In this document: piece by piece, positions 1-64,000 of the stretch
Position numbering within the stretch: the first letter of the stretch is position 1
Layout: every line of letters starts with the position of its first letter
NCBI GenBank assembly: GCA_030679145.1
Contig: JAUXTU010000015.1
Location: forward strand, 121,190-185,189
Direction: 5' to 3'
DNA: 64,000 nucleotides
Source of the DNA: Bacteroidota bacterium
GTDB lineage: Bacteria > Bacteroidota > Ignavibacteria > UBA10030 > UBA8401
Notes under the pieces: model-generated
Told to the model about the DNA's origin: nothing
Databases searched by the model: none
The model's input: only the letters and a program-made list of their open reading frames with translations
Position numbers and translations under genes: made by a program

Positions 1-787
1 CCGTTGTTTTCAAAAAGAAAACCGGTGCGACATTATTATTTCGCTGCAGACTGACATAACCAATCTTTCGGGAAGGGAATGTGATCTTCCAGGCCCATTC
101 ATTATTGCGCGTTGTTGTATAGACAGTATCCCATGTTTCACCCGCATCGGATGTTGATAATATGATTCCTCTGGATAATTCGTGAGTTGTATCGGTCAAT
201 CCAACAACGATGCCGCTATCTTTGGTAAAAAATCGAACATCGATCAATCCCGGTACATAATTTGCCATATTTTTGGCAGTCCATGTTGCTCCGCGATCTG
301 TTGTTCTGTAGAACCACGCCGGACCTCGGACGCGTCCGACACCATAGATGATAGAATCATTGAATACATGCATTCCGCAAAAACCCCGTTCGATTATTTT
401 ACTGGTCAACTGTGGTTCAGGATTCCAGTTCGATCCTCCATTGGTTGTTTTATAAAGAATGACGCTGTCTTTTGCGCTGGTGTTATTGATATCACCCCAG
501 CCGAGTGCACCGGCATATCCGTTGAGAGAATCAAAGAAACCGACAGAGCGAAAATGAGTGAACGTTCCTTTATTTAATTGTCGTGTCCACGTCACTCCGC
601 CATCCGTTGTTTTGTGGATCTGGCCGATGCCGTTAACGACCCATCCCAATTGTGCAGTAAGGAAGAATATATCGTTGATCCGAGAGCTATTCGCGGTATA
701 GTCGAAATTTGTCTTTTTCCATGTGCGCGGCTGTTGCGCTAACACGAATGAAAAACAAAGCAGTACAGCAATAATGGTTTTTTTCAT
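1..787 (-). CDS. BNR/Ycf48-like beta-propeller repeat protein with signal peptide; partial, C-terminus runs off the window start
   Basis: Hand translation of the reverse strand from ATG at 787 gives MKKTIIAVLLCFSFVLAQQ... followed by repeated S/T-x-D-x-G-x-T-W motifs (TTDGGVTWT, TTNGGSNWN, TTDRGATWT, SDAGETWD). It is open to position 1. It is absent from the ORF track because it has no stop in the window. Confidence 0.5.
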   Translation of the reverse strand, partial: MKKTIIAVLLCFSFVLAQQPRTWKKTNFDYTANSSRINDIFFLTAQLGWVVNGIGQIHKTTDGGVTWTRQLNKGTFTHFRSVGFFDSLNGYAGALGWGDINNTSAKDSVILYKTTNGGSNWNPEPQLTSKIIERGFCGMHVFNDSIIYGVGRVRGPAWFYRTTDRGATWTAKNMANYVPGLIDVRFFTKDSGIVVGLTDTTHELSRGIILSTSDAGETWDTVYTTTRNNEWAWKITFPSRKIGYVSLQRNNNVAPVFFLKTT

Positions 788-839
788 GAGAAAGGTGTTT
801 AAATATTGAGAAAGAAACATGCGATCAGGAGGACTGAAT

Positions 840-1214
840 TCAGTTCTCCTGTTGTATTTTAAACGCAGTTACTCCAAGCACAATCCAACCCGATAGAAAA
901 CACAATCCGCCGAACGGCGTTACCGCACCAAACATCGTTATTCCGGTTAGTGCCAAAACGTACAGACTTCCGCTGAACAGAATGATTCCCGCACCGAACA
1001 ATCGTCCGGAATATCTCAATGCCGGATATTTATCAACAAAAAATGCAACGACAAGAATTGCGAATGTATGATAGACGTGATAGCGGACGCCTGTTTCAAA
1101 AATGAGAAGCATTTCCGGAGCGATTATTTTTTTTAATCCATGTGCGCCGAATGCGCCAAGAGCGACCCCGAAGAATCCGAACACGGAACCAAGTAATAAG
1201 AATGTTCTTTGCAT
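840..1214 (-). CDS. DUF423 family small membrane protein
   Basis: 124 aa with 4 predicted TM helices. Gly-rich helices (GAFGAHGL, VTPFGG) are typical of DUF423/YgdD. Confidence 0.55.
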   Translation of the reverse strand: MQRTFLLLGSVFGFFGVALGAFGAHGLKKIIAPEMLLIFETGVRYHVYHTFAILVVAFFVDKYPALRYSGRLFGAGIILFSGSLYVLALTGITMFGAVTPFGGLCFLSGWIVLGVTAFKIQQEN

Positions 1215-1274
1215 AGTGTTAGTAGTATTAATTTTTATATAAATTAAACAATCTTGTAATCATGCAATTCTGTT

Positions 1275-3425
1275 TTACAACATCCCGCTTTGTTTTCTGA
1301 CGAGCCATTCTATTCCGAACAACAGAACGATGATCGTTAAGAACGCCGGAAGATTCCACAGTTCAAATTCGTTTGTTTGTTCAATTGTCTGCGGTTTCAT
1401 CGTGTTGCGCTGAAGGATGTTCTGAAGCAGTGAATTAAATTCATTTGCATCACTGTATTCTCCTTCTGATGAACGAGCCAGCTGCGTTAGCAACGATTTG
1501 TTCATTCTTGTTTCTGCAAATTCAATGGATTGATCACCGACGGAGATTCTTCCTTGGGATGTGCCGAGCGTGTCGCGGTCGTTCATTGCAACCGCAGTAT
1601 AGGTAAACTCTCCTTCGGAGAGACTTTCGATACTTCCTTCGTACCGGCCTGAGCCAAGCGATGAAAGAATGGTTTCATACAGTAGACTGTTCTGTTTGGA
1701 ATGAAGTGAAAGACGTACATCTGCATTGTCGATCGGTTGGTAACTTTGATTATACACCTGTGCAGAAAATTCTACTTGCTCACCCTGTGAATAAAATTCT
1801 TTCGATGGTTCAACGCGCATAAATTTATCCTGCTCGCGTGTAGCCAACCACCGAATTAAGGAAGTGAACCAAACATCGAAAAAAAGCTTGGTTTCATTCG
1901 TTGAACCTGCAAGAAGTTTCCACCGATGAATTCCGTAACCGAGGATCGCCGCGGATTTTGTACCGGCAATATTTCGGGTAATGAACAATGGATCATTGAG
2001 CGGTACATTTTGTATTTTCACGCCAAGCAGATTCAGTGCTTCCGGTTTGACTGAAAATGTCTGCATAGAGTAATAGACCGGCGGTAATTTTTCCCACACC
2101 GAGGATTCATTCTGCAATAATTGATGGAACTTCGTCTTTGAAAAAACATTCGGCAGCACCGATTGTTCATCGATCCGTTCAGATGATACGATGAAAGGAA
2201 ACAGTGACTGCATCGCCCCGACTTTCTGAAGGTCGAGCGTTCTGCTTGCTATAAATAGAACAGGTAGTGATCGGGAAAGTATGGACTGCGTTATGTTGCT
2301 CATCGAATTCTGCGATGTCAATGCTGTTGGAAAACCGACGAAAATGATACAATCTGCTGAAGTCAGCGAAGATTGAAGTGAAATATTTTCTTTTTGCGAT
2401 TTGAATTCTCCGCCGGGGATTTGGTAGAAGAGCGGGGCAATGATATTTTTATCCTGATTGAGGGACTGCATTATTGCAGAAACATCCGCGCTGGGCGAAC
2501 CCGCAATAACAACAACATTCATTTTATTCTTCAGCACTTTTACCAATGCTGAACGGACATTATTCTTTGTGGTTAATTCTCCCGGAATGGAAGAGACCGC
2601 AACGGAAAGTTTTTTCACTCCCTCCGAGGATGGAATATATTTGAATTGCGCTGGAATTTCTGTTGCTCCGCTGGGTGCCGAAACGGAAATTTTCTGTTCG
2701 GATATTTTTTTTCCATCTTCCAATAATGAAACCAAAACAGTTTGTGCCGGAATTCCTGAAACTTTGATCGTTGCATCAACCGGAATTGCAGCATCAACAT
2801 AACCGATGGAATTAACGATCAATTTGGAGACCGAAATATCTTTTTGCTCGTTCGTGTCGCCAATACCGATAGTGAAGATTGGAATACGGCTTTTTTCTGC
2901 ATCGTACAGTGGATTCGATCCTTCGGTATAATTCCCATCCGATAACAGAATGATCCCCTGAAGGTTGTCGATATTCTTCAGTGATGTTTGCAGCGCAGAA
3001 GAAATATTCGTTATTCCTCCGTTGACCTTCAACGATTCTTGTTCAAGAGGCGAAACGGAATGGGAGAAAGAAAATAATTTCACATCCGCGGAAGATGAAA
3101 ACTCTTTCAACGCATCACTTTTCAATAACGACGAAAGGATATGTTCTTTATTCCCAAGTGCATCGGTCTGCGACATGCTGAGCGAATTATCTGCGAGAAC
3201 GGCGATGACCGGCTTCTGTATTTGAGACGAAATAAGTTGAACGATCGGCTCACAAACTGCTAAGAGTACGAACGTCAGCGCTGTACCGCGCAGAGCAGTA
3301 AGGATCATTCGTTTTGTTCGTGTCACTTGCGGAATTGTATGCCGATAAAGATAATAGGAGACCGCAAATGAAACAGCGATAAATATAAGAACAAGATAGA
3401 GTGGAGTTTGGAACGACAGGCTCAT
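1275..3425 (-). CDS. vWA-domain membrane protein with N-terminal double-TM anchor (TIGR02226-like, BatA-related architecture) and C-terminal TM
   Basis: N-terminal two hydrophobic helices. A MIDAS-like DxSxS motif (LADNSLSMS) is followed by a vWA-like fold region. A C-terminal TM helix is present. Confidence 0.5.
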   Translation of the reverse strand: MSLSFQTPLYLVLIFIAVSFAVSYYLYRHTIPQVTRTKRMILTALRGTALTFVLLAVCEPIVQLISSQIQKPVIAVLADNSLSMSQTDALGNKEHILSSLLKSDALKEFSSSADVKLFSFSHSVSPLEQESLKVNGGITNISSALQTSLKNIDNLQGIILLSDGNYTEGSNPLYDAEKSRIPIFTIGIGDTNEQKDISVSKLIVNSIGYVDAAIPVDATIKVSGIPAQTVLVSLLEDGKKISEQKISVSAPSGATEIPAQFKYIPSSEGVKKLSVAVSSIPGELTTKNNVRSALVKVLKNKMNVVVIAGSPSADVSAIMQSLNQDKNIIAPLFYQIPGGEFKSQKENISLQSSLTSADCIIFVGFPTALTSQNSMSNITQSILSRSLPVLFIASRTLDLQKVGAMQSLFPFIVSSERIDEQSVLPNVFSKTKFHQLLQNESSVWEKLPPVYYSMQTFSVKPEALNLLGVKIQNVPLNDPLFITRNIAGTKSAAILGYGIHRWKLLAGSTNETKLFFDVWFTSLIRWLATREQDKFMRVEPSKEFYSQGEQVEFSAQVYNQSYQPIDNADVRLSLHSKQNSLLYETILSSLGSGRYEGSIESLSEGEFTYTAVAMNDRDTLGTSQGRISVGDQSIEFAETRMNKSLLTQLARSSEGEYSDANEFNSLLQNILQRNTMKPQTIEQTNEFELWNLPAFLTIIVLLFGIEWLVRKQSGML

Positions 3426-3497
3426 AATGATAAATGTACAATAAAAATCCCCAAGACCAATGGCTTGAGGTTGAAAAAAATATTGTTCAAGGTCAAT

Positions 3498-4019
3498 TTA
3501 ATATTTCCTTATCCACGCCATTGGAATATCAGCTTCAAGCCCACCACTGGCACTTTGTATCCGTTTTTCAAGTCTTCCTTCTTTTTTAAAACCTAATGAT
3601 TCATAAAATGAAATTGCTTTTGTGTTACTTTCACGTGCAATCAACTCAATGCGAATGATTTCCGGTTTTTCGTTGATGACAGTATTCAGTAATTTTTTGA
3701 AAAGAATTCTTCCGATTCCCTTTCCCTGGTAATCAGGATCAACGGCTATTGTCAGTTCCCCAAGAACCTGTGCAAAAACGCCGATGCCTGAACCGTAACA
3801 ATGTATCTCACCAACGATGGCTGATGTTGTTTCATCAACCGCAATGATGATAATACCCGATTGAATGCTCTTGTGTACAAATAAAGAAATGTATTCTGTT
3901 GTTATTTCATTCTTTGTTCGCGCAAGCCCGCCTTTGATGGATGCGACCTTTTGATAGAGAGTATAGATTGCAGCGATGTGAGCCGTAGTTCCATTTTTAA
4001 TTGCCGGATTTATATACAC
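3498..4019 (-). CDS. GNAT family N-acetyltransferase
   Basis: Acetyl-CoA binding motif Q/RxxGxG/A (YQGKGIGRILFKKLL). 173 aa. Confidence 0.6.
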   Translation of the reverse strand: MYINPAIKNGTTAHIAAIYTLYQKVASIKGGLARTKNEITTEYISLFVHKSIQSGIIIIAVDETTSAIVGEIHCYGSGIGVFAQVLGELTIAVDPDYQGKGIGRILFKKLLNTVINEKPEIIRIELIARESNTKAISFYESLGFKKEGRLEKRIQSASGGLEADIPMAWIRKY

Positions 4020-6097
4020 TATTTTAACAACATCATTTTTTTTGTGTCAACAAAACTATCAGCCTGTCCGCCATCTGTTTGGAGGATTTGCAATCGGTAA
4101 AAATATATTCCGCTTGCTAGTCCGGTACCGCTAAAAGGAACGGTATAATTTCCGAATGGCTGCGGTCCGTTGACAAGTGTTGCGATCTCTTTTCCAAGAA
4201 GATCATATACTTTTAACGAAACAACGCTTGGCCGCGGCAAGTGATAGCTGATCAACGTTTTAGGATTGAATGGATTCGGATAATTTTGATCGAGTGCAAA
4301 AATTGTCGGAATGGGATTTCCCGGTTTTCCATTGGTTGTTCCTGTTTTTGCATCATACAATTCTACTGGTGCTTTGTATGGACTCGTACGGAAAATATTT
4401 GTAGCATCAACTGCTCGCACATAGAATTTTGGTGTTGCAGAAGATTTAGGGATCACCGCCATATATTTTCCTGATTGTGTGGCCAGATCAACAGTATCTG
4501 TCAGTGTCATTTGCAGCGAAGTGAATGTTGCACCATTGTCATTCGTGTAGAATAATCGGATAGAATCTTTTTTTACAACAGAGGAAGAAACCACGTACAT
4601 ACTAACGGAATAGCTGCTGTCATTGGTCAATGTAATTTCAGGATCGGTGCTGACGACCATTCCATATTTAAGAATTGCTGCATACGCATTTACAATTCCC
4701 CAGCCGATTGAATTATTTGGAGTACTTGCAATACTTGCAGTTGTACGCAATGCGTCGCGAACCTGCACCGGTGTTAACTCAGGATGTGCGGAGAGGATCA
4801 TTGCCGCAACTCCCGCAACAAACGGCGTTGCTGCGGATGTTCCACCGAATACAGGTGTGTAACTGCTTTTTGATACACTTGGAATTGCAGCATAGACTGA
4901 AACACCTTGTGCTGATACATCCGGTTTTATTCTGCCGTCACTCGTCGGTCCGACACCACTAAATGATGCAACTGTTCCATTCACATCCACAGCGCCGACG
5001 GAAACAATACTATCGGCATCCGCGGGTGCGGTAAGAAAATGCCAAGGATGCTGTGCTTCGTTCCCCATAGCATTTACGACAACCACACCTTTACGCATTG
5101 CAATCACCGCAGCTTTTGTTGTGGTTGCAGTTTTTCCGTTCATATCTGTATACACATAACTTTTTTGTCCATCGTCGAATTCGCTATAACCAAGCGAACT
5201 GCTCACGACATCAACACCCTGCGATTCCATCCATTCAATTGCGCCTACCCAATTATCTTCTTCAACATTCATTTCAGTCGGAACATTTTCTGTCTTCCCT
5301 AAAATAAAATCTGCATTGAACGCGGGACTCACAAGTGTATCGGGTGTGTATCCGCCAACAAGGGACATTGTTGATGTTCCATGCGAGTCCTGATCGGATC
5401 GGTCGTTTCCTTCGTTTGCCGTGTTATTATCTTTTTGAATAAAATCGTATTCGGAAATGATATTCAATCTGTTCAAAGCAGAATGGTTCTTCCAGCGGAA
5501 TCCTGAATCAAGCATTCCCACCAATACACCGCGACCGGAAATTCCGATATTGTGTACAGCAATAGCATTGATCTTACTCATCTGTGTTGCGGATAAACCA
5601 TAATTATATTTTTGTATTACTGTTTGTTTGGAAAGAGAATGTTGTGCAGGCTCTGTTGGCGGCAATTCTTTTCGAGTGTATGTTGCAACCGGTTCAATTG
5701 ATTTGACAAACGAAAGTGACTGAACAATTTCATGCTGAGAATTTGTAAGATATGCCGTTGCAGCATTGAACCAGCGGGAGGTATTTTGAATGACAATATC
5801 ACGCTCCTTCAATGCTTCAAGAAAAGATTGTGATAACGGAAGATCTTCCTCTGTTAAGGTTTGCTGCAGTGCTTTTGCGCGCCGATGAAATGCCCGTTCT
5901 GAAATTCCGGTCAATTGCGATGCTTCTTTCAATGAAGAAGTTTTCGACAACACAAGATTTTCTTTGGATGTAAAATAGATCCAATACTTCTGCGGTCTTT
6001 CTTGTGCAACGGCAAAGAGTATACATAACGCAGACAACACAATCACTAATTCAAATTTTTTCAACATAGATTTCCAGTTTTCGTACAGCTTTATCAA
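4019..6097 (-). CDS. secreted subtilisin-like S8 serine peptidase with T9SS (Por) C-terminal sorting domain
   Basis: Signal peptide and propeptide. Catalytic triad motifs GMLDSGF (Asp), HGTSTMS (His) and GGTSAATPFVAGVAAM (Ser). C-terminal ~80 aa (NPFNPKT...SLKVYDLLGKEIATLVNG...GNYTVPFSG..LASGIYFYRLQ) matches the T9SS CTD. Confidence 0.8.
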   Translation of the reverse strand: MIKLYENWKSMLKKFELVIVLSALCILFAVAQERPQKYWIYFTSKENLVLSKTSSLKEASQLTGISERAFHRRAKALQQTLTEEDLPLSQSFLEALKERDIVIQNTSRWFNAATAYLTNSQHEIVQSLSFVKSIEPVATYTRKELPPTEPAQHSLSKQTVIQKYNYGLSATQMSKINAIAVHNIGISGRGVLVGMLDSGFRWKNHSALNRLNIISEYDFIQKDNNTANEGNDRSDQDSHGTSTMSLVGGYTPDTLVSPAFNADFILGKTENVPTEMNVEEDNWVGAIEWMESQGVDVVSSSLGYSEFDDGQKSYVYTDMNGKTATTTKAAVIAMRKGVVVVNAMGNEAQHPWHFLTAPADADSIVSVGAVDVNGTVASFSGVGPTSDGRIKPDVSAQGVSVYAAIPSVSKSSYTPVFGGTSAATPFVAGVAAMILSAHPELTPVQVRDALRTTASIASTPNNSIGWGIVNAYAAILKYGMVVSTDPEITLTNDSSYSVSMYVVSSSVVKKDSIRLFYTNDNGATFTSLQMTLTDTVDLATQSGKYMAVIPKSSATPKFYVRAVDATNIFRTSPYKAPVELYDAKTGTTNGKPGNPIPTIFALDQNYPNPFNPKTLISYHLPRPSVVSLKVYDLLGKEIATLVNGPQPFGNYTVPFSGTGLASGIYFYRLQILQTDGGQADSFVDTKKMMLLK

Positions 6098-6313
6098 TGG
6101 TAATTATTTTTGGGATAAGCTATGTATGAATATACACCAATGAGAGATTGATTTCAATTCTTAGATATTATAGGCAAATTTGCTCGTTTACAATCTGCAA
6201 CAATAATCGTATTATTTTAGTAGGTAAACACATACGTGATTAAACCTTGCGAAGGTTATATAGATAGTACAGGCAACCTTCGCAAGGTTCGGCGTAATTA
6301 GAAGGAAATATTT

Positions 6314-7174
6314 ATGAAAATACTCGTTACCGGCGGCAGCGGAATGGTTGGAAAATACATTGTGGATGAATTATTACAACACCACCATGATGTTGGCGTA
6401 TTAGACTTGGTACCGCCAAAACAAAACAATGTAGCGTTTCACAAGATCGATATGCTCGTTTTAGCCGATGTTGAACAAGCAATGCAAGGGTATGATGCGG
6501 TTATTCACACCGCCGGAATTCCTCATCCGTTGAACGATCCTGCAGAACGCGTCTTTCACGTAAATGTGAACGGAACATTCAATGTTCTGGAATCAGCGGC
6601 ACGAAATGGAATTAAGAAGGTGGTTTTTACTTCCAGCGAATCAACACTTGGTTTTGCTTTCATGAATAACAGAATGGTACCGGAATATATTCCAATTGAT
6701 GAACACCATCCGATGCGTCCACAGGATCCGTACGGATTGAGCAAAGTGATCGGGGAACAGATATGCAGAACGTACAGTGCAAAGTATGGAATGCAAACGA
6801 TCTGTCTTCGCGAGCCGTGGATATGGGTTCCGGAGCCGGAGCAAATTTTGTTCTATAAAAAATTGGTGAGTGAATACGGCGATTGGTATAAAAATCTCTG
6901 GACGTATGTTCATGTATATGATGTTGCCATTGCACATCGTCTTGCTGTTGAATGTGAACTTGATTCATTGCACGAAATTTTCTTTATCACCGCAAAAGAG
7001 AATTGGACAGGGAGAAATTCTAAAGAGCTTCTTGCACAATTCTATCCTGAGGTAAAAACATTTGCGGATAATTTTAAGGGAACATCCGCGATCATTTCGC
7101 ACGAAAAAGCAAAACGCATATTGGGCTATGAACCGAAATACTTAGTTCGAGATCTGTTGACGGAAACAGAATGA
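6314..7174 (+). CDS. NAD-dependent epimerase/dehydratase family protein
   Basis: N-terminal Rossmann motif VTGGSGMVGKYI. YxxxK catalytic motif (YGLSK). Confidence 0.75.
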   Translation: MKILVTGGSGMVGKYIVDELLQHHHDVGVLDLVPPKQNNVAFHKIDMLVLADVEQAMQGYDAVIHTAGIPHPLNDPAERVFHVNVNGTFNVLESAARNGIKKVVFTSSESTLGFAFMNNRMVPEYIPIDEHHPMRPQDPYGLSKVIGEQICRTYSAKYGMQTICLREPWIWVPEPEQILFYKKLVSEYGDWYKNLWTYVHVYDVAIAHRLAVECELDSLHEIFFITAKENWTGRNSKELLAQFYPEVKTFADNFKGTSAIISHEKAKRILGYEPKYLVRDLLTETE

Positions 7175-7242
7175 AAATTGACAAAAAACAAAAATTTTAA
7201 CTAATGTTACTCTCTACGAGTCGTAGACAAAACAAAAAATCG

Positions 7243-7370
7243 GTCATGATGAGCCTGCCTGCACGAAGCCGATGCTTCGTTTCGGCGAAGGCAGGCAAGG
7301 TGCAGGCTACCATCATAGTTAAGTCATCCTTCGACGCATCCGCCTCTGGCGGATTTACTCAGGATGAATG
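7243..7370. repeat. two adjacent long imperfect palindromes of the GTCATYC family (7243-7316 and 7323-7370) between the epimerase gene and the OMP gene
   Basis: GTCATGATGAGCCTGCCTGCACGAAGC-CGAT-GCTTCGTTTCGGCGAAGGCAGGCAAG...CATCATAG, and GTCATCCTTCGACGCATCCGCC-TCTG-GCGGATTTACTCAGGATGAA. Confidence 0.5.
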
Positions 7371-7431
7371 CCAATTCTGCGCCGCGTCGAACCATTTAAT
7401 AGATTTGTACGTACCGTCAGTTATTAAAGTA

Positions 7432-9327
7432 TTGTCGTTTATCATCACTTTTTTTTTCTTGGCATCCGCTCAAACAAATCCGTTCCGTTCAACGTTCGTT
7501 GTGCCTGATTCGAACACCGCCGCAATCCGATTTGAAAGAAATGTGAACACCTATCTCTGGAATGCGAATGCATTGTATAAATATGATGATGACGATCTAT
7601 TCGTGAATTTTGGAAGCAGGCTCACGTCCGTTTTTATCCGGAGCAATTTTCTATCGTTCCGTGATGAACAGAACCATTCGCTCTCCGTTTCAAAAAAAAT
7701 ATCACCGGTTTTTTCCGCTGCCGCAGAGCTACAATCATTCGCAATGTCGGATAGCCAAGCATCGAGCAGCACCGTGGCCGGAATGCACACTGGTGCAGCC
7801 GGTATTTCATATCAGCCATATTCAAATATTTCCGTTACACCGATGCTCGGTGTGCGGTATGATAAACAACAATTTCAGGAAGACGACGGATTGAATTACC
7901 GATTGTATGCACAGGGAGATTCTCTTGAGCTAAGCGGATATCGCGGAGCATTTTCCGGACACATCAACCAAAGCGATCTCGGTTCACGAAAATTTAAGAA
8001 CGATGCGGCGGAAATGAACATTGCTGCGGAATTTTCTGAGAGTGCAAGTGACAGCATTCGGGTGCGTTGGTTGTTGAACCGAAATGATTTTTATATTCCG
8101 GCAGACAGCGCCGTGATAAAAGCATTCGGAATGCCGATGAACATTCGTTCGCGTACAGATCAACTATACAGCGTGCAGAACATTATTTCGTACGATATCG
8201 GTGCAGGATTCAGCACAGATATCACCGCGACGGTTGATTCGCGCAATATTGAAAATGATTTCTATTATAAGACGCTGAACATCGGAGCGAACGATGAGAT
8301 TCTCTTCAATACTACTGTCCAAGAATTTCATCTTGAAGGAGCGTTCGATCTGCAGTATCAATCGGAGTCTTCGTTTGCTATCATCGGATTCCAATTATCG
8401 GAACGGGATGAACGTCATCGTATAGAACGGCACAACAGCACTGATCCGTTTGTAGTTGATAAACAGGAAGAACGGATCAAACGTGAACTGCAGTTGGATA
8501 ACACGGCGTTTAACACAGGATTGCGAACAACGATAGAGTCCAAGTTTTCCTCACTAGATAAAATTTCGTTCTCAGCATCGTCAAGCTTGCTGCATTACGA
8601 TACACCCGACACCACTAATACGGATGATCGTGACGAACTGCTGATCAATGCATCATTGAGTGAAACACATCGTTTCAGTACCGTCTTTATTGCGTCCATA
8701 ACACTGGAAGGAACACTTGCGCATCTTGTCTATCTTCATCGTGAAAAAAGTGCGAATAATAATTGGAATCGCATCATTCGATTATCTCCGGAACTACGAT
8801 ATAGTCCGTCGGAACAGTTCAGAATGCTTAATTCATTTGAAGTATCGGCAAATTATACTGTCTTTGATTTTGAACTGCTTGTCCCATCGGTCAAAAGTTA
8901 TTCGTATAGACAGATTGCATTTATGGATTCAACCTCGTATGATATGACAAAGCACGTCGGGATTGACCTGTTTGCTCACATTCGTGTATTCGAGCGGGGA
9001 GAATTTCAGTGGAAGGGTTTTTCCGAGCGTCCACTGCAGCGGATCGAAGAGGTAACATTTTCACCACAGATCCGTTACTCATTCAACAGAGAATGGTATT
9101 TTGCGGTTGGATTCAGATCGTTTGCGCAGAAACGATTCAAATACACGAACAACATACGTCAATTTGAAAGCACGTTCCTCAGTGCCGGTCCGACAACAAG
9201 CATTATGATACGGCTTTCTTCGGAGTCACTTGTTGAAGTGCGGGGATGGAAAGAGTATCAGCACCAAAGCGGCGGAGCGATCCAGGAATTTTCGAACATG
9301 ACAATGAATGTGAGATATTATTTTTAA
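7432..9327 (+). CDS. putative outer-membrane beta-barrel protein. The track ORF starts at 7204, but 7243-7370 is occupied by palindromic repeat elements, so a TTG start at 7432 in front of a signal peptide is preferred.
   Basis: Signal-peptide-like LSFIITFFFLASAQ. Alternating amphipathic strands. C-terminal aromatic residue (NVRYYF). Confidence 0.4.
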   Translation: MSFIITFFFLASAQTNPFRSTFVVPDSNTAAIRFERNVNTYLWNANALYKYDDDDLFVNFGSRLTSVFIRSNFLSFRDEQNHSLSVSKKISPVFSAAAELQSFAMSDSQASSSTVAGMHTGAAGISYQPYSNISVTPMLGVRYDKQQFQEDDGLNYRLYAQGDSLELSGYRGAFSGHINQSDLGSRKFKNDAAEMNIAAEFSESASDSIRVRWLLNRNDFYIPADSAVIKAFGMPMNIRSRTDQLYSVQNIISYDIGAGFSTDITATVDSRNIENDFYYKTLNIGANDEILFNTTVQEFHLEGAFDLQYQSESSFAIIGFQLSERDERHRIERHNSTDPFVVDKQEERIKRELQLDNTAFNTGLRTTIESKFSSLDKISFSASSSLLHYDTPDTTNTDDRDELLINASLSETHRFSTVFIASITLEGTLAHLVYLHREKSANNNWNRIIRLSPELRYSPSEQFRMLNSFEVSANYTVFDFELLVPSVKSYSYRQIAFMDSTSYDMTKHVGIDLFAHIRVFERGEFQWKGFSERPLQRIEEVTFSPQIRYSFNREWYFAVGFRSFAQKRFKYTNNIRQFESTFLSAGPTTSIMIRLSSESLVEVRGWKEYQHQSGGAIQEFSNMTMNVRYYF

Positions 9328-9419
9328 GAATATCTCAAACAAAATCACAATGAATAAAATATTGTTTCAGTAGAAATTAAACCGTTGCGTCTTTGCGAGA
9401 ATAAATATAATATTACCGT

Positions 9420-9830
9420 ATGAAATCCACCGGACAACAATTTCAAATTTCTATTCCAAGCAGCAGGAAGAATATCAATCTGGTTGAGAAATTCTTTCAC
9501 ACAGTAAACGACAAATTTAAACTGCCGGAAGAAAAACTGCACGCGCTGCTCGTCTCCGTTACCGAAGCGGTAAACAACGGCATCATTCACGGCAACAAGA
9601 ACGATGAATCAAAAGAAGTAATAGTAACCTGTTCGAAGCGAGGAAAAGCCTTAACCGTAAAAGTGAAGGATGAAGGGGAAGGATTTAAACCGGATGAAGT
9701 GGCAAATCCCCTGCACGAAGATAATCTGCTTCGCACCGGCGGACGCGGAGTCTTTCTGATGAAAGCATTCATGCAGTCAGTAACATACAACAACGAGGGG
9801 AATGAAGTGACGTTGGTGATGAAGTTATAG
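9420..9830 (+). CDS. anti-sigma regulatory factor / serine protein kinase (HATPase_c, RsbW-like)
   Basis: 136 aa with N-box (EAVNNGIIHGN) and G-box (TGGRGVFLMKAF) of the GHKL ATPase fold. It stands alone, with no adjacent STAS partner. Confidence 0.6.
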   Translation: MKSTGQQFQISIPSSRKNINLVEKFFHTVNDKFKLPEEKLHALLVSVTEAVNNGIIHGNKNDESKEVIVTCSKRGKALTVKVKDEGEGFKPDEVANPLHEDNLLRTGGRGVFLMKAFMQSVTYNNEGNEVTLVMKL

Positions 9831-9832
9831 TA

Positions 9833-9870
9833 AAAAAACGCCCCGCATTATCTGCGAGGCGTTTTTATTC
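9833..9870. terminator. bidirectional rho-independent terminator between convergent genes
   Basis: AAAAACGCCCCGCA-TTATCT-GCGAGGCGTTTTT. Stem of about 12 bp with one mismatch. It is flanked by an A-run and a T-run. Confidence 0.6.
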
Positions 9871-9897
9871 AAGCGTCTGTAATCTAAAAATCTGCTT

Positions 9898-11192
<1,295 letters not shown>

Positions 11193-11212
11193 TGTTCAAA
11201 CTCCTCTAAAAC

Positions 11213-11521
11213 TTAATTGATTGACGTAATTTCGATCTGGGTGTATTGCTGACGGTGACCGCGTTTAACACGATATCCTTTACGGCGTTTTTTCTTGAAA
11301 ACGATAACCTTGTCGTCTTTGGAATGCCCGAGCACTTTTGCTTCAACGGATGCTCCTTTGACGGTCGGATTTCCGACAGTTACGGTCTTTTCGTCTGCGC
11401 GAAGCAGCACTTTGTCGAACTTCACAACGCTGTCAACGTCGTTCTCAAGCTTCGATACATAGAGTTTTTCCGATGGATTCACTCTGTATTGCTGTCCTGC
11501 AATTTCTACTACTGCGTACAT
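11213..11521 (-). CDS. rplU: 50S ribosomal protein L21
   Basis: [14 protein letters not shown]... is the canonical L21 start. It lies immediately upstream of rpmA. Confidence 0.9.
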
Positions 11522-11803
11522 TGTATAACTTCCTTCCTGATAACGTGTGTTTCAAATTTGGAATACAATAATACAAAAAAAGGGGGATGAAGTCAACGAA
11601 AAACTCTATGGTCGTTATACGGCAAATTGACAATTCTGTGTGGTGGTTTGGTTACACAGGAACACTAGTGCAAAAATATTCCAGACGATCTTTTAAAATA
11701 AAAGCAAGATTCAACACAAGGACATAATGATAATAAAATTGCAGGTAAATCATACGGTGCTTTGGTCGATAAAATTTCCTCTAAAAATTGTAGTAAATAG
11801 TGC

Positions 11804-11832
11804 TTGACAAAAAGAATAATATATCTTAATTT
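11804..11832 (+). promoter_or_regulatory. candidate sigma-70-type promoter for the Rrf2 gene
   Basis: TTGACA (11804-11809), a 17-nt spacer, then TAATTT. It sits ~25 nt upstream of the ATG at 11854. Confidence 0.3.
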
Positions 11833-11853
11833 CAGAGTAAAATATCCGAAACT

Positions 11854-12270
11854 ATGAGCGTTCTTTTTAGCCGTCCCTGTGAATATGCGTTACAAGCAGT
11901 GTTATATCTTGCTCAAAAACGAGAAGGAGAAATGACATCTGCCAAGGAATTAACTTCAAAATTAGATATTCCGTATCATTTTATTTCTAAAATTTTACAG
12001 GATCTTACGTATAAAAAACTTTTATATTCGCAAACAGGTCCTACAGGAGGCTTTGCGCTTGCAAAGTCGCCCAAAAAAATTTTATTTCTTGATATTGTTG
12101 AAGCTATTGATGGGAAAGATTATAAAACAAATTGTGTTATGGGATTTTCTGAATGCGGAGGAGAGAAAGTCTGCGCAGTTCATGATAAATGGAAACTTAT
12201 CAAAGAAAATATCCACAACATGTTGGTAAGCAAAAACATATTCGAAATGGCGAAAGAAATGAATCGTTAG
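11854..12270 (+). CDS. Rrf2 family Fe-S transcriptional regulator (NsrR/IscR-like)
   Basis: N-terminal wHTH of the Rrf2 family. C-x6-C-x5-C cluster-ligand motif (CVMGFSECGGEKVC). It lies at the head of the nos locus. Confidence 0.7.
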   Translation: MSVLFSRPCEYALQAVLYLAQKREGEMTSAKELTSKLDIPYHFISKILQDLTYKKLLYSQTGPTGGFALAKSPKKILFLDIVEAIDGKDYKTNCVMGFSECGGEKVCAVHDKWKLIKENIHNMLVSKNIFEMAKEMNR

Positions 12271-12370
12271 TAATAGAAAGGTTATTTGTCAAAAATTTTT
12301 ATTCGACGAACTATTAGTAATACACAATTTTGCATATCATAATTTTGGAGTAAATATTCTGAAATTAAAT

Positions 12371-12384
12371 AGAATTATAATTCT
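12371..12384. promoter_or_regulatory. perfect 14-bp palindrome AGAATTATAATTCT immediately upstream of the DUF2249 start codon
   Basis: Read directly from the sequence. It is self-complementary. Confidence 0.3.
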
Positions 12385-12387
12385 GTA

Positions 12388-12624
12388 ATGAATAATCTCC
12401 AATCAAAAACAATAGATGTCCGAAACATTCATCCTTCTCAAAGACATTCTTTAATATTTGAGATGTTTGATGCACTTGCCGGTGGAGAATCAATTGAACT
12501 TGTGAATGATCACGAGCCACGCCCGCTCTATTATACTTTTTTACATGAGCGAACAGATAAATTTCAATGGGAATATCTGGAATCTGGTCCAACTGTTTGG
12601 AGAGTTCGGATTAGAAAACATTGA
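12388..12624 (+). CDS. DUF2249 domain protein
   Basis: 78 aa. This family is typically associated with denitrification and NO-response loci. Confidence 0.55.
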   Translation: MNNLQSKTIDVRNIHPSQRHSLIFEMFDALAGGESIELVNDHEPRPLYYTFLHERTDKFQWEYLESGPTVWRVRIRKH

Positions 12625-12809
12625 AAACAATAAAATAATTGAATTTTTCAAAATTTAAAAAACCGTAACGAGATGTCACAAGCAATAAAAACCTTTCAAA
12701 AACGCCGCTAAAGGTATGAATAGGTTTATCAAAGCTGAAAAAATATTCTTCAATATTTATTATTGGGAATTAAAACCTACAAACAATGCGGAAATTCTTC
12801 AAAATTAAA

Positions 12810-12827
12810 TCAGATTAGTTAATCTGA
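12810..12827. promoter_or_regulatory. candidate operator: 8-bp perfect inverted repeat TCAGATTA-GT-TAATCTGA ~40 nt upstream of the flavoprotein gene
   Basis: Read directly from the sequence. Confidence 0.35.
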
Positions 12828-12866
12828 AATAGGCATAATTTTTGCAGAGTTTATGGAAAAAACTGT

Positions 12867-14768
12867 ATGACCGACAAATACCCTCTAAAAGTTCCTGATA
12901 TAGAATTTTGGAAGAATCTCGTTCCCTGTCAAATCGGTTGCCCGATTCATACTGATGCCGGACGTTATGTGCAGCAAATTGGCGAAGGGAAGTATAAGGA
13001 AGCATATCTCACCGCGCGGTCTCCAAATCCATTCGCAAGCGTTTGCGGACGCGTCTGTGCGGCTCCGTGTGAAGACTGGTGCCGCCGTGGAAAAATCGAT
13101 GCGCCCGTTTCCATTCGAGCTTTAAAACGTTTTGTAACTGATAAATTTGGAATAGAATCTCTTGAGCCGGATACGGTCAATGCACTATTGAATGGTGAAT
13201 CCGATGCAGGAAATAAATGGCGATGGCATCTTCCGATACAAAATGAAAAAAGAAAAAATATTGTTAAAAACAAGAATGTAGCAGTTATCGGTTCCGGTCC
13301 AACGGGTGTTTCGTGTGCACACGATCTTGCATTAATGGGTTACACCGTAACAATTTTTGAAGCAACCTCGGTTGGCGGAGGAATGCTTCGCCACGGAATT
13401 CCTGAGTATCGTCTTCCCCGCACCTTAATAGATAAAGAAATTGACAAAGTAAAATCCTTAGGCGTTACGATACAATACAACACTCCACTTACTGAAAAAT
13501 TTGGACTGAAAGAATTAAAGAAACAAGGGTACGATTCGGTCTTCATTTCTGTTGGCACACAGAAGGGGCGGGATATTAATATTGAAGGATCAAATCTGGA
13601 TGGTGTTGTAAAAGCGATTGATTATCTACTCAACATCAACAACGGATATCGTGTCAATCTTGGTAAAAAAGTGTTGGTGATTGGAGGCGGTTTTGTGGCA
13701 TTCGATGCAGCACGATCGGCGTTACGTGCAACATCCGAATCTGATACAACTATACACGAAGCGGTTGATGCGGCGCGTGTTGCACGACGATCCGGTGCAG
13801 AAGAAGTACATATTGCAAGTTTAGAATCATTTGCAGAAATGCCCGTACTACGTTCCGTGCAAGGATATGAAGAATTTGAAGAAGCCAAACGTGAGGGTGT
13901 TGTGTTTCATCCTCAGCGCGGTCCCAAAAAATTCATCGGGGAAAATGGAAAATTGAAAAGAGTTGAATTTATCGGTGTGAAAAAAACATATGATGAGAAT
14001 GGAAAATTCAACCCTGTATTTGATGAATCACTGACAGAACGTTTTGATGTCGACACGGTGATCCTTGCAATCGGTCAAAAAACTGATCTTTCGTTCATTG
14101 TCGCTTCCGATAAGGTTGAAATATCTCCAGGCGGATTTCTAAAGATCAATACTGAAACACTTGAAACCACAGCTCCTGGAATTTTTGCAGGGGGAGATGC
14201 AGCGTTCGGTCCCAGAAATATCATTGAATCTGTTGCTAACGGAAAGAAAGCAGCTCTTTCTATCGATGAATTTTTGAGCGGGACAACTGCAACAACGTAT
14301 TTCGATCTCTCTATCGAAAAAATTCCCACCAGCAGATTCACCCGTCCAGAAGATTTTGAACAATACACCCGTGAAGCTCCGCCGACAATAGATTTAAATC
14401 GTCGGACAGGGATATCAGAAGTAGAAATTGGCTACACGGAAGAACAGGCGAAGCGACAGGCTGAACGATGTCTATCATGTCATGTACAAACAATTTATGA
14501 TGCAGATAAATGCGTGATGTGTAACCGTTGCGTGGATGTTTGTCCTGAATACTGTTTGAAGCTTGTTCCGTTGAACGAATTGGAAATTGATACAGCAATT
14601 AAAGCACAATTGGTTGAACACTATAATATCGATCCATATTCACCCGCCAGTGCAATGATCAAAGATGATGAAACATGTATTCGATGCGGATTATGTGCTC
14701 TGCGATGTCCGACCGATGCGATGACAATGGAGGTCTTCTATTATGAAGAACATGAACAATTCAAATAG
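12867..14768 (+). CDS. GltD-like NAD(P)H-dependent Fe-S flavoprotein oxidoreductase with C-terminal 2x[4Fe-4S] ferredoxin domain
   Basis: N-terminal Cys cluster as in glutamate synthase small subunit (CQIGCP, CGRVCAAPCEDWC). Two dinucleotide-binding GxGxxG motifs (VIGSGPTG, VIGGGFVAFDAA). C-terminal CxxCxxCxxxCP x2 (CVMCNRCVDVCP, CIRCGLCALRCP). Confidence 0.7.
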   Translation: MTDKYPLKVPDIEFWKNLVPCQIGCPIHTDAGRYVQQIGEGKYKEAYLTARSPNPFASVCGRVCAAPCEDWCRRGKIDAPVSIRALKRFVTDKFGIESLEPDTVNALLNGESDAGNKWRWHLPIQNEKRKNIVKNKNVAVIGSGPTGVSCAHDLALMGYTVTIFEATSVGGGMLRHGIPEYRLPRTLIDKEIDKVKSLGVTIQYNTPLTEKFGLKELKKQGYDSVFISVGTQKGRDINIEGSNLDGVVKAIDYLLNINNGYRVNLGKKVLVIGGGFVAFDAARSALRATSESDTTIHEAVDAARVARRSGAEEVHIASLESFAEMPVLRSVQGYEEFEEAKREGVVFHPQRGPKKFIGENGKLKRVEFIGVKKTYDENGKFNPVFDESLTERFDVDTVILAIGQKTDLSFIVASDKVEISPGGFLKINTETLETTAPGIFAGGDAAFGPRNIIESVANGKKAALSIDEFLSGTTATTYFDLSIEKIPTSRFTRPEDFEQYTREAPPTIDLNRRTGISEVEIGYTEEQAKRQAERCLSCHVQTIYDADKCVMCNRCVDVCPEYCLKLVPLNELEIDTAIKAQLVEHYNIDPYSPASAMIKDDETCIRCGLCALRCPTDAMTMEVFYYEEHEQFK

Positions 14769-15516
14769 TTTTGCAAGTGGGATAACGAATGCAAAACGAG
14801 TTGTTTTGTTGATCGTATTGGCGTTGCTCGTCCAAACGTCTCAAGCGCATCACGGAAAAGATTTTCTTGTCGCATCATCGTGCACAACGCCGCATGAGGG
14901 GTCGCTGTGCGCACATTTCAATACACAGTATTTTTCTGAAAACCATTCTTCAGAATCATTGATGCTTTTTTCTTCTGGATTGATCTATGGACTTACCGAT
15001 GATATTGGACTTGAGTTCCATTCGCATTTTAACACAATGTCTTCATCTACACATGTTGAAGCGTTAGCACTTGAAGCTCGGTATAATATTCTTTCAGAAG
15101 CAGATGAACATTCCTCTCTTGATGGAACAACAAATCCATTTTCGTTGGCAACATCTCTGGAATTTGAAAAAGGAATAGTGGGACATCCCAGTGTTCTTGA
15201 ATCGCGATTAATTATTGGAAAAGAATTTGGATTTATAATGCTTGTCGGGAACTTGGTTGTGATGCAGGAATTTGAAGAAGGACAACATCCGGAAACGCAA
15301 TTTGTGATTGGGATGAAGACCATGATTACAAATAGTATCGGCATGTTGGTTGAACTCTTGAATAACAATCATCACACGGAAGGGACGCAATTAAGTCTTG
15401 GATGTTCAATTGCCTTGATGAAAAAATTTGATGTTACGATCGGAACCAATTTTATAAATCAGAATCATGGAACAATGATCTCATCGTTCCAAAGCATGAT
15501 GATGTACACATTCTAA
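14743..15516 (+). CDS. His-rich secreted protein, possible small outer-membrane beta-barrel; function unknown
   Basis: Signal peptide (VVLLIVLALLVQTSQA). Multiple His (HHGKDF, HSHF, NNNHH). It ends in the aromatic residue F. The start overlaps the upstream gene. Confidence 0.4.
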   Translation: MKNMNNSNSFASGITNAKRVVLLIVLALLVQTSQAHHGKDFLVASSCTTPHEGSLCAHFNTQYFSENHSSESLMLFSSGLIYGLTDDIGLEFHSHFNTMSSSTHVEALALEARYNILSEADEHSSLDGTTNPFSLATSLEFEKGIVGHPSVLESRLIIGKEFGFIMLVGNLVVMQEFEEGQHPETQFVIGMKTMITNSIGMLVELLNNNHHTEGTQLSLGCSIALMKKFDVTIGTNFINQNHGTMISSFQSMMMYTF

Positions 15517-15547
15517 AACGCTAAGTTCATACATACAGGAAAATATT

Positions 15548-16090
15548 ATGAAAGAAACAGAGTCAACCAACTCGCCCAATAAAACGGAAAAAGAAAAAAA
15601 CTCCCGCCGCGAATTTCTGCAAAAAGTCGGCGTAGGAAGTATTTTGCTTAGTGCAGGCGCAACAGGATTTCAATCGGTAAGAGCACTTATTCCCGATGTT
15701 CTCTACGAAGCATCCGAGCGGTTTAAGGTTGGACATCCCACACAACTTTCTGAAGGAGTAACATTTATAGAAGATCGGCGACTCTATGTGTTCAAAGAAG
15801 GAAGGTCTTATTATGCGATCTCGGGAGCGTGTACACATCTTGGCTGTACTGTTAAATACACAAAATTGAATCAACCAAAAGATATTGAGGTTGACGGATT
15901 AACCAAGAAGATCAATTTCGAATTTCACTGTCCATGCCATGGTTCAAAATTCTATGCAGATGGAACTAACTTTGCTGGTCCTGCTCCCCGTCCGCTGCGA
16001 TGGTATAAACTAGAACAATCTCCTGATGACGGGCAACTGATAGTGGATTTAGGCGAAGAAGTTGAACAAAATTTTCGGTTAACAGTATAA
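15548..16090 (+). CDS. Rieske [2Fe-2S] iron-sulfur protein with Tat signal
   Basis: Twin-arginine motif SRREFLQKVGVG. Rieske boxes CTHLGC and CPCHGS. Confidence 0.8.
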   Translation: MKETESTNSPNKTEKEKNSRREFLQKVGVGSILLSAGATGFQSVRALIPDVLYEASERFKVGHPTQLSEGVTFIEDRRLYVFKEGRSYYAISGACTHLGCTVKYTKLNQPKDIEVDGLTKKINFEFHCPCHGSKFYADGTNFAGPAPRPLRWYKLEQSPDDGQLIVDLGEEVEQNFRLTV

Positions 16091-16114
16091 ACGATCTTTA
16101 ATTCGGAGCGGACA

Positions 16115-17440
16115 ATGCAATTTTTAGAACAAATAAAGAAAATCTATAATAAACTTACATGGACATGGAATCCGGGAAGCGAAAAAGAATCCGGTGATGC
16201 TATTGTAAAAAATATTCTGCTTCATTGGTTTCCGAATAAGATATCGAAGAAAAGTTTATCGTGGAATTATTCATTCTACCTCGGCACAATTTCATTTATC
16301 CTTTTTTTGATCTTAACAATTACCGGAATGATTTTAATGTTCCTCTATGTCCCGTCGGTAGAACGCGCTTATAGTTCTGTAAAGGACATTGAGTTTGTAG
16401 TTGCATTCGGATGGCTCTTACGTTCGGTGCATAGAATATCTGCACATTTGATGGTAGCGATTGTTTTTCTTCATATGGTTCGAGTCTTTTTAACAGGATC
16501 ATATAAAAATGGAAAATCAATCGGTTCCAATCGCCCGACAAACTGGATCGTTGGTATTATTTTATTGCTTTCTACACTGTTGCTCTCATTCACGGGTTAC
16601 TTATTACCGTGGGATCAATTGGCATATTGGGCAATTACCGTTGGAACGAACATTGCAAGTTCTGCGCCAATCGTGGGCGAAAAAATTCGATTCTTTCTTC
16701 TTGGCGGCAATACAATCAATCAGAACGCGCTCATTCGATTTTATGTGTTGCATGTATTTTTCTTACCCGTGCTCGTTCTGTTTTTATTCTTCTACCACAT
16801 GTGGCGCATCCGTAAAGATGGCGGATTAGCGGCTGCCGACAATGAATCACTGAATCAAAAACCAGAAAATATTGCACCGGTAAAATCTAAAACATATTCG
16901 TTGCTTGGTATAACAAAAGGAACAAGCGTTCACGTGCAGACAACAATGGTGAACGAAGAAGAAAATTCAGTCTCATCAGCACCACACTTAATTCGCCGTC
17001 TCTGGTTGGTGACCCTTGCAACGACGGCTGTGACAATTTTATTAGCGATTTTTTTTGCTGCTCCGCTAGAAGAAGCGGCTAATCCATCGGTGACACCGAA
17101 TCCGGCCAAAGCACCGTGGTATTTTCTCTGGTTGCAGGAAATTGTTACCGATACAACCCTTAAACTTGGATTCATCACTATTAACGGTGCATTTATTGGC
17201 GGTATCATTTTGCCAACGTTTCTCATTGGTCTTGCAATCTGGTGGCCGTACCGTGATCGATCCGGATTGAACAGTGTTGGAGTGTGGTTCTCTCCCGAAC
17301 GAAAAAAACAAAATTACACATTCATCGGAATCTGTATAATTATCATCATCTTTACCATCATTGGAACATTTTTGCGGGGACCATATTGGAATTTCTACTG
17401 GCCTTGGGAATCGTGGCCGATGATGCCTGTGAAATTTTAA
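16115..17440 (+). CDS. cytochrome b (b6 + subunit-IV-like fusion) of a Rieske/cyt b complex
   Basis: 441 aa polytopic membrane protein. Conserved His pairs in helices (SVHRISAHLMVAIVFLHMVRVF; YVLHVFFLP). PEW-like segment (LPWDQ). Confidence 0.75.
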   Translation: MQFLEQIKKIYNKLTWTWNPGSEKESGDAIVKNILLHWFPNKISKKSLSWNYSFYLGTISFILFLILTITGMILMFLYVPSVERAYSSVKDIEFVVAFGWLLRSVHRISAHLMVAIVFLHMVRVFLTGSYKNGKSIGSNRPTNWIVGIILLLSTLLLSFTGYLLPWDQLAYWAITVGTNIASSAPIVGEKIRFFLLGGNTINQNALIRFYVLHVFFLPVLVLFLFFYHMWRIRKDGGLAAADNESLNQKPENIAPVKSKTYSLLGITKGTSVHVQTTMVNEEENSVSSAPHLIRRLWLVTLATTAVTILLAIFFAAPLEEAANPSVTPNPAKAPWYFLWLQEIVTDTTLKLGFITINGAFIGGIILPTFLIGLAIWWPYRDRSGLNSVGVWFSPERKKQNYTFIGICIIIIIFTIIGTFLRGPYWNFYWPWESWPMMPVKF

Positions 17441-17480
17441 CTGAATTATTATTTCCACACGATTATAAACGAGATGAGCA

Positions 17481-18698
17481 ATGAACCATAAGAATATGAA
17501 GCAGAAATTAGAGTTTGTTATCAAGGATAAAATCTTTATTAGCATTGCCAGTATTATCTTTTTACTCGTCACAGGGTACATTGTTTTTAATTATCTGACA
17601 CCTGAGTGGAAGATGTACCAACAGGATTTTACATCGGTAGTGGAAGAAAAACTTGGTGTTGATCGAGCAGCAACTGTTCGTGGCGGACTTCAACAAATTT
17701 ATGTAAAAGATCTTGAGGTCACAGATCGTTGTATTACGTGCCATATGGGTATGGAATGGAAGGGAATGGAAAATGTTGAACAGCCGTTTCGTTCTCACCC
17801 CAAAGAGATCTTGGCAAATCATCCAATCGATAAATTTGGCTGTACAACTTGCCATTCGGGGCAAGGCTATGCAACGGATATGAATTCAGCGCACGGATTC
17901 TCAGAACACTGGGAAGACCCGCTGCTTGGCAAAGAATTGTCCGATTTTTACGTCGTGAGCAATAAAAAAGCGATGATGGAAGTGAACTGCAACAAGTGTC
18001 ATCGCTACGAAAAAGAGACAAGGGGAATGGATTTCTTGAACAGGGCAAAACAACTTGTGAACGAAAAAGGCTGCCGTGCGTGTCATGTTATTAACGGACG
18101 CGGAGGAACCGTGGGACCGGATTTAACATACGAAGGTGAAAAATCTCCCGAACAATTCAACTTTGAACGGATAAAAGGTTTTACATCGATGTTTGCGTGG
18201 CACAGCGCTCATTTTAAGAACCCAAAAGAACTTGTTGCAGAAACAGTGATGCCGAATTTTAATTTCACTTCAAACGACGCCCAGGCGTTATCGTTACTGG
18301 TGATGAGTTGGAAAAAAGCAAAGATCCCCGTTGATTATATTCCTTCGAATAATTTTAAAGATGTGCCAACACAGGAAGAATTGGAAAAAGAAGAACGAAT
18401 GAAGAACGGTCCGGGCGCCTTTTTTGTAACAAAGAACTGCTTTGTTTGTCATTCGGTTTCATCGCTTGGTGTGGAAGCAGCAGCACAAATTGGTCCAGAC
18501 CTTGCACTTGCCGTGGAAGATGTTCAATCCCGATTTGGCAGAACGCTCGATGATTTCTTGATGAAACCGACCGGAACAATGGAGGTGGTACTTTCGACAA
18601 TGATTCCGTTGACAAAAGAAGAACGATTAGAAGCGATAGAAAAATTGCGTCAAGCCTATGAAATAAAGAAACGAGAAAAAGCTGTATCGAAAAAATAA
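17481..18698 (+). CDS. membrane-anchored pentaheme c-type cytochrome
   Basis: N-terminal TM helix. Five CxxCH motifs (CITCH, CTTCH, CNKCH, CRACH, CFVCH). Confidence 0.75.
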   Translation: MNHKNMKQKLEFVIKDKIFISIASIIFLLVTGYIVFNYLTPEWKMYQQDFTSVVEEKLGVDRAATVRGGLQQIYVKDLEVTDRCITCHMGMEWKGMENVEQPFRSHPKEILANHPIDKFGCTTCHSGQGYATDMNSAHGFSEHWEDPLLGKELSDFYVVSNKKAMMEVNCNKCHRYEKETRGMDFLNRAKQLVNEKGCRACHVINGRGGTVGPDLTYEGEKSPEQFNFERIKGFTSMFAWHSAHFKNPKELVAETVMPNFNFTSNDAQALSLLVMSWKKAKIPVDYIPSNNFKDVPTQEELEKEERMKNGPGAFFVTKNCFVCHSVSSLGVEAAAQIGPDLALAVEDVQSRFGRTLDDFLMKPTGTMEVVLSTMIPLTKEERLEAIEKLRQAYEIKKREKAVSKK

Positions 18699-18734
18699 GC
18701 GCATTATTTCACAACCAACTAAAGGAGGATTTCT

Positions 18735-20570
18735 ATGAAACAAAAAATGTCTGCATTACTCTTCATCGTTATTGCAATCGCAATGCTGATCGGCTGCGGC
18801 GATGATAAAAAAGGACGTGCCGGTGCCCGATCTGATGTACAAGAAGCGGCACAAAAGACATATGTTGCACCAGGAGATCTGGACGAGTATTACGTTTTCA
18901 AATCCGGCGGACATTCCGGACAAGTGTACGTGTACGGCATTCCATCAATGAGACATATTTCCACAATCCCGGTCTTTACACCATACCCGGCTACTGGATA
19001 CGGGTTTGATAAAGAATCAAAAGAAATGCTCGGAGGATTTACGTGGGGCGATGCGCATCATCCCTCCATCAGTGAAACCGATGGAGATTACGACGGGCGA
19101 TGGTTGTTTATTTCTGACAACGCTAACAATCGAATGGCTCGAATTGATCTGCGTGATTTTAAGACAAAGGAAATTTTTGGACCGATTCCAAACGTATCGG
19201 GAAATCACTGTTCATCGTTTGTAACAGAAAACACCGAGTATGTGCTTGCCGGTTCTCGTTTTTCCATTCCGCTCCCTCGCGGCAGATATGAAAAGATTGA
19301 AGACTATGCCACAAAATTTAATGGAGTGGTTGCAGGAATTAATGTTGACAAAAATTCAGGAAAAATGACTCTCGGATGGCAGGTTTTAATGCCGCCGTTC
19401 AATTACGATCTTGGCGATGCGGGAAAAGGACCGAGCAAAGAGTGGGGTTTCTGGACATGCTATAATTCAGAACGGGCAATCGGAAAATTAGAAGTAACCT
19501 CAACACAAAAAGATCGGGATTATGTTGTTGCTGTCAATTGGAAGAATGCAGAAAAGGCGATCAGCAACGGTAAATTTAAAATGATCGGCGGTGTGAAAGT
19601 GATCGATCCTAAGGATGTTAACGATGTTGTGTTTTTACTCCCCGCAGCAAAATCTCCGCATGGCGTCGATATCAGTCCCGATGGAAAGTACATCATTGCC
19701 AGCGGAAAATTGCAGAGTATCACTACCGTTTTTAGTTTTGAAAAAATGTTGACCGCCATTGCGCAGAAGAATTTCTCCGGAAACGAAGATGGAATAAATG
19801 TTCTAAATTATGATGCCGTTAAAGATGCGGAAGTGAATGTTGGATTGGGACCGCTTCACACGCAATTTGACGATCAGGGATATGCCTACACATCATTGTT
19901 TGTTGAAAGTGCTGTTGCTAAATGGAAGCTTGGATCGTGGGAGGTTGTTGATAAAATACCGGTTGCATACAACATCGGACATCTTACAGCAGCAGAAGGA
20001 GATACAAAGCATCCTGATGGTAAATATCTTATCGCTCTCAATAAATTATCGCACGGACGGCATTTAAGCGTTGGTCCTTCGCAGCCGGAAGCATCGCAAC
20101 TGATCGATATCAGCGGTGAAAAGATGGGTTTGTTGTACGATGCTTTTACAGAGCCAGAACCGCATTATGCTCAGATCATCAAAGCGGACAAACTTAAACC
20201 AATTGAAGTGTATCCGAAAGAAGAAAATAAACATCCGAAAGCGATCTGGGATTTAAAAGATTCAAAGGTTGTGCGTAACGGAAAGAACGTGGAAATCTAT
20301 GCCATTGCTGTTCGATCCAGTTTTGAACCCACGAAGATTGAAGTGAATAAAGGGGACAAAGTGACGATCTATATGACGAATATCGAACAAACAACCGACG
20401 AACTGCACGGCTTTGGTTTGAATGAATACAATATCAACGTTGTCATCGACCCCGGTGAAACAAAGGTTATTGAATTTATTGCAGACAAAGCGGGCGTGTT
20501 TCCATTCTATTGCACTAACTTCTGTTCTGCACTTCATCAAGAAATGCAAGGTTATATGCTCGTGAAGTAA
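18735..20570 (+). CDS. nosZ: nitrous-oxide reductase, clade II (Sec/lipoprotein type)
   Basis: Lipobox LIGCG signal peptide. Conserved N-terminal YVFKSGGHSGQVYVYGIPSMR motif. C-terminal CuA site CTNFCSALHQEMQGYM. 611 aa. Confidence 0.9.
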   Translation: MKQKMSALLFIVIAIAMLIGCGDDKKGRAGARSDVQEAAQKTYVAPGDLDEYYVFKSGGHSGQVYVYGIPSMRHISTIPVFTPYPATGYGFDKESKEMLGGFTWGDAHHPSISETDGDYDGRWLFISDNANNRMARIDLRDFKTKEIFGPIPNVSGNHCSSFVTENTEYVLAGSRFSIPLPRGRYEKIEDYATKFNGVVAGINVDKNSGKMTLGWQVLMPPFNYDLGDAGKGPSKEWGFWTCYNSERAIGKLEVTSTQKDRDYVVAVNWKNAEKAISNGKFKMIGGVKVIDPKDVNDVVFLLPAAKSPHGVDISPDGKYIIASGKLQSITTVFSFEKMLTAIAQKNFSGNEDGINVLNYDAVKDAEVNVGLGPLHTQFDDQGYAYTSLFVESAVAKWKLGSWEVVDKIPVAYNIGHLTAAEGDTKHPDGKYLIALNKLSHGRHLSVGPSQPEASQLIDISGEKMGLLYDAFTEPEPHYAQIIKADKLKPIEVYPKEENKHPKAIWDLKDSKVVRNGKNVEIYAIAVRSSFEPTKIEVNKGDKVTIYMTNIEQTTDELHGFGLNEYNINVVIDPGETKVIEFIADKAGVFPFYCTNFCSALHQEMQGYMLVK

Positions 20571-20577
20571 TTTTAGA

Positions 20578-20606
20578 TAGCGGGATGAATATGTTTCATC
20601 CCGCTA
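20578..20606 (+). terminator. stem-loop (attenuator/terminator) directly after nosZ
   Basis: TAGCGGGATGAA-TATGT-TTCATCCCGCTA is a 12-bp perfect stem followed by a T-rich tract. The RBS AAGGAG and the ATG of the next gene follow. Confidence 0.55.
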
Positions 20607-20627
20607 TGTTATTCTTAAGGAGTTATT

Positions 20628-21263
20628 ATGCAGCAATATTTAGAAAAAGCAACATCATTTTTTGAAATACCGATTGATATGCGGAGTCGTTTTATCATTA
20701 TCCTTGCCGCCGCTATGCTTATACCATCATTCTTTACTCCGCTCTGGGTAATGACGATGTATTCCAATCAATTTCCAGACGGGTTGGTTTTGAATATTTT
20801 TTCCTATAAACTTGAAGGCGGGAAAACTCCAAATCAAGATGACTTGAAGGAAATCAATTCGCTAAACCATTATATCGGTATGCGCCCGTTGATCGATGAT
20901 GATTTTACGGAATTTAAATGGATCCCATTCGTCATCGGCGGAACAATCCTTCTTGCGCTGCGTGTTGTTGTTCTGGGAAAAATGTCGAAGCTGGTAGATC
21001 TGTTTGTGATGTTCTCATACTTTGGTCTGTTTTCGTTATGGAGTTTTTATTATAAGATGTACATTTACGGTCACGAACTTGATCCTACTGCGGCAATAAA
21101 AGTTCCGCCATTTACACCGCCAATGTTCGGGCATCAAACAATGGCAAATTTTGAAGTATATAATTACCCTTCAACAGGTTCATTTTTTATTTCCGTGATG
21201 CCTCTGTTGTTATTGGTAGCTATGTGGCTATCGCGAAAAGCGTGGTTGGCAAAGCAGAAGTAG
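20628..21263 (+). CDS. nos-associated integral membrane protein (NosB-like position)
   Basis: 211 aa with about 4 TM helices. It is located between nosZ and nosD. Confidence 0.4.
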   Translation: MQQYLEKATSFFEIPIDMRSRFIIILAAAMLIPSFFTPLWVMTMYSNQFPDGLVLNIFSYKLEGGKTPNQDDLKEINSLNHYIGMRPLIDDDFTEFKWIPFVIGGTILLALRVVVLGKMSKLVDLFVMFSYFGLFSLWSFYYKMYIYGHELDPTAAIKVPPFTPPMFGHQTMANFEVYNYPSTGSFFISVMPLLLLVAMWLSRKAWLAKQK

Positions 21264-21266
21264 CAT

Positions 21267-22073
21267 ATGAATTTTCCAAAACCAATTATTACTCGTGAAC
21301 ACGGATCGTGGGCAGTGCTTTTTGTACCGATGCTCATTGGTGTGGTATATGCCGGAAGTTTTTCAATAAATATTCTTTTACTCGCATGTTCTGCATTGGG
21401 AATTTTTTTAAGTTATGCCCCAATCCATTCAGTTCTTCGCGAATTCAGCGGAATTTCTCAAGGAAACGAAAAAGTCCGCGCTTCCATTATTTGGGCAATT
21501 ATTTATGTGTTCGCAGGGATCTTATTCATTATTCCTCTTTTTCTTCAAGGATATTATCATCTTATAGCATTTGCGGTGTTGGGTGCTACATCATTCTTCG
21601 GGAATTATTTTTTAACAATTAAAATTCAAAAATCAATTGTCAGCGACTTAATTGCGATTGCGGGATTGACGTTGAGCGCACCAAGCGCATATTATATCGC
21701 CACCGGATTGTTCGATGTTAATGGAGCAGTATTATGGATATTGAATTTTCTTTTTTTTGGATGCAGCGTCTTTTATGTTCACATGAAGATCAAGGTCAGC
21801 GCACTTAAAAAAGATCGTTTACCGTTACGTGAAAAACTGACATTGGGAAAATTGAATATTCTTTATCATCTCTTTGTCGTTTCTGTCGTGATCATTCTTT
21901 CGCTGTATCATTATACACCACTAACCGCAACGCTGGCATTTGTTCCAATGTTCGTTCATGCGATATATGGCACAATGAACTTGAGTGGTTCAATCAAATT
22001 CAAAAAACTGGGAATTCTTCTCTTAGCACAATCAATTCTATTTGGAGTGGTGTTGGTGTTTGTATGGTCGTGA
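21267..22073 (+). CDS. nos-associated polytopic membrane protein
   Basis: 268 aa with 7-8 TM helices. Its stop overlaps the nosD start. Confidence 0.4.
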   Translation: MNFPKPIITREHGSWAVLFVPMLIGVVYAGSFSINILLLACSALGIFLSYAPIHSVLREFSGISQGNEKVRASIIWAIIYVFAGILFIIPLFLQGYYHLIAFAVLGATSFFGNYFLTIKIQKSIVSDLIAIAGLTLSAPSAYYIATGLFDVNGAVLWILNFLFFGCSVFYVHMKIKVSALKKDRLPLREKLTLGKLNILYHLFVVSVVIILSLYHYTPLTATLAFVPMFVHAIYGTMNLSGSIKFKKLGILLLAQSILFGVVLVFVWS

Positions 22074-23422
22074 AGAAATCAACATATGTTCTTTTTGCAG
22101 TAATATTCGTCCAATCATTGATTGCCCAGCAAACAATTCAAACATTAATTGAACAGGCACAACCCGGCGACACTGTTATTGTTGATGGAGGAAGATATTG
22201 TGAAGATATAGTAATCGCAAAATCCATACATCTTATTGGAAAACAATCTCCTGTTATTTATGGAACCGGAAAGGGAAGTATTGTTACGATTCTTGCTCCT
22301 TGGTGTACAGTATCGGGATTTGTAATAGAACATAGCGGTAATATGCTTGTCAATGAAGACGCAGGAATTCTCTTGAAGTCGGACCATAACACTATTCGCG
22401 ACAACAGACTCAGCGATATTCTTTTTGGGATATATCTGATGCAATCAGATTCGAATATTATCGCATTCAACAAAGTGACCGGTCGATCGACTCTTGACCA
22501 AGGCGAACGTGGGAGCGGGATTCATCTCTGGAATTCCAATTATAATATGTTGGAGCACAATACAATTTCCGAAACACGCGATGGCTTTTATATCCAAAAC
22601 GCCAATCATACGCTCATTCAGGATAACGAAGTGTATCATTTGCGATATGGACTGCATTATATGTACGCCGATTCAAATACATTTTTGCGAAATACATTTC
22701 GGGACAATATTGCCGGTGCGGCGATTATGTTTACGCGAGGCATCGTGATGAAACATAATGTGTTTTTACGGAATCGTGGATTTTCTTCCTATGGAATGCT
22801 TTTACAAGACTGTCATTATTCCATCGCCGATTCGAACATTTTCTCCGATAACGTAACCGGAATCTTTTTTGAATCATCCACGAATAATCTTTTCCGCAAT
22901 AATATTGTTGCTCGAAACGATTTGGCCCTGATGATGTTCCAAAACGCCATTCATAATACCTTTACGGAAAACAACTTTATCGATAATTTGAATCCATTGA
23001 CTATTGTTGGAAGGCGAACAGAATCGTTGTGGAGTTTGAACGGCAGAGGCAATTACTGGAGTTCGTACGACGGGTACGACATTGATAATAATGGAATCGG
23101 CGATGTGCCGATGAAGGTTGAGAATGTCTTCTCGTATCTTGAAGGAAAGAATGCCAATGTACGGCTTTACTTATACAGCCCTGCGTCACAAGCATTGGCA
23201 GTTTCGGCGAAAGCTTTTCCGATATTGGATATTTCAGGTGAGCGTGACGAATATCCGTTAATGGAGCCAGTTCCATTAAAATGGTTTACTACAATAATGA
23301 GTGATGATGGTAAGAGAGCAACTAAACCAACAACGGCTTCATTTATTCCATGGCTGATGCCTATTGTGATTTCAATTGTGATCGTATTTGTGCTTCGTAT
23401 TCGAAAGAAAAAATTATTATGA
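22064..23422 (+). CDS. nosD: NosD, periplasmic parallel beta-helix copper-processing protein
   Basis: Signal peptide. Repeated right-handed beta-helix motifs (NxxxxN/D repeats: DNRLSDILFGIYL, HNTISETRDGFYI, DNEVYHLRYGLHY...). C-terminal TM helix. Confidence 0.75.
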   Translation: MVVKKSTYVLFAVIFVQSLIAQQTIQTLIEQAQPGDTVIVDGGRYCEDIVIAKSIHLIGKQSPVIYGTGKGSIVTILAPWCTVSGFVIEHSGNMLVNEDAGILLKSDHNTIRDNRLSDILFGIYLMQSDSNIIAFNKVTGRSTLDQGERGSGIHLWNSNYNMLEHNTISETRDGFYIQNANHTLIQDNEVYHLRYGLHYMYADSNTFLRNTFRDNIAGAAIMFTRGIVMKHNVFLRNRGFSSYGMLLQDCHYSIADSNIFSDNVTGIFFESSTNNLFRNNIVARNDLALMMFQNAIHNTFTENNFIDNLNPLTIVGRRTESLWSLNGRGNYWSSYDGYDIDNNGIGDVPMKVENVFSYLEGKNANVRLYLYSPASQALAVSAKAFPILDISGERDEYPLMEPVPLKWFTTIMSDDGKRATKPTTASFIPWLMPIVISIVIVFVLRIRKKKLL

Positions 23423-24135
23423 TCGTTGTCGAACATCTAACGAAGCAATATGGCAAGTTTACTGCAGTAAACGATGTATCGTTTACTGTAAAACAAGGAG
23501 AAGTCTTTGCATTTCTCGGTCCCAACGGAAGCGGTAAAACTACAACGTTAAAATCCATTGTTGGTCTTAATATTCCAACGTCCGGTTCAATACATGTTCA
23601 TGGAATTAATGTTCGTACACATTCAAAAGCTGCGAAACAGTTTATGAGTTATCTGCCTCAGCGGGTGATCTTTCCTGAAACGCTTACTGCACGCGAAGTT
23701 GTTCGTTTCTACAGCTCGCTTCGGAATATCTCTAAATCTGTTGCGGATGAAGCTTTATCGAATGCAGGCTTCAATGGATTCTCCGATAAACCGGTTCACG
23801 AATTTTCAGGCGGAATGATCCAGCGACTGGGTATGACAGTTATTGCAATTCCGGATTCGCCGATCTTGTTATTGGATGAACCGACGGCAAATCTTGATCC
23901 TCAAGGGGTGAAACAATTTCGTGATTTTATTACGGAACAAAAGGCAAAAGGGAAGACTATTATTTTCTCCACCCATTTACTTGCGGAAGCCGAACAGCTT
24001 GCGGATCGTGTCGCAATTTTTGTTTCGGGTAAACTTGCAGCACTCGAATCAATTGATAATCTCCGAACGACCTTTCTCAAAGAAGGAACGATCGAAGATC
24101 TTTATTTACACTATGTAGGGAATTCACAAAAATGA
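23419..24135 (+). CDS. nosF: NosF, ABC transporter ATP-binding protein
   Basis: Walker A GPNGSGKTT. ABC signature SGGMIQRL. Walker B LLLDEP. The ATG at 23419 overlaps the nosD stop (ATGA). Confidence 0.75.
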   Translation: MIVVEHLTKQYGKFTAVNDVSFTVKQGEVFAFLGPNGSGKTTTLKSIVGLNIPTSGSIHVHGINVRTHSKAAKQFMSYLPQRVIFPETLTAREVVRFYSSLRNISKSVADEALSNAGFNGFSDKPVHEFSGGMIQRLGMTVIAIPDSPILLLDEPTANLDPQGVKQFRDFITEQKAKGKTIIFSTHLLAEAEQLADRVAIFVSGKLAALESIDNLRTTFLKEGTIEDLYLHYVGNSQK

Positions 24136-24158
24136 AAAAAAATGAATTTTTTTTGCCC

Positions 24159-24264
24159 ATTGTCATTTCGAGCGAAGCCCCGAAGGTGCAAGCGAGAAAT
24201 CTCATATTTATATTTGAATCAAAAAACGAGATTCCTCGTCGCTCCGCTTCTCGGAATGACATTG
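24159..24264. repeat. ~105-bp imperfect palindromic element between nosF and nosL. Its arms, CATTGTCATTTCGAGCGAAGC and GCTTCTCGGAATGACATTG, belong to the GTCATYC repeat family.
   Basis: Inverted arms read directly from the sequence. An internal second dyad GAGAAATCTC / GAGATTCCTC is present. Confidence 0.55.
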
Positions 24265-24293
24265 AATATGGATTTTTAAGAAGTCTCATTCCG

Positions 24294-24710
24294 ATGACTC
24301 TAATGTTTCTTTTCATTTCCTGTGGACCGAAAGAGATACAACCGATAGAACTTTTCCCGGAAGATGAATGTGCAAGCTGCCGAATGACTGTCTCTGATCC
24401 TGCGTTTGCATCAGAGATCATCAATAAGGATGGTTCGGTGGTAAAGTTCGACGATCTGCGGTGTTTTGAAAATTATCGCAAAGATCATAACATTGATGAT
24501 GTTGAAAAAATATTTGTCAAAGATTATGAAACAAAAGCATGGATACCGTTTGGAAAAAGTATTGTCATTCAAACAGGGATTGAAACGCCGATGGGTTCAG
24601 GACAAATTGCCGTTGCAGATCAACAGCGTGCAAAACAATTGAAAGAACGATATCCTCCAACACTTGCAGCAATGGAAGGCGATGCATGCTGCGCGCCTAA
24701 GAAAAATTAG
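24294..24710 (+). CDS. nosL: NosL copper chaperone lipoprotein. The start is taken at MTLMFLFISCG; the track ORF starts at 24132 and runs through the repeat element.
   Basis: Lipobox FISCG. NosL signature CASCRMTVSDPAFASEI...KFDDLRCF. Confidence 0.7.
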   Translation: MTLMFLFISCGPKEIQPIELFPEDECASCRMTVSDPAFASEIINKDGSVVKFDDLRCFENYRKDHNIDDVEKIFVKDYETKAWIPFGKSIVIQTGIETPMGSGQIAVADQQRAKQLKERYPPTLAAMEGDACCAPKKN

Positions 24711-24718
24711 GGATCCCT

Positions 24719-25549
24719 GTGAACCATTTACTCATTACTCGCATTGCGCGCCAAGAATTATTAGTGAACATCCGCAACAAATGGACAATTATTTTTGCAG
24801 TTGTCTTTGGTGTTCTTGTCATTGGCATTTCATATATCGGAATTATGGCCGAAGGTTATTCCGGTATGCAGAATTTTACACGCACATCAGCCAGTATGCT
24901 TAATTTAGTGTTGTATATCGTTCCGCTTGTTTCGCTGATCATGGGAACACTCAGCTTTACCAGTGATCGCGGAACAACTGAACTGCTTTTTTCTCAACCG
25001 GTATTTCGAGGTGAAGTTCTTCTTGGAAAGATACTCGGTTTATTTTTGTCTCTTTTACTTTCTATGATCGTTGGTTTTATCGTTGCCGGAGGAATAATTG
25101 TTACTGTTACGGGATCCGAAGGTTTGCTGCAATATTTACTGTTTGTGCTGTTGTCATTATTGCTTGCATTGGTATTCCTTGTTGTGGCCGTGATGATCGC
25201 AACGTCAAATAAACGGAAATCAAGATCGTTCGGTATAGCTCTCTTTGCATGGTTCTTTTTTGTATTGTTTTATGATTTGATCATTCTCGGAGTTTCACTG
25301 TTATTCAAAGGTCAAACTGCGAATACTATTCTTTTCCTTTCACTCTTCGGTAATCCGGTCGATATGGTGCGTATTGCAGCGTTGATCATTCTTGATAATG
25401 TTTCGATCTTCGGCGCCGCTGGTGCCGCATTGCTTCGATTTCTTGGCGGAAGCGGAACGAGTGTTGCATTGTTGATTGGATCGTTGTTGGTGTGGATCGG
25501 TATTCCTATCGTTGTCTCTCATCGTTTGTTGAATAAACAAGATATCTAA
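24719..25549 (+). CDS. nosY: NosY, ABC-2 type permease
   Basis: 276 aa with 6 TM helices. It sits immediately after nosF/nosL. Confidence 0.7.
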   Translation: MNHLLITRIARQELLVNIRNKWTIIFAVVFGVLVIGISYIGIMAEGYSGMQNFTRTSASMLNLVLYIVPLVSLIMGTLSFTSDRGTTELLFSQPVFRGEVLLGKILGLFLSLLLSMIVGFIVAGGIIVTVTGSEGLLQYLLFVLLSLLLALVFLVVAVMIATSNKRKSRSFGIALFAWFFFVLFYDLIILGVSLLFKGQTANTILFLSLFGNPVDMVRIAALIILDNVSIFGAAGAALLRFLGGSGTSVALLIGSLLVWIGIPIVVSHRLLNKQDI

Positions 25550-25564
25550 TTCAATCCTGATTCA

Positions 25565-26749
25565 ATGAAAAAATTTCTTCTTGCGGGCGTTGGCGTTATA
25601 CTACTTTGTATTATTGGTACAATCATATATTATTTCAAGTCCGATGATTATGCAAATGATCAACATTTTAAAAACGGAGAGACAGAAGTATTCATTTCAA
25701 TTCCACCCGGCGCGACATATCAATTGTTTCAAGCAGGAAATTCATTAGGTGTTGCTAAAGAAATGACAGTTACCGCAGCAAACCCATACTGGCTTTCCGC
25801 AGGAAATTATTTTGTTAAGGTGGCACTTCATCAAAAAGAATATCTCTACCCAATTTCACTTACAGGATTCCGATGCGGACCTGATAATGATGGTTCGTTC
25901 ATTGTTAATTGCAGAGAAGCACGACCCGAACAACCACCGGTATTACTGCAAGAAATTCCATCATTCAAATATATTCCAAGCGGTTCATTTCTTTTTGGTG
26001 ATAAACAACTTCCAACAATACCTCATTACGTTTGGTTAACGACGTTTTATATTTCACCATTCGAAATCACTAACCAAGAATTTCGTCAATTTCTAAATGA
26101 CCCAAATGGATATTCGAATCAGGAGTGGTGGACTGAAGCAGGAAGATTATGGAAGACTTCGAATAAGACGCAGGTTTCAGCAGCATTATTAAAAAACAAT
26201 AAGGATTACCAGCGATTCGGTCAGCCAATGCAGCCGGTAACATGGGTGAATTGGTTTGAAGCGAACGCATTTTGTAAATGGTTGTCGAAGAAGATAGGGA
26301 ATGGACATTGGTTGTATTCGCTTCCGAATGAAGCCGAATGGGAAAAAGCATCGCGAGGTCCTGATAATGAAGATTACAGCCTTACAATGACGATCAGTGA
26401 TGACCAAATGAAACTATTTAATTGGAAAAAAAATCCCGATGATTCAATCCCTGTGTATGATATTGAATCAACACACATGAAATATAAACCGAACCGTTAT
26501 GGTCTGTTCCATACAACGGGCAATGTCAGCGAGTGGACAATGTCTATCCATCGTTCATTCAATAAGAAAAATCCATTTCAGTTGGATTCACGCAATCTTG
26601 AAACGAGCGAAGGAGAAAGAGTGATCCGCGGCGGTTCGTGGTACAGCGCAAGCATTGCAAATCTTTACATTTCATATAGAGATGCATTCCCGCCACAGCA
26701 TTCCACGCAAGATGTTGGTTTTAGAATTATTGCAAAATTGTTACCATAA
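25565..26749 (+). CDS. FGE-sulfatase (SUMF1/formylglycine-generating enzyme) family protein with N-terminal TM anchor
   Basis: C-terminal FGE-fold motifs (VTWVNWFEANAFCKWL, LPNEAEWEKA, RGGSWYS, GFRI). It lies directly downstream of nosY on the same strand. Confidence 0.65.
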   Translation: MKKFLLAGVGVILLCIIGTIIYYFKSDDYANDQHFKNGETEVFISIPPGATYQLFQAGNSLGVAKEMTVTAANPYWLSAGNYFVKVALHQKEYLYPISLTGFRCGPDNDGSFIVNCREARPEQPPVLLQEIPSFKYIPSGSFLFGDKQLPTIPHYVWLTTFYISPFEITNQEFRQFLNDPNGYSNQEWWTEAGRLWKTSNKTQVSAALLKNNKDYQRFGQPMQPVTWVNWFEANAFCKWLSKKIGNGHWLYSLPNEAEWEKASRGPDNEDYSLTMTISDDQMKLFNWKKNPDDSIPVYDIESTHMKYKPNRYGLFHTTGNVSEWTMSIHRSFNKKNPFQLDSRNLETSEGERVIRGGSWYSASIANLYISYRDAFPPQHSTQDVGFRIIAKLLP

Positions 26750-26764
26750 GAAAGAAATCACATT

Positions 26765-27145
26765 ATGAAAAACGACATCACCACTCGTCGGGATATTGAG
26801 CAACTTGTGAACACGTTCTATGATAAAGTGCAACGGGATGCGATCATCGGTCCGATCTTTATCCATGTTGCCAAAGTCAACTGGGACCATCATCTTCCGA
26901 TAATGTATTCATTTTGGGCTGGTATTCTGTTGGAGGAGCGCACCTATGTTGGTAATCCAATGATGATCCACGAAGCATTAAACAAGAAATCTCCGCTTTT
27001 GCAGTATCACTTTGATTCATGGGTACGATTATTTTATGAGACAGTCGATGAACTCTTTGCCGGGAGGAATGCAGAGTATGCAAAAGAGCAGGGCTCGCAA
27101 ATAGCGCAATTGATGCATCACAAAATGAGGGAGTCAGAACAATAG
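26765..27145 (+). CDS. truncated (2/2) haemoglobin-like globin
   Basis: 126 aa helical protein with a truncated-globin-like pattern (F..FY..V..D..IGPIF; W..H). Confidence 0.5.
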   Translation: MKNDITTRRDIEQLVNTFYDKVQRDAIIGPIFIHVAKVNWDHHLPIMYSFWAGILLEERTYVGNPMMIHEALNKKSPLLQYHFDSWVRLFYETVDELFAGRNAEYAKEQGSQIAQLMHHKMRESEQ

Positions 27146-27200
27146 AGAAATGATGAAAAAATTGCTCTGCGTCGTCGTTTCGTTCTCTTGTAAGAAAATA

Positions 27201-27584
27201 TTACAATGCTTCAACGACGCGGAGCAACCGTTGCCGCACTTCTTCCGAAAGCGGCTGAAGTGCGGGATTGGAGATGATCGTATCCATGACGATCGGATCG
27301 AATGCAGAAACAGTTACCCATCCGTTCTGTTCGTACACAAGAACATTGCAGGGAAGAAATAAACCGATCTCTTTTTCTACCTGAAGAGTTTTATTTGCAA
27401 ATTGTGGATTACACGCGCCTAAAATTGTATAGCGCGGGATATCAACGTCAATTTTTTTCTTTAAAGTTTCCTTCATGTCGATGGTTGTCAAAATGCCGAA
27501 TCCTTCTTTCTTCAATTCTTCGGTAACTTTTTCGATCGCTTGTTCGAATGAAAGCGTAACTGTTTTTGAAATTCCGTAGCTCAT
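27201..27584 (-). CDS. DUF302 domain protein
   Basis: 127 aa. Pattern ...FGILTTIDMKETLKKK...IPRYTILGACNP... is typical of DUF302. Confidence 0.55.
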   Translation of the reverse strand: MSYGISKTVTLSFEQAIEKVTEELKKEGFGILTTIDMKETLKKKIDVDIPRYTILGACNPQFANKTLQVEKEIGLFLPCNVLVYEQNGWVTVSAFDPIVMDTIISNPALQPLSEEVRQRLLRVVEAL

Positions 27585-27604
27585 AATTTTTTTTCTTCAA
27601 GGAT

Positions 27605-27682
27605 CGTCATTCCCGAATGTTTTTATCGGGAATCCATTTGCATAATTTAAAATTGTGGATTCCCACTTTCGCGGGAATGATA
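27605..27682. repeat. palindromic intergenic repeat, GTCATTCCCG...CGGGAATGA family, copy A
   Basis: TCATTCCCGAATGTTTTTATCGGGAATCC hairpin, plus GGATTCCCACTTTCGCGGGAATGA hairpin. Confidence 0.6.
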
Positions 27683-27725
27683 ACACTCAAGTTTTGTCTC
27701 TAAAACAATTTTATTAGTAACCACA

Positions 27726-28211
27726 TTATTCTACAATAATCGTTGGTTCAACAATAACTTCTGCTGTTATCGAATTTCCAATCAGGCAATTATCGTGCGC
27801 AGTGTGAACAAGTTCTTCTACTTGCTCTGTTGTCCACGAAGATTTCACAACAATGGTCGGTTTAATAATAACTTTTGTAAAGCGATATTTTCCTTCAACA
27901 TTTTCCAGTAGTCCTTCCGCAGAACTTTTGTATGACTTCAGGGGAATTTCCTTTCTCATTCCAAACGAAAGGAACGTAGTCATCTGACAGATCTCTACCG
28001 CGGCAACAAGCATATCTTCAGGAGTCCATGTGCCGGGAATTCCTTTGAATTCCGGCGGACTGGAAACATCGAGCAGTGGTTTTCCTTCAGAGCGGAGAAT
28101 TCCCTGTCGGTCAGATTTCCATTCCACTCCGGTATGATATGTGAACGTCTTAAATTTTCCTGCCAACTTACTGGCGGGCAGATTGATCGGTTGTGATATT
28201 ATTGGTTCCAT
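27726..28211 (-). CDS. OsmC/Ohr family peroxiredoxin-like protein
   Basis: 161 aa. OsmC-like fold pattern with a conserved Cys (VEICQMTT...HDNCLIGNS). Confidence 0.55.
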   Translation of the reverse strand: MEPIISQPINLPASKLAGKFKTFTYHTGVEWKSDRQGILRSEGKPLLDVSSPPEFKGIPGTWTPEDMLVAAVEICQMTTFLSFGMRKEIPLKSYKSSAEGLLENVEGKYRFTKVIIKPTIVVKSSWTTEQVEELVHTAHDNCLIGNSITAEVIVEPTIIVE

Positions 28212-28422
28212 TATTGTTCTCAGGTTCTTTCTTTTTTGGTGAATTTACTAATAGTGCCGCTATTGCCATTCCGTACATTGTTGAAATATACGGATTACTG
28301 GTGATTGCACACGTACCGCTGATGCACCCTATGTAATAATAATAGGCATATCCGCCGGCACCGCCAAAGACAGCGGCAATTCCCCGTTTTTGCCAGACTG
28401 TTAAAGACTTGAAAAATTCCAT
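28168..28422 (-). CDS. small membrane protein with GxGGYAYYYY / CxSGTC motif (start taken at MEFFKS)
   Basis: About 84 aa with one or two TM segments. It overlaps the end of the rhodanese gene. Confidence 0.3.
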   Translation of the reverse strand: MEFFKSLTVWQKRGIAAVFGGAGGYAYYYYIGCISGTCAITSNPYISTMYGMAIAALLVNSPKKKEPENNNGTNNITTDQSARQ

Positions 28423-28781
28423 GTTCCTATTCCGCCTTTCAAATTTCCAACCTTGAATCCAGCTTTTTTCAGTTTTATTGCGGCATTGACACTTCGGCTT
28501 CCGCTGGCGCAATAGCAAATAATCTCTTTGCTGCGATGTTTTTCCAGTTCTTTCAAGCGGGAAGAAAGTTCATGCACAGGAATATGGATCGACGTTGGAA
28601 TAGAACTTGATTTGCGTTCACCCGCCGTGCGAACATCCAACAAAATACTTCCTGTTTTCACTTGTTGTTTTGCTTCGGTGCCGGAATAATTATTTAATGA
28701 ACGGGTCAGTAATTGTTTGCGAATATAGAAGATCAGCATAATGCCGAGCATTGCATAAAAGAAGATTTGTTCTGATGTCAT
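28401..28781 (-). CDS. membrane-anchored single-domain rhodanese (sulfurtransferase)
   Basis: N-terminal TM helix. Active-site loop CYCASGSRS. Confidence 0.7.
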   Translation of the reverse strand: MTSEQIFFYAMLGIMLIFYIRKQLLTRSLNNYSGTEAKQQVKTGSILLDVRTAGERKSSSIPTSIHIPVHELSSRLKELEKHRSKEIICYCASGSRSVNAAIKLKKAGFKVGNLKGGIGTWNFSSL

Positions 28782-28895
28782 TTATTTTTATATTTTAATA
28801 TTTAAAGCAGTACGTAGTTAAAAGCAAAATCATTGCCACAGATTACACAGAAAATTTATATGGTTTCATCAGTGAAATCTGTGGCAATTAAAAAT

Positions 28896-29267
28896 CTATT
28901 GAGTGATAATTTTTTTAGTCAATAAATTTTCGTTGATGACCTTCTTCAATTCGTTCTTCGGAAGTGCGCCGGCAGACATCATCGGTTTTCCTTCTTTGGG
29001 AATGAAAAGAAGTGAAGGGATTGAACGGATCCCGAAGACACTTGCAAGCTCCTGTTCTACATCGGTATTTATCTTATAGAAATTCACCTGTCCTTTCATC
29101 TCTTCGGATAATTCTTCAATGATCGGTCCGACCATTTTGCAGGGACCGCACCACGGTGCCCAAAAATCGACCACCGCAGGAAGCTCGCCGCTGAACTTCC
29201 AATCCTTATTGTTCTCGTAATCAAATACTTTTTTGATGAATGTATCTTTTGTGAGTGCTTCTGACAT
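28896..29267 (-). CDS. trxA: thioredoxin
   Basis: WAPWCGPCK active site. 123 aa. Confidence 0.85.
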   Translation of the reverse strand: MSEALTKDTFIKKVFDYENNKDWKFSGELPAVVDFWAPWCGPCKMVGPIIEELSEEMKGQVNFYKINTDVEQELASVFGIRSIPSLLFIPKEGKPMMSAGALPKNELKKVINENLLTKKIITQ

Positions 29268-29325
29268 TGTCGTACCTTTTTTCTTTGTTATTTTCTATTT
29301 AATTCGTCGTCACTAGTAGTATTAT

Positions 29326-29392
29326 GTCATTCCCGCATGTTTTTGGCGGGAATCTATATTATGGATGCCCGATAAGAACATTCGGGCATGAC
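29326..29392. repeat. palindromic intergenic repeat, GTCATTCCCG family, copy B (two hairpin modules)
   Basis: GTCATTCCCGCATGTTTTTGGCGGGAATCTAT, plus TGGATGCCCGATAAGAACATTCGGGCATGAC. Confidence 0.65.
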
Positions 29393-29411
29393 GAAGTGAT
29401 TTTCCAGAAAT

Positions 29412-29618
29412 TTATTTCAATTTCTCAGTTTCAATTTTTTTATTCGTGTTGATCCCAGTCATATGCCAGATGGGACAATATTTCATGAATCCCGTTATTA
29501 CAAAGATCAATCCGGCGTATGCCCATGGTGTTTCCGGACCCCAAAATGCGAGTGATGTGATCAGTAATCCGAGTGCAATGCGGATCGGTCGTTCTGTTGC
29601 GCCAATATTGGTAAGCAT
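29412..29618 (-). CDS. DUF2892 (YgaP-like) small membrane protein
   Basis: 68 aa. The pattern ..ERPIRIALGLLI....G...GLIFVITGFMKYCPIW matches the DUF2892 consensus. This family is frequently paired with rhodanese. Confidence 0.55.
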   Translation of the reverse strand: MLTNIGATERPIRIALGLLITSLAFWGPETPWAYAGLIFVITGFMKYCPIWHMTGINTNKKIETEKLK

Positions 29619-29701
29619 GATAAAACTCCTTATAAAAAAAATGTGAAAAATGATTGCGTTGTTATTTCAATAGATATGATGCAGCGATCCCTGAAAAGGA
29701 T

Positions 29702-29983
29702 TCAGCGACGGATAGTTTTTTTTGGATATTTTTTATCCAGCTGAATGACAGCGAATAGATTTTTTTTGGCTTTTGCAGAGAGAGTTGGCGCAGGATAGGA
29801 GCGGTATAAAAAGACAGTCTTCTTTAACGAATCGAGCAGGGCAGAGCAATTCTTGCACCCTTTGATATGTGCTTTGATCCTGCGGCACGATTCGGAATCC
29901 AATTTTGAATCCAGATTATCGCATAAGTGTTCGTACACTTTTGAGCAGGATAGCGTGTGAATATGGATGTGTCGTTGTTTCAT
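29702..29983 (-). CDS. zinc-binding (ZAS/zf-HC2) anti-sigma factor, RsrA-like, cytoplasmic
   Basis: HxxxCxxC motif (HIKGCKNC) with upstream Cys residues. 93 aa with no TM. It sits immediately downstream of the ECF sigma gene. Confidence 0.55.
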   Translation of the reverse strand: MKQRHIHIHTLSCSKVYEHLCDNLDSKLDSESCRRIKAHIKGCKNCSALLDSLKKTVFLYRSYPAPTLSAKAKKNLFAVIQLDKKYPKKTIRR

Positions 29984-29984
29984 G

Positions 29985-30581
29985 TTAATGATGTTTCATT
30001 GCTCCGTGTAATTTATGCCGTAAAAACATCCGTGATCGCCGCAGACGCGATTTGACCGCTGGAATGGAAAGCTTCAATATCTTCGCTGTCTCTTCTGCCG
30101 TTCTATTCTCAAGATCGCGCAGAACAAAGACCACTTTATATTCTTCCGGTAATTCCTGAATTGCATCGTCCATTGTTTTGCGCAATTCTTTGTTCATTAA
30201 TGTTTCGATTGGTGAATCATCCCACGACTGCAATTGTTTCTGCACTGCTTCATCGTTCACATCCGGCGCATCATCGAGCGACTCGAGCAGTCCGTCTAAT
30301 TTCCGTTTCCGGCGGTTCATTAAACAATTGTTGGCGACAATGGTATAGAGCCACGTTGAGAACTTCGAACGAGAATCGAACTGATCGATCTTGCGATAAA
30401 CATTGATGAACGTATCCTGAAACGATTCTTCCGCTTTATCCTTATTCCTGCACAGTTTGAATGCAAAACCATACACCGTCTGCTCGTACTGCTTCACCAA
30501 TTGCGCAAATGCGCGTTCATCACCCTGTTTTACTTTGGCGATAAGATGGTGTTCGGTCTGCGTGTCGAGAGTGTTGGTCAT
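29985..30581 (-). CDS. ECF (sigma-70 family) RNA polymerase sigma factor. The start is taken at MTNTLDTQ; the track ORF starts at 30698.
   Basis: Region 2 (FINVYRKIDQFD..FSTWLYTIVAN) and region 4 (EYKVVFVLRDLENRTAEETAKIL) are present. Confidence 0.75.
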   Translation of the reverse strand: MTNTLDTQTEHHLIAKVKQGDERAFAQLVKQYEQTVYGFAFKLCRNKDKAEESFQDTFINVYRKIDQFDSRSKFSTWLYTIVANNCLMNRRKRKLDGLLESLDDAPDVNDEAVQKQLQSWDDSPIETLMNKELRKTMDDAIQELPEEYKVVFVLRDLENRTAEETAKILKLSIPAVKSRLRRSRMFLRHKLHGAMKHH

Positions 30582-30774
30582 TGATATGATGCAGTGAAAC
30601 GAAAAAAAGATGCTTTTGCTTTCAAAGAATAAAGAAAAATGGGTGCGGATGCAAGAAGAGATAAATAGATTACTTCGCAGCGAAGACGTTGGGAACAAGA
30701 TGAAAACTCAAAACCTAACTCACAGGTGCGTTGACAGTTTACACCTCAGAAGTTGAGTAGATGGGTGGCGCTTA

Positions 30775-31527
30775 TCATTCATAGAGATAACGCCTTTCAT
30801 TTAAGACACCTAAACAATAATCAATACCGAAAAGTATTTGTTCGGTTTCATCTTTTGATGATTCAACTTCTTCAACCGTGGGTCTGTATCCATATTTGTG
30901 AATGATTCTATTTCGCAATATATTCACTTGAGTATTTTTCAAACGCAATATTAAATCACTCAATTTATTATCCTCAATACTTTTTATTGCTTCATTTGTT
31001 GGTTCCGACGAATATAACTTCAAATCCAATATTATAGAATTACTTTGCTCAAGGCCATTACTCTTAATTTTGTTCGTAATAAAATTAATAAATGTATTCC
31101 TAAGGAGATAAAATGGCCATTTACGTGTACTTTCAAAAAGTAAATCTGATATTTTATTTAGAAGGTTTTCATTGTAAGATTTTTCAATCCCAAAAGGTTT
31201 ATAAAGCAATTCAACTCTAAGAAATAACGCAAAATACATCTCAAACGATTGTGTTAAATTTAGTATACAATAAGAATATTGCTTCCGTTGTTTTAACACC
31301 TCACAATCTAAAATTAACATTTGCCACGCTGGATTAATTAAATCTTTTTCAATCAGAAATTTAAAATTACAACTACTACTTTGACAGACAACTATTTTCT
31401 CAATGAGAAGTTTAAAGTTTTTAATATCAGATGCACGATTATATATATTCCAATATGAACAATAGGGACAACGCGCCTCAACATTTTCATATGTTGATCT
31501 TGTTTCAGTTGATTTTTTAATTACCAT
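30775..31527 (-). CDS. hypothetical protein with N-terminal Cys4 zinc-ribbon and C-terminal HEPN-like RNxxxHxY motif, located in an AT-rich island
   Basis: CPYCSYW...CQSSSCNF near the N-terminus. LRNRIIHKYGY sits ~50 aa from the C-terminus (nt ~30887-30916). GC is ~30 %. Confidence 0.35.
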   Translation of the reverse strand: MVIKKSTETRSTYENVEARCPYCSYWNIYNRASDIKNFKLLIEKIVVCQSSSCNFKFLIEKDLINPAWQMLILDCEVLKQRKQYSYCILNLTQSFEMYFALFLRVELLYKPFGIEKSYNENLLNKISDLLFESTRKWPFYLLRNTFINFITNKIKSNGLEQSNSIILDLKLYSSEPTNEAIKSIEDNKLSDLILRLKNTQVNILRNRIIHKYGYRPTVEEVESSKDETEQILFGIDYCLGVLNERRYLYE

Positions 31528-31556
31528 ATTGAATTATTATTTTATGAAAAGTTAAT

Positions 31557-32630
31557 CTAGGGTTCTGTTACAACCCGAAAACCGGTAGCAACCTCTCTAC
31601 TTCCAGGACTGTAACCGGCTCGATGTGCAACCCTATGATTAGTATTGTACCCATAATACCAAGAACCACCTCTAACAATACGGTAAATTCCGATTGGAGA
31701 AAGCCATGCACTTCCATCGGTTGGTGCTCCATCATAGTCGCTGTGATAGAAATCTTCACACCATTCCCACACATTACCACTCATGTCGTGAATTCCAAGT
31801 TCATTTCCTGTTTTTGTTGCTACCGGATGTGGGGAATAAAGCTCTATGTAGTTATAATACCATGAAACAGAATCTATGTTGTCACTACCACTATATATAT
31901 AATGAGGTTTATGTGCTTTTATACCACCTTGAGCAGCAAACTCCCATTCTGCTTCGGTTGGAAGTCGAACAATTTTTCCAGTTTTTAAACTCGCCCAAGC
32001 GCAAAACTCTTTTGCATCAAACCAGTTTACATTTATAGCAGGCATTGAAGTTCGGCCCCAACCACCATCATTAGGTTTCGATCGAAATGTTTCTCTGCAA
32101 AATTGGTCATATAGGTCAAATGTTACTTCCGTTTTACAAATTTTAAATGATTTAACGGTCACTTTATGTTGAGGATATTCCTCAAACAACCCTGTACCAT
32201 TTTCACTACCCATATCAAATGTTCCACCATCAGCCACAATCCACTCTACGAGTAATTCAGGAAATCTTGAAATCAATGAAAATTGAATTTGAGATGACTT
32301 TGCAAAATTATTATTAATGTCATACGCTATAACGGATAGCGTATGTGAGTATGAATTAGAATACTTCTTATAGAGTATATAATATTTATATGGATATTGA
32401 TTTAATACCGTATCAATTTTATTATCTACATATATTTCTATTTTATCGATTCCTCTATCATCTTTTGCCGATATTTCAATAAAAATTGAATCTGCCTCAT
32501 TTGTGTTATCCGCAGGTAAAATAATTTTCACTTCTGGGGATATTGTGTTGTTTTCTGTAGGGCTATTTCTTTTGCAAGAAATGATATTTGATAAAACAAA
32601 CAGAATAATGATTGGTATAATAATTTTCAT
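31557..32630 (-). CDS. FGE-sulfatase family lipoprotein
   Basis: Lipobox LSNIISCK. N-terminal Ig-like region. FGE-fold motifs (INVNWFDAKEFCAW, LPTEAEWEFA, RGGSWYY, GFRVV). Confidence 0.65.
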   Translation of the reverse strand: MKIIIPIIILFVLSNIISCKRNSPTENNTISPEVKIILPADNTNEADSIFIEISAKDDRGIDKIEIYVDNKIDTVLNQYPYKYYILYKKYSNSYSHTLSVIAYDINNNFAKSSQIQFSLISRFPELLVEWIVADGGTFDMGSENGTGLFEEYPQHKVTVKSFKICKTEVTFDLYDQFCRETFRSKPNDGGWGRTSMPAINVNWFDAKEFCAWASLKTGKIVRLPTEAEWEFAAQGGIKAHKPHYIYSGSDNIDSVSWYYNYIELYSPHPVATKTGNELGIHDMSGNVWEWCEDFYHSDYDGAPTDGSAWLSPIGIYRIVRGGSWYYGYNTNHRVAHRAGYSPGSREVATGFRVVTEP

Positions 32631-32657
32631 TTTTTTACTTTAACTAATATTTTATTT

Positions 32658-32975
32658 TTATTTTCGAACACCGTAACAAGCTACTGTTGGTCTAGTTAAA
32701 CCAACAACTAAAGTGGAATATTTTCCATTATCACCTTGATTGATAAAGTACTCTTTATAGTCTACGCCGATGACAAGTTTTATTTGTGAATATTTATTTC
32801 TATCAGCACTTAATGTTACCTTAACCGACCAGTATGAATTTAAAGTATTTTGATATTTTCCTACATATTCAGCAGAGACTGAAGTTGGATTTAATAATTC
32901 TTCCTTGCCGCTTTCAGATTCATTTGGATCTGAGCAGCCAACTAATAATAAAATAAAGGATAGTAGTAATTTCAC
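32658..32975 (-). CDS. small lipoprotein, unknown function
   Basis: Lipobox LLVGCS. 105 aa. AT-rich. Confidence 0.4.
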   Translation of the reverse strand: MKLLLSFILLLVGCSDPNESESGKEELLNPTSVSAEYVGKYQNTLNSYWSVKVTLSADRNKYSQIKLVIGVDYKEYFINQGDNGKYSTLVVGLTRPTVACYGVRK

Positions 32976-33285
32976 TTCAATCTCCGATATGGATAGTCGC
33001 CTAATCTATGATTAGTTTGCTTATCAAAAAAACCTGAAATCATTATTCTACTAATGTATCATAAAAATTGTGATGAACAATCCTATCTTCAAGTATGTGT
33101 TAATTTTTGCCTTAATATTAACAAAGTTTGAATAGAGCGCAACATCCTGATATGGCAATCTCTTTTTGATTTTCAATCAAACAAGGTTGTTATTTGCACA
33201 CTGCAACAATTCACTCAAAAAAACGTTTTTTAAGAGTGTTTTTCCTTTGCTTGCACTTCATGTAATTTAAGCTGAAATTTCATCT

Positions 33286-34326
33286 ATGAATCGTCGGGCT
33301 GTATTAAAAAAATTAATCGTTACACCGCTTATGCTACCATCGTTATCGCTCTTTTCACAAGAACGATCCGGGCTGCCGTCACATCATGGCGAGAACGGAT
33401 TCATCAATACCGATCCTGAATTTGCTGAAGCGGGATTCAATGAAATGGCTCCTTGGCTTGCAGGTAAACTCGGCGATATTTTTTATAGCACTCCGAAATT
33501 CGATATCCCCAGAGAAGTGAACGACGGTTCGATCTTCAAAGAAAAAAAAACATACACTATAACATGGATCGGTCAGTCAACCGCATTGATCCAAATGGAA
33601 GGATCGAATTTTCTGACCGACCCTGTTTGGTCATCCAAAGCAGGTCCGTTCAAATTTGCAGGTTCGCCGCGCATTTCTGAACCCGGACTTGCAATAGAAA
33701 AACTTCCTCCGCTCGATTTTGTTCTCATCTCGCACAATCATTACGACCATCTTGATGAATACAGTATTGAATATATTGCTGATCATCATCCGAATGTAAA
33801 ATTCTTTGTTCCGCTCCGTGTCCGCGATTGGTTTGAAGAGCGGGGAATTCAGAATGTTGAAGAGCTGGATTGGTGGGAAGGGGCATCATTCAATAATTTA
33901 AAAATTCTCTGCACACCGGCGCAGCATTTTTCCGGCAGGTGGATCAATGACCGAAATCAATCGTTGTGGTGTTCGTGGACAGTGCTTGGGAAAAAGAGAT
34001 TATTTTTTGCGGGGGATTCTGGATATTGTTCACATTTCAAAAATATCGGAAAAAAATTCGGTCCGTTCGATCTTGCAATGATCCCCATCGGCGCATACGA
34101 TCCGAGAAAATTGATGAAGCCCGTGCATATGGATCCTGCGGAAGCAGTGCAGACATTTTTAGATGTGCGCGGAAAAAAAATGCTTGCCATTCACTGGGGA
34201 ACATTTATTCTGACCGATGAGCCGATGGATGAACCGCCAAAAAAATTATTGAGTGTGGTTGAAGAACAGAAGCTTTTGAAAGAAGATTTTTTGGCTCTGA
34301 AACTTGGTGAAACGAGAGAGTGGTAA
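33286..34326 (+). CDS. metallo-beta-lactamase-fold hydrolase (NAPE-PLD-like) with signal peptide
   Basis: HxHxDH motif (SHNHYDHLD). Signal sequence with RR. Additional metal-ligand His/Asp residues. Confidence 0.65.
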   Translation: MNRRAVLKKLIVTPLMLPSLSLFSQERSGLPSHHGENGFINTDPEFAEAGFNEMAPWLAGKLGDIFYSTPKFDIPREVNDGSIFKEKKTYTITWIGQSTALIQMEGSNFLTDPVWSSKAGPFKFAGSPRISEPGLAIEKLPPLDFVLISHNHYDHLDEYSIEYIADHHPNVKFFVPLRVRDWFEERGIQNVEELDWWEGASFNNLKILCTPAQHFSGRWINDRNQSLWCSWTVLGKKRLFFAGDSGYCSHFKNIGKKFGPFDLAMIPIGAYDPRKLMKPVHMDPAEAVQTFLDVRGKKMLAIHWGTFILTDEPMDEPPKKLLSVVEEQKLLKEDFLALKLGETREW

Positions 34327-34378
34327 GCAAAGATTTATTTATTCTTCATCAGTTTAATTATCTGCATCTTTAAGCGTA

Positions 34379-34447
34379 TCGTCATTCCCGCACGTTTTTT
34401 GCGGGGATCTATTCTGTGGATGCCCGATAAGAACATTCGGGCATGAC
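34379..34447. repeat. palindromic intergenic repeat, GTCATTCCCG family, copy C (near-identical to copy B)
   Basis: TCGTCATTCCCGCACGTTTTTTGCGGGGATCTAT, plus TGGATGCCCGATAAGAACATTCGGGCATGAC. Confidence 0.65.
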
Positions 34448-34464
34448 AAAAATTTGTCGCCCCG

Positions 34465-34860
34465 TTATTTTGGATGATGAAATTTTGCCGCCGCAACAGA
34501 CACCGCACCGATCAACGATCCATATATTCCACCGATGAATGGACTTGAAATAAGTAAAAACCATTGCGGCGAAAGTGTTTTGGTAAAAATCTCTAATTCC
34601 GAAGCAGCGTGAGGATTGTGTTGTACGTAGAGTGAAAAGAACGCAATCTGAACAATTGTATTCGATAGTCCCATTCCAATACCCGCCAGAATCCCGTGAA
34701 GAAAAATCTTATGTGTTGTTGTTCGTGCAATGAAAACAGCCGTGACCAAAGCGATGACGATCCACAAGAGTAATTCAAAGTTCTGTGTATAGCCGAACAG
34801 GGAAGCTGTTCCCATCAAAATGCCGAACATCGAAAAAAAATATATATTAAGCCACTTCAA
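34465..34860 (-). CDS. hypothetical integral membrane protein
   Basis: 131 aa with 4 predicted TM helices. Confidence 0.4.
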   Translation of the reverse strand: MKWLNIYFFSMFGILMGTASLFGYTQNFELLLWIVIALVTAVFIARTTTHKIFLHGILAGIGMGLSNTIVQIAFFSLYVQHNPHAASELEIFTKTLSPQWFLLISSPFIGGIYGSLIGAVSVAAAKFHHPK

Positions 34861-35229
34861 TGGTTGTTTACCTTAGATTGTTGCAGTGAAAATACAAACT
34901 CTATGTGCTAACATCAATAATGTTTTAAGACTCAATGCTTAAAGAAAGTTCAGAAGTAATGAGTCAATTGAACGTGAAGGCATTCCTAAACCACCGGACT
35001 TGTATCTTACTAAGAGTTACAATATATTTAACACCTGTTTTTTTGAATTACTCAGATCTTAGTTGTATAAGTTAATGGTAAAAAATTCCACTTATCGGAG
35101 AAAAATACCGAGTTCTTACATTTTATCTGATTTTTTTTGTGAAAATATAACGGTTATAATTTGGCATAGTCTATGCCCTAGATATATAGTTAACCATCAT
35201 TTCAAAAAAACTATTAAAGAGTAAAAACA

Positions 35230-35682
35230 ATGGGTCAACAACAATTGTTGCTCCTCATTCTTGGTGCAATTATCATTGGTATTGCCGTCGTAGTCGGTAT
35301 CACAATATTCCAAGATAATGCTATTAGCTCAAACAAAGATGCTGTAATAAATGATTTGATCCAGTTATCGGCAAAAGCACAAGAGCATTATCGTAGAACA
35401 TCATCAACGGGTGGTGGTGGATATACCTATTCAGGAATTGATTCTGTTGGTTCGCTCGTTTCAAACGAATTTTCGAATAACGATAAAGGGAGATATTTTA
35501 TCATACCTATTAGTGCAAATCAAATTCTTCTTGCAGGGTACAGTAAATATCAAAATGCTGATGGTACATATCCCGCAATTGGAATGCTTGTAACTCCCAC
35601 CGAAAGTATAATAGGACCATGGATTAACACAGCAACAGCAATACCAACCTCTAATGCAGAAATAGACATACCAACTCCGTAA
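35230..35682 (+). CDS. hypothetical protein with N-terminal hydrophobic anchor
   Basis: 150 aa. N-terminal LLLLILGAIIIGIAVVVGITIF. No recognisable domain. Confidence 0.3.
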   Translation: MGQQQLLLLILGAIIIGIAVVVGITIFQDNAISSNKDAVINDLIQLSAKAQEHYRRTSSTGGGGYTYSGIDSVGSLVSNEFSNNDKGRYFIIPISANQILLAGYSKYQNADGTYPAIGMLVTPTESIIGPWINTATAIPTSNAEIDIPTP

Positions 35683-35807
35683 AATCAGTCTCCCAAGAGA
35701 TCATCGTCAGTCTTGAAAAATCGAAGGTCATCAAAGAATATCTACATAAACGGACACCCTATCATTCCGCCAAAATTATTTTATTCACTTTTGTATTTCC
35801 AACAGGG

Positions 35808-36038
35808 TTACACAATTGCTTCTTCAATTTCGAACTGTTCATTCAATTCTTCCAGTTCATGTTCAAGCAAGCGTCGGTGTTCTCGTTTTTCCTGAGCGAT
35901 GGAGATGAGCAGCGGCTTGATCAAACTGTCGCCGATCTGGCGGATGGTGCGTTCGTACAGGGCGACGCTTTCATTTTCTCGTTCAATAAGCCGCTCAATC
36001 ATTTGTGTAACAGAAGAGAATTCTTCTACGGTTTGCAT
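35808..36038 (-). CDS. small helical hypothetical protein downstream of korB
   Basis: 76 aa, acidic, predicted all-helical. It is co-directional with korAB. Confidence 0.3.
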   Translation of the reverse strand: MQTVEEFSSVTQMIERLIERENESVALYERTIRQIGDSLIKPLLISIAQEKREHRRLLEHELEELNEQFEIEEAIV

Positions 36039-36055
36039 AAGTGCCTCTGAATATA

Positions 36056-37399
36056 TTAAGACAATAGCGGTAATAGTTTTTTTATATCATCCTGATACAA
36101 CGATACTTTTTCCCCCACATGCATTTGGATTGAATCTACTATCGCTTCAATCGGGATCACCAATTCGCGTGCGATAAAAGCAGCTACAGCACTAGTGGTT
36201 GCGCGTTGAGGTGTACACATTGAACGGAGTGGAACACGATATATTCTTGCAGATGTAGTGATCTCAGGAAGCGAATCTTCCATAATGATGACCGTCTGTT
36301 TGTTACTGCGGGAAATCGTTCCATTCGCCGTTACTTCTTTCAAACCTTCAGCAGATGAAATAATAACAACATCCGGCACGTCAATTCCGGTATAATAAAT
36401 TTCTTCACTGCTTAAGACAACTTCCGACAGTGAAAACCCTGAACCTTGCGTAACAGGATTATCATTTTTTTGTGTTGCGTGAAGACCGCACAGAATTCCG
36501 GCGCGCATCAATAAGTAAGACGACAACTGCACTTTTTCTCCGGCAGTTCCGGCAATTACCCAACGGCGCGTTCCGTGAAGAGAAGAAATATATCTCTGCG
36601 TCAATGCATCGTTTTTTATTTTCGACGGATGACCCAATACTTTCGATTTATATTCTTCACAGAATTCTTTTCGTTTGAATGTGGCTGGAAGTGTTGCGGC
36701 ATTATGCTGTTCGGCCATGGCTTGAATTGTTTTTCCATCGATCTTATTGTTCCCGATTGCAAATTCAGTGCAGAGTTCAACGATCTCTACCAATGCAAAA
36801 CCGGGATGAGCAATCGCATCAGCGATCACGTTTGTCAGATTCTTATCGGTTGCGGAGATGCTGGTTACATATTCGGCTCCGCAGCTTTTTATCATTGCAC
36901 AAATATCCATCGGCGGAACAATGTTTCCTTCCGGCGTAGTCGGCGTAATGAATTCCAGCGGAGAGAATCCGGAGTGTTGTCCGCCGGTCATTCCATACAG
37001 CATATTATTGGCAACTAGTACGGTCACGTCAACATTCATCAATGCTGCGTTGACAACATGAAGCAAGCCGATTGTTGCACCGCCGTCTCCGATGACGACA
37101 ACGGTTTTCAATTTTGAATCGTTCAAGATCCCGTCCGCAAGTTCAACACCGGTTGCAAAAGCAGTGGAACGTCCGTGAGTTGTGTGGAACGTATGCGGAG
37201 AAACAAAAAGAGAATCAAGAATTCCGATGCATCCAATGTCGCTGACAATACAGACTTTTTTCGGATCAAGTTGAAGCGAGGATAATGCGCGGTCGAGATT
37301 GTGAACGTAATGATGATGTCCGCACCCTTTGCAGAATGGAAATGCGACGGAATCCTTCAAAAATGTTTTTGGCTGAACAGTTGTCATAAAGTTATACAC
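36056..37399 (-). CDS. korB: 2-oxoacid:ferredoxin oxidoreductase beta subunit (TPP-binding) fused to gamma-like domain
   Basis: FCKGCGHHH TPP/Fe-S motif and GDGG. C-terminal POR/gamma-like domain (VIAGTAGEKVQ...). 447 aa. Confidence 0.7.
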   Translation of the reverse strand: MYNFMTTVQPKTFLKDSVAFPFCKGCGHHHYVHNLDRALSSLQLDPKKVCIVSDIGCIGILDSLFVSPHTFHTTHGRSTAFATGVELADGILNDSKLKTVVVIGDGGATIGLLHVVNAALMNVDVTVLVANNMLYGMTGGQHSGFSPLEFITPTTPEGNIVPPMDICAMIKSCGAEYVTSISATDKNLTNVIADAIAHPGFALVEIVELCTEFAIGNNKIDGKTIQAMAEQHNAATLPATFKRKEFCEEYKSKVLGHPSKIKNDALTQRYISSLHGTRRWVIAGTAGEKVQLSSYLLMRAGILCGLHATQKNDNPVTQGSGFSLSEVVLSSEEIYYTGIDVPDVVIISSAEGLKEVTANGTISRSNKQTVIIMEDSLPEITTSARIYRVPLRSMCTPQRATTSAVAAFIARELVIPIEAIVDSIQMHVGEKVSLYQDDIKKLLPLLS

Positions 37400-38517
37400 C
37401 CCAGAATATCGTTTGGCGTGATCATTTTGCCGAACGAATTGATGCCAATGACAATTGTACCGGCGAACAAATGCTGTATGACGGAACGATATTGTCCGGT
37501 AAGATTTTCTTCTGCAATAAATATGGTGTGAACACCTTTTGCTGCTTTCTTCAAAAGTTTTTCCGGTATCGGGAACAGCGAGATGACATTCACCAATCGC
37601 ACACGCATACCTTGCTTACGCGCTAATTTTACAGCTTCACGCGCAGTTCGTGCGGTGATACCGAAACTGATGATCAAAATATCTGCATTTGGATCGTCGT
37701 CAGTTTTAACGAATGCCATTTCTTCTGCACGTGATGTGATCTTCTTTTGTAAATGTCGAAGGACTTCAATCGTTTCAGGAGAATTCTTTTGTAATGATCC
37801 ACCTTTGTCGTGCGCCGATCCCGTAATAGTAGTTTTATGTTCACCGCCGATTGGAGAGAAGAGTGGAACATCTGCAAGTGATTTAAAATTGTATGTTTTG
37901 TATCCATCTGTATCGTTGTTTACAGGTTGTTTGCGATAATTGACAGGAGAAGAAACGAGTGAACTAAAGTTCACATCTTCGGACATCATTCCGATTTCTT
38001 TATCCGAGAGTATGATCACTGGTGTTCGAAGCTCTTCTGCCCAAAACATGGCAAGTGATGCGACTTCAAAACATTCTTCAGCTGTACTCGGAGCAAAGAT
38101 CGGAATTGTATATGCGCCTGATGTACAATATTCTGTTAATAAAATATCTCCCTGAGCACCTTGCGTTGCTCCGCCGGTACTTGGTCCAAGCCGTTGAACG
38201 ACTGCGATGACAACAGGAAGTTCGGTCATTAATGCGTATTGAACTGTTTCGATCATCAGAGACCAGCCGGGACCCGATGTAGCAGTCATTGCTTTTGCAC
38301 CCCGCGCAGAAGCACCGACGCAATATGCTAATGCAGAAATTTCGTCCGGTGAACTGATGGCAACACCGTTGCGCCTGGGAAGTTCTTCGATCATTGATTT
38401 ATAGATCCCGGAAGCGGGAGTGATCGGATATCCGGCAAAGAATTGGCAGCCGGCATGCAATGCACCTTCGGCGATCATTTGATTACCGGTGCGTATTTTG
38501 ATTTGTTGGATTGACAT
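37384..38517 (-). CDS. korA: 2-oxoacid:ferredoxin oxidoreductase alpha subunit
   Basis: 377 aa with the pyruvate:ferredoxin oxidoreductase domain I/II pattern. It overlaps the korB start. Confidence 0.7.
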   Translation of the reverse strand: MSIQQIKIRTGNQMIAEGALHAGCQFFAGYPITPASGIYKSMIEELPRRNGVAISSPDEISALAYCVGASARGAKAMTATSGPGWSLMIETVQYALMTELPVVIAVVQRLGPSTGGATQGAQGDILLTEYCTSGAYTIPIFAPSTAEECFEVASLAMFWAEELRTPVIILSDKEIGMMSEDVNFSSLVSSPVNYRKQPVNNDTDGYKTYNFKSLADVPLFSPIGGEHKTTITGSAHDKGGSLQKNSPETIEVLRHLQKKITSRAEEMAFVKTDDDPNADILIISFGITARTAREAVKLARKQGMRVRLVNVISLFPIPEKLLKKAAKGVHTIFIAEENLTGQYRSVIQHLFAGTIVIGINSFGKMITPNDILGCITL

Positions 38518-38709
38518 AATTGATATCGAAGATATTTATTAAACTCAATAATGAGATTTTATTTTTATATATATCAAAAATCGTGCTATGAGTTTGTGTC
38601 AGTTTATAGTGAAAAATTGAATTTTTGAAGAGGAAATTTATTGAGGATAAGAAAGCAAAATAATGTTTGCGAAAAATGAGAAGTAAAATCGGAGAAAAAA
38701 GTATGTAAT

Positions 38710-38739
38710 AAAAAATCCCGCGTAGCGGGATTTTTTATT
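38710..38739 (-). terminator. rho-independent terminator after rodA (bidirectional hairpin)
   Basis: AAAAAATCCCGC-GTAG-CGGGATTTTTTATT. Confidence 0.65.
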
Positions 38740-38757
38740 CACTGGAGATGAAAAGAA

Positions 38758-39978
38758 TCAATATTCCTTTCGATTAGCGTACACATTCATCATCAATCCG
38801 GCAACCATCATATACGAAACAAGCGACGAACCGCCGTAACTAAGAAACGGAAGCGGAATACCGATCACCGGCATAAGACCGACAGACATTCCAATATTCA
38901 CGAAGACATGAAATGCGAAGAGACAGGTGAATCCCATTGCAAGTAAATTACCAAATTTATTCTTTGCTGTTGATGCAAGATGCACGCCATGAAACAGTAA
39001 GATTGCAAAGAGTCCTAACACAACAACACCGCCAAGAAAACCGAACTCTTCTCCCGGAACGCAAAAAATAAAATCAGTCCACTGTTTTGGAATAAAACTC
39101 AGCTGTGTTTGAGTTCCGCGCATGAATCCTTTTCCAATAAGACCGCCTGAACCGATCGCAACTTTTGCTTGAATGACATTATATCCGGCACCGAGCGGGT
39201 CATTGTTCGGATCAAGAAATGTTGCGATACGTTTTTGCTGATACATCGGAAGTTTTTCGTACACGATCTGTACAAAAAATCCGATGACAACATTTGCGCC
39301 GAACACTATTGTCGCAAAGAACCGGTTCTCATTGCGAAGTTTGTAGAGACCGGCGCCAAGGAGAATAAGAACGATCAGAAATGGAGTTGTGCCAAAAATG
39401 GAAGCAGCCGCAACGAATGCCGGTGCAATGATAATAATAATGAGAAATTTTGATGCACCTGCCCAGTAGAGAACCGGAATATACATGGCAAGAAATGTAA
39501 GTGCAGTTCCAAAATCCGGTTGAAGCATGATCAATCCGATCGGTAAGGCAACGATTGCACTCGACTTCACAAGATCTTTCAGATCGGTTGCTTTCACATC
39601 GCTTTGACTTAAGAACGAGGCAAGCGCAAGCATTGTGGTGATCTTCACAAACTCTGATGGTTGAATTCCGAGTCCGGCAAATCCAAGCCAGCTTTGTGAA
39701 CCGTATACTCTTTTTCCTACGAGCAGAACAAGTACAAGCAAACTGAGCGAAGTAAAGAATATCCGAAATGCATTTCGCTGCAACCAACGGAGCGGAAGAA
39801 GCATCATTGACAGCATCGCGAAAAAACCGATCACCGCCCACAGAAGCTGCCGGTAAAAGTCGCGTCCTTCATACGCATCGAATGTTGCGCTGTAAATAGA
39901 AAGCAGACCGATGCCGACGAGCGACAGTGCGCAGAAAAAAATCGTACGATCAAAATATTCTTTGAAAAACGAATTCAT
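38758..39978 (-). CDS. rodA: rod shape-determining protein RodA (SEDS family)
   Basis: 406 aa polytopic protein with FtsW/RodA family motifs. It is adjacent to mrdA. Confidence 0.8.
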   Translation of the reverse strand: MNSFFKEYFDRTIFFCALSLVGIGLLSIYSATFDAYEGRDFYRQLLWAVIGFFAMLSMMLLPLRWLQRNAFRIFFTSLSLLVLVLLVGKRVYGSQSWLGFAGLGIQPSEFVKITTMLALASFLSQSDVKATDLKDLVKSSAIVALPIGLIMLQPDFGTALTFLAMYIPVLYWAGASKFLIIIIIAPAFVAAASIFGTTPFLIVLILLGAGLYKLRNENRFFATIVFGANVVIGFFVQIVYEKLPMYQQKRIATFLDPNNDPLGAGYNVIQAKVAIGSGGLIGKGFMRGTQTQLSFIPKQWTDFIFCVPGEEFGFLGGVVVLGLFAILLFHGVHLASTAKNKFGNLLAMGFTCLFAFHVFVNIGMSVGLMPVIGIPLPFLSYGGSSLVSYMMVAGLMMNVYANRKEY

Positions 39979-39985
39979 AAAATTT

Positions 39986-41815
39986 CTATTGATTTGCCGC
40001 TACCGGTTCTTCATCCGGAAGATTTGGTTCAAGTTTCATCGGTTTCTTGCCGTATCGAATGATTTCTCCGTACAAAAATTGTTCCATGCACAAACCGGCT
40101 ATCGGTGCGGCGAACGCTCCGCCGTAACCGACATTTTCAACCAGCACGCAAATTGCAATCTTTGGATCTTCGAACGGCGCAAAGCCGACATACCACGCGT
40201 GCGATTTTCCATGCGGATTCTGTGCGGTTCCTGTTTTACCGGCAACTTCAATTCCTGGTACCCGTGATGCCCAACCTGTACCACCGGGAGCCATTGCTAC
40301 ACGTCGCATGCCTTCACGCACAAGTTCCCAAGTGTGTTCGGAAAGATTGATCTCTCGTTGTTCTACTTTTGTTTCTGTATATATTTTTGTCCGTTTGTTG
40401 AATGTTTTATTAAGCGCATGAGGCTGAAAATATTTGCCTTTGTTCGCAATCATTGCTGTATAATTTGCCAATTGCAGCGGTGTTACACCGACCTCACCTT
40501 GACCAATTCCAAGACTGATCAAATATCCCTGTGTCCATTTTCCTTTTCCATGGATTCGGTCGTAATAATTTCTGTCCGGCATCAATCCAGAATTCTCTTC
40601 GGTGATATCGACCTTTGTTTGCTTTCCAAATCCGAATTGTTTTCCCATCTCGCTCCAATCATCCAGCCCGACTTTCAACATCAATTGATAGAAAAAGACA
40701 TTGCATGATCTGTGGATCGCGTCGACAACATTCACTGTTCCATGAACATGTTCGCATCTGAAAATTTTATTTCCATATCGGAACGAACCGGGGCAGGTTA
40801 CAACCCAATGTTCATCGATGATTTTTTTATCGAGAGCAGTGAGGGCAAGCAGCATTTTGAATGTTGAACCTGGCGGATATCGCGTGAGTGTTGCACGATT
40901 ATAGAGCGGAATTCCTTCGTCGTTGTTCAACGCACGCCACACATCCGGTGAGGTTGTTCCGCTGAAAATGGAAAGATCGTAATCCGGTTTGCTGACGAGA
41001 GCGATAATCCCGCCGTTGCGCGGATCGATAGCGACAACTGCGCCGCGCTTGTCGCTTAATAACGATTCCGCCATTGCCTGAACATCACCGTCAATTGCAA
41101 GATGAAGATCAAGTCCGTCAACGGGAGGAATATCATGTTTGCCGTTGTCGAACGTACCAATGATCTGTCCTTTAGCATTCTGCGAGATGAACTCCCATCC
41201 TTTTTCGCCGCGGAGCAGTTGTTCATATTTTGCTTCAATTCCCGTACTGCCGATGATGTCTCCGGGTTGATAATATTCTTTTTGTTTATCCAGCTGCACA
41301 TCGGAAATTTCTTTTGCATATCCGAACAAGTGACTTCCATGCGCGTCGGCAGGGTAGAATCGTTTCGATTCCATCTGGATCTCAACGCCGTACAATTTAT
41401 CTTTGTGTTCTTCCAGCATGGAAAGTTCAGCGAATGAAATATCACGTTTGATGCGGGTAGGGATGAATGCATTATACTTTCGTCCAAGTTTGATCTTATC
41501 CACCACCAATGTTTCCGGCATTGCAAGAATTGCTGATAACAGAGGAAGTTGTTTTTTATCAAAATCGACCGGTGTTACCATCACGCTGTACGATGGACGA
41601 TTATCGACGAGCAATTTTCCTTTTCGGTCGTAGACATAGCCTCGGAGCGCTACTTTGGGAACATTGCGGATGGAATTTTCTTCCGCTTCTTTTCCGTACA
41701 GCTCCGCATTCACGTATTGCAGCTGGAACAATCGTCCAAGCAGAATGACAAAGCCTGCGACAAGCACAATGCGTACAACAAAACGCCGATCTGCAGAACC
41801 AAAATCATCAATCAT
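39986..41815 (-). CDS. mrdA: penicillin-binding protein 2 (class B transpeptidase)
   Basis: N-terminal TM. SxxK (STFK), SxN and KTG (KTGTA) motifs. 609 aa. Confidence 0.85.
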   Translation of the reverse strand: MIDDFGSADRRFVVRIVLVAGFVILLGRLFQLQYVNAELYGKEAEENSIRNVPKVALRGYVYDRKGKLLVDNRPSYSVMVTPVDFDKKQLPLLSAILAMPETLVVDKIKLGRKYNAFIPTRIKRDISFAELSMLEEHKDKLYGVEIQMESKRFYPADAHGSHLFGYAKEISDVQLDKQKEYYQPGDIIGSTGIEAKYEQLLRGEKGWEFISQNAKGQIIGTFDNGKHDIPPVDGLDLHLAIDGDVQAMAESLLSDKRGAVVAIDPRNGGIIALVSKPDYDLSIFSGTTSPDVWRALNNDEGIPLYNRATLTRYPPGSTFKMLLALTALDKKIIDEHWVVTCPGSFRYGNKIFRCEHVHGTVNVVDAIHRSCNVFFYQLMLKVGLDDWSEMGKQFGFGKQTKVDITEENSGLMPDRNYYDRIHGKGKWTQGYLISLGIGQGEVGVTPLQLANYTAMIANKGKYFQPHALNKTFNKRTKIYTETKVEQREINLSEHTWELVREGMRRVAMAPGGTGWASRVPGIEVAGKTGTAQNPHGKSHAWYVGFAPFEDPKIAICVLVENVGYGGAFAAPIAGLCMEQFLYGEIIRYGKKPMKLEPNLPDEEPVAANQ

Positions 41816-41818
41816 AGA

Positions 41819-42307
41819 TCATCGAAGCGAAGGTTTACGTGAATGAACGAACATTGGAATTGATGCAACAGTTGTTGTGTACAGTGCGGAGAATATTCCG
41901 AAACGAAAGATCGCCGTGAGCAAATCAACATCGCTTCCTTGAGTGAAAATAATAAAATAAATCAGATTGTGAATGACCGATGCAATGCCGACAATGATCA
42001 AGAACTGATAGTTGGCAAGATTCATTTGGGTTTTGTTTTCATTGTAAAAATATCCGGCAAGAAATCCGGCGATCGTTTTTGACAGTGCAGAAAGCCCAAG
42101 AAATTGTCCGCTGACCAAATCAAGCAATAATCCGATTGCGAATCCATATACTGTTGCGGGGATCTGTCCTTCCGTGATGGCAATGTACACGATCCAGATC
42201 AGCATAATATCCGGAATGATATTCGCAATTGATGTGAAACTGACAATGGTCGTTTGCAGAGCAACAAGAAACAATGTTGTAATTGCAAGGCGTACGTGTT
42301 TTGGCAT
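41819..42307 (-). CDS. mreD: rod shape-determining protein MreD
   Basis: 162 aa with 5 TM helices. It lies immediately upstream of mrdA. Confidence 0.55.
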   Translation of the reverse strand: MPKHVRLAITTLFLVALQTTIVSFTSIANIIPDIMLIWIVYIAITEGQIPATVYGFAIGLLLDLVSGQFLGLSALSKTIAGFLAGYFYNENKTQMNLANYQFLIIVGIASVIHNLIYFIIFTQGSDVDLLTAIFRFGIFSALYTTTVASIPMFVHSRKPSLR

Positions 42308-42721
42308 TGGAGTAATGATAACAAATCAGGTTCAAGAATTTTTCTAAATTACTGCAAATTGCATCAAGAAGCAAAAATTTGCAGCAGATTGTATTTATCA
42401 TAGATAGTGAATTTAACTTTCTCAAACCGTTTAAGACCTTTCGATGTTCCTATCAGCAAAACTCCTTCCGGAGTTTTGTGTTAATCTGCCAATAGTTGCG
42501 CTTACTTCATGGGAATATTACTATACCGATTTTTGCGAGCCAAGATTATCTATCTGAGCATTGCTCAACCTAGCACCGAAGGATAAAAGGGGAGAAGCTA
42601 AAACTGCGAAACAATACTGCTGAACCATAAACAATTGTAGTGAAATAATCCCGCCTCGCTTGCGTTTCCAAATCATATTGGCTTTATTATAGCGCATTAT
42701 TCACAAACGTAAAAATCTTCT

Positions 42722-45145
42722 ATGATGAAATTGATTGTCGTCGTGTTTCTTTTCATTTGTCCCGCCATTCTTTTTTCTCAGCCAAAATCCTTAAAAGCAG
42801 CGCGCACCGCAGTTTCACCGATCATTGATGGATATGGAAATGATGAAGTGTGGAAGCAAGCAAACACTGCCTCTGATTTTGTCCAACGCGAACCGATCGA
42901 AGGAACACCGGAATCGGAGAAAACAGAATTCAAGATTCTGTATGATGATAATAATCTCTATCTCTATGCATTGATGTATGATTCACATCCGGACAGTATT
43001 GTTTCACGTCTTGCGAGGCGCGACGATATTCCTGAATCGGATTGGTTTGGTATTGGTTTCGATAGTTACAACGACAAACAGACTGCCTTTGTTTTTATTG
43101 TTCTTCCTTCCGGCAGTAAATCCGACGAGTTGATGTATAACGACGGAAAAAATGAGGATTATTCGTGGGATCCAGTCTGGGAAGTGGAAACAAAAATATT
43201 GCCAAACGGATGGAGTGCAGAGTTTAAGATTCCTCTTTCACAGATACGGTTCACCGAAGGAAACGATACATGGGGAATGAATGTTGCACGGAGAATTTCA
43301 CGAAAACAGGAAGAGACAAATTGGAATTTGATGAGCAAAAAGAAGGACGGTTTTGTTTCTCAATTTGGAATAATGACCGGAATGGCAGATATACGATTGC
43401 CAAAATTATTCGAAGTACTTCCGTACGCAGTCAGTTCATCGGAACATCATCCGCAAACCTCCAATCGAGAGAAGATAGAAAGAATCGATCCAAGTGTGGG
43501 TGTTGATATTAAATACGGAGTGTCATCAAACTATACTCTCGATGTAACATTCAATCCGGACTTTGCACAAGTGGAAGCCGATCCCGCAGTATTGAATCTT
43601 ACTACATTCGAAACATTCTATCCCGAAAAACGACCGTTCTTTATTGAAGGAACACAAATTCTTCGCTTCACCACTTTTGGCGGAGACTTTGGTCCCGGAT
43701 TATTTTATTCACGAAGAATTGGAAAACCGGTTCGGGTAAATCTTCCTTCTGACGGGAAAATAATTACCGAAGAACCGTTTCATACTACAATTCTTACAGC
43801 CGCTAAGCTCACCGGAAAAACTGAAAGCGGAACTTCCATTGGACTGTTAACCGCATTGATGGATGATGAAGAATTTTCATATCGTGATACACTTAATAAC
43901 ATCAAAACGGTTCGGGCAGAACCATCTGCAACATATAATCTTTTTCGCATAAAACAGGATTTTTGGGGAAACTCGAATATTGGCTTTATTGCCACGGGAG
44001 TTGCGCGGGAAAATCGTTCTCCCGCTTACACTGCAGGAACAGATTGGAATGTGAAATTTATTGATAATAATTATCAGCTCGATGGATTCCTTGCAGCATC
44101 AAGAATTATCCGCCCGAACAATGAAATTCGAGAAGGAAGTGCCGGAAAAATTCATTTCGGAAAAGTAAGCGGCGACTGGGTGTGGGGAATAAGTTCAGAT
44201 TTCACGTCAAAAAAATATTTTATCAACGATATTGGTTTCTTTAATGCGCCCAATGACTATGGAATGTTCGGAAATCTTACACACCGAGATTATCAACCGG
44301 GAGAATATTTCCGTTCGGTGAGTTACGGATTTTTCCCGCATCTTCGCTGGACATTTGATGGGTTGACGTTGTTTAAAGAAATAAATGCAGAACTGTGGGG
44401 ACAATTTTTGAATTATTGGAATTTTGATGTCTCAGCATCATTCTCTACATCAGCGAAAGATCCGTTTGAGTCACGAGGCAACGGAGTGTTTAATGTTCCC
44501 GAAGTCTATTTTATGAGAGGGGAAATTAGTACCGACAGCAGAGAAGAAATAATTTTTGAGTTTGAAGAAAATGTTCGCATGGCGGGGAATGGATACACAA
44601 AATATAATACCGAGTCTGCAATCATTTATAGACCAAGTTCTTCAATGGAATACCGTTTATCGGGAGGCTACGCACTTGAACGCGGACGCCCTTCGTATGC
44701 TGATGAAACACAAGATAGTGCAATTACATTTGCTCCAACAGAACCGGTTGCAGTATTTGGCAAGCGAGACGTTGATAATCTTGATATAACGCTTCGCAGT
44801 TCGATCCTTTTTTCAAACGATCTTTCACTTCAGATTTACAATCAATTCTATTGGGCAAAAGGAACATATAAAGATTTTTCTGTGTTGCGTCCCGATGGAA
44901 ATCTTACATCGTACAACTACACAGGCAATCCTGATTTCAATGAAACATCTCTGCAAACAAACGTTGTTCTCCGTTGGGAATACCGCGAAGGCAGTACATT
45001 CTTTTTTGTCTGGTCACATGGTCGTGCGTTTGAACAGAATGGCGGATATAATACATCACTTGGTACAAATTTTGATAATACATTCCTGCGAACATCGCCG
45101 GATAATGTGTATGTAGTGAAGTTAAGTTACTGGATGAGCTTGTAA
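42722..45145 (+). CDS. DUF5916-like secreted protein (CBM9-like N-terminal domain + large beta-rich C-terminal domain)
   Basis: Signal peptide. N-terminal IDGYGNDEVWKQA...FVQREP pattern. 807 aa. Confidence 0.45.
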   Translation: MMKLIVVVFLFICPAILFSQPKSLKAARTAVSPIIDGYGNDEVWKQANTASDFVQREPIEGTPESEKTEFKILYDDNNLYLYALMYDSHPDSIVSRLARRDDIPESDWFGIGFDSYNDKQTAFVFIVLPSGSKSDELMYNDGKNEDYSWDPVWEVETKILPNGWSAEFKIPLSQIRFTEGNDTWGMNVARRISRKQEETNWNLMSKKKDGFVSQFGIMTGMADIRLPKLFEVLPYAVSSSEHHPQTSNREKIERIDPSVGVDIKYGVSSNYTLDVTFNPDFAQVEADPAVLNLTTFETFYPEKRPFFIEGTQILRFTTFGGDFGPGLFYSRRIGKPVRVNLPSDGKIITEEPFHTTILTAAKLTGKTESGTSIGLLTALMDDEEFSYRDTLNNIKTVRAEPSATYNLFRIKQDFWGNSNIGFIATGVARENRSPAYTAGTDWNVKFIDNNYQLDGFLAASRIIRPNNEIREGSAGKIHFGKVSGDWVWGISSDFTSKKYFINDIGFFNAPNDYGMFGNLTHRDYQPGEYFRSVSYGFFPHLRWTFDGLTLFKEINAELWGQFLNYWNFDVSASFSTSAKDPFESRGNGVFNVPEVYFMRGEISTDSREEIIFEFEENVRMAGNGYTKYNTESAIIYRPSSSMEYRLSGGYALERGRPSYADETQDSAITFAPTEPVAVFGKRDVDNLDITLRSSILFSNDLSLQIYNQFYWAKGTYKDFSVLRPDGNLTSYNYTGNPDFNETSLQTNVVLRWEYREGSTFFFVWSHGRAFEQNGGYNTSLGTNFDNTFLRTSPDNVYVVKLSYWMSL

Positions 45146-45226
45146 TTGTATCGCTGACCTCTGGTCAGTGATTTTAAGACCAGCGGAACGGAGTTCCGCT
45201 ATACAGCACACGTGATTTTGTAAAAC

Positions 45227-45787
45227 TTATTTTACATATATCGGCTTGGGATTCTTTTCGGGCAATTGATTCAATTGTGTAGCAACAAAAAAATAGGAGA
45301 ACAGTATAGGAATTTCTACTGTCTCGACCTTTCTGTTGATATCCACAAAACTATCCTCAAGTTTCAGTACATAGGTTGGTCCTGTTTGAAACGAAAAATG
45401 TTTGAAATCATATTCCACTTCGCGGCCGACTCCCAGATCAATTCCCTGCATTGTTCGCTGCAGAAATAATAATTCTGCGTTGCTAGTATCGTGCACGGCG
45501 CCAGGATTGTATGCGGTAATGTGTGAATATCCTATGGAGATGAATGTATGCGGCAATGTTTCCTGAACATGAATGTTTGCGCGCACTCCAAAATTAAAGA
45601 TATACCAGAACGCGCTCGTATATACTTCAACACCTATCTTATCGGCAGGATAATACCGCAACGAAAGATAACCTCCGCTCGGGAATTCAAATCCATATCC
45701 GATAAAAAAGTCTCCTTTGGTTTGGGCGGTGAGATTGAACGATAATACTGAAAAGAAGAGAAGAATATAGAAGGAGGTTTTTATCAC
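45227..45787 (-). CDS. small outer-membrane beta-barrel protein (OmpW/OMP_b-brl-like)
   Basis: Signal peptide. Alternating hydrophobic strands. 186 aa. Confidence 0.5.
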   Translation of the reverse strand: MIKTSFYILLFFSVLSFNLTAQTKGDFFIGYGFEFPSGGYLSLRYYPADKIGVEVYTSAFWYIFNFGVRANIHVQETLPHTFISIGYSHITAYNPGAVHDTSNAELLFLQRTMQGIDLGVGREVEYDFKHFSFQTGPTYVLKLEDSFVDINRKVETVEIPILFSYFFVATQLNQLPEKNPKPIYVK

Positions 45788-45899
45788 TGCAATCGTGAGA
45801 TGTGTATTTTGTTGTTTATCAGTTGGATTATTGTAAGTGGTTTTGGTTTAAAGAAATGCTGAAGAAAACATTTTCATCCTTCATAATTCATCCTTTAAC

Positions 45900-46715
45900 T
45901 TATCCTTTACCAATACTTACTCTTCGTACAACTCCAAGTTTTTTTCCGAAGAATAATTCTCCAACGGATGTGAACTTTTCAGGAGCATCGCTCACAAAGA
46001 ACTGCACATTCGGTTTTTCTTTGCTCGTGTTGCGCAGACCAAGATTTTCAAGCATTGTTTCTACCGTTGATGCGGTTGCTTCTCCCGAATCGATCAGTGA
46101 AACCGTTCCTTTTGTTGCTTTCGAGATTATTTTTTTCAAGAGGGGATAATGTGTGCAACCGAGAATAAGTGTGTCGATCTTTTCTGTAGTAAGAGAAAAG
46201 AGATAATCATTGACGATCAGTTCCGTTGCTTTATGCTCAAGCCATCCTTCTTCAACAAGCGGAACAAATAACGGACACGCTTTGCTGAACACATTGATGG
46301 AATTGTTCAATCGTTTCAATTCGTGGGCATACGCGTTGCTGTTTACCGTTCCGGCTGTACCAATCACTCCGATCCGTTTATTCTTTGTAGAATGCATTGC
46401 TGCTTCCGCGCCGGGAATGATCACGCCAGTAACAGGAAGATTTGCTCGCTTTTGCACAACATCTAATGCAACCGCTGAAACAGTATTACAAGCTACAACG
46501 ATCATCTTCACATTCTTGGAAAGAAGGAAATCAGTATCATCCTGTGTGTATTCACGCACAACTTGCGCCGACTTTGATCCGTACGGAACACGCGCTGTAT
46601 CTCCAAAATACACGATATTTTCATTCGGCAGTTTTTCAAGCAGCGCACGAACCACGGTCAATCCGCCAATACCGGAATCGAATACACCGATTGATTTTTG
46701 ATTTTTTGCTGACAT
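45900..46715 (-). CDS. murI: glutamate racemase
   Basis: IGVFDSGIGGLTV and GCTHYP active-site motifs. Confidence 0.85.
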   Translation of the reverse strand: MSAKNQKSIGVFDSGIGGLTVVRALLEKLPNENIVYFGDTARVPYGSKSAQVVREYTQDDTDFLLSKNVKMIVVACNTVSAVALDVVQKRANLPVTGVIIPGAEAAMHSTKNKRIGVIGTAGTVNSNAYAHELKRLNNSINVFSKACPLFVPLVEEGWLEHKATELIVNDYLFSLTTEKIDTLILGCTHYPLLKKIISKATKGTVSLIDSGEATASTVETMLENLGLRNTSKEKPNVQFFVSDAPEKFTSVGELFFGKKLGVVRRVSIGKG

Positions 46716-46727
46716 AATTTTCTGTGG

Positions 46728-49253
46728 CTATACTTCTAATTGCACGTTCATCAACTGTTCAATAGTATGCAATATTTTCTCACGAAGAAACAACTTCTGT
46801 TCATTGGAAGATATTTTCTTTCCATCCTGCGTTTGCACATAAAATGCGTCAACAATACCGTCACCGCGTGTTGCAAGTTTTGCAAAATCGATCTGTAATT
46901 TCGCTTTGGATAATGTTTGTGTGATTTTATACAGAAATCCCGTCATATCCGGAGCATAGATGTCAATAATTGTATGCTGCGTGCTATCCTGAAAATCGAC
47001 ATCAATGCGGATGTTTGGATGCATCAGTGGTTTTGCGCGTCGTTTCCAGCGGCGATGGTGACGGTCGAACAGTTTTTCGAGCGTTTCTTTTTGTGTAAGA
47101 ACATTCTCCATATCGCGCACGATCATTGTTTGAAGTTCGGGTGATAACATTCTTTTCGTTGCGGCATCAACAACGCGGAATGAGTCCATGACAAAACCAT
47201 CTTCTCTCGTATAGATCTGCGCATCAAAGATGTTCACATCATTGGCGGAAAGCACGCCGCAGATCGTTGAGAGAAGAAATGGAGCATCACGGGTGATGAC
47301 GACGACCTTTGTATGAGCATCTTCACTTTTAAAAATAACAGAAACGGCATCCAATGTTTTGATCTGTGATTCAAACTCGTCAAGTTCGTTCCGTGAGTAA
47401 GGTGTGGAAAAAGCTTGTTCAACAAATTCTGATTTTTGAGTAAGAAGCTTTCGAGTTTTTAAATACAATTCCTGCAGCAGCATTTCTTTCCAGCTTGTCC
47501 AGACATTTTTATTTACAGCAGAAAGATCGGAGTATGTAAGAATGAACAACATATCGAGCTGCTCCGGACGAGAAAAGTTCTTTGCAAAATCTTCAATGGT
47601 AGCACGATCATTTGTGTTCCGCCGAAATGCGATCTGTTCCATGATCAAATGATTCCTGATCAAAAAAGCAACATCATCATGGTCATCGGGAAAACCGAAT
47701 CGTGCCTTCACTTTTTTCCATATATCAACACCGGTAATTTCGTGTCCCTGAATTCCCTGCGGTTTTGCAATATCATGAAAGAGAATTGCTAAATAAAGAG
47801 TCACTTTGTGAGGGAGGGAGTGAAATGTTTTTCCCAGAACACTGTCGATTTTTTGCAGTTTTTCCGCATGTTCAAGCGCAATAAGCGTATGTGCATCTGT
47901 TGTATAATAGTGATACATGCTGTGTTGAAAAAATGCCACCAGATTTCCCCACTCCTCGATGATCTTTCCCAACACATCAGCATCATTCATCATCTGCAAT
48001 GTAGCGGCAACATTTTCCGGCAGGCGAAGTATTTCCAAAAACACTTTTGCAACCGCTGTTGTATCCGATGCAAAAAATTTTTGATTTCTCAGCAATGAAG
48101 AAAGTGATGAATGCAGCGGAGAACTCAATTCAACCGAGTGAACTCCGCACCAGTAGAATGCACGAACAATATCTGCCGGAGATGAAAATTCTTTTGCAAC
48201 ATTGCGGACAAATAATTGTCCATTCCGGATCATATAAAAATCGTCAAGAACCTGCTCTCGTATTTTAGACCAGACCGATGTTGCGGTAGTTTTCCGAAAT
48301 TGATTGATAAGCAGTTTATTCAACCGGTAAACAACGCGGCCATGCAGAAAATATTCGCGCATGCAAACTTCTACGGATTCAACCGGTGTTGCCAATCGGT
48401 ATCCAATCGCTTGTGCGATCTCCAATTGTTTTGAGAATTCGAGAATATCCTGCTGTGAACCTGAATGATAATGAAGTTCATTTCTTATACGCAATATTCC
48501 ATCGAACGCATGGATCGCTTCACCCAATTCTTCGGATGAGATGATTCCATCATCCGCCAATTGGTGAAATAATGTCACGCAGCCGGATTCGTTGCAACGA
48601 AAAGGATTTAGTGAAAAGTATTTTATATTAGTTGAACGATAGACCCACACCAGCGAATGAAGATCGCGGACTCCGCCGGCACTGTTCTTCAGATTCGGTT
48701 CGAGTAATTTTACGGAATGTTCATATTTCTTATGCCGTTCATCGACACCGGTGATGACGGATGAAATGAATTTGAGATCCTGATTTTTTTCAATGTGCGC
48801 AAGAAATGCAGTAGTGTATTGATCCATCAGTTCGGAATTTCCACAGACATACCGGCTTTCCAGCACGGAAGCCCACACATCAACATCCGTTTGATAGAGA
48901 TTCAAACAATCTTTGATCGTACGAACGCTGTGACCGACATCGAAGCCGAGATTCCACAACGAGTGAAGAAATTGCTGTGCCGTGTCTGCATTCGCAACTT
49001 TTATTTGTTCATCTTTGAACAGGATCATTACATCAACATCGCTATGCGGAGCCATTTCGAACCGTCCGTAACCGCCGAGCGCAACAACGGCAAACGTATT
49101 GCGCGGTTCCTCAGGAAGTTCTTCCCACAATTTTGTAAGAGTAGAATCGACTAATTGAGACAGTTCAGATGCAACTTCTAATCCGCTTGCACCGCTCCGG
49201 TGAAAGCGGAAAATATTATCATACTCTCGAGTAAAAAATTCTTTATTCGCCAT
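46728..49253 (-). CDS. glnD: bifunctional [protein-PII] uridylyltransferase/uridylyl-removing enzyme
   Basis: Nucleotidyltransferase motif GGYGRFEMAPHSDVDV. HD domain (HDIAK). Two C-terminal ACT domains. 841 aa. Confidence 0.8.
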   Translation of the reverse strand: MANKEFFTREYDNIFRFHRSGASGLEVASELSQLVDSTLTKLWEELPEEPRNTFAVVALGGYGRFEMAPHSDVDVMILFKDEQIKVANADTAQQFLHSLWNLGFDVGHSVRTIKDCLNLYQTDVDVWASVLESRYVCGNSELMDQYTTAFLAHIEKNQDLKFISSVITGVDERHKKYEHSVKLLEPNLKNSAGGVRDLHSLVWVYRSTNIKYFSLNPFRCNESGCVTLFHQLADDGIISSEELGEAIHAFDGILRIRNELHYHSGSQQDILEFSKQLEIAQAIGYRLATPVESVEVCMREYFLHGRVVYRLNKLLINQFRKTTATSVWSKIREQVLDDFYMIRNGQLFVRNVAKEFSSPADIVRAFYWCGVHSVELSSPLHSSLSSLLRNQKFFASDTTAVAKVFLEILRLPENVAATLQMMNDADVLGKIIEEWGNLVAFFQHSMYHYYTTDAHTLIALEHAEKLQKIDSVLGKTFHSLPHKVTLYLAILFHDIAKPQGIQGHEITGVDIWKKVKARFGFPDDHDDVAFLIRNHLIMEQIAFRRNTNDRATIEDFAKNFSRPEQLDMLFILTYSDLSAVNKNVWTSWKEMLLQELYLKTRKLLTQKSEFVEQAFSTPYSRNELDEFESQIKTLDAVSVIFKSEDAHTKVVVITRDAPFLLSTICGVLSANDVNIFDAQIYTREDGFVMDSFRVVDAATKRMLSPELQTMIVRDMENVLTQKETLEKLFDRHHRRWKRRAKPLMHPNIRIDVDFQDSTQHTIIDIYAPDMTGFLYKITQTLSKAKLQIDFAKLATRGDGIVDAFYVQTQDGKKISSNEQKLFLREKILHTIEQLMNVQLEV

Positions 49254-49340
49254 TGTTTAAATATAGAACAAGAAGTGACATTTCCAATATTGTGAAGATA
49301 AAATTATTGTAATTCTTTTAGCAGAGATGATGTATGCAAT

Positions 49341-49390
49341 CGAATTATTTTCGCTTTAAAGTCGAATTATTTTCGCTTTAAATTTGACAC
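49341..49390. repeat. tandem direct repeat (2 x ~24 bp, TCGAATTATTTTCGCTTTAAAG) at the junction between the phage-derived block and glnD
   Basis: ...CAATCGAATTATTTTCGCTTTAAAGTCGAATTATTTTCGCTTTAAATTTG... Confidence 0.6.
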
Positions 49391-49394
49391 ATTG

Positions 49395-50144
49395 TCAGAC
49401 TATAAACTGAACGCCCGGCAACTCGCCAACAAACAGCAATTCTTGCGGAAACGATTTAACCTTCGACCATTGAGACCAATCAACAGCATCCTGACCCAAT
49501 CGCACGAAGTTCCAATTGCCATCAGTGTCGCGTAAAAAGAAGGGATGTAAGCGGTTTGAAATGGTGTTTAATAAACGTATAAAGTCTGTTTCCTCGGCAC
49601 TTGTAAGCCCATCCAGCGTGAATTTTCGAGTGTATTTTCCGTCTGTAACCTGCGTTGCAAAGGTTAATGCGGAAAGTGATTCATCCAAATCCGTAACGGT
49701 TGCAAATCCCTTCTTCGGGTTATTTATTATCCCTGGCAACTCCACTTGTGAGCCGATGAAGATCATACCGACTGCAGGTATAGCGGACAGTGCCGATCCC
49801 TTATTAAACTTTAACAAAAGAAATGATTCATTAAAAGTTGAGATCGTTTCGAATATTACCGAAGGAAACGATGCAATGGTTTTTAGAGATCCCGCATCAT
49901 TTTGCAATTCTAAACTTGTCAGTCCCAACGTATTAAAATTATGATTCACTATTAATATACAATCGGGTGACATTATGCTTTGATGAGTTATTGTCAACGT
50001 TTGATTTTGCGTTGTTGCCCCGCTCTTCCACTGCGTTGCATATCGACCATCTTTTAAATTTGTTAACGGATAACTTGCATCACTTCCTGCCGAAGCGGTC
50101 AATGTTGCAAGATCAATTCTATCGCAAATAAAAATAGGTTTCAT
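49395..50144 (-). CDS. phage distal tail / baseplate-region protein (hypothetical)
   Basis: 249 aa. Last gene of the tail operon. 4-nt overlap with the upstream gene. Confidence 0.35.
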   Translation of the reverse strand: MKPIFICDRIDLATLTASAGSDASYPLTNLKDGRYATQWKSGATTQNQTLTITHQSIMSPDCILIVNHNFNTLGLTSLELQNDAGSLKTIASFPSVIFETISTFNESFLLLKFNKGSALSAIPAVGMIFIGSQVELPGIINNPKKGFATVTDLDESLSALTFATQVTDGKYTRKFTLDGLTSAEETDFIRLLNTISNRLHPFFLRDTDGNWNFVRLGQDAVDWSQWSKVKSFPQELLFVGELPGVQFIV

Positions 50145-59565: not shown

Positions 59566-60792
59566 TTATTTTCCGAACTTCTTCACATCTTCAGCACTCA
59601 CACCGGCTTTCGCCGCGATCTCAAGCGTTAACGCATCAACAACGCCGTCTTTTGCCGCAACGGTTTTTGTATCAATTTCCTGCAACGGAACCAAAGAATA
59701 ATCTGCACGCTTCGCCAGCCGTGCATCTAAATCTTTCAACTCAAGTTTGTTGCCAATAACATCATTCGTCAGATCGTCAACTTCGTGCGGAGCAACCGCG
59801 CCGCGCAAAACATGTTTTGCAAGAACTTCTTTTACCTGAATTTGTTTCAACTGCACTTGCAGCGAATCAAATTCAGTTTTCTTGATGTAATCCTTCAGGT
59901 CGACCTGCTGCGATCCCTTTGCTTTCGCAATCACCGTTTTAATTTCTTCCAAAGTCGATTCTGCTTTCACGCCGAGCTCGGCAATAATGGAAGTATGTTT
60001 CAGCGCGAATGCTTTCACATCGGCATCCGAAGCATCTTCCTTCAATCCAAGTTCGGTCATTGCAGCTGTATACTTTGCAGCAACTGTGGATGCTGAATTT
60101 TTCCATCCTTCAATTACTTTTTTTACGTCGTCAAACGTTGCACCGGCAGCCAAGCCGAGCAATTGCAGAATTTGTTCTAACATTGTTGTATCTCCTTTAG
60201 TTTGTTGTGAAATAGAATCCGTTAAATAAATAATCGTTGCAGCGGTATCATCTTTTGCAGTGATCGGTTTAATGTTGTCCAGGAACGGTTCATTCGTCAG
60301 CGAAACATTTTTTATGCGCAGCGGAATTCGTTCGTTCGTTTCTTTGTCCACATCGTTAAACAACAATGTGGGTGAGAGGTATCGATATTCTTTATTCACC
60401 AAATAGTCCGTTGCTTTTTTTGTCCACTCTTTTACCCGGGCATACAGTCCATCTTCTTTCAAAAATATGTCGGACTGCAGCCAACCGGCAGCCGGAGCCT
60501 GAACATCCAGCGATGTTTGATGTTCATAATCAATCACAAGATCGCGGGTCGGGAAACGCAGCTTCAACTGTTTGTGATACTCAACTGCTTTCGCTGCAAG
60601 CTCTTTTGTGATTTCAAATTCAATCGGTGAACCATCGGAAGAGGTGTATCCTTTCCATTCGCCAAACGGTGCAATCATAATCTCGGACGGCACTCCGGAG
60701 AGTGTGGTAAGGTCCGTTGCACGAACAACAAGAATAGTTTGATTCTCTTTTAAATTAATCTTCATGTTTTTTCTTCCGCTTGTGCTTCTCAA
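59566..60792 (-). CDS. Mu gpI-like prohead protease/scaffold protein
   Basis: N-terminal IMIAPFGEWKGYTSSDGSPIEFEI region is like Mu-like prophage protein I. The C-terminal half is an Ala/Lys/Glu-rich coiled coil (scaffold-like). 408 aa. Confidence 0.55.
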   Translation of the reverse strand: MRSTSGRKNMKINLKENQTILVVRATDLTTLSGVPSEIMIAPFGEWKGYTSSDGSPIEFEITKELAAKAVEYHKQLKLRFPTRDLVIDYEHQTSLDVQAPAAGWLQSDIFLKEDGLYARVKEWTKKATDYLVNKEYRYLSPTLLFNDVDKETNERIPLRIKNVSLTNEPFLDNIKPITAKDDTAATIIYLTDSISQQTKGDTTMLEQILQLLGLAAGATFDDVKKVIEGWKNSASTVAAKYTAAMTELGLKEDASDADVKAFALKHTSIIAELGVKAESTLEEIKTVIAKAKGSQQVDLKDYIKKTEFDSLQVQLKQIQVKEVLAKHVLRGAVAPHEVDDLTNDVIGNKLELKDLDARLAKRADYSLVPLQEIDTKTVAAKDGVVDALTLEIAAKAGVSAEDVKKFGK

Positions 60793-61024
60793 CTAAGTAT
60801 TCTACAAAATCATCGCTCTTATACAGCTGCAGTAAAAATTTTGGAAATATCTCCGTAACGAACCGGTCTTGCAGCTTGTTCCAAAAAATAAAAAAGTGAA
60901 ACAACACCGCTATAATAATAACCGTAACGAACAGCGCAATTTTCAGCAGATCCTCAAACAACGGCAGCATCACAACTCCGCCAAGCAGTCCGGACATGAA
61001 CCCTATGTATTTCAATCCGAACAT
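60755..61024 (-). CDS. holin-like protein (2 TM + highly charged C-terminus)
   Basis: 89 aa. TM1 IGFMSGLLGGVVMLPLF. TM2 IALFVTVIIIAVLFHFFIFW. C-terminus KHKRKKKHED. Confidence 0.5.
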   Translation of the reverse strand: MFGLKYIGFMSGLLGGVVMLPLFEDLLKIALFVTVIIIAVLFHFFIFWNKLQDRFVTEIFPKFLLQLYKSDDFVEYLVEKHKRKKKHED

Positions 61025-61290
61025 TAGTTTTCCGATCCCATTAATTCTGCATTGATAATTGCCAGGTCGCGCACATGTTTTGAAAGCTGACCGTGCTTGC
61101 GCTCGATCTCTTTCATGTAAACCTTCATCGACTTGATGTCCAATTTTTCGGTGTACGAAAGATCGGCATCGCGGAATCCGATCTTGTCGCGCAATGCGCT
61201 CACCATAACGTCAACTTCAATCCGTAGTCCCTGAATTAATTCTTCCAGTTCCGCTTTCCGTCCAATTTTTAAAGTCCGTTCGTTGCTCAT
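61024..61290 (-). CDS. small hydrophilic lysis-cassette protein, unknown function
   Basis: 88 aa, predicted helical. Overlapping start and stop codons with its neighbours. Confidence 0.3.
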   Translation of the reverse strand: MSNERTLKIGRKAELEELIQGLRIEVDVMVSALRDKIGFRDADLSYTEKLDIKSMKVYMKEIERKHGQLSKHVRDLAIINAELMGSEN

Positions 61291-61949
61291 AATTTATACC
61301 GTCGTATGATTGTGATAAGTTTAAGTGCATACTGTCCATCCTCGGCATACACGCTCAGCGCGCGCACAAAATTTTCTGCACTGTTAGTATAGAACGCTGC
61401 CCGAAAATGTTTTGATGTTGTTAAATATTTTCCGTGCACATCAAAACACTCATCAATATTTTTGTAAACCGTAAATTGCAGTGTCCGTTTGTTGCCGATT
61501 GTTTCGGTGCGAGTCACCGATTTATTTAATGATGAAAATTTTCCGGTTGCTCCGAACGTATGTCCCAAATAATTTGATACACCGAGATTATTTTTTCCCC
61601 ACGAACTTTCCAACGCCCACTGCGCCAAATACACCGACGCGGGAATATTATATTTTTCACTGTAGATTTTCGCCAGTGTTTTTACCGTGTCCGGGAAATA
61701 TCCGAGCCGGCTCATCGGCAGTTCCTTACTCGCACTCATCTGCGCTCTATCTGCGTCACCATCTGCAAAATCTGCGTAATCAGATGTTTCAATTCCTGTC
61801 CAATCAGCAATCACAAAATCAACCAGTTCGTTTTCTTTTTGACGCGCGTCGTTCATTTCAACATTCCAAAATAAATACACAATCCCGCCGCCGACAATAA
61901 TTCCGACGAAGAAAATTCCTATAAAATATTGAATGTCGAATCTGTTCAT
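61287..61949 (-). CDS. endolysin: glucosaminidase (FlgJ-like muramidase) domain with N-terminal Gly-rich SAR-like TM segment
   Basis: N-terminal IGIFFVGIIVGGGIVYLFW. Glucosaminidase motifs YLAQWALESSWGKN and LGVSNYLGHTFG. Confidence 0.65.
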   Translation of the reverse strand: MNRFDIQYFIGIFFVGIIVGGGIVYLFWNVEMNDARQKENELVDFVIADWTGIETSDYADFADGDADRAQMSASKELPMSRLGYFPDTVKTLAKIYSEKYNIPASVYLAQWALESSWGKNNLGVSNYLGHTFGATGKFSSLNKSVTRTETIGNKRTLQFTVYKNIDECFDVHGKYLTTSKHFRAAFYTNSAENFVRALSVYAEDGQYALKLITIIRRYKL

Positions 61950-61963
61950 AATTTAAAATGAAA

Positions 61964-62033
61964 AAGCCCCGAACGCTGAACGCTGATAGCTGATAGCTAT
62001 AAGCTGCTCTACATTCGGGGCTTCTTGTTATCG
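61964..62033 (-). terminator. rho-independent terminator with unusually large repeat-containing loop, 14 nt upstream of the endolysin start codon
   Basis: On the - strand: AAGCCCCGAA-[44-nt loop with GAACGCT x2 and GATAGCT x2]-TTCGGGGCTTTTTCATTTT. Confidence 0.55.
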
Positions 62034-62065
62034 AATAACCGCGACTAATATTTTATTCCCCTTGC

Positions 62066-62102
62066 GTCATTCTGACACTGAGCACCGCGAAGTGGAAGAA
62101 TC
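62066..62102. repeat. GTCATTCTGACACTGAGCACCGCGAAGTGGAAGAATC repeat unit (variant of the GTCATYCTGA...GRATC family)
   Basis: Read directly. Confidence 0.45.
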
Positions 62103-62176
62103 TGCTTGCGGCGTCGGACGTAAAAGGATGTGTTGCTTTCGTAACTTACAAAAAAAATAAATCAAGTCAAATACTA

Positions 62177-62470
62177 TTACGGATTCCGGATCTGCAAATA
62201 AACAATTCCGGTATACACTCCGCCGATAGTTGTCTTCCCGACAAAGTTGATCGTGTAATCTGCACCGTTCGCTCCGTTAAGCAAGCGTCCCATTAAGATA
62301 GTGCCGCTTACCTGTTTGTCGCTGATCATCGTTGCGGATTGATCTGCTCCGGCAGAATCGAGAACGTTAATTTCGCACTGCGCGCCGTCCAGTATCTCAC
62401 CAATCGGAAGATCGTTCTCAAAGTCCCACGCTATCGGATAATTTTCAATTGATTGTTTTACAAGGATCAT
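62177..62470 (-). CDS. hypothetical protein (phage-associated?)
   Basis: 97 aa, beta-rich. It lies between the repeat protein and the terminator. Confidence 0.3.
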   Translation of the reverse strand: MILVKQSIENYPIAWDFENDLPIGEILDGAQCEINVLDSAGADQSATMISDKQVSGTILMGRLLNGANGADYTINFVGKTTIGGVYTGIVYLQIRNP

Positions 62471-62483
62471 AATTTTTCCAGAT

Positions 62484-62516
62484 CGTCATTCCCGAACGCT
62501 TTAGTCGGGAATCTAT
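62484..62516. repeat. palindromic intergenic repeat, GTCATTCCCG family, copy D (single-hairpin half copy)
   Basis: TCGTCATTCCCGAACGCTTTAGTCGGGAATCTAT. Confidence 0.55.
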
Positions 62517-63736
62517 TCAAGCGTTGAAACTCGACGTTTGTTTGAAAACGTATATTTCTTTTTATCGCCTTTAAACGTAAGCACTCGTCTGCCGTTAAAA
62601 ATTATTTTCGGCTGCAACAGATCTAAGATCGATGCCGAGATGATAAAATCTGCCAACTCCAACAACGCCGTAACCGTGCGAATTATTCCCGCATACGGAT
62701 CTTCCGGTATCGATCCACCAAACAACACTGCTGCTGCCACATCAATCAATCCAAAGCCGTTAACTTCATCCCACACGCCTGCTTCACTTCCGGTCATCCG
62801 GGCGCGATACCGCGCTTCCCACCACGAACAATTCAAATCCGATTTGATCTTAAAAATTTGTCCCGCAATATATCCGTTGCTAAAACTCGACGCGTCGGGC
62901 TCAATCGTAATCGGATCCGGCGAGAAAAATTCAATGTCATCACCGGTCTCATTATTCACATCACCCGCGCCGGTTACAATTATACTCGGCAGATTCGCAC
63001 CGCCGTTGCTTTCAAAAATTTCTCCCGGAGAATTACTTCCTGCCGGGATAAATGACTGAATCCCGTGATTCTTATAATAGTCAAGCGCGGTTGCAATGAA
63101 CGAGCTTAAACTGGTTGTCGATCTGATCACCATTTGAGCGCCGACACTCCGCGCATATTCTATATCTGCAGAAAATCCGCCGTTACGAATTACAACGTTC
63201 GCACTGGTCAGCAATCCACCCGCTCCGGCAATCAACGCTGCACGCACATTCTCCGGATGTCCGGTTAACGTTAGATCGCTGATCACCGCAATAATAGCAG
63301 GTTCGGTAACAGTTCCATTTCCGCTCACCGCCGCATCGTCAAGAATTGCCTGAGCTTCAGCAATAATTGCGTTATCAATAATTGCCGAGACAATTATTTC
63401 ATCCACTGCATTCGCAGCGTCCGCGCCGAGCGATGCGTTCGAGCTTGCGTCAATCGTTTGATCATTCAACGCTGCATCACCAGCCGCGTTTATCTCTGCG
63501 TTTGCATTTGCATCAACTGTTTGATCTGCCAGCAATGATTCAGCAACTGCATTTATTTCCGCGTTTGAATTTCCATCTGCAGCAACATCGGCAAGGACCG
63601 CACTTCCAATAGCATCAATACCATTATTCGCAAGCGCGTCCACAATAAAATCATCGAGTGAAAGATCAGCGGTTGCTGTAATCGGTGATACGGCAGATGT
63701 TCTATTGCCAAAAAATATTTTTAAATTCGATCTCAT
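62513..63736 (-). CDS. repeat-containing protein: N-terminal Ala/Asp/Asn-rich ~21-aa tandem repeats, C-terminal degenerate subtilase(S8)-like region. The start is taken at ATG 63736 (TAATG overlap with the upstream ORF); the track uses GTG 63775.
   Basis: Tandem repeats ADVAADGNSNAEINAVAESLL / ADQTVDANANAEINAAGDAAL / NDQTIDASSNASLGADAANAV. The C-terminal GFGLIDVAAAV resembles the end of an S8 catalytic domain. Confidence 0.4.
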   Translation of the reverse strand: MRSNLKIFFGNRTSAVSPITATADLSLDDFIVDALANNGIDAIGSAVLADVAADGNSNAEINAVAESLLADQTVDANANAEINAAGDAALNDQTIDASSNASLGADAANAVDEIIVSAIIDNAIIAEAQAILDDAAVSGNGTVTEPAIIAVISDLTLTGHPENVRAALIAGAGGLLTSANVVIRNGGFSADIEYARSVGAQMVIRSTTSLSSFIATALDYYKNHGIQSFIPAGSNSPGEIFESNGGANLPSIIVTGAGDVNNETGDDIEFFSPDPITIEPDASSFSNGYIAGQIFKIKSDLNCSWWEARYRARMTGSEAGVWDEVNGFGLIDVAAAVLFGGSIPEDPYAGIIRTVTALLELADFIISASILDLLQPKIIFNGRRVLTFKGDKKKYTFSNKRRVSTLE

Positions 63737-64000
63737 TATGTGGTTGTTGGAATTGATAGAACAAAATCTAACCACTCTTTCGGATTTGTTTGATCAATAC
63801 AAACAATCGTTACCACATCGGCATTCATTTCCGTTGCCGATAAACTGATAAGCACCAATACTGATCCGGCAGGATCGACCGTTGGCAGCGTTGTTAAATT
63901 ATTTAATCCGGCACCATCCTTGTCGACCTTAAAATCTCCGGCAGCTATTGTTGGATTCGATTTGAACGCTCCGCTGCCATCTACATTTGGCAGTGCAATG
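63736..64000 (-). CDS. partial ORF (C-terminal 88 codons) translationally coupled to the next gene; fibre/structural-like composition
   Basis: Hand translation of the - strand is open from 64000 to the TAA at 63736-63738 (..GDFKVDKDGAGLNNLTTLPTVDPAGS...). It is not in the ORF track because it is truncated. Confidence 0.3.
   Translation of the reverse strand, partial: IALPNVDGSGAFKSNPTIAAGDFKVDKDGAGLNNLTTLPTVDPAGSVLVLISLSATEMNADVVTIVCIDQTNPKEWLDFVLSIPTTT

Follow-up and report, generated by a model that had tools for sequence, protein, structure and literature searches.

A clade II nos locus with its own Rieske, cytochrome b and five-haem cytochrome c genes

Does this locus encode a complete clade II system for N2O reduction with its own electron-transfer module, and is its arrangement out of the ordinary? 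The original prediction, made on a 64-kb window (the whole stretch of DNA that was analysed), counted 15 genes and held both the order nosD-F-L-Y and the presence of a flavoprotein-ferredoxin gene in the cluster to be unusual. ORF calling, combined with Pfam and NCBIfam searches, gave 16 co-directional ORFs on the plus strand between 11854 and 27145 (Table 1). The genes that had been named were all found at their predicted positions: those for the Rrf2 regulator and DUF2249 protein, the GltD-like Fe-S flavoprotein fused to a 2x[4Fe-4S] ferredoxin, the Tat-Rieske protein, fused cytochrome b and 5-haem cytochrome c, the lipoprotein-type NosZ, the nosD-nosF-nosL-nosY block (22064-25549), the FGE-family protein and the truncated globin. 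No gap between neighbours exceeds 57 nt in the stretch that starts with the flavoprotein gene and ends with the globin gene; the Rrf2 and DUF2249 genes stand apart, each followed by a longer spacer (117 and 242 nt). The 16 genes are arranged as in clade II nos clusters, with nosB directly 3' of nosZ and, among these locus genes, no NosR- or NosX-type domain in Pfam. As had been proposed, the clade II nos genes form a full set, accompanied by a Rieske/cytochrome b/five-haem cytochrome c module of their own and by an adjoining Rrf2 regulator that bears three cluster-type cysteines.

Table 1. Genes and other sequence features of the nos locus, numbered from the first nucleotide of the window
Feature	Position	Strand	Evidence or remark
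Palindrome-like site TCAGAGTAAAATATCCGA	11832-11849		TCAGA-N8-TCTGA, 1 mismatch; ends 5 nt 5' of Rrf2 start codon
Rrf2-family transcription regulator	11854-12270	+	PF02082, 102.8 bits; TIGR00738 superfamily, 102 vs cutoff 73
DUF2249 protein, DrpA-like single domain	12388-12624	+	PF10006, 97.7 bits
Perfect palindrome TCAGATTAGTTAATCTGA, candidate operator	12810-12827		57 nt 5' of flavoprotein start
Cytoplasmic NfnB/GltD-like NAD(P)H flavoprotein	12867-14768	+	Pfam: Fer4_20, FAD and NAD(P) Rossmann folds, C-terminal 2x[4Fe-4S] ferredoxin domain
12-stranded outer-membrane beta-barrel, 257 aa, signal peptide	14743-15516	+	Predicted mature N-terminus HHGKDF, C-terminal F
Tat-exported Rieske [2Fe-2S] protein	15548-16090	+	PF00355; RREF at 20, CTHLGC at 95, CPCH at 128
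Cytochrome b, b6-like four-helix part fused to subunit-IV-like part	16115-17440	+	PF00033, 150 bits; ExtP/ExtQ and cytochrome b6 models
Membrane-anchored cytochrome c, five CxxCH (residues 84, 121, 170, 198, 320)	17481-18698	+	Pfam, motif scan
NosZ, clade II (Sec-dependent), predicted lipoprotein	18735-20570	+	TIGR04246; alignment to 1qni, 9f8x; lipobox LIGC at 18
13-bp stem-loop directly 3' of nosZ	20577-20607	+	Terminator, attenuator or RNA-stabilising hairpin
NosB, polytopic membrane protein	20628-21263	+	Directly 3' of nosZ; LNHYIGM at 79, YGHE at 147
YwiC-like membrane protein	21267-22073	+	PF14256, 54.9 bits
NosD	22064-23422	+	TIGR04247, 396.6 bits vs cutoff 300; PF05048
NosF ABC ATPase	23350-24135	+	PF00005; place in conserved D-F-L-Y block
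Palindromic insert, about 107 nt, between nosF and nosL	24158-24264		Absent from closest relative
NosL copper chaperone	24132-24710	+	PF05573, 35.6 bits vs cutoff 24
NosY ABC-2 permease	24719-25549	+	PF12679, 88.8 bits; synteny
Membrane-anchored FGE-fold protein	25565-26749	+	PF03781, 129.6 bits
Truncated (bacterial-like) globin, Bac_globin	26765-27145	+	PF01152, 24.7 bits vs cutoff 21

NosZ (611 aa) scored 909.4 bits on the NCBIfam model TIGR04246, whose cutoff is 625, and 499 bits, below the cutoff, on the Tat-type model TIGR04244. Its N-terminus, MKQKMSALLFIVIAIAMLIGC, carries a lipobox and no RR motif, as expected of a Sec/lipoprotein signal; the lipobox pattern was matched in 95 of 120 close NosZ homologs, and most of the listed non-matches also end in a Gly-Cys pair. 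The identification had been made conditional on the CuZ histidines, and none is missing: all seven (H108, H109, H158, H309, H375, H416 and H477) fall on ligand positions of solved NosZ in the alignment. The CuA ligands (H558, C593, C597, H601 and M604) are likewise complete and aligned with those of solved NosZ, with the predicted motif CTNFCSALHQEM at residue 593. Separately, a recombination patch was observed in nosZ.

For the genes of the electron-transfer module, the Rieske ligands, Tat export and four haem histidines that define a Rieske/cytochrome b quinol oxidase were all recovered. The haem ligands of the cytochrome b (H106, H120, H213 and H228) align with those of b6, at b6-like spacing, and its best PDB matches are cytochrome b6. 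The cysteine to which haem ci (cn) is covalently attached in the b6f and Bacillota b6c types is absent, the YCLGG of b6 being aligned with FYLGT (Cys to Leu). The five-haem cytochrome c has a single N-terminal transmembrane helix, and no close solved relative of it was found.

Downstream of nosZ, two membrane proteins had been placed at the NosB position. The first is NosB, by the motifs LNHYIGM and YGH taken from PMC9697520; the second proved to be a YwiC-like protein instead. NosD, an ABC ATPase, an ABC-2 permease and NosL, the components expected of NosDFY plus NosL, were each recognised by their models. The start of NosF is probably at 23419 (M24 in the translation), overlapping the NosD stop codon. 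In NosL, homology and the lipoprotein signal (FISC) are seen from residue 55 on, where the tblastn query starts, so that the likely start is at about 24294. The palindromic insert between nosF and nosL occurs as a single copy in the window. The FGE-like protein has the domain fold, but lacks the catalytic (copper-binding) cysteine pair after its RGGS motif, the region RGGSWYSASIANLYISYRD being without Cys; in the PDB, it is closest to FGE folds that have no catalytic activity.

Gene order was compared with that of the 80 closest related genome loci, the proportions being calculated over informative loci (35, 41 or 48). A block made of the GltD/NfnB-like flavoprotein, Rieske, cytochrome b and cytochrome c genes lies 5' of nosZ in 40 of 41 loci. 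Of the 48 loci whose sequence reaches far enough 3' of nosZ, 47 have NosB after it, and 47 have the order D-F-L; D-F-Y-L was never encountered. The whole succession NosB-(YwiC)-D-F-L follows nosZ in 47/48, across at least two phyla, a YwiC-like gene being present at the equivalent position in 21/48. The two traits that had been called unusual are thus the norm in this group. The other genes were found less regularly: Rrf2 in 8/35 loci, DUF2249 in 3/35, the FGE-like gene in 25/41 and the globin gene in 1/41.

Fe-S, Rieske, cytochrome b, cytochrome c and nosB genes have already been listed as characteristic of clade II clusters (PMC11096178, PMC9697520, PMC13122619). The clusters of cultured N2O reducers (PMC11096178 Fig. 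5; PMC13122619 Fig. 2A) share with the present one a Sec-type NosZ, nosB directly downstream, upstream Fe-S/Rieske/cytochrome b/cytochrome c genes, nosDFY and nosL, and the lack of nosR/nosX. Nothing essential differs from them; the extra barrel, DUF2249, globin and palindromic insert found here are lineage-specific. In Wolinella succinogenes, N2O respiration reportedly involves a Rieske/cytochrome bc complex, as described by Hein and co-workers in 2017. This organism, with its NosGC1C2H module, NosB and Rieske/cytochrome bc complex, provides the mechanistic model used here, in which both NosB and a quinol oxidase of the Rieske/cytochrome b type are required. In contrast to it, the 16 genes show no resemblance to NosG, NosH, NosC1 or NosC2, NosZ has no haem c domain, and the nos cluster itself contains the genes of the bc-type complex, preceded by a flavoprotein gene. 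Melioribacter roseus (Mros1101-1109; PMC3534657) shares the Ignavibacteria lineage, a clade II NosZ, a proposed Rrf2-family control, and genes for cytochrome c and an Fe-S protein; its order is cytochrome c-NosZ-L-D-F-Y and no Rieske/cytochrome b genes are listed for it (PMC3534657), whereas the present locus has D-F-L-Y and a full Rieske/cytochrome b/cytochrome c block. Having observed the identities of the genes, their synteny, and the cofactor ligands and export signals of their products, we take the locus, at a probability of about 0.85, to be a standard clade II nos operon of a type common to Ignavibacteria-like Bacteroidota, KSB1 and many Acidobacteriota, acting by the mechanism outlined below.

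The scheme that we infer for electron flow, for the partner of the flavoprotein and for regulation starts with menaquinol, which would be oxidised by the dedicated Rieske/b6-like cytochrome b complex. Electrons would then pass to the membrane-anchored five-haem cytochrome c and on to CuA and CuZ of the lipid-anchored, periplasmic NosZ, which would reduce N2O to N2. NosDFY and the lipoprotein NosL would assemble the copper-sulfide centre, and NosB, reported to be essential (PMC9697520), would be the indispensable clade II membrane partner. Since some bacteria with clade II NosZ consume N2O without growing (PMC9697520), energy conservation is not guaranteed.

The flavoprotein is probably a conserved fifth component of this electron module. 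It has two C-terminal CxxCxxCxxxC motifs and no predicted transmembrane segment. It reached the cutoff of none of the curated NCBIfam equivalogs (PRK12771 was best, with 418 against 516, and gltA gave 292 against 472); it shares the domain architecture of GltD and NfnB. The nearest solved relatives are NfnA/NfnB-type subunits (9n5u, 4ylf, 5jca). It shares with the NfnB/GltD/SudA family the N-terminal two-cluster domain and the FAD and NAD(P)H Rossmann domains; it differs in its additional C-terminal 2x[4Fe-4S] ferredoxin, in having no NfnA-type partner gene, and in its genomic partner, the Rieske/cytochrome b complex. Most likely, it links NAD(P)H to the membrane complex from the cytoplasmic side. 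A possible but doubtful alternative is that it feeds no electrons into N2O reduction, and adjoins the Rieske gene for some other reason. It might use NAD(P)H to activate NosZ reductively or to repair it, by way of NosB or the YwiC-like protein, and so stand in functionally for clade I NosR/NosX; or it might serve general redox balancing. Quinol oxidation by a Rieske/cytochrome b complex indeed requires no NAD(P)H module, the protein is cytoplasmic and contains a wire of at least four Fe-S clusters, and the lack of NosR/NosX-type domains at the locus agrees with the absence of nosR/nosX from clade II clusters (PMC9697520). However, its gene is fixed directly 5' of the Rieske gene in 40 of 41 loci, which favours the bc-type complex over NosB as its partner, and there is no NosR-like membrane domain in the locus to move electrons across the membrane.

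Concerning regulation, the site TCAGAGTAAAATATCCGA lies within a 34-nt segment that is repeated 5' of the DUF2249 gene, and TCAGATTAGTTAATCTGA is the sole exact match in the window; with at most 1 mismatch, three such palindromes were counted in the window, two of them in the nos regulatory region. Similar palindromes (at most 1 mismatch) are enriched between -48 and -67 relative to the flavoprotein gene, where they were found at loci L006, L017, L021, L029 and L041. The probable transcription start is at this conserved palindrome, within the 242 nt that separate the DUF2249 and flavoprotein genes. Whether the Rrf2 protein is an NsrR-like NO sensor that renders the operon NO-responsive, as had been suggested, is questionable, and we regard it as tentative at best. 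Its three cysteines are spaced Cx6Cx5C and followed by a histidine (C94, C101, C107, H110), its gene adjoins the operon, and a palindrome is present close to the Rrf2 start as well as ahead of the operon. For the nos cluster of Melioribacter, too, an Rrf2 regulator has been suggested (PMC3534657). DUF2249 proteins turn up repeatedly in denitrification clusters, and both kinds of neighbour, DUF2249 and globin, are met again in clusters that respond to N-oxides (PMC6282519, PMC11218638). Nevertheless, the protein fell far under the NCBIfam cutoffs of the NsrR, IscR and RirA equivalogs and passed only the superfamily model: NsrR gave 39.3 bits against a cutoff of 182, less than the SUF and IscR-type models. 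Moreover, most related loci were without an Rrf2 gene, and the palindrome is also present at loci lacking one, no such gene being found within 10 kb at L006, L021 and L029. Further along, the sequence between nosZ and nosB shows significant structure in 49 of 71 related loci. The conserved hairpin there probably determines how abundant the nosZ transcript is relative to the accessory ones, although it could also end transcription and divide the cluster into two units.

The protein encoded between the flavoprotein and Rieske genes had been described as secreted and His-rich. It has a signal peptide and 14 histidines, but is not a soluble protein: with 12 antiparallel strands and a C-terminal aromatic residue, it is predicted to be an outer-membrane beta-barrel. 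It belongs to no Pfam family. Its gene occupies the same nos-cluster position in four lineages only, as a lineage-specific insertion, and was absent from all 41 related nos loci. H36, H37 and G38, at the predicted mature N-terminus, are invariant or nearly so, as are H93 and H95, two residues apart on one strand. These residues, the 12-stranded fold and the presence within nos clusters of four lineages would suit an uptake channel for copper (or another metal cation) serving NosZ maturation, comparable to the TonB-dependent NosA/OprC channel but small and passive. We consider this unlikely, given that a distant family member lies outside any nos cluster, near thiol-redox genes, and that the top fold matches, FapF, COG4313 (Pput2725) and KdgM (with NanC), are 12-stranded outer-membrane channels for unrelated substrates. 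The barrel has no sequence similarity to these channels (9-12% identity), and differs from them by its conserved HHGKDF N-terminus, its His/Glu pattern and its nos-cluster context.

Finally, it is very improbable that the Rieske/cytochrome b/cytochrome c genes are a general complex III lying beside nosZ by chance: they do make up a complete quinol:cytochrome c oxidoreductase, and no second bc complex was seen within the window, but they are strictly syntenic with nosZ in 40/41 loci, across phyla, and in Ignavibacterium album the general role is assigned to ACIII, clustered with a caa3 oxidase (PMC3362086).

Around the dedicated nos core, the Rrf2, DUF2249, YwiC-like, FGE-like, globin and outer-membrane barrel genes are variable accessories. 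Novelty in this cluster is on a small scale, and resides in the barrel, the hairpin after nosZ, the palindrome before the flavoprotein gene and the recombination patch in nosZ; the only rare gene is the one predicted to encode a small outer-membrane channel.

The genes and the locus named in the original prediction were found as it had placed them, except that ORF calls on the window gave 16 consecutive ORFs where 15 genes had been counted. Between the flavoprotein gene and the globin gene, no intergenic gap is longer than 57 nt, and gaps of 117 and 242 nt set apart Rrf2 and DUF2249. The locus is flanked upstream by ribosomal protein genes and malate dehydrogenase, and downstream by opposite-strand genes for DUF302, OsmC, rhodanese and thioredoxin. 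No other N-oxide reductase was present among the ORFs scanned (approximately 4 kb to 52.6 kb of the window), and neither the Rfam nor the tRNA scan matched anything in the window. One gene candidate, orf70, was rejected: it has no family match, has no homolog in L033 (the closest relative), and overlaps the other-strand DUF302 gene. Next to an ECF sigma factor/zf-HC2 anti-sigma pair is the gene of another FGE-sulfatase-domain protein, which also has a Big_7 domain; among the large ORFs of the window, those of 707 and 804 aa have no Pfam match.

Features of the nos locus and its surroundings (window coordinates; gene families from Pfam and NCBIfam)
Feature	Position	Strand	Description
Large ORFs	7204-9327; 50141-54909	+; -	707, 804, 785 aa
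34-nt segment, two copies	11821-11854; 12334-12367		just 5' of Rrf2 and DUF2249 start codons
Palindrome, one mismatch	11832-11849		abuts Rrf2 start
nos locus	11854-27145	+	16 consecutive ORFs, listed below in order
Rrf2 regulator		+	first ORF
DUF2249 protein		+	second ORF
Perfect palindrome	12810-12827		57 nt 5' of flavoprotein start
Flavoprotein	12867-14768	+	633 aa; GltD/DPD-type two-cluster domain, FAD and NAD(P) Rossmann folds, C-terminal two-cluster ferredoxin domain
257-aa protein	14743-15516	+	no family
Rieske protein		+	
Cytochrome b		+	
c-type cytochrome		+	
Mosaic stretch	~17900-20600		3' end of cytochrome c gene and nosZ
NosZ		+	
Hairpin, 13 bp	20577-20607		directly 3' of nosZ
Membrane protein after NosZ		+	no significant family match
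YwiC-like membrane protein		+	
NosD		+	
ABC ATPase		+	
Palindromic insert, ~107 nt	24158-24264		between nosF and nosL
NosL		+	
ABC-2 permease		+	
FGE-domain protein		+	second-last ORF
Bacterial-type globin		+	last ORF
orf70	27150-27362		rejected as a gene
ECF sigma factor/zf-HC2 pair	29702-30698	-	
Second FGE-sulfatase-domain protein	31557-32630	-	

Against the Sec-dependent NosZ equivalog, whose cutoff is 625 bits, NosZ scored 909 bits; its score against the Tat-type model was 499 bits. In an alignment with solved enzymes, all seven CuZ histidines (H108, H109, H158, H309, H375, H416 and H477), the ligands on which the original prediction had made the assignment depend, are retained, as are the CuA ligands H558, C593, C597, H601 and M604. 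Direct reading bore out the other details that had been noticed: the lipobox (LIGC) and CuA motif (CTNFCSALHQEM at residue 593) of NosZ, the Tat motif (RREF) and ligands (CTHLGC, CPCH) of the Rieske protein, and the five haem motifs (CxxCH) of the cytochrome c. The latter has a single N-terminal membrane helix, and a search for a close solved relative found none. In its N-terminal part, the cytochrome b is nearest to cytochrome b6, with all four haem histidines kept; a haem ci was rejected, as a Leu stands at the place of the b6 haem-ci cysteine. The product of the gene directly 3' of nosZ contains LNHYIGM at residue 79 and YGHE at residue 147, and as both motifs have been described for NosB (PMC9697520), we identify it as NosB. 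Two membrane proteins had been assigned to the NosB position; this holds for the first, while the second is a separate YwiC-like protein.

NosZ relatives with more than 80% identity number in the thousands. The 80 loci that came from a scan of one genome per species belong to Ignavibacteria-like Bacteroidota, KSB1 and several classes of Acidobacteriota; the window proteins were placed on them by tblastn, and counts were taken over informative loci only. The flavoprotein-Rieske-cytochrome b-cytochrome c block precedes nosZ in 40 of the 41 loci with at least 6 kb of upstream sequence. On the 3' side, NosB-(YwiC)-NosD-NosF-NosL, followed in almost all by NosY, was present in 47 of the 48 loci with at least 6.5 kb of downstream sequence, and the order D-F-Y-L in none of the 48. 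The D-F-L-Y order and the flavoprotein gene inside the cluster had both been considered unusual; given these counts, they are the rule in the subclade. Other genes were found less widely: the FGE-like gene (25/41), the YwiC-like gene (21/48), Rrf2 (8/35), DUF2249 (3/35) and the globin (1/41). DUF2249 proteins and truncated globins are recurrent in denitrification clusters of Thermus and Haloferax (PMC6282519, PMC11218638).

Fe-S, Rieske, cytochrome b, cytochrome c and nosB genes have already been named as characteristic of clade II clusters (PMC11096178, PMC9697520, PMC13122619). The Melioribacter cluster also has an Rrf2 regulator, but differs from that of the window in its order, cytochrome c-NosZ-L-D-F-Y (PMC3534657). 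The genome paper of Ignavibacterium album lists NosZ and NosLDFY and states that a cytochrome b-Rieske complex is absent (PMC3362086); the full flavoprotein-Rieske-cytochrome b-cytochrome c block is present in L006, a MAG assigned to this species. We conclude that the observation is real and its annotation largely right, and that the locus is typical of a kind of cluster that has many members and has been described before.

DNA comparison revealed a mosaic. Between approximately 17.9 and 20.6 kb, identity to L033 falls from 80 to 90% down to 71 to 79%, and identity to L002, another related locus, rises from 55 to 73% up to 76 to 83%. This suggests a recombination patch covering nosZ, which would have been exchanged by homologous recombination. 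The palindromic insert, with terminal arms CATTGTCATTTCGAG and CTCGGAATGACATTG, is absent from L033, and searches of the window and of the compared loci turned up no other copy. NosL homology begins at residue 55, the ORF being artificially lengthened by 54 codons via this insert.

The Rrf2 protein, with C94, C101, C107 and H110, reached 39 bits with the NsrR model against a cutoff of 182, fewer than with SUF and IscR-type models. Only three sites of the pattern TCAGA-N8-TCTGA (at most one mismatch) occur in the 64 kb window, the perfect palindrome being TCAGATTAGTTAATCTGA. Five related loci (L006, L017, L021, L029 and L041), some of them lacking an Rrf2 gene within reach, have similar sites at -48 to -67 of the flavoprotein gene. 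The two copies of the 34-nt segment, 76% identical, could act as a promoter or operator common to both genes. Neither sigma-70 promoter scans nor terminator scans exceeded shuffles in match number; of their matches, only the hairpin after nosZ was kept, on account of its conservation across loci. In 49 of 71 loci (among the related loci L002-L081), the spacer between nosZ and nosB shows better folding than its shuffled versions, which suggests that this structured spacer might serve conserved attenuation or transcript stabilization.

The 257-aa protein, originally described as a His-rich secreted protein, is instead a predicted 12-stranded outer-membrane barrel. It had no match in Pfam (E ≤ 10) or in a PDB profile search, and an AF2 model from a 3-sequence alignment was discarded (pLDDT 36) and one from a 43-sequence alignment used. 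The gene is missing from the nearest relatives, where the flavoprotein and Rieske genes are only about 50 to 80 nt apart, and it is therefore seen as an insertion of about 770 nt. Close database proteins number only three (one identical, the others at 55% and 44% identity); the genes of the latter two, and that of a fourth homolog (36%) on a contig continuing into nosZ, also lie between flavoprotein and Rieske genes. A profile search of 1.84 billion representatives yielded 99 relatives of 220 to 260 aa. The family, unannotated, comprises 12-stranded barrels of about 240 aa, with HHGKDF conserved at the predicted mature N-terminus; the subgroup inserted into nos clusters at this place was found in four lineages only, and a distant member is encoded in another context, close to Crp, AhpC and thioredoxin genes. 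We therefore regard the protein as a small outer-membrane channel; that it helps to supply copper is an appealing guess. In L082, a relative with the barrel gene, molybdopterin oxidoreductase and Fer4_11 genes (1-3792 of that locus) lie on the opposite strand, 5' of the Rrf2-flavoprotein unit, with one further gene between.

The flavoprotein has neither a signal peptide nor a hydrophobic segment, and its Cys patterns indicate two N-terminal and at least two C-terminal clusters. Among solved structures, NfnA/NfnB-type subunits and related bifurcating-enzyme modules are nearest to it; no curated cutoff was attained against NCBIfam equivalogs, and it is publicly annotated as an oxidoreductase of the glutamate synthase beta-like or formate dehydrogenase beta-like type. 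No discussion of it in nos clusters was found in the literature searched. Its fixed position directly 5' of the Rieske gene suggests that it may be a partner of the bc-type complex. The NAD(P)H link and the NO control originally proposed for the locus are hypotheses. A more far-reaching scheme, which we consider unlikely, would have the flavoprotein docked on the cytoplasmic side of the nos-encoded b6-type Rieske/cytochrome b and forming, with the five-haem cytochrome c, an uncharacterized supercomplex linked to both NAD(P)H and quinol and devoted to reducing N2O. The large N2O/N2 driving force could then serve flavin-based bifurcation or direct NAD(P)H:cytochrome c electron transfer; the complex would be the usual source of electrons for the abundant Ignavibacteria/Acidobacteria NosZ subclade, with the new His-rich outer-membrane channel adding copper supply in a few lineages.

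Organisms with clade II NosZ are the main biological N2O sink in soils and wastewater. The locus adds no new principle, and is a further case of the cluster type that predominates in uncultured Ignavibacteria-like bacteria. The unannotated family of small His-rich outer-membrane barrels, with its nos-linked subgroup, could matter. So could the NfnB-like NAD(P)H flavoprotein: it is near-universal in clusters of this type in two phyla (40/41 loci) and apparently unstudied there, and is therefore an obvious target for the question of electron supply in these N2O reducers.

Follow-up and report, generated by a model that had tools for sequence, protein, structure and literature searches.

The nos cluster in the window, i.e. 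the complete 64,000-nucleotide stretch of Ignavibacteria DNA analysed here, raises the question why a gene for a small, histidine-rich exported protein is embedded among genes for respiratory electron transfer and N2O reduction. No biological sink of N2O other than NosZ is known, and the maturation of this enzyme demands a large copper supply. The passage of ionic copper across the Gram-negative outer membrane is still poorly understood (PMC8610252); the known routes are TonB-dependent transporters of the OprC/NosA type and, debatably, PcoB. The open reading frame in question is located at 14743–15516 on the forward strand (257 amino acids plus stop codon, ATG start), exactly as originally predicted, and is proposed here to encode a small outer-membrane β-barrel of an undescribed family. 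Upstream on the same strand (11854–14768) lie, in this order, the genes for an Rrf2 regulator (11854–12270), a DUF2249 protein (12388–12624) and a GltD-like flavoprotein with Fer4_20 and two [4Fe-4S] domains (12867–14768). The downstream genes, again on the same strand (15548–25549), code for a Rieske protein with a TAT signal (15548–16090), cytochrome b, a multihaem cytochrome c, NosZ, NosB-like and YwiC-like proteins, NosD, NosF, NosL and NosY. NosZ is of the Sec-type (clade II) and matches TIGR04246 with 909 bits; a multicopper oxidase is not encoded among the genes of the cluster. The surroundings first read as a nos locus, with the gene placed between those of the flavoprotein and the Rieske protein, are thereby confirmed. 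The open reading frame shares 26 nt with the 3′ end of the flavoprotein gene, carries a GGAGG sequence 10–14 nt 5′ of its start and is separated from the Rieske gene by 31 nt. Its GC content of 0.385 and GC3 of 0.364 fall inside the range of the neighbouring genes and lend no support to a recent horizontal insertion, although they would be compatible with a foreign origin. A promoter and terminator scan yielded fewer sites than in shuffled sequence and none flanking the open reading frame.

The protein is identical to the NCBI entry MDP1675616.1, a "hypothetical protein" of a Bacteroidota MAG, and was originally assigned to no recognised family. This agrees with searches in Pfam, NCBIfam and PDB sequences, which gave no match at thresholds between E ≤ 1 and E ≤ 10; phmmer and profile searches (the latter at E ≤ 10) against PDB sequences likewise returned nothing. 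An exhaustive profile search among 1.8 billion representatives, as recommended originally, recovered about 100 homologous clusters of proteins with 225–260 residues, none of them informatively named. The family is hence rare. Scanning the window protein, 43 family members and 10 distant members against Pfam (E ≤ 1) only revealed sub-threshold matches of the 53 members to generic outer-membrane models (OMP_b-brl, Porin_4, MipA, KdgM). A homologue of 347 residues (P0113) in which the barrel appears fused to a MerR protein was treated as adjacency or read-through and not as a real fusion, because the barrel has a Met and signal peptide of its own, located in frame behind a MerR-type HTH that breaks off at about residue 108. 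A literature search for the gene or its relatives in nos loci of Ignavibacteria yielded nothing relevant, and the family of 12-stranded barrels with a putative His-His plug has not been described before. Identity with MDP1675616.1, the approximately 100 homologous clusters and a fold predicted with pLDDT values of 89–93 indicate that the open reading frame is more than a chance occurrence.

Residues 1–35 (14743–14847) constitute a predicted Sec signal peptide, as claimed at the outset and in agreement with the hydropathy profile and the predicted cleavage site. It comprises an n-region with K17 and R18, the hydrophobic stretch VVLLIVLALLV and a predicted signal peptidase I site between TSQA and the following HH; in the AlphaFold2 model of the full-length protein, residues 13–34 of this region form a helix. 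A cleavage census based on the −3/−1 rule in 113 motif-bearing sequences (median signal peptide length 24) places His as the first mature residue in 110; of the 113, 103 have Ala and 8 Gly at position −1, and 76 have Ala, 11 Val, 9 Ser and 9 Leu at position −3. Cleavage after Ala35 and a mature start at His36 are predicted on this basis. The mature protein of 222 residues contains 24 Asp and Glu versus 8 Lys and Arg.

AlphaFold2 predicted a 12-stranded architecture for the full-length (pLDDT 89, pTM 0.79) and, with higher scores, for the mature form (pLDDT 93.3, pTM 0.88). The assignment of the window protein to 12-stranded outer-membrane β-barrels is thus well supported by modelling, and the cautious original placement of the protein as possibly outer-membrane can be put more firmly, a soluble fold not being predicted. 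The 12 antiparallel strands are formed by residues 55–256 (14905–15510), the last of which ends with QSMMMYTF (15490–15513). It carries the lumen-facing residues Met252 and Met254 and the terminal Phe of the outer-membrane β-signal, i.e. the C-terminal aromatic residue already recognised; among 109 family sequences the last residue is Phe in 55 and Leu in 41. Since the protein contains no Trp and only four Tyr, its aromatic girdle is weak for an outer-membrane protein. Foldseek identified FapF, the COG4313 channel and KdgM as nearest structural matches of the barrel, with TM scores of 0.65–0.74 to FapF and 4rl8. Strand 1 is preceded by a 19-residue segment (residues 36–54; 14848–14904) which lacks regular secondary structure and is nevertheless ordered in the model (pLDDT 90–96; mean of 90 for the first ten mature residues). 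This segment, which carries Cys47 and His51, may fold into the barrel lumen by analogy with COG4313 channels.

The original prediction drew attention to several His clusters in the protein, which contains 14 His residues (36, 37, 51, 58, 68, 93, 95, 104, 123, 148, 182, 210, 211 and 242). Two of these clusters, HHGKDF and HSHF, proved to be near-invariant, as His37, His93 and His95 are each present in 103 of 109 family sequences; the third, NNNHH, only occurs in the closest relatives. The first corresponds to the mature N-terminus His36-His37-Gly-Lys-Asp-Phe (14848–14865), the signature motif of the family, whose consensus is His-His-Gly-(K/R)-(D/E)-(F/Y) following an AxA-type signal peptidase site. 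His36 is found in 100 of the 109 sequences and is replaced by Gln or Asp in a few members, all of which retain His37. The second cluster belongs to the Glu91-x-His93-x-His95 motif of strand 3 (15013–15027; Glu or Asp at position 91 in 100/109), whose three side chains are on the polar, lumen-facing side. Further lumen-facing residues conserved in the family are Glu140 (100/109) and Glu142 (96/109) of strand 5 (15160–15168), Asn170 of strand 7 (15250–15252; 103/109) and, as the most conserved residue of all, Glu204 of strand 9 (15352–15354; 108/109). The window protein carries every element of the family: HH(G/A)(K/R)(D/E)(F/Y) directly after the Ala of the predicted cleavage site, the elements (E/D)xHxH, ExE, Asn and Glu on strands 3, 5, 7 and 9, respectively, and a length within 225–260 residues. 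Its lumen, as deduced from the model, is lined by 10 acidic and 3 basic residues. In addition, 14 of the 109 members possess His-rich loops, e.g. SSHHHHDEDAHHDHD.... All five sequences with Tyr in place of His93 also lack an intact N-terminal His pair, a co-loss that could go back to just one or two events in evolution. Judged by their conservation, the histidines look like a real metal site and not like compositional noise; co-conservation and the COG4313 analogy suggest that the N-terminal His pair is positioned near the HxH motif in the lumen. The clean signature of the family would be a processed His-His plug combined with an HxH motif of the barrel wall.

The gene contexts of homologues were inspected after a locus search with an alignment of nine closer sequences as query; one hit from Neomarinimicrobiota (L007) was disregarded as it matches over 38 residues only and lies at a contig edge. 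The order flavoprotein, barrel and Rieske gene is kept in five further contigs (L001–L005), with nosZ downstream wherever the contig is long enough. Membership of a nos cluster is, however, restricted to one Ignavibacteria-type subclade, in which the gene always resides between those of the flavoprotein and the Rieske protein; the tie to nos loci considered in the original prediction does not extend to the family as a whole. Moreover, the barrel gene is missing from four nos clusters that are close relatives and otherwise keep the gene order, although in one of them the flavoprotein and cytochrome b are 94% and 95% identical. The gene is therefore an accessory and not a core nos component, and any role of the barrel for NosZ must be dispensable because these four clusters work without it. 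The nos-linked clade is characterised by 4–8 lumen Met residues compared to a family median of 1, Met252 and Met254 being specific to it, by a clade-specific Cys pair (Cys47 and Cys56) and by His51.

Outside this clade, the neighbourhoods of distant members repeatedly contain genes for handling copper or soft metals, which upholds the copper context suggested originally. One homologue closes a series of genes on the same strand that includes SCO1/SenC and a YtkA-domain protein, with a CDF efflux gene opposite to it. Another adjoins a regulator of the MerR/CadR/ZntR/CueR type and a GDCCVxC protein, and a third is near DsbD_TM, a redoxin and a MerT-HMA fusion. Several homologues are placed directly 3′ of exported Cys-rich leader open reading frames resembling the copper-responsive CruR, among them leaders of a PPCCK.HGC...IDHPP and of a CXXC...RAPP type. 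This resemblance is one of motifs and not of family membership, since the Pfam model DUF2946 does not match the CXXC...RAPP leader of L030 and reaches only E = 0.09 with that of L009. Metal genes were not found near the homologues of L009, L015 and L029.

Based on these data we propose, at about even odds (0.5), that the protein serves as an accessory metal channel of the outer membrane, which operates independently of energy, probably conducts copper and supplies NosZ. Signal peptidase I would cut after Ala35 and generate a mature protein beginning with His-His. The ordered 19-residue N-terminal segment might then enter the barrel from the periplasm in the manner of COG4313 channels, so that the free His pair at its N-terminus comes to lie beside Glu91-x-His93-x-His95, the lumen-facing motif of strand 3. 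Together with the strongly acidic lumen (Glu140, Glu142, Glu153 and Glu204, plus the polar Asn170), the His pair as plug half and strand 3 as wall half would constitute a plug-plus-wall metal site. The barrel is envisaged as a passive, TonB-independent and cation-selective channel through which copper crosses the outer membrane. In the Ignavibacteria-type lineage, presumed co-transcription with the electron-transfer module and nosZ would allow it to help supply the many copper atoms of NosZ, at a step preceding NosL and NosDFY. The extra soft ligands of the nos-linked clade (Cys47, Cys56, His51, His58 and lumen Met) suggest an adaptation to Cu(I) under anoxia. The data establish the open reading frame, its family, the conserved motifs, the predicted fold and the synteny pattern; we infer that the signal peptide is cleaved after Ala35, that the plug lies in the lumen, that the barrel binds a metal, that this is copper and not another metal, that transport is directed inwards and not outwards, and that NosZ maturation is linked to it.

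Several known systems offer points of comparison. The barrel of PcoB has 12 strands and contains an electronegative funnel for Cu(II) (PMC9210255). PcoB/CopB (PDB 7PGE; Pfam CopB) shares with the window protein the small TonB-independent outer-membrane barrel of 12 strands, an electronegative, Asp/Glu-lined lumen, which in PcoB is proposed to conduct Cu(II), and a His/Met-bearing N-terminal region, which is required for PcoB function; strand number and electronegative lumen of the window barrel are taken from the model. However, the Pfam CopB model did not match the window protein, the 43 members or the 10 distant members at E ≤ 1. Furthermore, the N-terminal domain of PcoB is disordered and poorly conserved (109 residues in Caulobacter PcoB), whereas that of the window protein is short (19 residues), ordered and marked by the invariant His-His, and PcoB, unlike the window barrel, has the multicopper oxidase PcoA as its partner. 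In the COG4313 channel (Pput2725, PDB 4RL8; Pfam Phenol_MetA_deg), whose 12-stranded fold resembles the window barrel, the N-terminus sits inside the lumen (PMC4493636). Nevertheless, the Phenol_MetA_deg model gave no match at E ≤ 1 among the 53 members scanned, and COG4313 proteins are tied to the uptake of hydrophobic compounds and possess a lateral exit site, in contrast to the polar lumen lined by four His and by Glu, the His-rich loops and the metal-gene contexts of the window family.

In OprC/NosA the copper site is split between a CxxxM motif of the plug and an HxM motif of the barrel wall, and a methionine track serves Cu(I) (PMC8610252). NosA, historically linked to NosZ, was the analogue named in the original prediction. 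A functional analogy is reasonable, as both proteins are or would be devoted to copper supply in the outer membrane, as neither is universally needed for NosZ, and as the proposed plug His-His, the wall ExHxH and the lumen Met of the nos-linked clade recall the split site; the relationship is analogous only. A structural relationship does not exist: OprC/NosA transporters are 22-stranded, TonB-energised, equipped with a plug of ca. 15 kDa and a different ligand set, and not homologous to the window protein, which has 12 strands and neither TonB box nor plug domain. Accordingly, a TonB-receptor Pfam match and the CxxxM-HxM motif are both absent from the window protein. The amyloid secretion channel FapF (PDB 5O65) has a similar barrel fold at 9–12% sequence identity. 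It occurs in fap operons, whereas the neighbours of the window gene are respiratory and nos genes without any fap context. FapF forms trimers, possesses a coiled-coil as well as a helical plug, and secretes protein in the unfolded state.

A processed N-terminal histidine as metal ligand is known from PmoB CuB, LPMO, CopC, YcnI and, for Ni, HupE/UreJ. The ligand set of PmoB CuB, an N-terminal His plus HxH, is the same as that present in the window family, where predicted cleavage exposes an N-terminal His and HxH might be its partner. The window protein differs from all these in being an outer-membrane barrel instead of a soluble β-sandwich or inner-membrane protein and in the second His being the invariant one. 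A more specific version of the channel proposal, which we consider rather improbable, would be a defined mononuclear copper centre ligated by the N-terminus and imidazole of His36/His37, His93 and His95, and thus a site similar to a histidine brace in a fold that is not known to contain one. In that case the metal might gate the plug and create a self-regulating copper valve or, alternatively, carry out redox chemistry, such as Cu(II)/Cu(I) conversion at the cell surface, prior to the transfer of copper to NosL and NosZ.

The regulator and GDCCVxC protein beside one homologue, the MerT-HMA fusion, DsbD_TM and redoxin near another and the CDF gene opposite the SCO1-linked one also point to a different function, in which the barrel is an outer-membrane channel or sink that releases, buffers or admits Cu, Zn, Ni, Hg or Fe in metal homeostasis, be it for tolerance or for a metal other than copper. 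Within the nos cluster, it would then contribute to the overall metal balance of the periplasm instead of NosZ loading. MerR-type regulators and MerT-HMA usually mark metal excess, which would agree better with efflux or detoxification than with uptake. As hard or borderline ligands, His and Glu suit Zn(II), Ni(II) and Fe(II) as well as Cu(II), and even for PcoB the direction is disputed between efflux (PMC12509749) and uptake (PMC9210255). We regard this reading as unlikely, however: the nos-linked clade is confined to a copper-enzyme cluster and has acquired Met and Cys ligands typical for Cu(I), SCO1/SenC and the CruR-like leaders indicate copper supply (PMC9426467), and a barrel in the outer membrane lacks the energy to drive efflux against a gradient. 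The top structural matches FapF, COG4313 and KdgM might instead suggest a channel of their kind for a non-metal solute, hydrophobic or a small organic compound, with His and Glu merely stabilising the inserted N-terminus. In COG4313 the N-terminus in the lumen is indeed held by a conserved Glu (PMC4493636), and some homologues have no metal genes nearby. Yet none of the 53 members scanned matches the Pfam models of these channel families even at E ≤ 1, the lumen is acidic and polar instead of hydrophobic, and four near-invariant His including the processed N-terminal pair exceed what plug stabilisation needs. His-rich loop insertions and the recurrent metal-gene contexts also favour a metal, and a non-metal solute appears quite doubtful.

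The N-terminal His exposed by predicted cleavage in 110 of 113 sequences, the HxH motif and a conservation as high as expected for a catalytic site would also be compatible with an outer-membrane metalloenzyme or redox-active copper centre that is not a channel. It would contain a histidine-brace-like mononuclear site of His36 (free amino group and imidazole), His93 and His95 comparable to PmoB CuB, LPMO, CopC or YcnI, or a hydrolytic site of the type present in the barrel enzymes LpxR and OMPLA. Such a function seems very unlikely to us. The gene contexts suggest no substrate, known histidine-brace proteins have folds unrelated to that of the barrel, and the acidic lumen and the His-rich loops fit ion conduction. 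Moreover, the invariant residue is His37, with His36 being Gln or Asp in few members, a pattern as compatible with a simple His cluster or an X-His chelate at the N-terminus as with a brace. Presence and absence of the gene are interleaved among close relatives, and the barrels are only 37–55% identical between clusters whose neighbouring proteins are 72–90% identical, as expected for a dispensable passenger without role in N2O respiration that is possibly being lost. This explanation is highly improbable in view of the intact open reading frame in the window and in L001–L005, its fixed position and the retention of all family motifs; the derived Cys pair and Met enrichment of the nos-linked clade indicate selection, GC and GC3 match those of the neighbours, and an internal promoter or terminator signal is absent. 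A role as subunit of the Rieske/cytochrome b complex was rejected, the protein being predicted as an outer-membrane barrel and the gene being absent from related clusters. The N2O channel or chaperone also contemplated originally found no support. As a small, uncharged gas, N2O should not need a channel to pass through membranes; for this reason, and because an acidic, His-lined lumen does not point to gas conduction, an N2O channel was rejected.

If the proposed copper channel is correct, it would represent a third outer-membrane design for copper, which is very small and energy-independent. One branch of the family is physically located within clade II nos clusters of Ignavibacteria-type bacteria, which are common in wastewater and sediments, and the presence or absence of the gene between close relatives makes it possible to ask, as in a natural experiment, if N2O reduction is limited by the entry of copper. 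The ecological weight of the family is probably modest because it is rare (about 100 clusters) and accessory. The nos-linked branch is further distinguished by an enlarged connection between strands 4 and 5, which in the window protein is long, acidic and His-containing (residues 118–133, SEADEHSSLDGTTNPF; 15094–15141) and is modelled with lower confidence; the corresponding regions of the homologues P0002 and P0003 are AEHSEHHHADESPNPF and SEHSEGHPHEEKGYPF, respectively.

The gene of interest (window 14743-15516, plus strand) starts with ATG, codes for 257 residues and lies within a clade II nos cluster. Its first 26 nt lie within the 3′ end of the preceding flavoprotein gene, a GGAGG stands ahead of the start codon, and 31 nt separate its end from the Rieske gene. 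The base composition agrees with that of the neighboring genes, and a promoter/terminator scan around the gene revealed no separate flanking signal. The gene order is Rrf2 and DUF2249 (11854-12624, upstream of the nos cluster), a GltD-like FAD/NAD(P) flavoprotein with Fer4_20 and two [4Fe-4S] domains (12867-14768), the barrel protein, a Rieske protein with a TAT signal, cytochrome b (16115-17440), a multihaem cytochrome c, a Sec-dependent clade II NosZ (TIGR04246, 909 bits), a NosB-like membrane protein, a YwiC-like protein, NosD, NosF, NosL, NosY and, at the end of the cluster, an FGE-sulfatase-family protein and a bacterial globin (25565-27145). The signal peptide (residues 1-35) is of a typical Sec type with K17/R18, the hydrophobic stretch VVLLIVLALLV and TSQA in front of His36. 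The protein contains 14 His, 14 Met and no Trp, ends with MMMYTF and is identical to MDP1675616.1, a “hypothetical protein” of a Bacteroidota MAG. ORF, signal peptide and nos-locus setting thus agree with the original prediction, as does the statement that the protein matches no family, since searches of Pfam, NCBIfam and PDB sequences gave no match.

A word-indexed search yielded two relatives only (55% and 44% identity); an exhaustive HMMER search, using a profile built from the three sequences, retrieved 99 cluster representatives at E ≤ 1e-3, of which 35 remained at E ≤ 1e-10. Nearly all homologues are 225–260 residues long, and every source name on record reads “hypothetical protein”. The alignments revealed a family signature, A↓H-H-(G/A)-(K/R)-(D/E)-(F/Y), directly behind the signal peptide (median 24 residues in the family), the arrow marking the presumed cleavage. 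Among the 113 sequences carrying this motif, Ala (103) and Gly (8) prevail at position −1, and Ala (76), Val (11), Ser (9) and Leu (9) at position −3. According to the −3/−1 rule the first mature residue is therefore His in 110 of the 113, and the window protein would be cleaved between Ala35 and His36. Highly conserved in the 109 full-length sequences are the histidines H36 (100), H37, H93 and H95 (103 each), the acidic or polar residues E/D91 (100), E140 (100), E142 (96), N170 (103) and E204 (108), and the glycines G190 (101) and G234 (106). All five sequences with Tyr in place of His93 also lack an intact N-terminal His pair and keep E140, N170 and E204. This co-loss fits a single site made of the His pair and the HxH motif; the five are the most distant members, so that it may represent one or two evolutionary events only. 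His-rich loop insertions such as GHHHHQSEEE and SSHHHHDEDAHHDHDSEPEADSHHHADSIHNH are found in 14 of the 109 members, mostly after strands 1, 5 and 7.

AlphaFold2 models based on the family alignment consist of 12 antiparallel strands for both the full-length (pLDDT 89, pTM 0.79) and the mature protein (pLDDT 93.3, pTM 0.88). The 19 residues ahead of strand 1 have no regular secondary structure and are nevertheless predicted with high confidence (pLDDT 90 for mature residues 1–10 and 96 for 11–20), implying that they are packed against the barrel. In the crystal structure of the COG4313 channel Pput2725, about 14 N-terminal residues enter the lumen from the periplasmic side and are folded into it (PMC4493636), and by analogy the corresponding segment of the barrel protein may reside inside the lumen. 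According to the hydrophobic alternation along the strands, E91, H93, H95, E140, E142, E153, N170 and E204 belong to a polar, lumen-facing side, and the lumen so deduced is lined by 10 acidic versus 3 basic residues. In the mature protein, Asp and Glu add up to 24 and Lys and Arg to 8, and the median net charge of the family is about −15. The closest folds in a Foldseek search against the PDB are FapF (TM 0.66–0.74) and the COG4313 channel 4rl8 (TM 0.65), neither of which includes the barrel protein as a member on the sequence level.

The gene occupies the position between the flavoprotein and Rieske genes also in loci L001/L016, L002, L003, L004 and L005 of Ignavibacteria/Ignavibacteriales MAGs and related metagenomes; the contigs of L004 and L005 extend downstream to cytochrome c and NosZ, and that of L004 to NosF. 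Between these clusters the barrel proteins share 37–55% identity compared to 72–90% for the neighboring genes, which indicates a much faster evolution of the former. Cys47 and Cys56 are common to the window protein and the family sequences P0002, P0003 and P0004, and are mostly replaced by Ala or Tyr in other members; His51 and His58 are conserved in the three closest sequences. The nos-linked proteins contain 6–12 Met in the mature chain (family median 2), of which 4–8 face the lumen (family median 1), among them Met252 and Met254. Cys and Met typically coordinate Cu(I). A methionine track is used for Cu(I) in OprC (PMC8610252).

The flavoprotein has thousands of close homologues, and four nearby clusters were sampled according to its identity: L031/L032 (94%), L033/L034 (91%), L035/L036 (85%) and L037 (79%). 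All four are arranged as flavoprotein, Rieske, cytochrome b, cytochrome c, NosZ, NosB, YwiC, NosD, NosF and NosL, and all four lack the barrel gene, with flavoprotein–Rieske gaps of 46, 61, 15 and 148 nt, respectively. In trees of cytochrome b and of the flavoprotein, barrel-bearing and barrel-free clusters are interleaved. The barrel gene is hence accessory in clusters of this type, having been gained or lost repeatedly.

The rest of the family is not linked to nos genes. In L012/L013 the homologue closes a series of genes on one strand that also codes for a very large protein weakly matching multicopper oxidases, a beta-propeller protein carrying a YtkA-like domain, SCO1/SenC, and a fusion of cytochrome c with a periplasmic binding protein; the opposite strand contains a CDF efflux gene. 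In L008 it follows a MerR/CadR/ZntR/CueR-type regulator, with a divergent GDCCVxC protein (NF041374, E 3.5e-30) and, about 5 kb away, a multicopper oxidase. The regulator's HTH part, truncated at about residue 108, is in frame with the homologue (L008 7742-9044; P0113, 347 residues), and a second long member, P0129 (345 residues), suggests that this arrangement recurs. L017 combines an ECF sigma factor, the homologue, DsbD_TM, redoxin and a MerT-HMA fusion.

Several homologues are directly preceded by small exported ORFs, among them those of L030 (260-586), L029 (about 7650-7990, +1 frame) and L009 (2189-2560). The L030 ORF contains CVFC, 43 intervening residues and RAPP five residues ahead of the stop, the hallmarks of the copper-responsive CruR/DUF2946 leader that heads copper-acquisition operons (PMC9426467), although the Pfam DUF2946 model does not match it. 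The L009 ORF reaches DUF2946 at E=0.09 only and ends with RGPPA. A second conserved Cys-rich exported ORF type lies about 35 nt upstream of homologues from soil metagenomes (L020 100-432, L021 1-312, L025 1317-1769, L026 127-459, L027 888-1214); it carries PPCCK.HGC.M..R....CAF..CDQ and, three to four residues before the stop, IDHPP(R/Q/P), and may be an undescribed metal-sensing arrest-peptide leader. Leader ORFs apart, no clear metal genes were found near the homologues of L009, L015 and L029.

The protein is best interpreted as a passive, cation-selective outer-membrane channel. The processed N-terminus would partly fill the lumen, and a constriction that binds metal would arise from its His-His tip and the ExHxH motif of the wall, within an acidic funnel. 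The metal is most likely copper, because the sole enzyme cluster that captured the gene produces a copper enzyme together with the proteins for its copper maturation, SCO1/SenC and CruR-like leader ORFs accompany other members, soft ligands were acquired in the nos-linked clade, and the two precedents for outer-membrane passage of copper rest on related principles. One of them, PcoB, forms a barrel of 12 strands whose funnel for Cu(II) is electronegative (PMC9210255); in the other, OprC/NosA, the copper site is split between plug and barrel wall (PMC8610252). We propose that the barrel protein works similarly to both without belonging to either family, given the absence of sequence matches, an N-terminal architecture different from that of PcoB and the lack of the TonB machinery of NosA/OprC. 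Copper rather than Zn, Ni or Fe would flow inward and be delivered to NosL and NosZ. Of this picture, the ORF, the family with its motifs, the predicted fold and the synteny pattern are directly shown; signal-peptide cleavage, the plug within the lumen, metal binding, the choice of copper, the inward flux and the delivery to NosL and NosZ are inferred. A role in metal stress is a sizeable rival reading, since the contexts with MerR-type sensors and MerT-HMA suit it equally well.

Of the original prediction, which envisaged a copper- or N2O-related channel or chaperone analogous to NosA, the outer-membrane barrel, now with a putative metal site, and the NosA analogy appear reasonable; a specificity for nos, an N2O channel and a chaperone role found no support. 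The proteins are best regarded as a new family of small outer-membrane metal channels, a kind already known. Their distinctive, testable metal-site design bears on copper entry into Gram-negative cells and on the supply of NosZ, a significance lessened by the rarity of the family and its dispensability in close relatives.

The nos cluster itself is mosaic. The window cytochrome b is 95% identical to that of L031 and 80% to that of L035, while NosZ shows only 80% identity to L031 and 92% to L035; comparison of window 15548-20570 with L031, L035 and L037 suggests that recombination took place between the electron-transfer module and nosZ. The upstream regulators also vary among close relatives: the window and L031 contain Rrf2 and DUF2249, and L033–L036 (7397-8989) instead, at the corresponding position, a Crp/Fnr-type regulator and a ScdA/hemerythrin protein. 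The otherwise nearly identical contigs L033 (15914-17383) and L034 (16067-17512) differ in the nosB/ywiC region, in that L033 shows a truncated YwiC-like gene and, on the opposite strand, a called ORF of 219 residues, which could be due to a rearrangement or an assembly difference.

In each of the nine distinct cluster lineages compared, five of them with and four without the barrel gene, the Rieske/cytochrome b/cytochrome c–nosZ module starts with the conserved flavoprotein gene. The flavoprotein has 7975 homologues at E ≤ 1e-50, with at least 74% identity in all 120 clusters among the matches listed, which suggests a pyridine-nucleotide- or ferredoxin-linked electron input into clade II N2O respiration. 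The N-terminal half of cytochrome b matches the NCBIfam model of ExtP, the cytochrome b of selenite/tellurite operons, and the C-terminal half that of ExtQ; the protein therefore resembles an ExtP-ExtQ fusion. The FGE-type protein after nosY resembles the NirV proteins beside copper nitrite reductase genes. Elsewhere in the window, Pfam matches were absent for ORFs 1275-3425 (716 residues), 50141-52555 (804 residues) and 52552-54909 (785 residues) at E ≤ 1e-5 and for ORF 7204-9327 (707 residues) at E ≤ 0.01; the last, ending with VRYYF, looks like a large outer-membrane barrel.

What the first reader, a model, noticed from the sequence alone, without database searches (positions are those of the whole stretch)
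27605..34447. Family of GTCATTCCCG...CGGGAATC palindromic intergenic repeats (MITE/REP-like), at least four copies
Copies lie at 27605-27682, 29326-29392, 34379-34447 and 62484-62516 (a half copy). They share a 33-bp hairpin module, TCGTCATTCCCG-N7-9-CGGGAATCYAT. Copies B and C share a second, near-identical 31-bp hairpin module (TGGATGCCCGATAAGAACATTCGGGCATGAC). All are intergenic. Several sit between convergent or tandem genes where they would form mRNA 3' or 5' hairpins.
Basis: seen in the sequence. Interest (0 to 1): 0.5.

Follow-up and report, generated by a model that had tools for sequence, protein, structure and literature searches.

The report
Ssn-type (NTS-like) hairpin repeat family
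The repeats are real and belong to a hairpin-repeat family described in 2025 (Neisseria NTS / Ssn-related motifs), which elsewhere flanks a small nuclease that cuts single-stranded DNA, so this is an ordinary new member of a known kind.

Summary
The window holds seven copies of one oriented hairpin unit, GTCAT[T/G]CCCG-N11-CGGG[A/C]ATC-CA. They form three head-to-head doublets (A 27606-27681, B 29326-29392, C 34381-34447) and one singleton (D 62485-62513).

The unit has the sequence frame of the Neisseria NTS/dRS3 repeat but a 9-nt loop. Unit A2 is the short-loop NTS/dRS3 form. NTS-like "Ssn-related motifs" (Chenal 2025, PMC11893778) are ssDNA hairpins cut by small GIY-YIG nucleases (Ssn) whose genes they flank.

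Scans found the unit in at least 120 genome stretches across many phyla, at least 120 metagenome stretches and 74 viral stretches. The 8-bp stem covaries strongly. Doublets are almost always head-to-head (145 versus 2). There are no target-site duplications, no RAYT association and no terminator-like tails.

In nine independent loci, a ~95-aa GIY-YIG gene lies between units, usually unit(+)-gene-unit(-). Doublets therefore look like gene-less derivatives. Close relatives lack the elements at the orthologous sites. The window encodes no Ssn, and the source genome could not be examined.

Verdict: a new member of a known kind, of modest interest.

The parts
27606..27634 (+). Unit A1, long-loop class: GTCATTCCCGAATGTTTTTATCGGGAATC. 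It lies 21 nt upstream of the DUF302 start codon on the opposite strand.
   Evidence: covariance model 53.3 bits, E 2.8e-13
27658..27681 (-). Unit A2, short-loop class: ATCATTCCCGCGAAAGTGGGAATC. It has the Neisseria NTS sequence frame and fits ATTCCC-N8-GGGAAT (dRS3). With A1 it forms a head-to-head doublet with a 23-nt spacer.
   Evidence: covariance model E 0.011
29326..29354 (+). Unit B1. It matches the published SRM degenerate motif exactly.
29364..29392 (-). Unit B2, with G-C instead of T-A at stem pair 6/26. It forms a doublet with B1 with a 9-nt spacer. A Logan contig ends inside it.
34381..34409 (+). Unit C1, with one G.T wobble in the stem. It matches the SRM motif.
34419..34447 (-). 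Unit C2, identical to B2 over 31 nt. It forms a doublet with C1 and lies between convergent genes. A Logan contig ends here.
62485..62513 (+). Unit D, a singleton inside a prophage-like structural-gene region. It lies 14 nt upstream of a 97-aa ORF and touches the stop codon of a 420-aa ORF.
24162..24260 (.). A related but distinct head-to-head pair with the same GTCAT...ATC frame and a different stem core (GTCATTTCGAGCG... / GTCATTCCGAGAAGC...). It is probably another Ssn-related-motif type and is not counted in the family.
   Evidence: covariance model weak hit E 0.065; a Logan contig ends inside it

Best explanation
The elements are members of the NTS / Ssn-related-motif (SRM) class of bacterial hairpin repeats.

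Anatomy. Each unit is an oriented ssDNA hairpin. It has an 8-bp stem (ATTCCCGM / KCGGGAAT) and a 9-nt T-rich loop closed by a purine-purine mismatch. A non-palindromic 5' YY-GTC and a 3' C-CA give it polarity. Three of the four elements are head-to-head doublets of two non-identical units.

Shown here:
- The sequence and structure match the known class.
- The stem covaries.
- The units are oriented.
- Doublets have a strict head-to-head geometry.
- There are no target-site duplications.
- Units occur across many phyla and in phage contigs.
- In other genomes, units tightly frame a ~95-aa single-domain GIY-YIG gene, usually as unit(+)-gene-unit(-).
- Close relatives of this organism lack the elements at the orthologous sites.

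Inferred:
- In this genome the units are recognised, and one strand is nicked just upstream of the hairpin, by a cognate Ssn nuclease encoded elsewhere. This would happen when the DNA is single-stranded, during replication, repair, transformation or conjugation.
- The doublets are gene-less, non-autonomous derivatives of the unit-ssn-unit cassette, and they spread with the help of that nuclease. This parallels REPINs and RAYTs.
- Any effect on neighbouring transcripts is secondary.

In Neisseria the demonstrated consequence is restriction of incoming ssDNA carrying the motif during transformation. Whether that applies to this organism is unknown. It looks like a Bacteroidota/Ignavibacteria-like organism, judged from the names of its best homologues.
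For: Literature. NTS is CGTCATTCCCGCGMAVGCGGGAATCYRG. SRMs flank ssn genes, and SsnA cuts only the ssDNA form (PMC11893778).

Window units. They share CGTCATTCCCG...CGGGAATCYA. B1 and C1 match the published SRM regex, 2 observed against 0.19 expected.

Logo and covariation from about 330 non-window units:
- Pair 6/26 is TA 244, CG 41, GC 41.
- Pair 11/21 is AT 173, CG 150.
- 99.4% of cells are paired, 7 of 8 pairs show double changes, and 0 of 500 shuffles reach these values.

Orientation. The correct strand scores about 50 bits and the opposite strand about 11 bits.

Short-loop units. Several are exact NTS-consensus sequences, and they co-occur with long-loop units in the same loci.

Doublets. 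Head-to-head versus tail-to-tail is 76 versus 2, and 145 versus 2 in the larger set.

GIY-YIG association. It is the only protein family repeatedly flanked on both sides within 120 bp. Five such loci came from unit-selected DNA (L090, L106, L125, L205, L303). Four more came from loci selected by the protein alone, and all four are framed by units (L325, L329, L333, L334). The protein hits PF01541. It has Y6, Y17 and E64 at the same positions as the residues mutated in N. meningitidis SsnA.

Presence/absence. Relatives L316 (86% nt identity), L324, L317 and L319 lack the elements at sites A-C. L319 carries a variant doublet at a site that is empty in the window.
Against: - No ssn/GIY-YIG gene is present in the 64-kb window.
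- The source genome could not be retrieved, so the partner is unverified for this organism.
- Equivalence of the flanked GIY-YIG proteins with CDD family cd10448 / N. meningitidis SsnA rests on size, domain, residue positions and context. No direct alignment was possible.
- No biochemical data exist for the long-loop class.
- Mobilisation by Ssn has not been demonstrated for any member of the family.
- Collection scans fixed 16-17 positions of the pattern, so conservation at those positions is by construction.
Confidence: 0.72

Rival explanations
1. These are REP/REPIN elements mobilised by a REP-associated tyrosine transposase (RAYT, IS200/IS605-like Y1 enzyme).
For: The architecture matches the REPIN definition: two palindromic units in inverted orientation separated by a short spacer, intergenic, multi-copy, and without target-site duplications (PMC3116915 and PMC3337134 abstracts).
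Against: - No Y1 transposase is framed by units. The only Y1-like ORFs in 2.3 Mb of unit-containing loci lie 0.55-6 kb from the nearest unit.
- None is in the window.
- The only family tightly framed by units is GIY-YIG.
- The two units of a doublet are preferentially different at covarying stem positions. There are no G/G or C/C pairs at position 6, against about 20 non-T/non-T pairs expected. This disfavours the long inter-unit hairpin typical of REPINs.
Confidence: 0.08
2. The hairpins are primarily RNA-level elements, such as transcription terminators, attenuators or mRNA-stabilising 3' hairpins.
For: - All elements are intergenic.
- Element C sits between convergent genes exactly where the close relative L316 has a canonical bidirectional intrinsic terminator.
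- Elements are mildly enriched between convergent genes, 57 observed against about 43 expected.
- C1 is flagged weakly as terminator-like.
Against: - No T-tract follows the stems.
- Terminator-like calls in the region do not exceed shuffles, 6 observed against 6.4 expected.
- Singleton orientation relative to transcription is near random, 84 versus 66.
- Elements also lie in divergent regions (38) and directly upstream of start codons (A, D).
- The conserved non-palindromic GTC...C-CA flanks and the strict doublet geometry are not explained by this model.
- No Rfam family matches.
Confidence: 0.1
3. This is a classical MITE derived from a DDE-transposase insertion sequence, with terminal inverted repeats and target-site duplications.
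For: The doublets are small (67-76 bp), have inverted ends (GTCAT...ATGAC), and vary in presence among relatives.
Against: - No target-site duplications of 3-8 nt occur at the element ends in any of 163 doublets, and 2-nt matches are at chance level.
- No parent IS or transposase is associated.
- Singletons are common: 348 of 523 elements.
Confidence: 0.03

Closest known systems
Neisseria Transformation Sequence (NTS) and Ssn-related motifs (SRM), with SsnA/Ssn GIY-YIG ssDNA nucleases (Chenal et al., Nat Commun 2025, PMC11893778)
   Same: - The same sequence frame: CGTCAT-TCCCG...CGGG-AATC-YR.
- Hairpin with oriented flanks.
- Intergenic and multi-copy.
- Spread across many phyla.
- Units flank a ~95-aa single-domain GIY-YIG gene.
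- Unit A2 and many co-occurring units elsewhere carry the NTS sequence itself.
   Different: - Six of the seven window units have a 9-nt T-rich loop closed by a purine-purine mismatch, instead of the 4-nt loop.
- Most window units are arranged as strict head-to-head hetero-doublets.
- The host is Bacteroidota/Ignavibacteria-like, not a symbiont or pathogen.
- The cognate nuclease was not seen in the window.
Neisseria dRS3 repeats (ATTCCC-N8-GGGAAT) and NIMEs
   Same: A2 (27659-27678) fits ATTCCC-N8-GGGAAT exactly. The stem sequence is identical.
   Different: The long-loop units are ATTCCC-N13-GGGAAT. No NIME-type mosaic of RS blocks was seen. No link to filamentous-phage integration was tested.
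REP / REPIN elements with RAYT transposases (Bertels & Rainey 2011, PMC3116915)
   Same: - Inverted doublets of short palindromic units.
- No target-site duplications.
- Intergenic.
- A single small 'domesticated' nuclease gene framed by the repeats.
- Presence/absence variation among relatives.
   Different: The framed gene is a GIY-YIG nuclease, not a Y1 (HUH) transposase. The two units of a doublet are preferentially non-identical at covarying stem positions.

Membership tests
NTS / Ssn-related motif (SRM) repeats | Sequence frame CGTCAT-TCCCG ... CGGG-AATC-YR (NTS consensus CGTCATTCCCGCGMAVGCGGGAATCYRG) | tested here: met
   All seven units carry (G/A)TCAT[T/G]CCCG ... [CT]GGG[ACG]ATC followed by C/T-A. 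A2 differs from the NTS consensus at only 2-3 positions.
NTS / Ssn-related motif (SRM) repeats | Match to the published degenerate SRM search string HGTCWYN(0-2)YYVSBRHN(0-5)WNVSBRGN(0-2)RNCYNB | tested here: inconclusive
   B1 and C1 match, 2 observed against 0.19 expected in shuffles. The other five units fail only in the loop-proximal positions.
NTS / Ssn-related motif (SRM) repeats | Semi-palindrome that forms a hairpin as single-stranded DNA | tested here: met
   DNA folds give an 8-bp stem with z-scores of -2.3 to -5.4. Covariation: 99.4% of cells paired, 7 of 8 pairs with double changes, 0 of 500 shuffles as high.
NTS / Ssn-related motif (SRM) repeats | Conserved non-palindromic flanks that give the unit an orientation (upstream GTC, C after the palindrome) | tested here: met
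   Free positions -1/0 are Y-Y and +30/+31 are C-A. The covariance model scores about 50 bits on one strand and about 11 bits on the other.
NTS / Ssn-related motif (SRM) repeats | Rarely inside genes; many copies per genome | tested here: inconclusive
   All 4 window elements are intergenic, with 7 units in 64 kb. The genome-wide copy number could not be measured because the source genome was not retrievable.
NTS / Ssn-related motif (SRM) repeats | Spatial association with an ssn gene (single-domain GIY-YIG, cd10448) framed by the motifs | tested here: met
   Met in other genomes: 9 of 9 GIY-YIG loci have units within about 130 bp of the gene ends, and 8 of 9 have the unit(+)-gene-unit(-) arrangement. 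The window itself has no GIY-YIG gene. The cd10448 assignment itself was not testable with these tools.
NTS / Ssn-related motif (SRM) repeats | Strand-specific binding and cleavage by the cognate Ssn on ssDNA only | not testable with these tools
   Needs biochemistry.
Neisseria dRS3 | ATTCCC-N8-GGGAAT | tested here: inconclusive
   A2 (27659-27678) fits. The six long-loop units have N13.
REP/REPIN-RAYT | Two REP units in inverted orientation with a short spacer | tested here: met
   Head-to-head versus tail-to-tail is 76 versus 2, and 145 versus 2 in the larger set. The commonest spacers are 9-23 nt.
REP/REPIN-RAYT | A RAYT (Y1 transposase) gene framed by the repeats | tested here: not met
   No Y1-like ORF lies within 0.5 kb of a unit in 2.3 Mb of loci, and none is in the window. 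The source genome as a whole was not examined.
MITE (DDE transposon derivative) | Target-site duplications flanking terminal inverted repeats | tested here: not met
   0 of 163 doublets have a 3-8-nt duplication at the element ends. 2-nt matches occur in 9 of 163, which is chance level.
Intrinsic (rho-independent) terminator | GC-rich stem followed by a T-tract, oriented with transcription | tested here: not met
   No T-tracts follow the stems. Only C1 is weakly flagged, and the count equals the shuffle expectation. Singleton orientation is 84 versus 66.

The most novel reading that the evidence does not exclude
The long-loop unit and its strict head-to-head hetero-doublet may be a not-yet-described subclass of Ssn-related motifs, and the doublet may be the replicating, non-autonomous form of a unit(+)-ssn-unit(-) cassette. 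In that case the GIY-YIG Ssn nuclease would act like a domesticated mobilising enzyme, a GIY-YIG counterpart of RAYT/REPIN. It would spread these doublets across more than 15 phyla and into phage genomes.
Probability: 0.25. Interest if true: 0.6.

Novelty: new member of a known kind. Interest (0 to 1): 0.3.

Why it matters
It assigns a common, puzzling metagenomic repeat to a family with an experimentally defined partner, the ssDNA-specific Ssn nucleases. This is the repeat that yields spurious 'VIPAKAGI/SFPRKRES'-type ORFs (seen in the extended reading frames of L205 and L303) and coincides with short-read contig ends.

It also extends that family to an Ignavibacteria/Bacteroidota-like genome and its prophage.

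The data add three testable details:
- A conserved long-loop variant of the unit.
- A strict head-to-head hetero-doublet geometry.
- The same geometry framing the ssn gene.

Together these would let the question 'do Ssn nucleases mobilise their own repeats?' be tested directly.

For annotation it is practical. These sites should be masked as repeats, not called as genes or terminators.

Tried and rejected
- Rfam (gathering thresholds) and tRNA scans of the window found nothing.
- The terminator/promoter consensus scan gave no excess over shuffles.
- The target-site duplication test was negative.
- The RAYT search used an IS200 TnpA sequence recalled from memory with jackhmmer. Hits were only far from units.
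- An all-against-all search for filled versus empty sites among fetched loci gave six candidates. Most were ambiguous. One (L012 versus L044) shows a singleton where the other contig has a doublet, with a 27-nt indel at GT^CAT.
- Attempts to recover the source genome failed. Exact-protein look-ups returned only two short Logan contigs of run SRR13727518, and these end inside the repeats. No fetched locus other than these is near-identical to the window.
- The supplementary tables of the Ssn paper are not held. A 2026 preprint that mentions SsnA and hairpins could not be opened.
- The PDB holds no Ssn structure. The nearest entry is UPF0213 BH0048, 1ZG2, at E 8e-5.
- I did not scan every window ORF against Pfam. 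Annotation outside 27-35 kb and 55-64 kb rests on synteny.
- Gene contexts use a crude longest-ORF gene caller. It placed 123 of 523 elements 'inside' ORFs, probably often spuriously.
Full report
**1. Observation**

The loose pattern ATTCCCR-N5-14-YGGGRAT gives 9 strand-matches, against 0.07 expected from dinucleotide shuffles.

There is therefore one unit, used in both orientations.

- Elements A, B and C are head-to-head doublets.
- Element D is a singleton.
- Copy A's second unit (27658-27681, minus strand) has a short 4-nt loop.
- The gap between CCCG and CGGG is 11 nt, not 7-9 nt.

I built a covariance model from 110 units of other organisms, with no window sequence included. It finds exactly these seven units in the 64 kb. 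Six have E<=3e-8 and A2 has E=0.011. The only other hit at E<0.3 is at 24226-24264 (E=0.065). The correct strand scores about 50 bits and the opposite strand about 11 bits, so the units are oriented.

All elements are intergenic:
- A lies between OsmC and DUF302.
- B lies between a YgaP-like ORF and thioredoxin.
- C lies between convergent MBL-fold and membrane-protein genes.
- D lies between two unannotated ORFs, and it touches a TAG stop codon.

**2. Anatomy**

I derived a consensus from about 330 non-redundant 29-nt units collected elsewhere: YY-GTC-ATTCCCGM-R-TGYTTTW-R-KCGGGAAT-C-CA.

The stem is 8 bp long and covaries strongly:
- Pair 6/26 is T-A 244, C-G 41, G-C 41.
- Pair 11/21 is A-T 173, C-G 150.
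- Pairs 9/23 and 5/27 also show compensatory changes.
- Pairing is 97.6% at the free positions, against 49-68% expected under independence.
- On alignment A1, 99.4% of cells are paired and 7 of 8 pairs carry double changes. None of 500 shuffles reaches these values, and the slid controls collapse.

The loop is 9 nt, T-rich on the GTCAT strand, and closed by a purine-purine pair.

As ssDNA, each unit folds into the 8-bp hairpin. Doublets fold either as two hairpins or as one long hairpin of similar energy.

**3. What is known**

A full-text search for the sequence led to Chenal et al. 2025 (PMC11893778). The paper reports the following:
- The Neisseria dRS3 repeat (ATTCCC-N8-GGGAAT) is in about half of cases part of a 28-nt oriented hairpin, the NTS: CGTCATTCCCGCGMAVGCGGGAATCYRG.
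- NTS-like "Ssn-related motifs" (SRM) occur in many bacteria.
- They flank the gene of a small single-domain GIY-YIG protein (SsnA, CDD family cd10448).
- SsnA binds and cuts the motif only as ssDNA, on one strand, just upstream of the hairpin.
- In N. meningitidis this restricts integration of transforming DNA that carries NTS.

The window units share the NTS frame. A2 fits the dRS3 pattern and differs from the NTS consensus at only 2-3 positions. B1 and C1 match the published SRM search string exactly. The other units fail it only because their loop is longer than the string allows.

**4. Distribution**

The fixed-gap pattern GTCATKCCCG-N11-CGGGMATC returned the following:
- 74 stretches in IMG/VR viral contigs.

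The genomes include Nitrospirota, Ignavibacteria/Bacteroidota, Omnitrophota, Chloroflexota, Elusimicrobiota, Planctomycetota, Calditrichota, KSB1, Cloacimonadota, Desulfobacterota, and Zeta-, Beta- and Gammaproteobacteria.

The window-specific loop variant alone gave at least 120 metagenome stretches. Short-loop units, several of them exact NTS-consensus sequences, co-occur with long-loop units in the same loci.

**5. Doublets**

Among neighbouring units, head-to-head (+ then -) outnumbers tail-to-tail by 76 to 2, and by 145 to 2 in the larger set. The commonest spacers are 9-23 nt.

None of 163 doublets has a target-site duplication of 3-8 nt at the element ends.

The two units of a doublet tend to differ at the covarying stem positions. 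No doublet has G/G or C/C at position 6, and only 3 pair two non-T units (G with C), against about 20 non-T/non-T pairs expected. Variants at that position almost always partner a T-type unit. This disfavours a long inter-unit palindrome.

The specific hetero-doublet of B and C recurs, spacer included, in other contigs:
- At 84-91% identity over 63-71 nt in other metagenome contigs.
- At about 84-86% in a Deltaproteobacteria MAG (L115), an Anaerolineae MAG (L144) and a viral contig (L071).

**6. Partner gene**

I ran an unbiased screen of ORFs flanked on both sides within 120 bp by units. Apart from duplicated phage contigs, it gave one recurrent family: a ~95-aa GIY-YIG protein. It hits PF01541 at E 1e-14 to 1e-17.

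Five such loci were present in the unit-selected DNA: L090, L106, L125 (frameshifted), L205 and L303.

As an independent test, I fetched four loci selected by the protein alone: L325, L329, L333 and L334. All four are framed by units within about 130 bp of the gene ends.

In 8 of 9 loci the arrangement is unit(+)-gene-unit(-). This is the same geometry as the doublets, which therefore look like gene-less derivatives of the cassette.

The protein has Tyr6, Tyr17 and Glu64 at exactly the positions mutated in N. meningitidis SsnA (Y6A, Y17A, E64A). Many of them sit on very short contigs.

No GIY-YIG ORF is present in the window.

Y1/RAYT-like ORFs exist in three loci, but they lie 0.55-6 kb from the nearest unit.

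**7. Dynamics**

Syntenic loci from relatives lack the elements at sites A, B and C:
- L316, at 86% nucleotide identity.
- L324, with an 80% identical MBL protein.
- L317 and L319, with about 75% identical MBL proteins.

Model R1 finds nothing in 60 kb of these loci except one weak variant doublet in L319. That doublet sits in the Ldh/L27 spacer, which is empty in the window and in L317.

At site C, L316 has a canonical bidirectional intrinsic terminator instead of the doublet.

The elements were therefore gained or lost recently. The intergenic flanks are too diverged to define exact junctions.

Short-read Logan contigs from run SRR13727518 end inside B2, C2 and the related repeat at 24.2 kb.

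**8. RNA-level roles**

The evidence does not favour a primary RNA-level role:
- The stems are not followed by T-tracts.
- Terminator-like calls equal the shuffle expectation.
- Singleton orientation relative to transcription is 84 versus 66.
- Elements are only mildly enriched between convergent genes, 57 observed against about 43 expected, and they also occur in divergent spacers (using a crude gene caller).

A secondary effect on transcripts is possible. It is most plausible at C, and at A and D, where units lie 14-21 nt upstream of start codons. This is not the best primary explanation.

**9. Verdict**

The finding is real. It is a new member of a known kind: NTS/Ssn-related hairpin repeats.

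Three details may be new:
- The long-loop class.
- The strict hetero-doublet geometry.
- The matching geometry around the ssn gene.

Whether the published SRM catalogue already includes these could not be checked, because its supplements are not held.

The main gap is that the cognate nuclease of this genome was not seen.

Noticed in passing
window 24162-24260: A head-to-head pair of a different hairpin repeat with the same GTCAT...ATC frame but a CGAG-type stem (GTCATTTCGAGCGAAGC...GCGAGAAATC / GTCATTCCGAGAAGCGGAGCGACGAGGAATC). It is probably another Ssn-related-motif type. A Logan contig ends inside it.
   Followed up: partly
window 55610-55653, 57046-57089, 57525-57560, 58733-58776: A third repeat family: TCCCTCTCCCT-NNN-AGGGAGAGGG-TTrGGGTGAGGGT, a hairpin plus a G-rich tail. 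All four copies are on the same strand, in the spacers between prophage structural genes.
   Followed up: no
window ~55000-64000 (possibly from ~50100): A prophage-like structural module on the minus strand: major head protein 57644-58675, head-tail adaptor 57082-57513, neck 56602-57036, and head maturation protease 59566-60792 (PHROGs). GC content is higher and GC skew is negative here. Unit D lies inside this region.
   Followed up: partly
window 30659-33249: A 2.6-kb low-GC insertion relative to the close relative L316, where the ECF sigma and MBL genes are adjacent. It carries three ORFs: a 250-aa ORF of unknown function, a 357-aa ORF with Big_7 and FGE-sulfatase domains, and a 105-aa ORF. 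It lies between doublets B and C.
   Followed up: partly
L009/L015/L039/L072 (IMGVR_UViG_3300028837_002970), L002/L016/L027, L011/L029/L055, L020, L041: Some IMG/VR viral contigs carry many units. One 39-kb contig has 11 exact matches. The units often lie between what appear to be structural genes, so the repeats also populate phage genomes.
   Followed up: partly
L316 1944-2030; L319 11060-11110: At the site orthologous to doublet C, relatives carry classic bidirectional intrinsic terminators: AAAAGTCACACT...AGTGTGACTTTTTTTT in L316 and AAAAAAAGTCATCC...GGATGACTTTTTT in L319. Both hairpins begin with GTCA.
   Followed up: no
L012 4174-4240 versus L044 1900-1945: Two related viral contigs differ by a 27-nt indel that turns a singleton into a doublet. 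The junction reads GT^CAT, and CAT is repeated at both ends of the indel.
   Followed up: partly
L325 2501-3226: Here the unit(+)...unit(-) frame encloses the ssn gene plus a 119-aa ORF with no Pfam hit. The cassette sits between gyrB and gyrA.
   Followed up: no
L329-L332 1-3663: In these contigs the framed ssn gene sits between an MmeI-like type IIL/IIG restriction-modification gene and a Fic-domain gene. This is a defence-island-like neighbourhood.
   Followed up: no

Follow-up and report, generated by a model that had tools for sequence, protein, structure and literature searches.

Zinc-ribbon and HEPN proteins, probably acting as solitary RNases, form a family with a member in an AT-rich insert of an Ignavibacteria genome

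HepT and MNT (a DUF86 protein together with a nucleotidyltransferase) form a type II/VII toxin-antitoxin system, in which MNT AMPylates the tyrosine of the Rx4HxY motif. In PrrC and RloC an N-terminal ABC-ATPase is fused to a HEPN domain, and the gene is located inside a type I restriction-modification (R-M) operon. The HEPN superfamily (Pfam clan CL0291) is characterized by metal-independent RNase activity with an active site across the dimer; some of its domains are non-catalytic binders (PMC3710099). HEPN domains are defined by an Rx4H motif at the end of helix 3 with a polar residue (N, D or H) after the arginine, by an acid in helix 2, and often by an insertion that separates helix 2 from helix 3 (PMC3710099). 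HEPN proteins fused to a Zn-ribbon were described in 2013, namely Npun_R5629 of the Abi2/Swt1 group, some DUF4145 proteins (PF13643), and EC042_2821, which is encoded in R-M operons (PMC3710099). HepS of the prophage Gifsy-1 is a single-protein HEPN abortive-infection system; as a precedent, it combines sensing and execution in one solitary HEPN protein (PMC13043305).

Here, we analyzed a window of 64,000 nt, the whole stretch of DNA to which all coordinates refer, from a Bacteroidota bacterium (GTDB Ignavibacteria; UBA10030; UBA8401). The window comprises positions 121,190-185,189 of the forward strand of contig JAUXTU010000015.1 (assembly GCA_030679145.1). The ORF list contained a block of three closely packed genes at 30775-32975, all on the minus strand and separated by spacers of 29 nt and 27 nt. 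They encode a zinc-ribbon and HEPN protein of 250 aa (30775..31527; NCBI Q8L88_02135, "hypothetical protein"), an FGE-fold lipoprotein of 357 aa (31557..32630; identified with Pfam, 100% NCBI match), and an ORFan lipoprotein of 105 aa with a GTG start (32658..32975; NCBI Q8L88_02145). The NCBI boundaries of the 250 aa and 105 aa genes are identical to ours. The block is neighboured by an ECF sigma factor gene on the HEPN side and by a gene for an MBL-fold hydrolase on the other side. In general, the window copy is surrounded by housekeeping or ordinary metabolic genes, without defence neighbours. The AT-rich intergenic region that separates the block from the divergently oriented hydrolase gene (32976..33285, 30% GC) presumably contains the promoter region and the upper end of the insert, and a promoter scan yielded a single sigma-70-like match on the minus strand (33074-33045), which is at chance level. 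A weak terminator-like hairpin on the minus strand (30673..30685), which follows the stop codon of the HEPN gene and precedes the ECF sigma gene, was the sole site of this kind in the region; it is at best suggestive, because 1.3 such sites are expected by chance.

The composition of the block differs strongly from that of its surroundings. The GC content of the window is 41.4%, with a standard deviation of 3.3 points among 750-bp segments, and just 1.3% of these segments have a GC content of 30% or less, nearly all of them within the block. The HEPN gene has a GC content of 28.3%, and the whole block with the intergenic region (30775-33285) has 31.6%. The GC3 values of the three genes are 0.215, 0.240, and 0.198, compared with 0.394±0.047 for the 47 other ORFs of the window. 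Because these values are about 3-4 standard deviations low, the composition is foreign far beyond chance. The FGE domain by itself has a GC content of 40.5%, yet its GC3 is only 0.255. A previous sequence-only reading of this DNA had described a three-gene AT-rich island, and the island and its ORFs turned out to be real (GC3 0.20-0.26 versus 0.39±0.05). However, the flanks, which had been placed at 45-58% GC, have 40-46%, and the low-GC stretch does not end at 33000, but extends to about 33285.

The syntenic relative L011, the proteins of which are about 70% identical, contains none of the three genes at the same slot; its gene order is OsmC-rhodanese-thioredoxin-YgaP-antisigma-sigma, followed by 620 bp and the MBL gene. 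Because all three genes are missing there, the block is a lineage-specific insert. Together, the foreign GC3 and the absence from L011 support the view that the 2.5-kb AT-rich block was horizontally acquired, as had been proposed from the sequence. A search for direct or inverted repeats flanking the block retrieved only short matches at chance level, the window contains no tRNA genes, and neither an Rfam match nor a meaningful tandem repeat indicated an RNA antitoxin or a riboswitch at the locus. In the source genome, the slot beside the ECF sigma operon is variable, and the block is a small insert acquired there recently.

The 250 aa protein was modelled with AlphaFold (AF2), using an input alignment of 41 sequences (pLDDT 92.5, pTM 0.88). 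The model contains an N-terminal zinc-ribbon of beta strands (residues 9-58, 31354..31503, minus strand) and a HEPN domain (residues 67-239, 30811..31329, minus strand). The latter is a four-helix up-down bundle consisting of helices 67-80, 84-114, 187-209 (kinked), and 218-239, with a helical insert (115-186) between helices 2 and 3, as is often the case in HEPN domains. The cysteines of the ribbon, which had already been read from the sequence as CxxC...CxxxxC, are arranged as C20-x2-C23 and C48-x4-C53. Among 131 diverse relatives, on which all conservation counts are based, C48 and C53 were present in every sequence, and C20 and C23 were missing from only one non-gapped sequence; further invariant polar residues of the ribbon family are E14, N30, R31, D34, and D62. 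Weak, sub-threshold matches to Zn-ribbon families of Pfam were found for Lar_restr_allev (45/131 relatives), zf-DNA_Pol (41/131), and Zn_ribbon_SprT (18/131).

The predicted catalytic motif is R205-N-R-I-I-H210 (30898..30915, minus strand), within the sequence L204-RNRIIHKYGY-214. In the model, helix 3 ends at residue 209 and is followed by a loop (210-217), so that the Rx4H motif has the position that is characteristic for HEPN domains. R205 is present in 131 of the 131 relatives, and H210 as well as N206, the polar residue directly after the arginine, in 130 each. The acid of helix 2 is provided by E96 (codon 31240..31242, minus strand), a predicted auxiliary active-site residue that is a glutamate in all 131 relatives; the typical Ex3[KR] is absent around E96, as residue 100 is an alanine. 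A tyrosine at position 212, two residues after the histidine, occurs in just 13 of the 131 relatives; residues with a similar frequency at this position are E, R, H, and D. The match to the Rx4HxY motif of HepT that had been noted from the window sequence therefore does not characterize the family, the nearest Pfam family of which is RiboL-PSP-HEPN and not DUF86.

The window protein itself did not match any profile of Pfam, NCBIfam, PADLOC, or PHROGs, and the profile scans yielded only noise (CdiA_C with E 0.07; SigM with 20 bits versus a cutoff of 148). Similarly, PDB sequences searched with phmmer and the family profile gave nothing but Zn-finger noise. Foldseek against PDB and BFVD retrieved no significant row (nothing at E < 0.1); the only row of note was the HEPN protein 2q00, with a probability of 0.96 but an E-value of 0.5. 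Further hits in favour of the fold were LsoA, AbiA, Csm6, Csx1, HepT, and HepS. A link to Pfam was found transitively: 14 of the 131 relatives matched PF18735 (RiboL-PSP-HEPN), and one of them, P0166, exceeded its gathering score (29.1 bits versus 28.4, residues 77-226), whereas the window protein, to which P0166 is related with E 5e-35, did not match PF18735 even at E<=10. The family thus appears, from sequence comparisons, to sit at the edge of PF18735 and, within the HEPN superfamily, in the part related to AbiD/AbiF. Taken together, the fold, the conservation of the motifs and the transitive Pfam link establish that the 250 aa protein is a zinc-ribbon and HEPN protein. These results are in agreement with the sequence-only reading, including the R and H conservation and the four-helix bundle that it had put forward for verification; its suggested profile search succeeded only via a relative.

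One NCBI protein from a metagenome-assembled genome matched the 250 aa protein with 100% identity, and 47 additional homologs were retrieved. The family comprises 427 clusters at 50% identity, and the relatives essentially share a single architecture with a length of 240-280 aa. Their phyletic spread is patchy and includes metagenome-assembled genomes of Bacteroidota, Acidoferrales, Chloroflexi, and Nitrososphaera. No relatives were found in plasmid and phage collections using tblastn, or in IMG/VR using a pattern scan. The family has been annotated solely as "hypothetical protein" and has been missed by Pfam, NCBIfam, PADLOC, and PHROGs, which represents a gap in the finders of defence systems. 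Recognition of an intact zinc-ribbon and HEPN family extends the catalogue of defence or toxin effectors by a single-gene candidate.

The genomic neighbourhoods of the homologs are diverse. In one clade, the gene is located in type I R-M operons, with hsdS on one side and hsdR on the other (L006, L007, L009, L094), and in L009 it additionally adjoins CBASS-type genes (SMODS, HORMA). Other homologs are flanked by PemK and ParE/RelB toxin-antitoxin genes (L001), are located on an ICE-like conjugative element (L003-5), or lie near PIN and DrmE genes (L010). In contrast, several homologs (L008, L095, L097) are found amid housekeeping genes without defence neighbours. In 44 of 52 loci, the GC content of the homolog gene is lower than that of its flanks. 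R-M components were the commonest Pfam families in 149 flanking ORFs, but no family occurred more than four times. An all-versus-all BLASTP of the flanking ORFs of 91 loci also resulted in clusters of at most four loci. No conserved partner accompanies the homologs, which are solitary genes. Nucleotidyltransferases of the MNT type were found neither among the neighbours of 11 looked-up homologs nor among the families that occurred at least twice in the 149 flanking ORFs; in the window, the neighbours are the FGE-fold lipoprotein and the ECF sigma factor, in accordance with the previous remark that an adjacent MNT is lacking.

The explanation that we favour is that the 250 aa protein is probably a cytoplasmic, latent stand-alone RNase of the Abi-like type, composed of a zinc-ribbon and a HEPN domain, and that the lipoproteins are passengers. 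By analogy to other HEPN proteins and in view of the intact motif, the protein would oligomerize in an arrangement that places the R-N-x3-H motifs opposite one another. The oligomer would then cut RNA (tRNA, rRNA, or mRNA) independently of metal ions, and cleavage is predicted to leave 2',3'-cyclic phosphate ends. The RNase would be held latent until a phage-derived cue switches it on, and the conserved zinc-ribbon may serve as the sensor or as an RNA-binding module. The outcome would be a single-gene abortive-infection or growth-arrest effector, and the two lipoproteins, as passengers of the same insert, would not take part in the mechanism. A more far-reaching version, to which we assign a low probability, is that the family is a compact counterpart of PrrC/RloC that lacks the ATPase. 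Its Lar-like ribbon would monitor whether type I R-M complexes are intact, or would respond directly to an anti-restriction protein or a structural protein of a phage, and would release an anticodon-type RNase, while stand-alone copies would be HepS-like sensor-effectors. If true, this would be a new and widespread single-gene defence system of uncultivated bacteria and archaea from soil and sediment.

Alternatively, the HEPN-fold protein might be a housekeeping or regulatory RNA binder or processor without a role in conflicts. The window copy and the homologs L008, L095, and L097 reside among ordinary metabolic genes, and non-catalytic HEPN binders exist (PMC3710099). However, the strictly conserved residues R, N, H, and E speak, as far as can be judged from the sequence, for catalysis, and the patchy spread across phyla, the foreign GC content in most loci, and the absence of the gene from L011, the closest syntenic relative, are also at odds with such a function, which we regard as rather unlikely.

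The solitary occurrence of the homologs bears on another possibility, i.e. that the protein is the toxin of an addiction module that stabilizes the mobile DNA carrying it and is not directed against phages. The antitoxin would then have escaped recognition; it might be a small RNA, be encoded by a tiny ORF, or be provided in cis by the zinc-ribbon of the protein itself. Yet there is no recurring neighbour ORF at the 91 loci (at most four per cluster in BLASTP, in agreement with the Pfam census), and a mere 29 nt are available upstream of the HEPN gene in the window. In addition, neither tandem repeats nor an Rfam match point to an RNA antitoxin, and the examined neighbours do not include an MNT. 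An addiction module is therefore unlikely.

The hsdS-hsdR placement of one clade, in turn, offers a concrete hypothesis on back-up nucleases of R-M systems: the protein could be an accessory guard of type I R-M, similar to PrrC/RloC, that is silenced by the R-M complex and freed when a phage disables restriction, and the window copy would be decoupled or orphaned. The four homologs exactly between hsdS and hsdR are mutually 67-89% identical and are usually accompanied by an SLFN_AlbA_2/HATPase_c_4 gene. Moreover, R-M genes are the most frequent neighbours, and the ribbon is weakly Lar-like (restriction alleviation) in 45 of the 131 members. Nevertheless, the association is limited to this one clade, most homologs are not located beside R-M genes, and the four R-M loci may all be copies of a single mobile cassette, because the SLFN partners of L006 and L009 are 85% identical. 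Furthermore, the window lacks R-M genes, the protein lacks the ABC-ATPase domain of PrrC/RloC, and the Lar-like matches are sub-threshold and typical for cross-matching of Zn-ribbons. Overall, we consider a function as a guard to be quite improbable.

The two lipoproteins of the block are exported surface proteins, but a signal peptide is lacking in the HEPN protein. The 357 aa protein contains a signal peptide with the lipobox IISC, a Big_7 Ig domain (Pfam, E 6e-9), and an FGE-sulfatase domain (PF03781, residues 129-354, E 1.2e-51), which places it in that family. Among solved structures, its best matches are PvdO (3.7e-23) and the T. denticola variable protein 1, and its nearest relatives are 46-54% identical across the FGE domain alone. 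The catalytic pair of FGE consists of copper-binding cysteines. In an alignment with the T. curvata FGE (6s07), LCHESYC corresponds to --YYGYN of the 357 aa protein, so that the first catalytic cysteine is lost through a deletion and an asparagine is aligned with the second. Its designation as an FGE-family lipoprotein is consequently correct with respect to domain and lipobox, but not in the enzymatic sense: with both catalytic cysteines missing, it is not expected to be an active formylglycine-generating enzyme. The 105 aa protein has the lipobox LVGC, in accordance with its earlier description as a small lipoprotein; it matched no family, and only itself among 5.8 billion clusters. The closest homolog of the HEPN protein, P0002 (59% identical), is preceded by an Ig-repeat lipoprotein with a Fib_succ_major domain, which has no sequence similarity to the 357 aa lipoprotein, so that the two are not homologous partners.

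One functional defence or toxin module of all three proteins is highly improbable: although the genes have a common strand, spacers of 27-29 nt, and the same foreign GC3, although P0002 is likewise encoded downstream of a lipoprotein gene, and although FGE domains elsewhere are sometimes fused to TIR or kinase domains, the 97 homolog loci, covering 561 kb, contain no relative of either lipoprotein, the upstream lipoproteins of the two HEPN homologs are dissimilar, the 105 aa protein is an ORFan, and export separates the lipoproteins from the HEPN protein. The 357 aa lipoprotein is thus a neighbour in the same insert and not a functional partner, and the neighbourhood analysis has not substantiated the proposed new pairing with it. 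From the earlier proposal of a defence or toxin module, a defence or toxin role remains plausible in view of the locations of the homologs, while the inclusion of the lipoproteins is not supported.

Among the known systems, HepT can be set apart: the window protein is about twice as large and has the extra ribbon domain, and neither the variable position 212 nor the neighbourhoods without MNT are compatible with membership. PrrC and RloC are likewise HEPN effectors, and one clade of homologs shares their hsdS-hsdR position, but the window protein has no ATPase domain and the window copy no R-M neighbours. HepS differs in that it is encoded on a prophage and lacks a zinc ribbon; the window family was not found in phage collections and has no detectable sequence similarity to HepS. 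The Zn-ribbon HEPN proteins of 2013, which were compared by description only, have the same two-module architecture and tendency to occur in R-M operons, and DUF4145 was weakly matched by 4 of the 131 relatives (best E 0.005). Because HEPN RNases, Zn-ribbon fusions, and their presence in R-M operons were already described then, the family does not introduce a new principle. The nearest sequence family is RiboL-PSP-HEPN (PF18735). Its fusion to endoRNase L-PSP or its operon with ParB was not seen in the zinc-ribbon and HEPN relatives, and ParB and L-PSP are absent from the recurrent neighbours in the 149 flanking ORFs. Both families have in common an intact active site and the R-N-x3-H motif, in which the arginine is followed by a polar residue; the window family additionally has its own conserved N-terminal ribbon of four cysteines.

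Three co-directional ORFs on the minus strand (30775-32975), separated by 29 and 27 nt, encode a 250-aa zinc-ribbon and HEPN protein (30775-31527), a 357-aa lipoprotein (FGE357, 31557-32630), and, from a GTG start, a 105-aa lipoprotein (lipo105, 32658-32975). All three were 100% matched by proteins of an NCBI MAG labelled 'Bacteroidota bacterium' (tags Q8L88_02135 for the first and Q8L88_02145 for the last). The GC content of the window is 41.4% (sd 3.3 points over 750-bp windows), and just 1.3% of the 750-bp windows, almost all within the block, have a GC content of 30% or less. The HEPN gene has a GC content of 28.3%, and the GC3 values of the block genes are 0.215 (250 aa), 0.240 (357 aa), and 0.198 (105 aa), versus 0.394±0.047 in 47 other ORFs. 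Although the FGE domain reaches 40.5% GC overall, its GC3 is no higher than 0.255. The AT-rich three-gene block described in the sequence-only reading was thus recovered, and the flanks, which had been put at 45-58% GC, were measured at 40-46%. The adjacent ECF sigma ORF (29985-30698, minus strand), called mechanically, has a TTG start and is over-extended (the ortholog in a syntenic relative, L011, has 195 aa); translation probably begins at the ATG at 30584 instead, which places the sigma gene about 190 nt from the stop codon of the HEPN gene.

L011 (MAG283) is the closest available relative, sharing about 67-88% protein identity with the window. Its gene order is kept, namely OsmC, rhodanese, thioredoxin, YgaP, anti-sigma, ECF sigma, 620 bp, and MBL-fold hydrolase, and none of the three block genes was found there by tblastn. 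In the 620-bp slot lies an ORF for a 124-aa membrane protein, and its GC content is normal. Because the block has a foreign GC3 and is absent from L011, the data support the proposed horizontal acquisition of the whole block. Flanking repeats, a tRNA gene, and an integrase were all looked for at its borders and none was found. L011 also carries about 6.5 kb (L011:9041-15600) between the genes for the MBL-fold hydrolase and a 131-aa membrane protein, which are adjacent in the window (34326-34465), so that indel hot spots flank the MBL gene on both sides. A second low-GC patch (34801-35551) overlaps an ORF on the plus strand (35230-35682; 150 aa, GC3 0.25) with a hydrophobic pilin-like N-terminus, which had neither a Pfam hit nor a match in L011; this patch may be another small insert. 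A third low-GC stretch (11551-13001, about 31%), mostly intergenic with small ORFs, separates ribosomal-protein-like genes from a large ORF (12867-14768) and yielded no Rfam family matches.

Direct family scans with the 250-aa protein assigned no family, and it scored below every Pfam threshold. The 47 homologs returned by a search measure about 250-280 aa and carry neither a name nor a Pfam domain; their sources are MAGs of Melioribacteraceae, Acidoferrales, Chloroflexi, and Nitrososphaera, along with many metagenomes. When 1.84 billion representatives were searched with a profile, 427 clusters emerged, nearly all with a single common architecture. The CxxC...CxxxxC pattern and the LRNRIIHKYGY motif were both present as first described, and conservation was counted in 131 representatives sharing 24-46% identity with the window protein. 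R205 is found in all 131, and N206 and H210 each in 130, such that the R and H of the motif are conserved among homologs. In the zinc-binding quartet, C48 and C53 are invariant, and C20 and C23 are missing in only one non-gapped relative. E96 is kept in 131/131, outside an Ex3[KR] context, while E14, N30, R31, D34, D62, K82, and Y84 are each more than 90% conserved. The earlier comparison with HepT was based on a Tyr at H+2 and did not hold, as this residue occurs in only 13 of the 131 relatives; the conserved Tyr stands at H+4 instead. In an AlphaFold2 model from the family alignment (pLDDT 92.5, pTM 0.88), residues 9-58 form a beta zinc-ribbon and residues 67-239 an all-helical domain. Pfam matches among the 131 relatives were to RiboL-PSP-HEPN (14), DUF4145 (4), and HEPN (3), and one relative, P0166 (E 5e-35 to the window protein), exceeds the gathering score of PF18735 across residues 77-226. 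The suggested HEPN fold gained support from the confident model, the conserved motif, and P0166, but not from the direct scans or from Foldseek, which gave no significant match for the model. Taken together, these data give good support for a HEPN superfamily member whose catalytic signature is intact, and named-family placement can be given as near PF18735, no closer. The ribbon (31354-31503) weakly resembles Lar (PF14354, restriction-alleviation protein) in 45/131 members, with sub-threshold best E values of 3e-4 and 6e-4 in family alignments of 41 (A1) and 131 (A2) members, respectively. These matches are curious beside the clade embedded in restriction-modification (R-M) operons, yet Zn-ribbons cross-match easily.

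FGE357 combines a Big_7 Ig domain with an FGE-sulfatase-fold domain; the relatives of solved structure that match it best are PvdO and Treponema denticola variable protein 1, and its nearest database relatives (46-54% identity) share only the FGE domain. The fold and lipoprotein nature stated earlier were retained; a role as formylglycine-generating enzyme was rejected, as both catalytic cysteines are absent in an alignment with authentic FGE, and FGE357 is probably a surface binding protein. Lipo105, whose sole match among 5.8 billion clusters is itself, is a complete ORFan, a putative gene annotated by NCBI. Both lipoproteins are exported, and the HEPN protein lacks a signal peptide. At L091, the HEPN homolog closest to the window protein (59% identical) also lies downstream of a lipoprotein, between a 695-aa Ig-repeat/Fib_succ_major protein (L091:679-2766) and an AAA_14/DUF4143 ATPase (L091:3996-5183), after which comes a gene for a Phd antitoxin. 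The L091 lipoprotein has no sequence similarity to FGE357, and the likeness was treated as coincidence in a lipoprotein-rich lineage. The suggested pairing with the FGE-fold lipoprotein found no support, since no relative of FGE357 or lipo105 occurs across 97 homolog loci (561 kb).

Contexts were read individually at 11 homolog loci. Four homologs are embedded in type I R-M operons, each with hsdS on one side and hsdR on the other, and are followed by an SLFN_AlbA_2/HATPase_c_4 gene or its stump. The order hsdM-hsdS-(ZnR-HEPN)-SLFN_AlbA_2/HATPase_c_4-hsdR-YgjP (L006:2914-11719, L009:2670-11448, L007:2518-12549, L094:2759-11482) recurs across different MAGs, one of them Chloroflexi. The L009 operon adjoins CBASS-type genes (SMODS, HORMA); only a stump of 57-63 aa remains of the SLFN gene in L007 and L094, where hsdR is preceded by PIN genes and their antitoxin-like partners (some of them PhdYeFM). 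The four homologs form one clade (mutual identity 67-89%) and may all belong to a single mobile cassette instead of reflecting four separate associations, because the SLFN partners in L006 and L009 share 85% identity. Single homologs were found between PemK and ParE/RelB toxin-antitoxin genes, on an ICE-like element (resolvase, RadC, PIN, TraG-like ATPase, DNA methylase), and close to PIN and DrmE_C; the remaining four have unremarkable neighbourhoods. A metagenome scan added 80 loci. Clustering of flanking ORFs at 91 loci for a conserved partner gave a largest cluster spanning at most 4 loci, and a Pfam census of 149 immediate neighbours, topped by N6_Mtase (4), ResIII (3), and other R-M parts, revealed nothing recurrent. 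The homolog gene has a lower GC content than its flanks in 44 of 52 loci, and plasmid, phage, and IMG/VR collections contained no relatives. The family is therefore a solitary, often-transferred chromosomal gene that lacks an obligate partner and tends towards defence and mobile regions.

The analysis itself demonstrates the fold, the signature of the active site, the four zinc-binding cysteines, the status of the block as an insert, and the lack of a partner. By analogy with established HEPN biochemistry (PMC3710099) and the HepS precedent (PMC13043305), the protein would oligomerise to form a composite active site and would act as a metal-independent RNase whose products end in 2',3'-cyclic phosphates. 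It would stay latent until triggered, with the conserved ribbon and its invariant polar residues as the likely sensor or RNA-binding element, and its activity would result in growth arrest or abortive infection. A rival explanation is a toxin of the toxin-antitoxin type with an unseen antitoxin; against it, the 91 loci disclosed no conserved partner. A guard of R-M systems is another, matching four loci that may be a single cassette, and a housekeeping role in RNA processing is a third. A three-gene module with the two lipoproteins is essentially excluded by the comparative data.

The most far-reaching interpretation, an ATPase-less PrrC-like guard with the Lar-like ribbon as its sensor, is improbable. 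Zn-ribbon and HEPN architectures and HEPN genes within R-M operons were both catalogued in 2013 (PMC3710099), and single-gene HEPN defence is already established. What is new here is a sizeable, specific, unannotated zinc-ribbon and HEPN family that was missed by every profile library tried.
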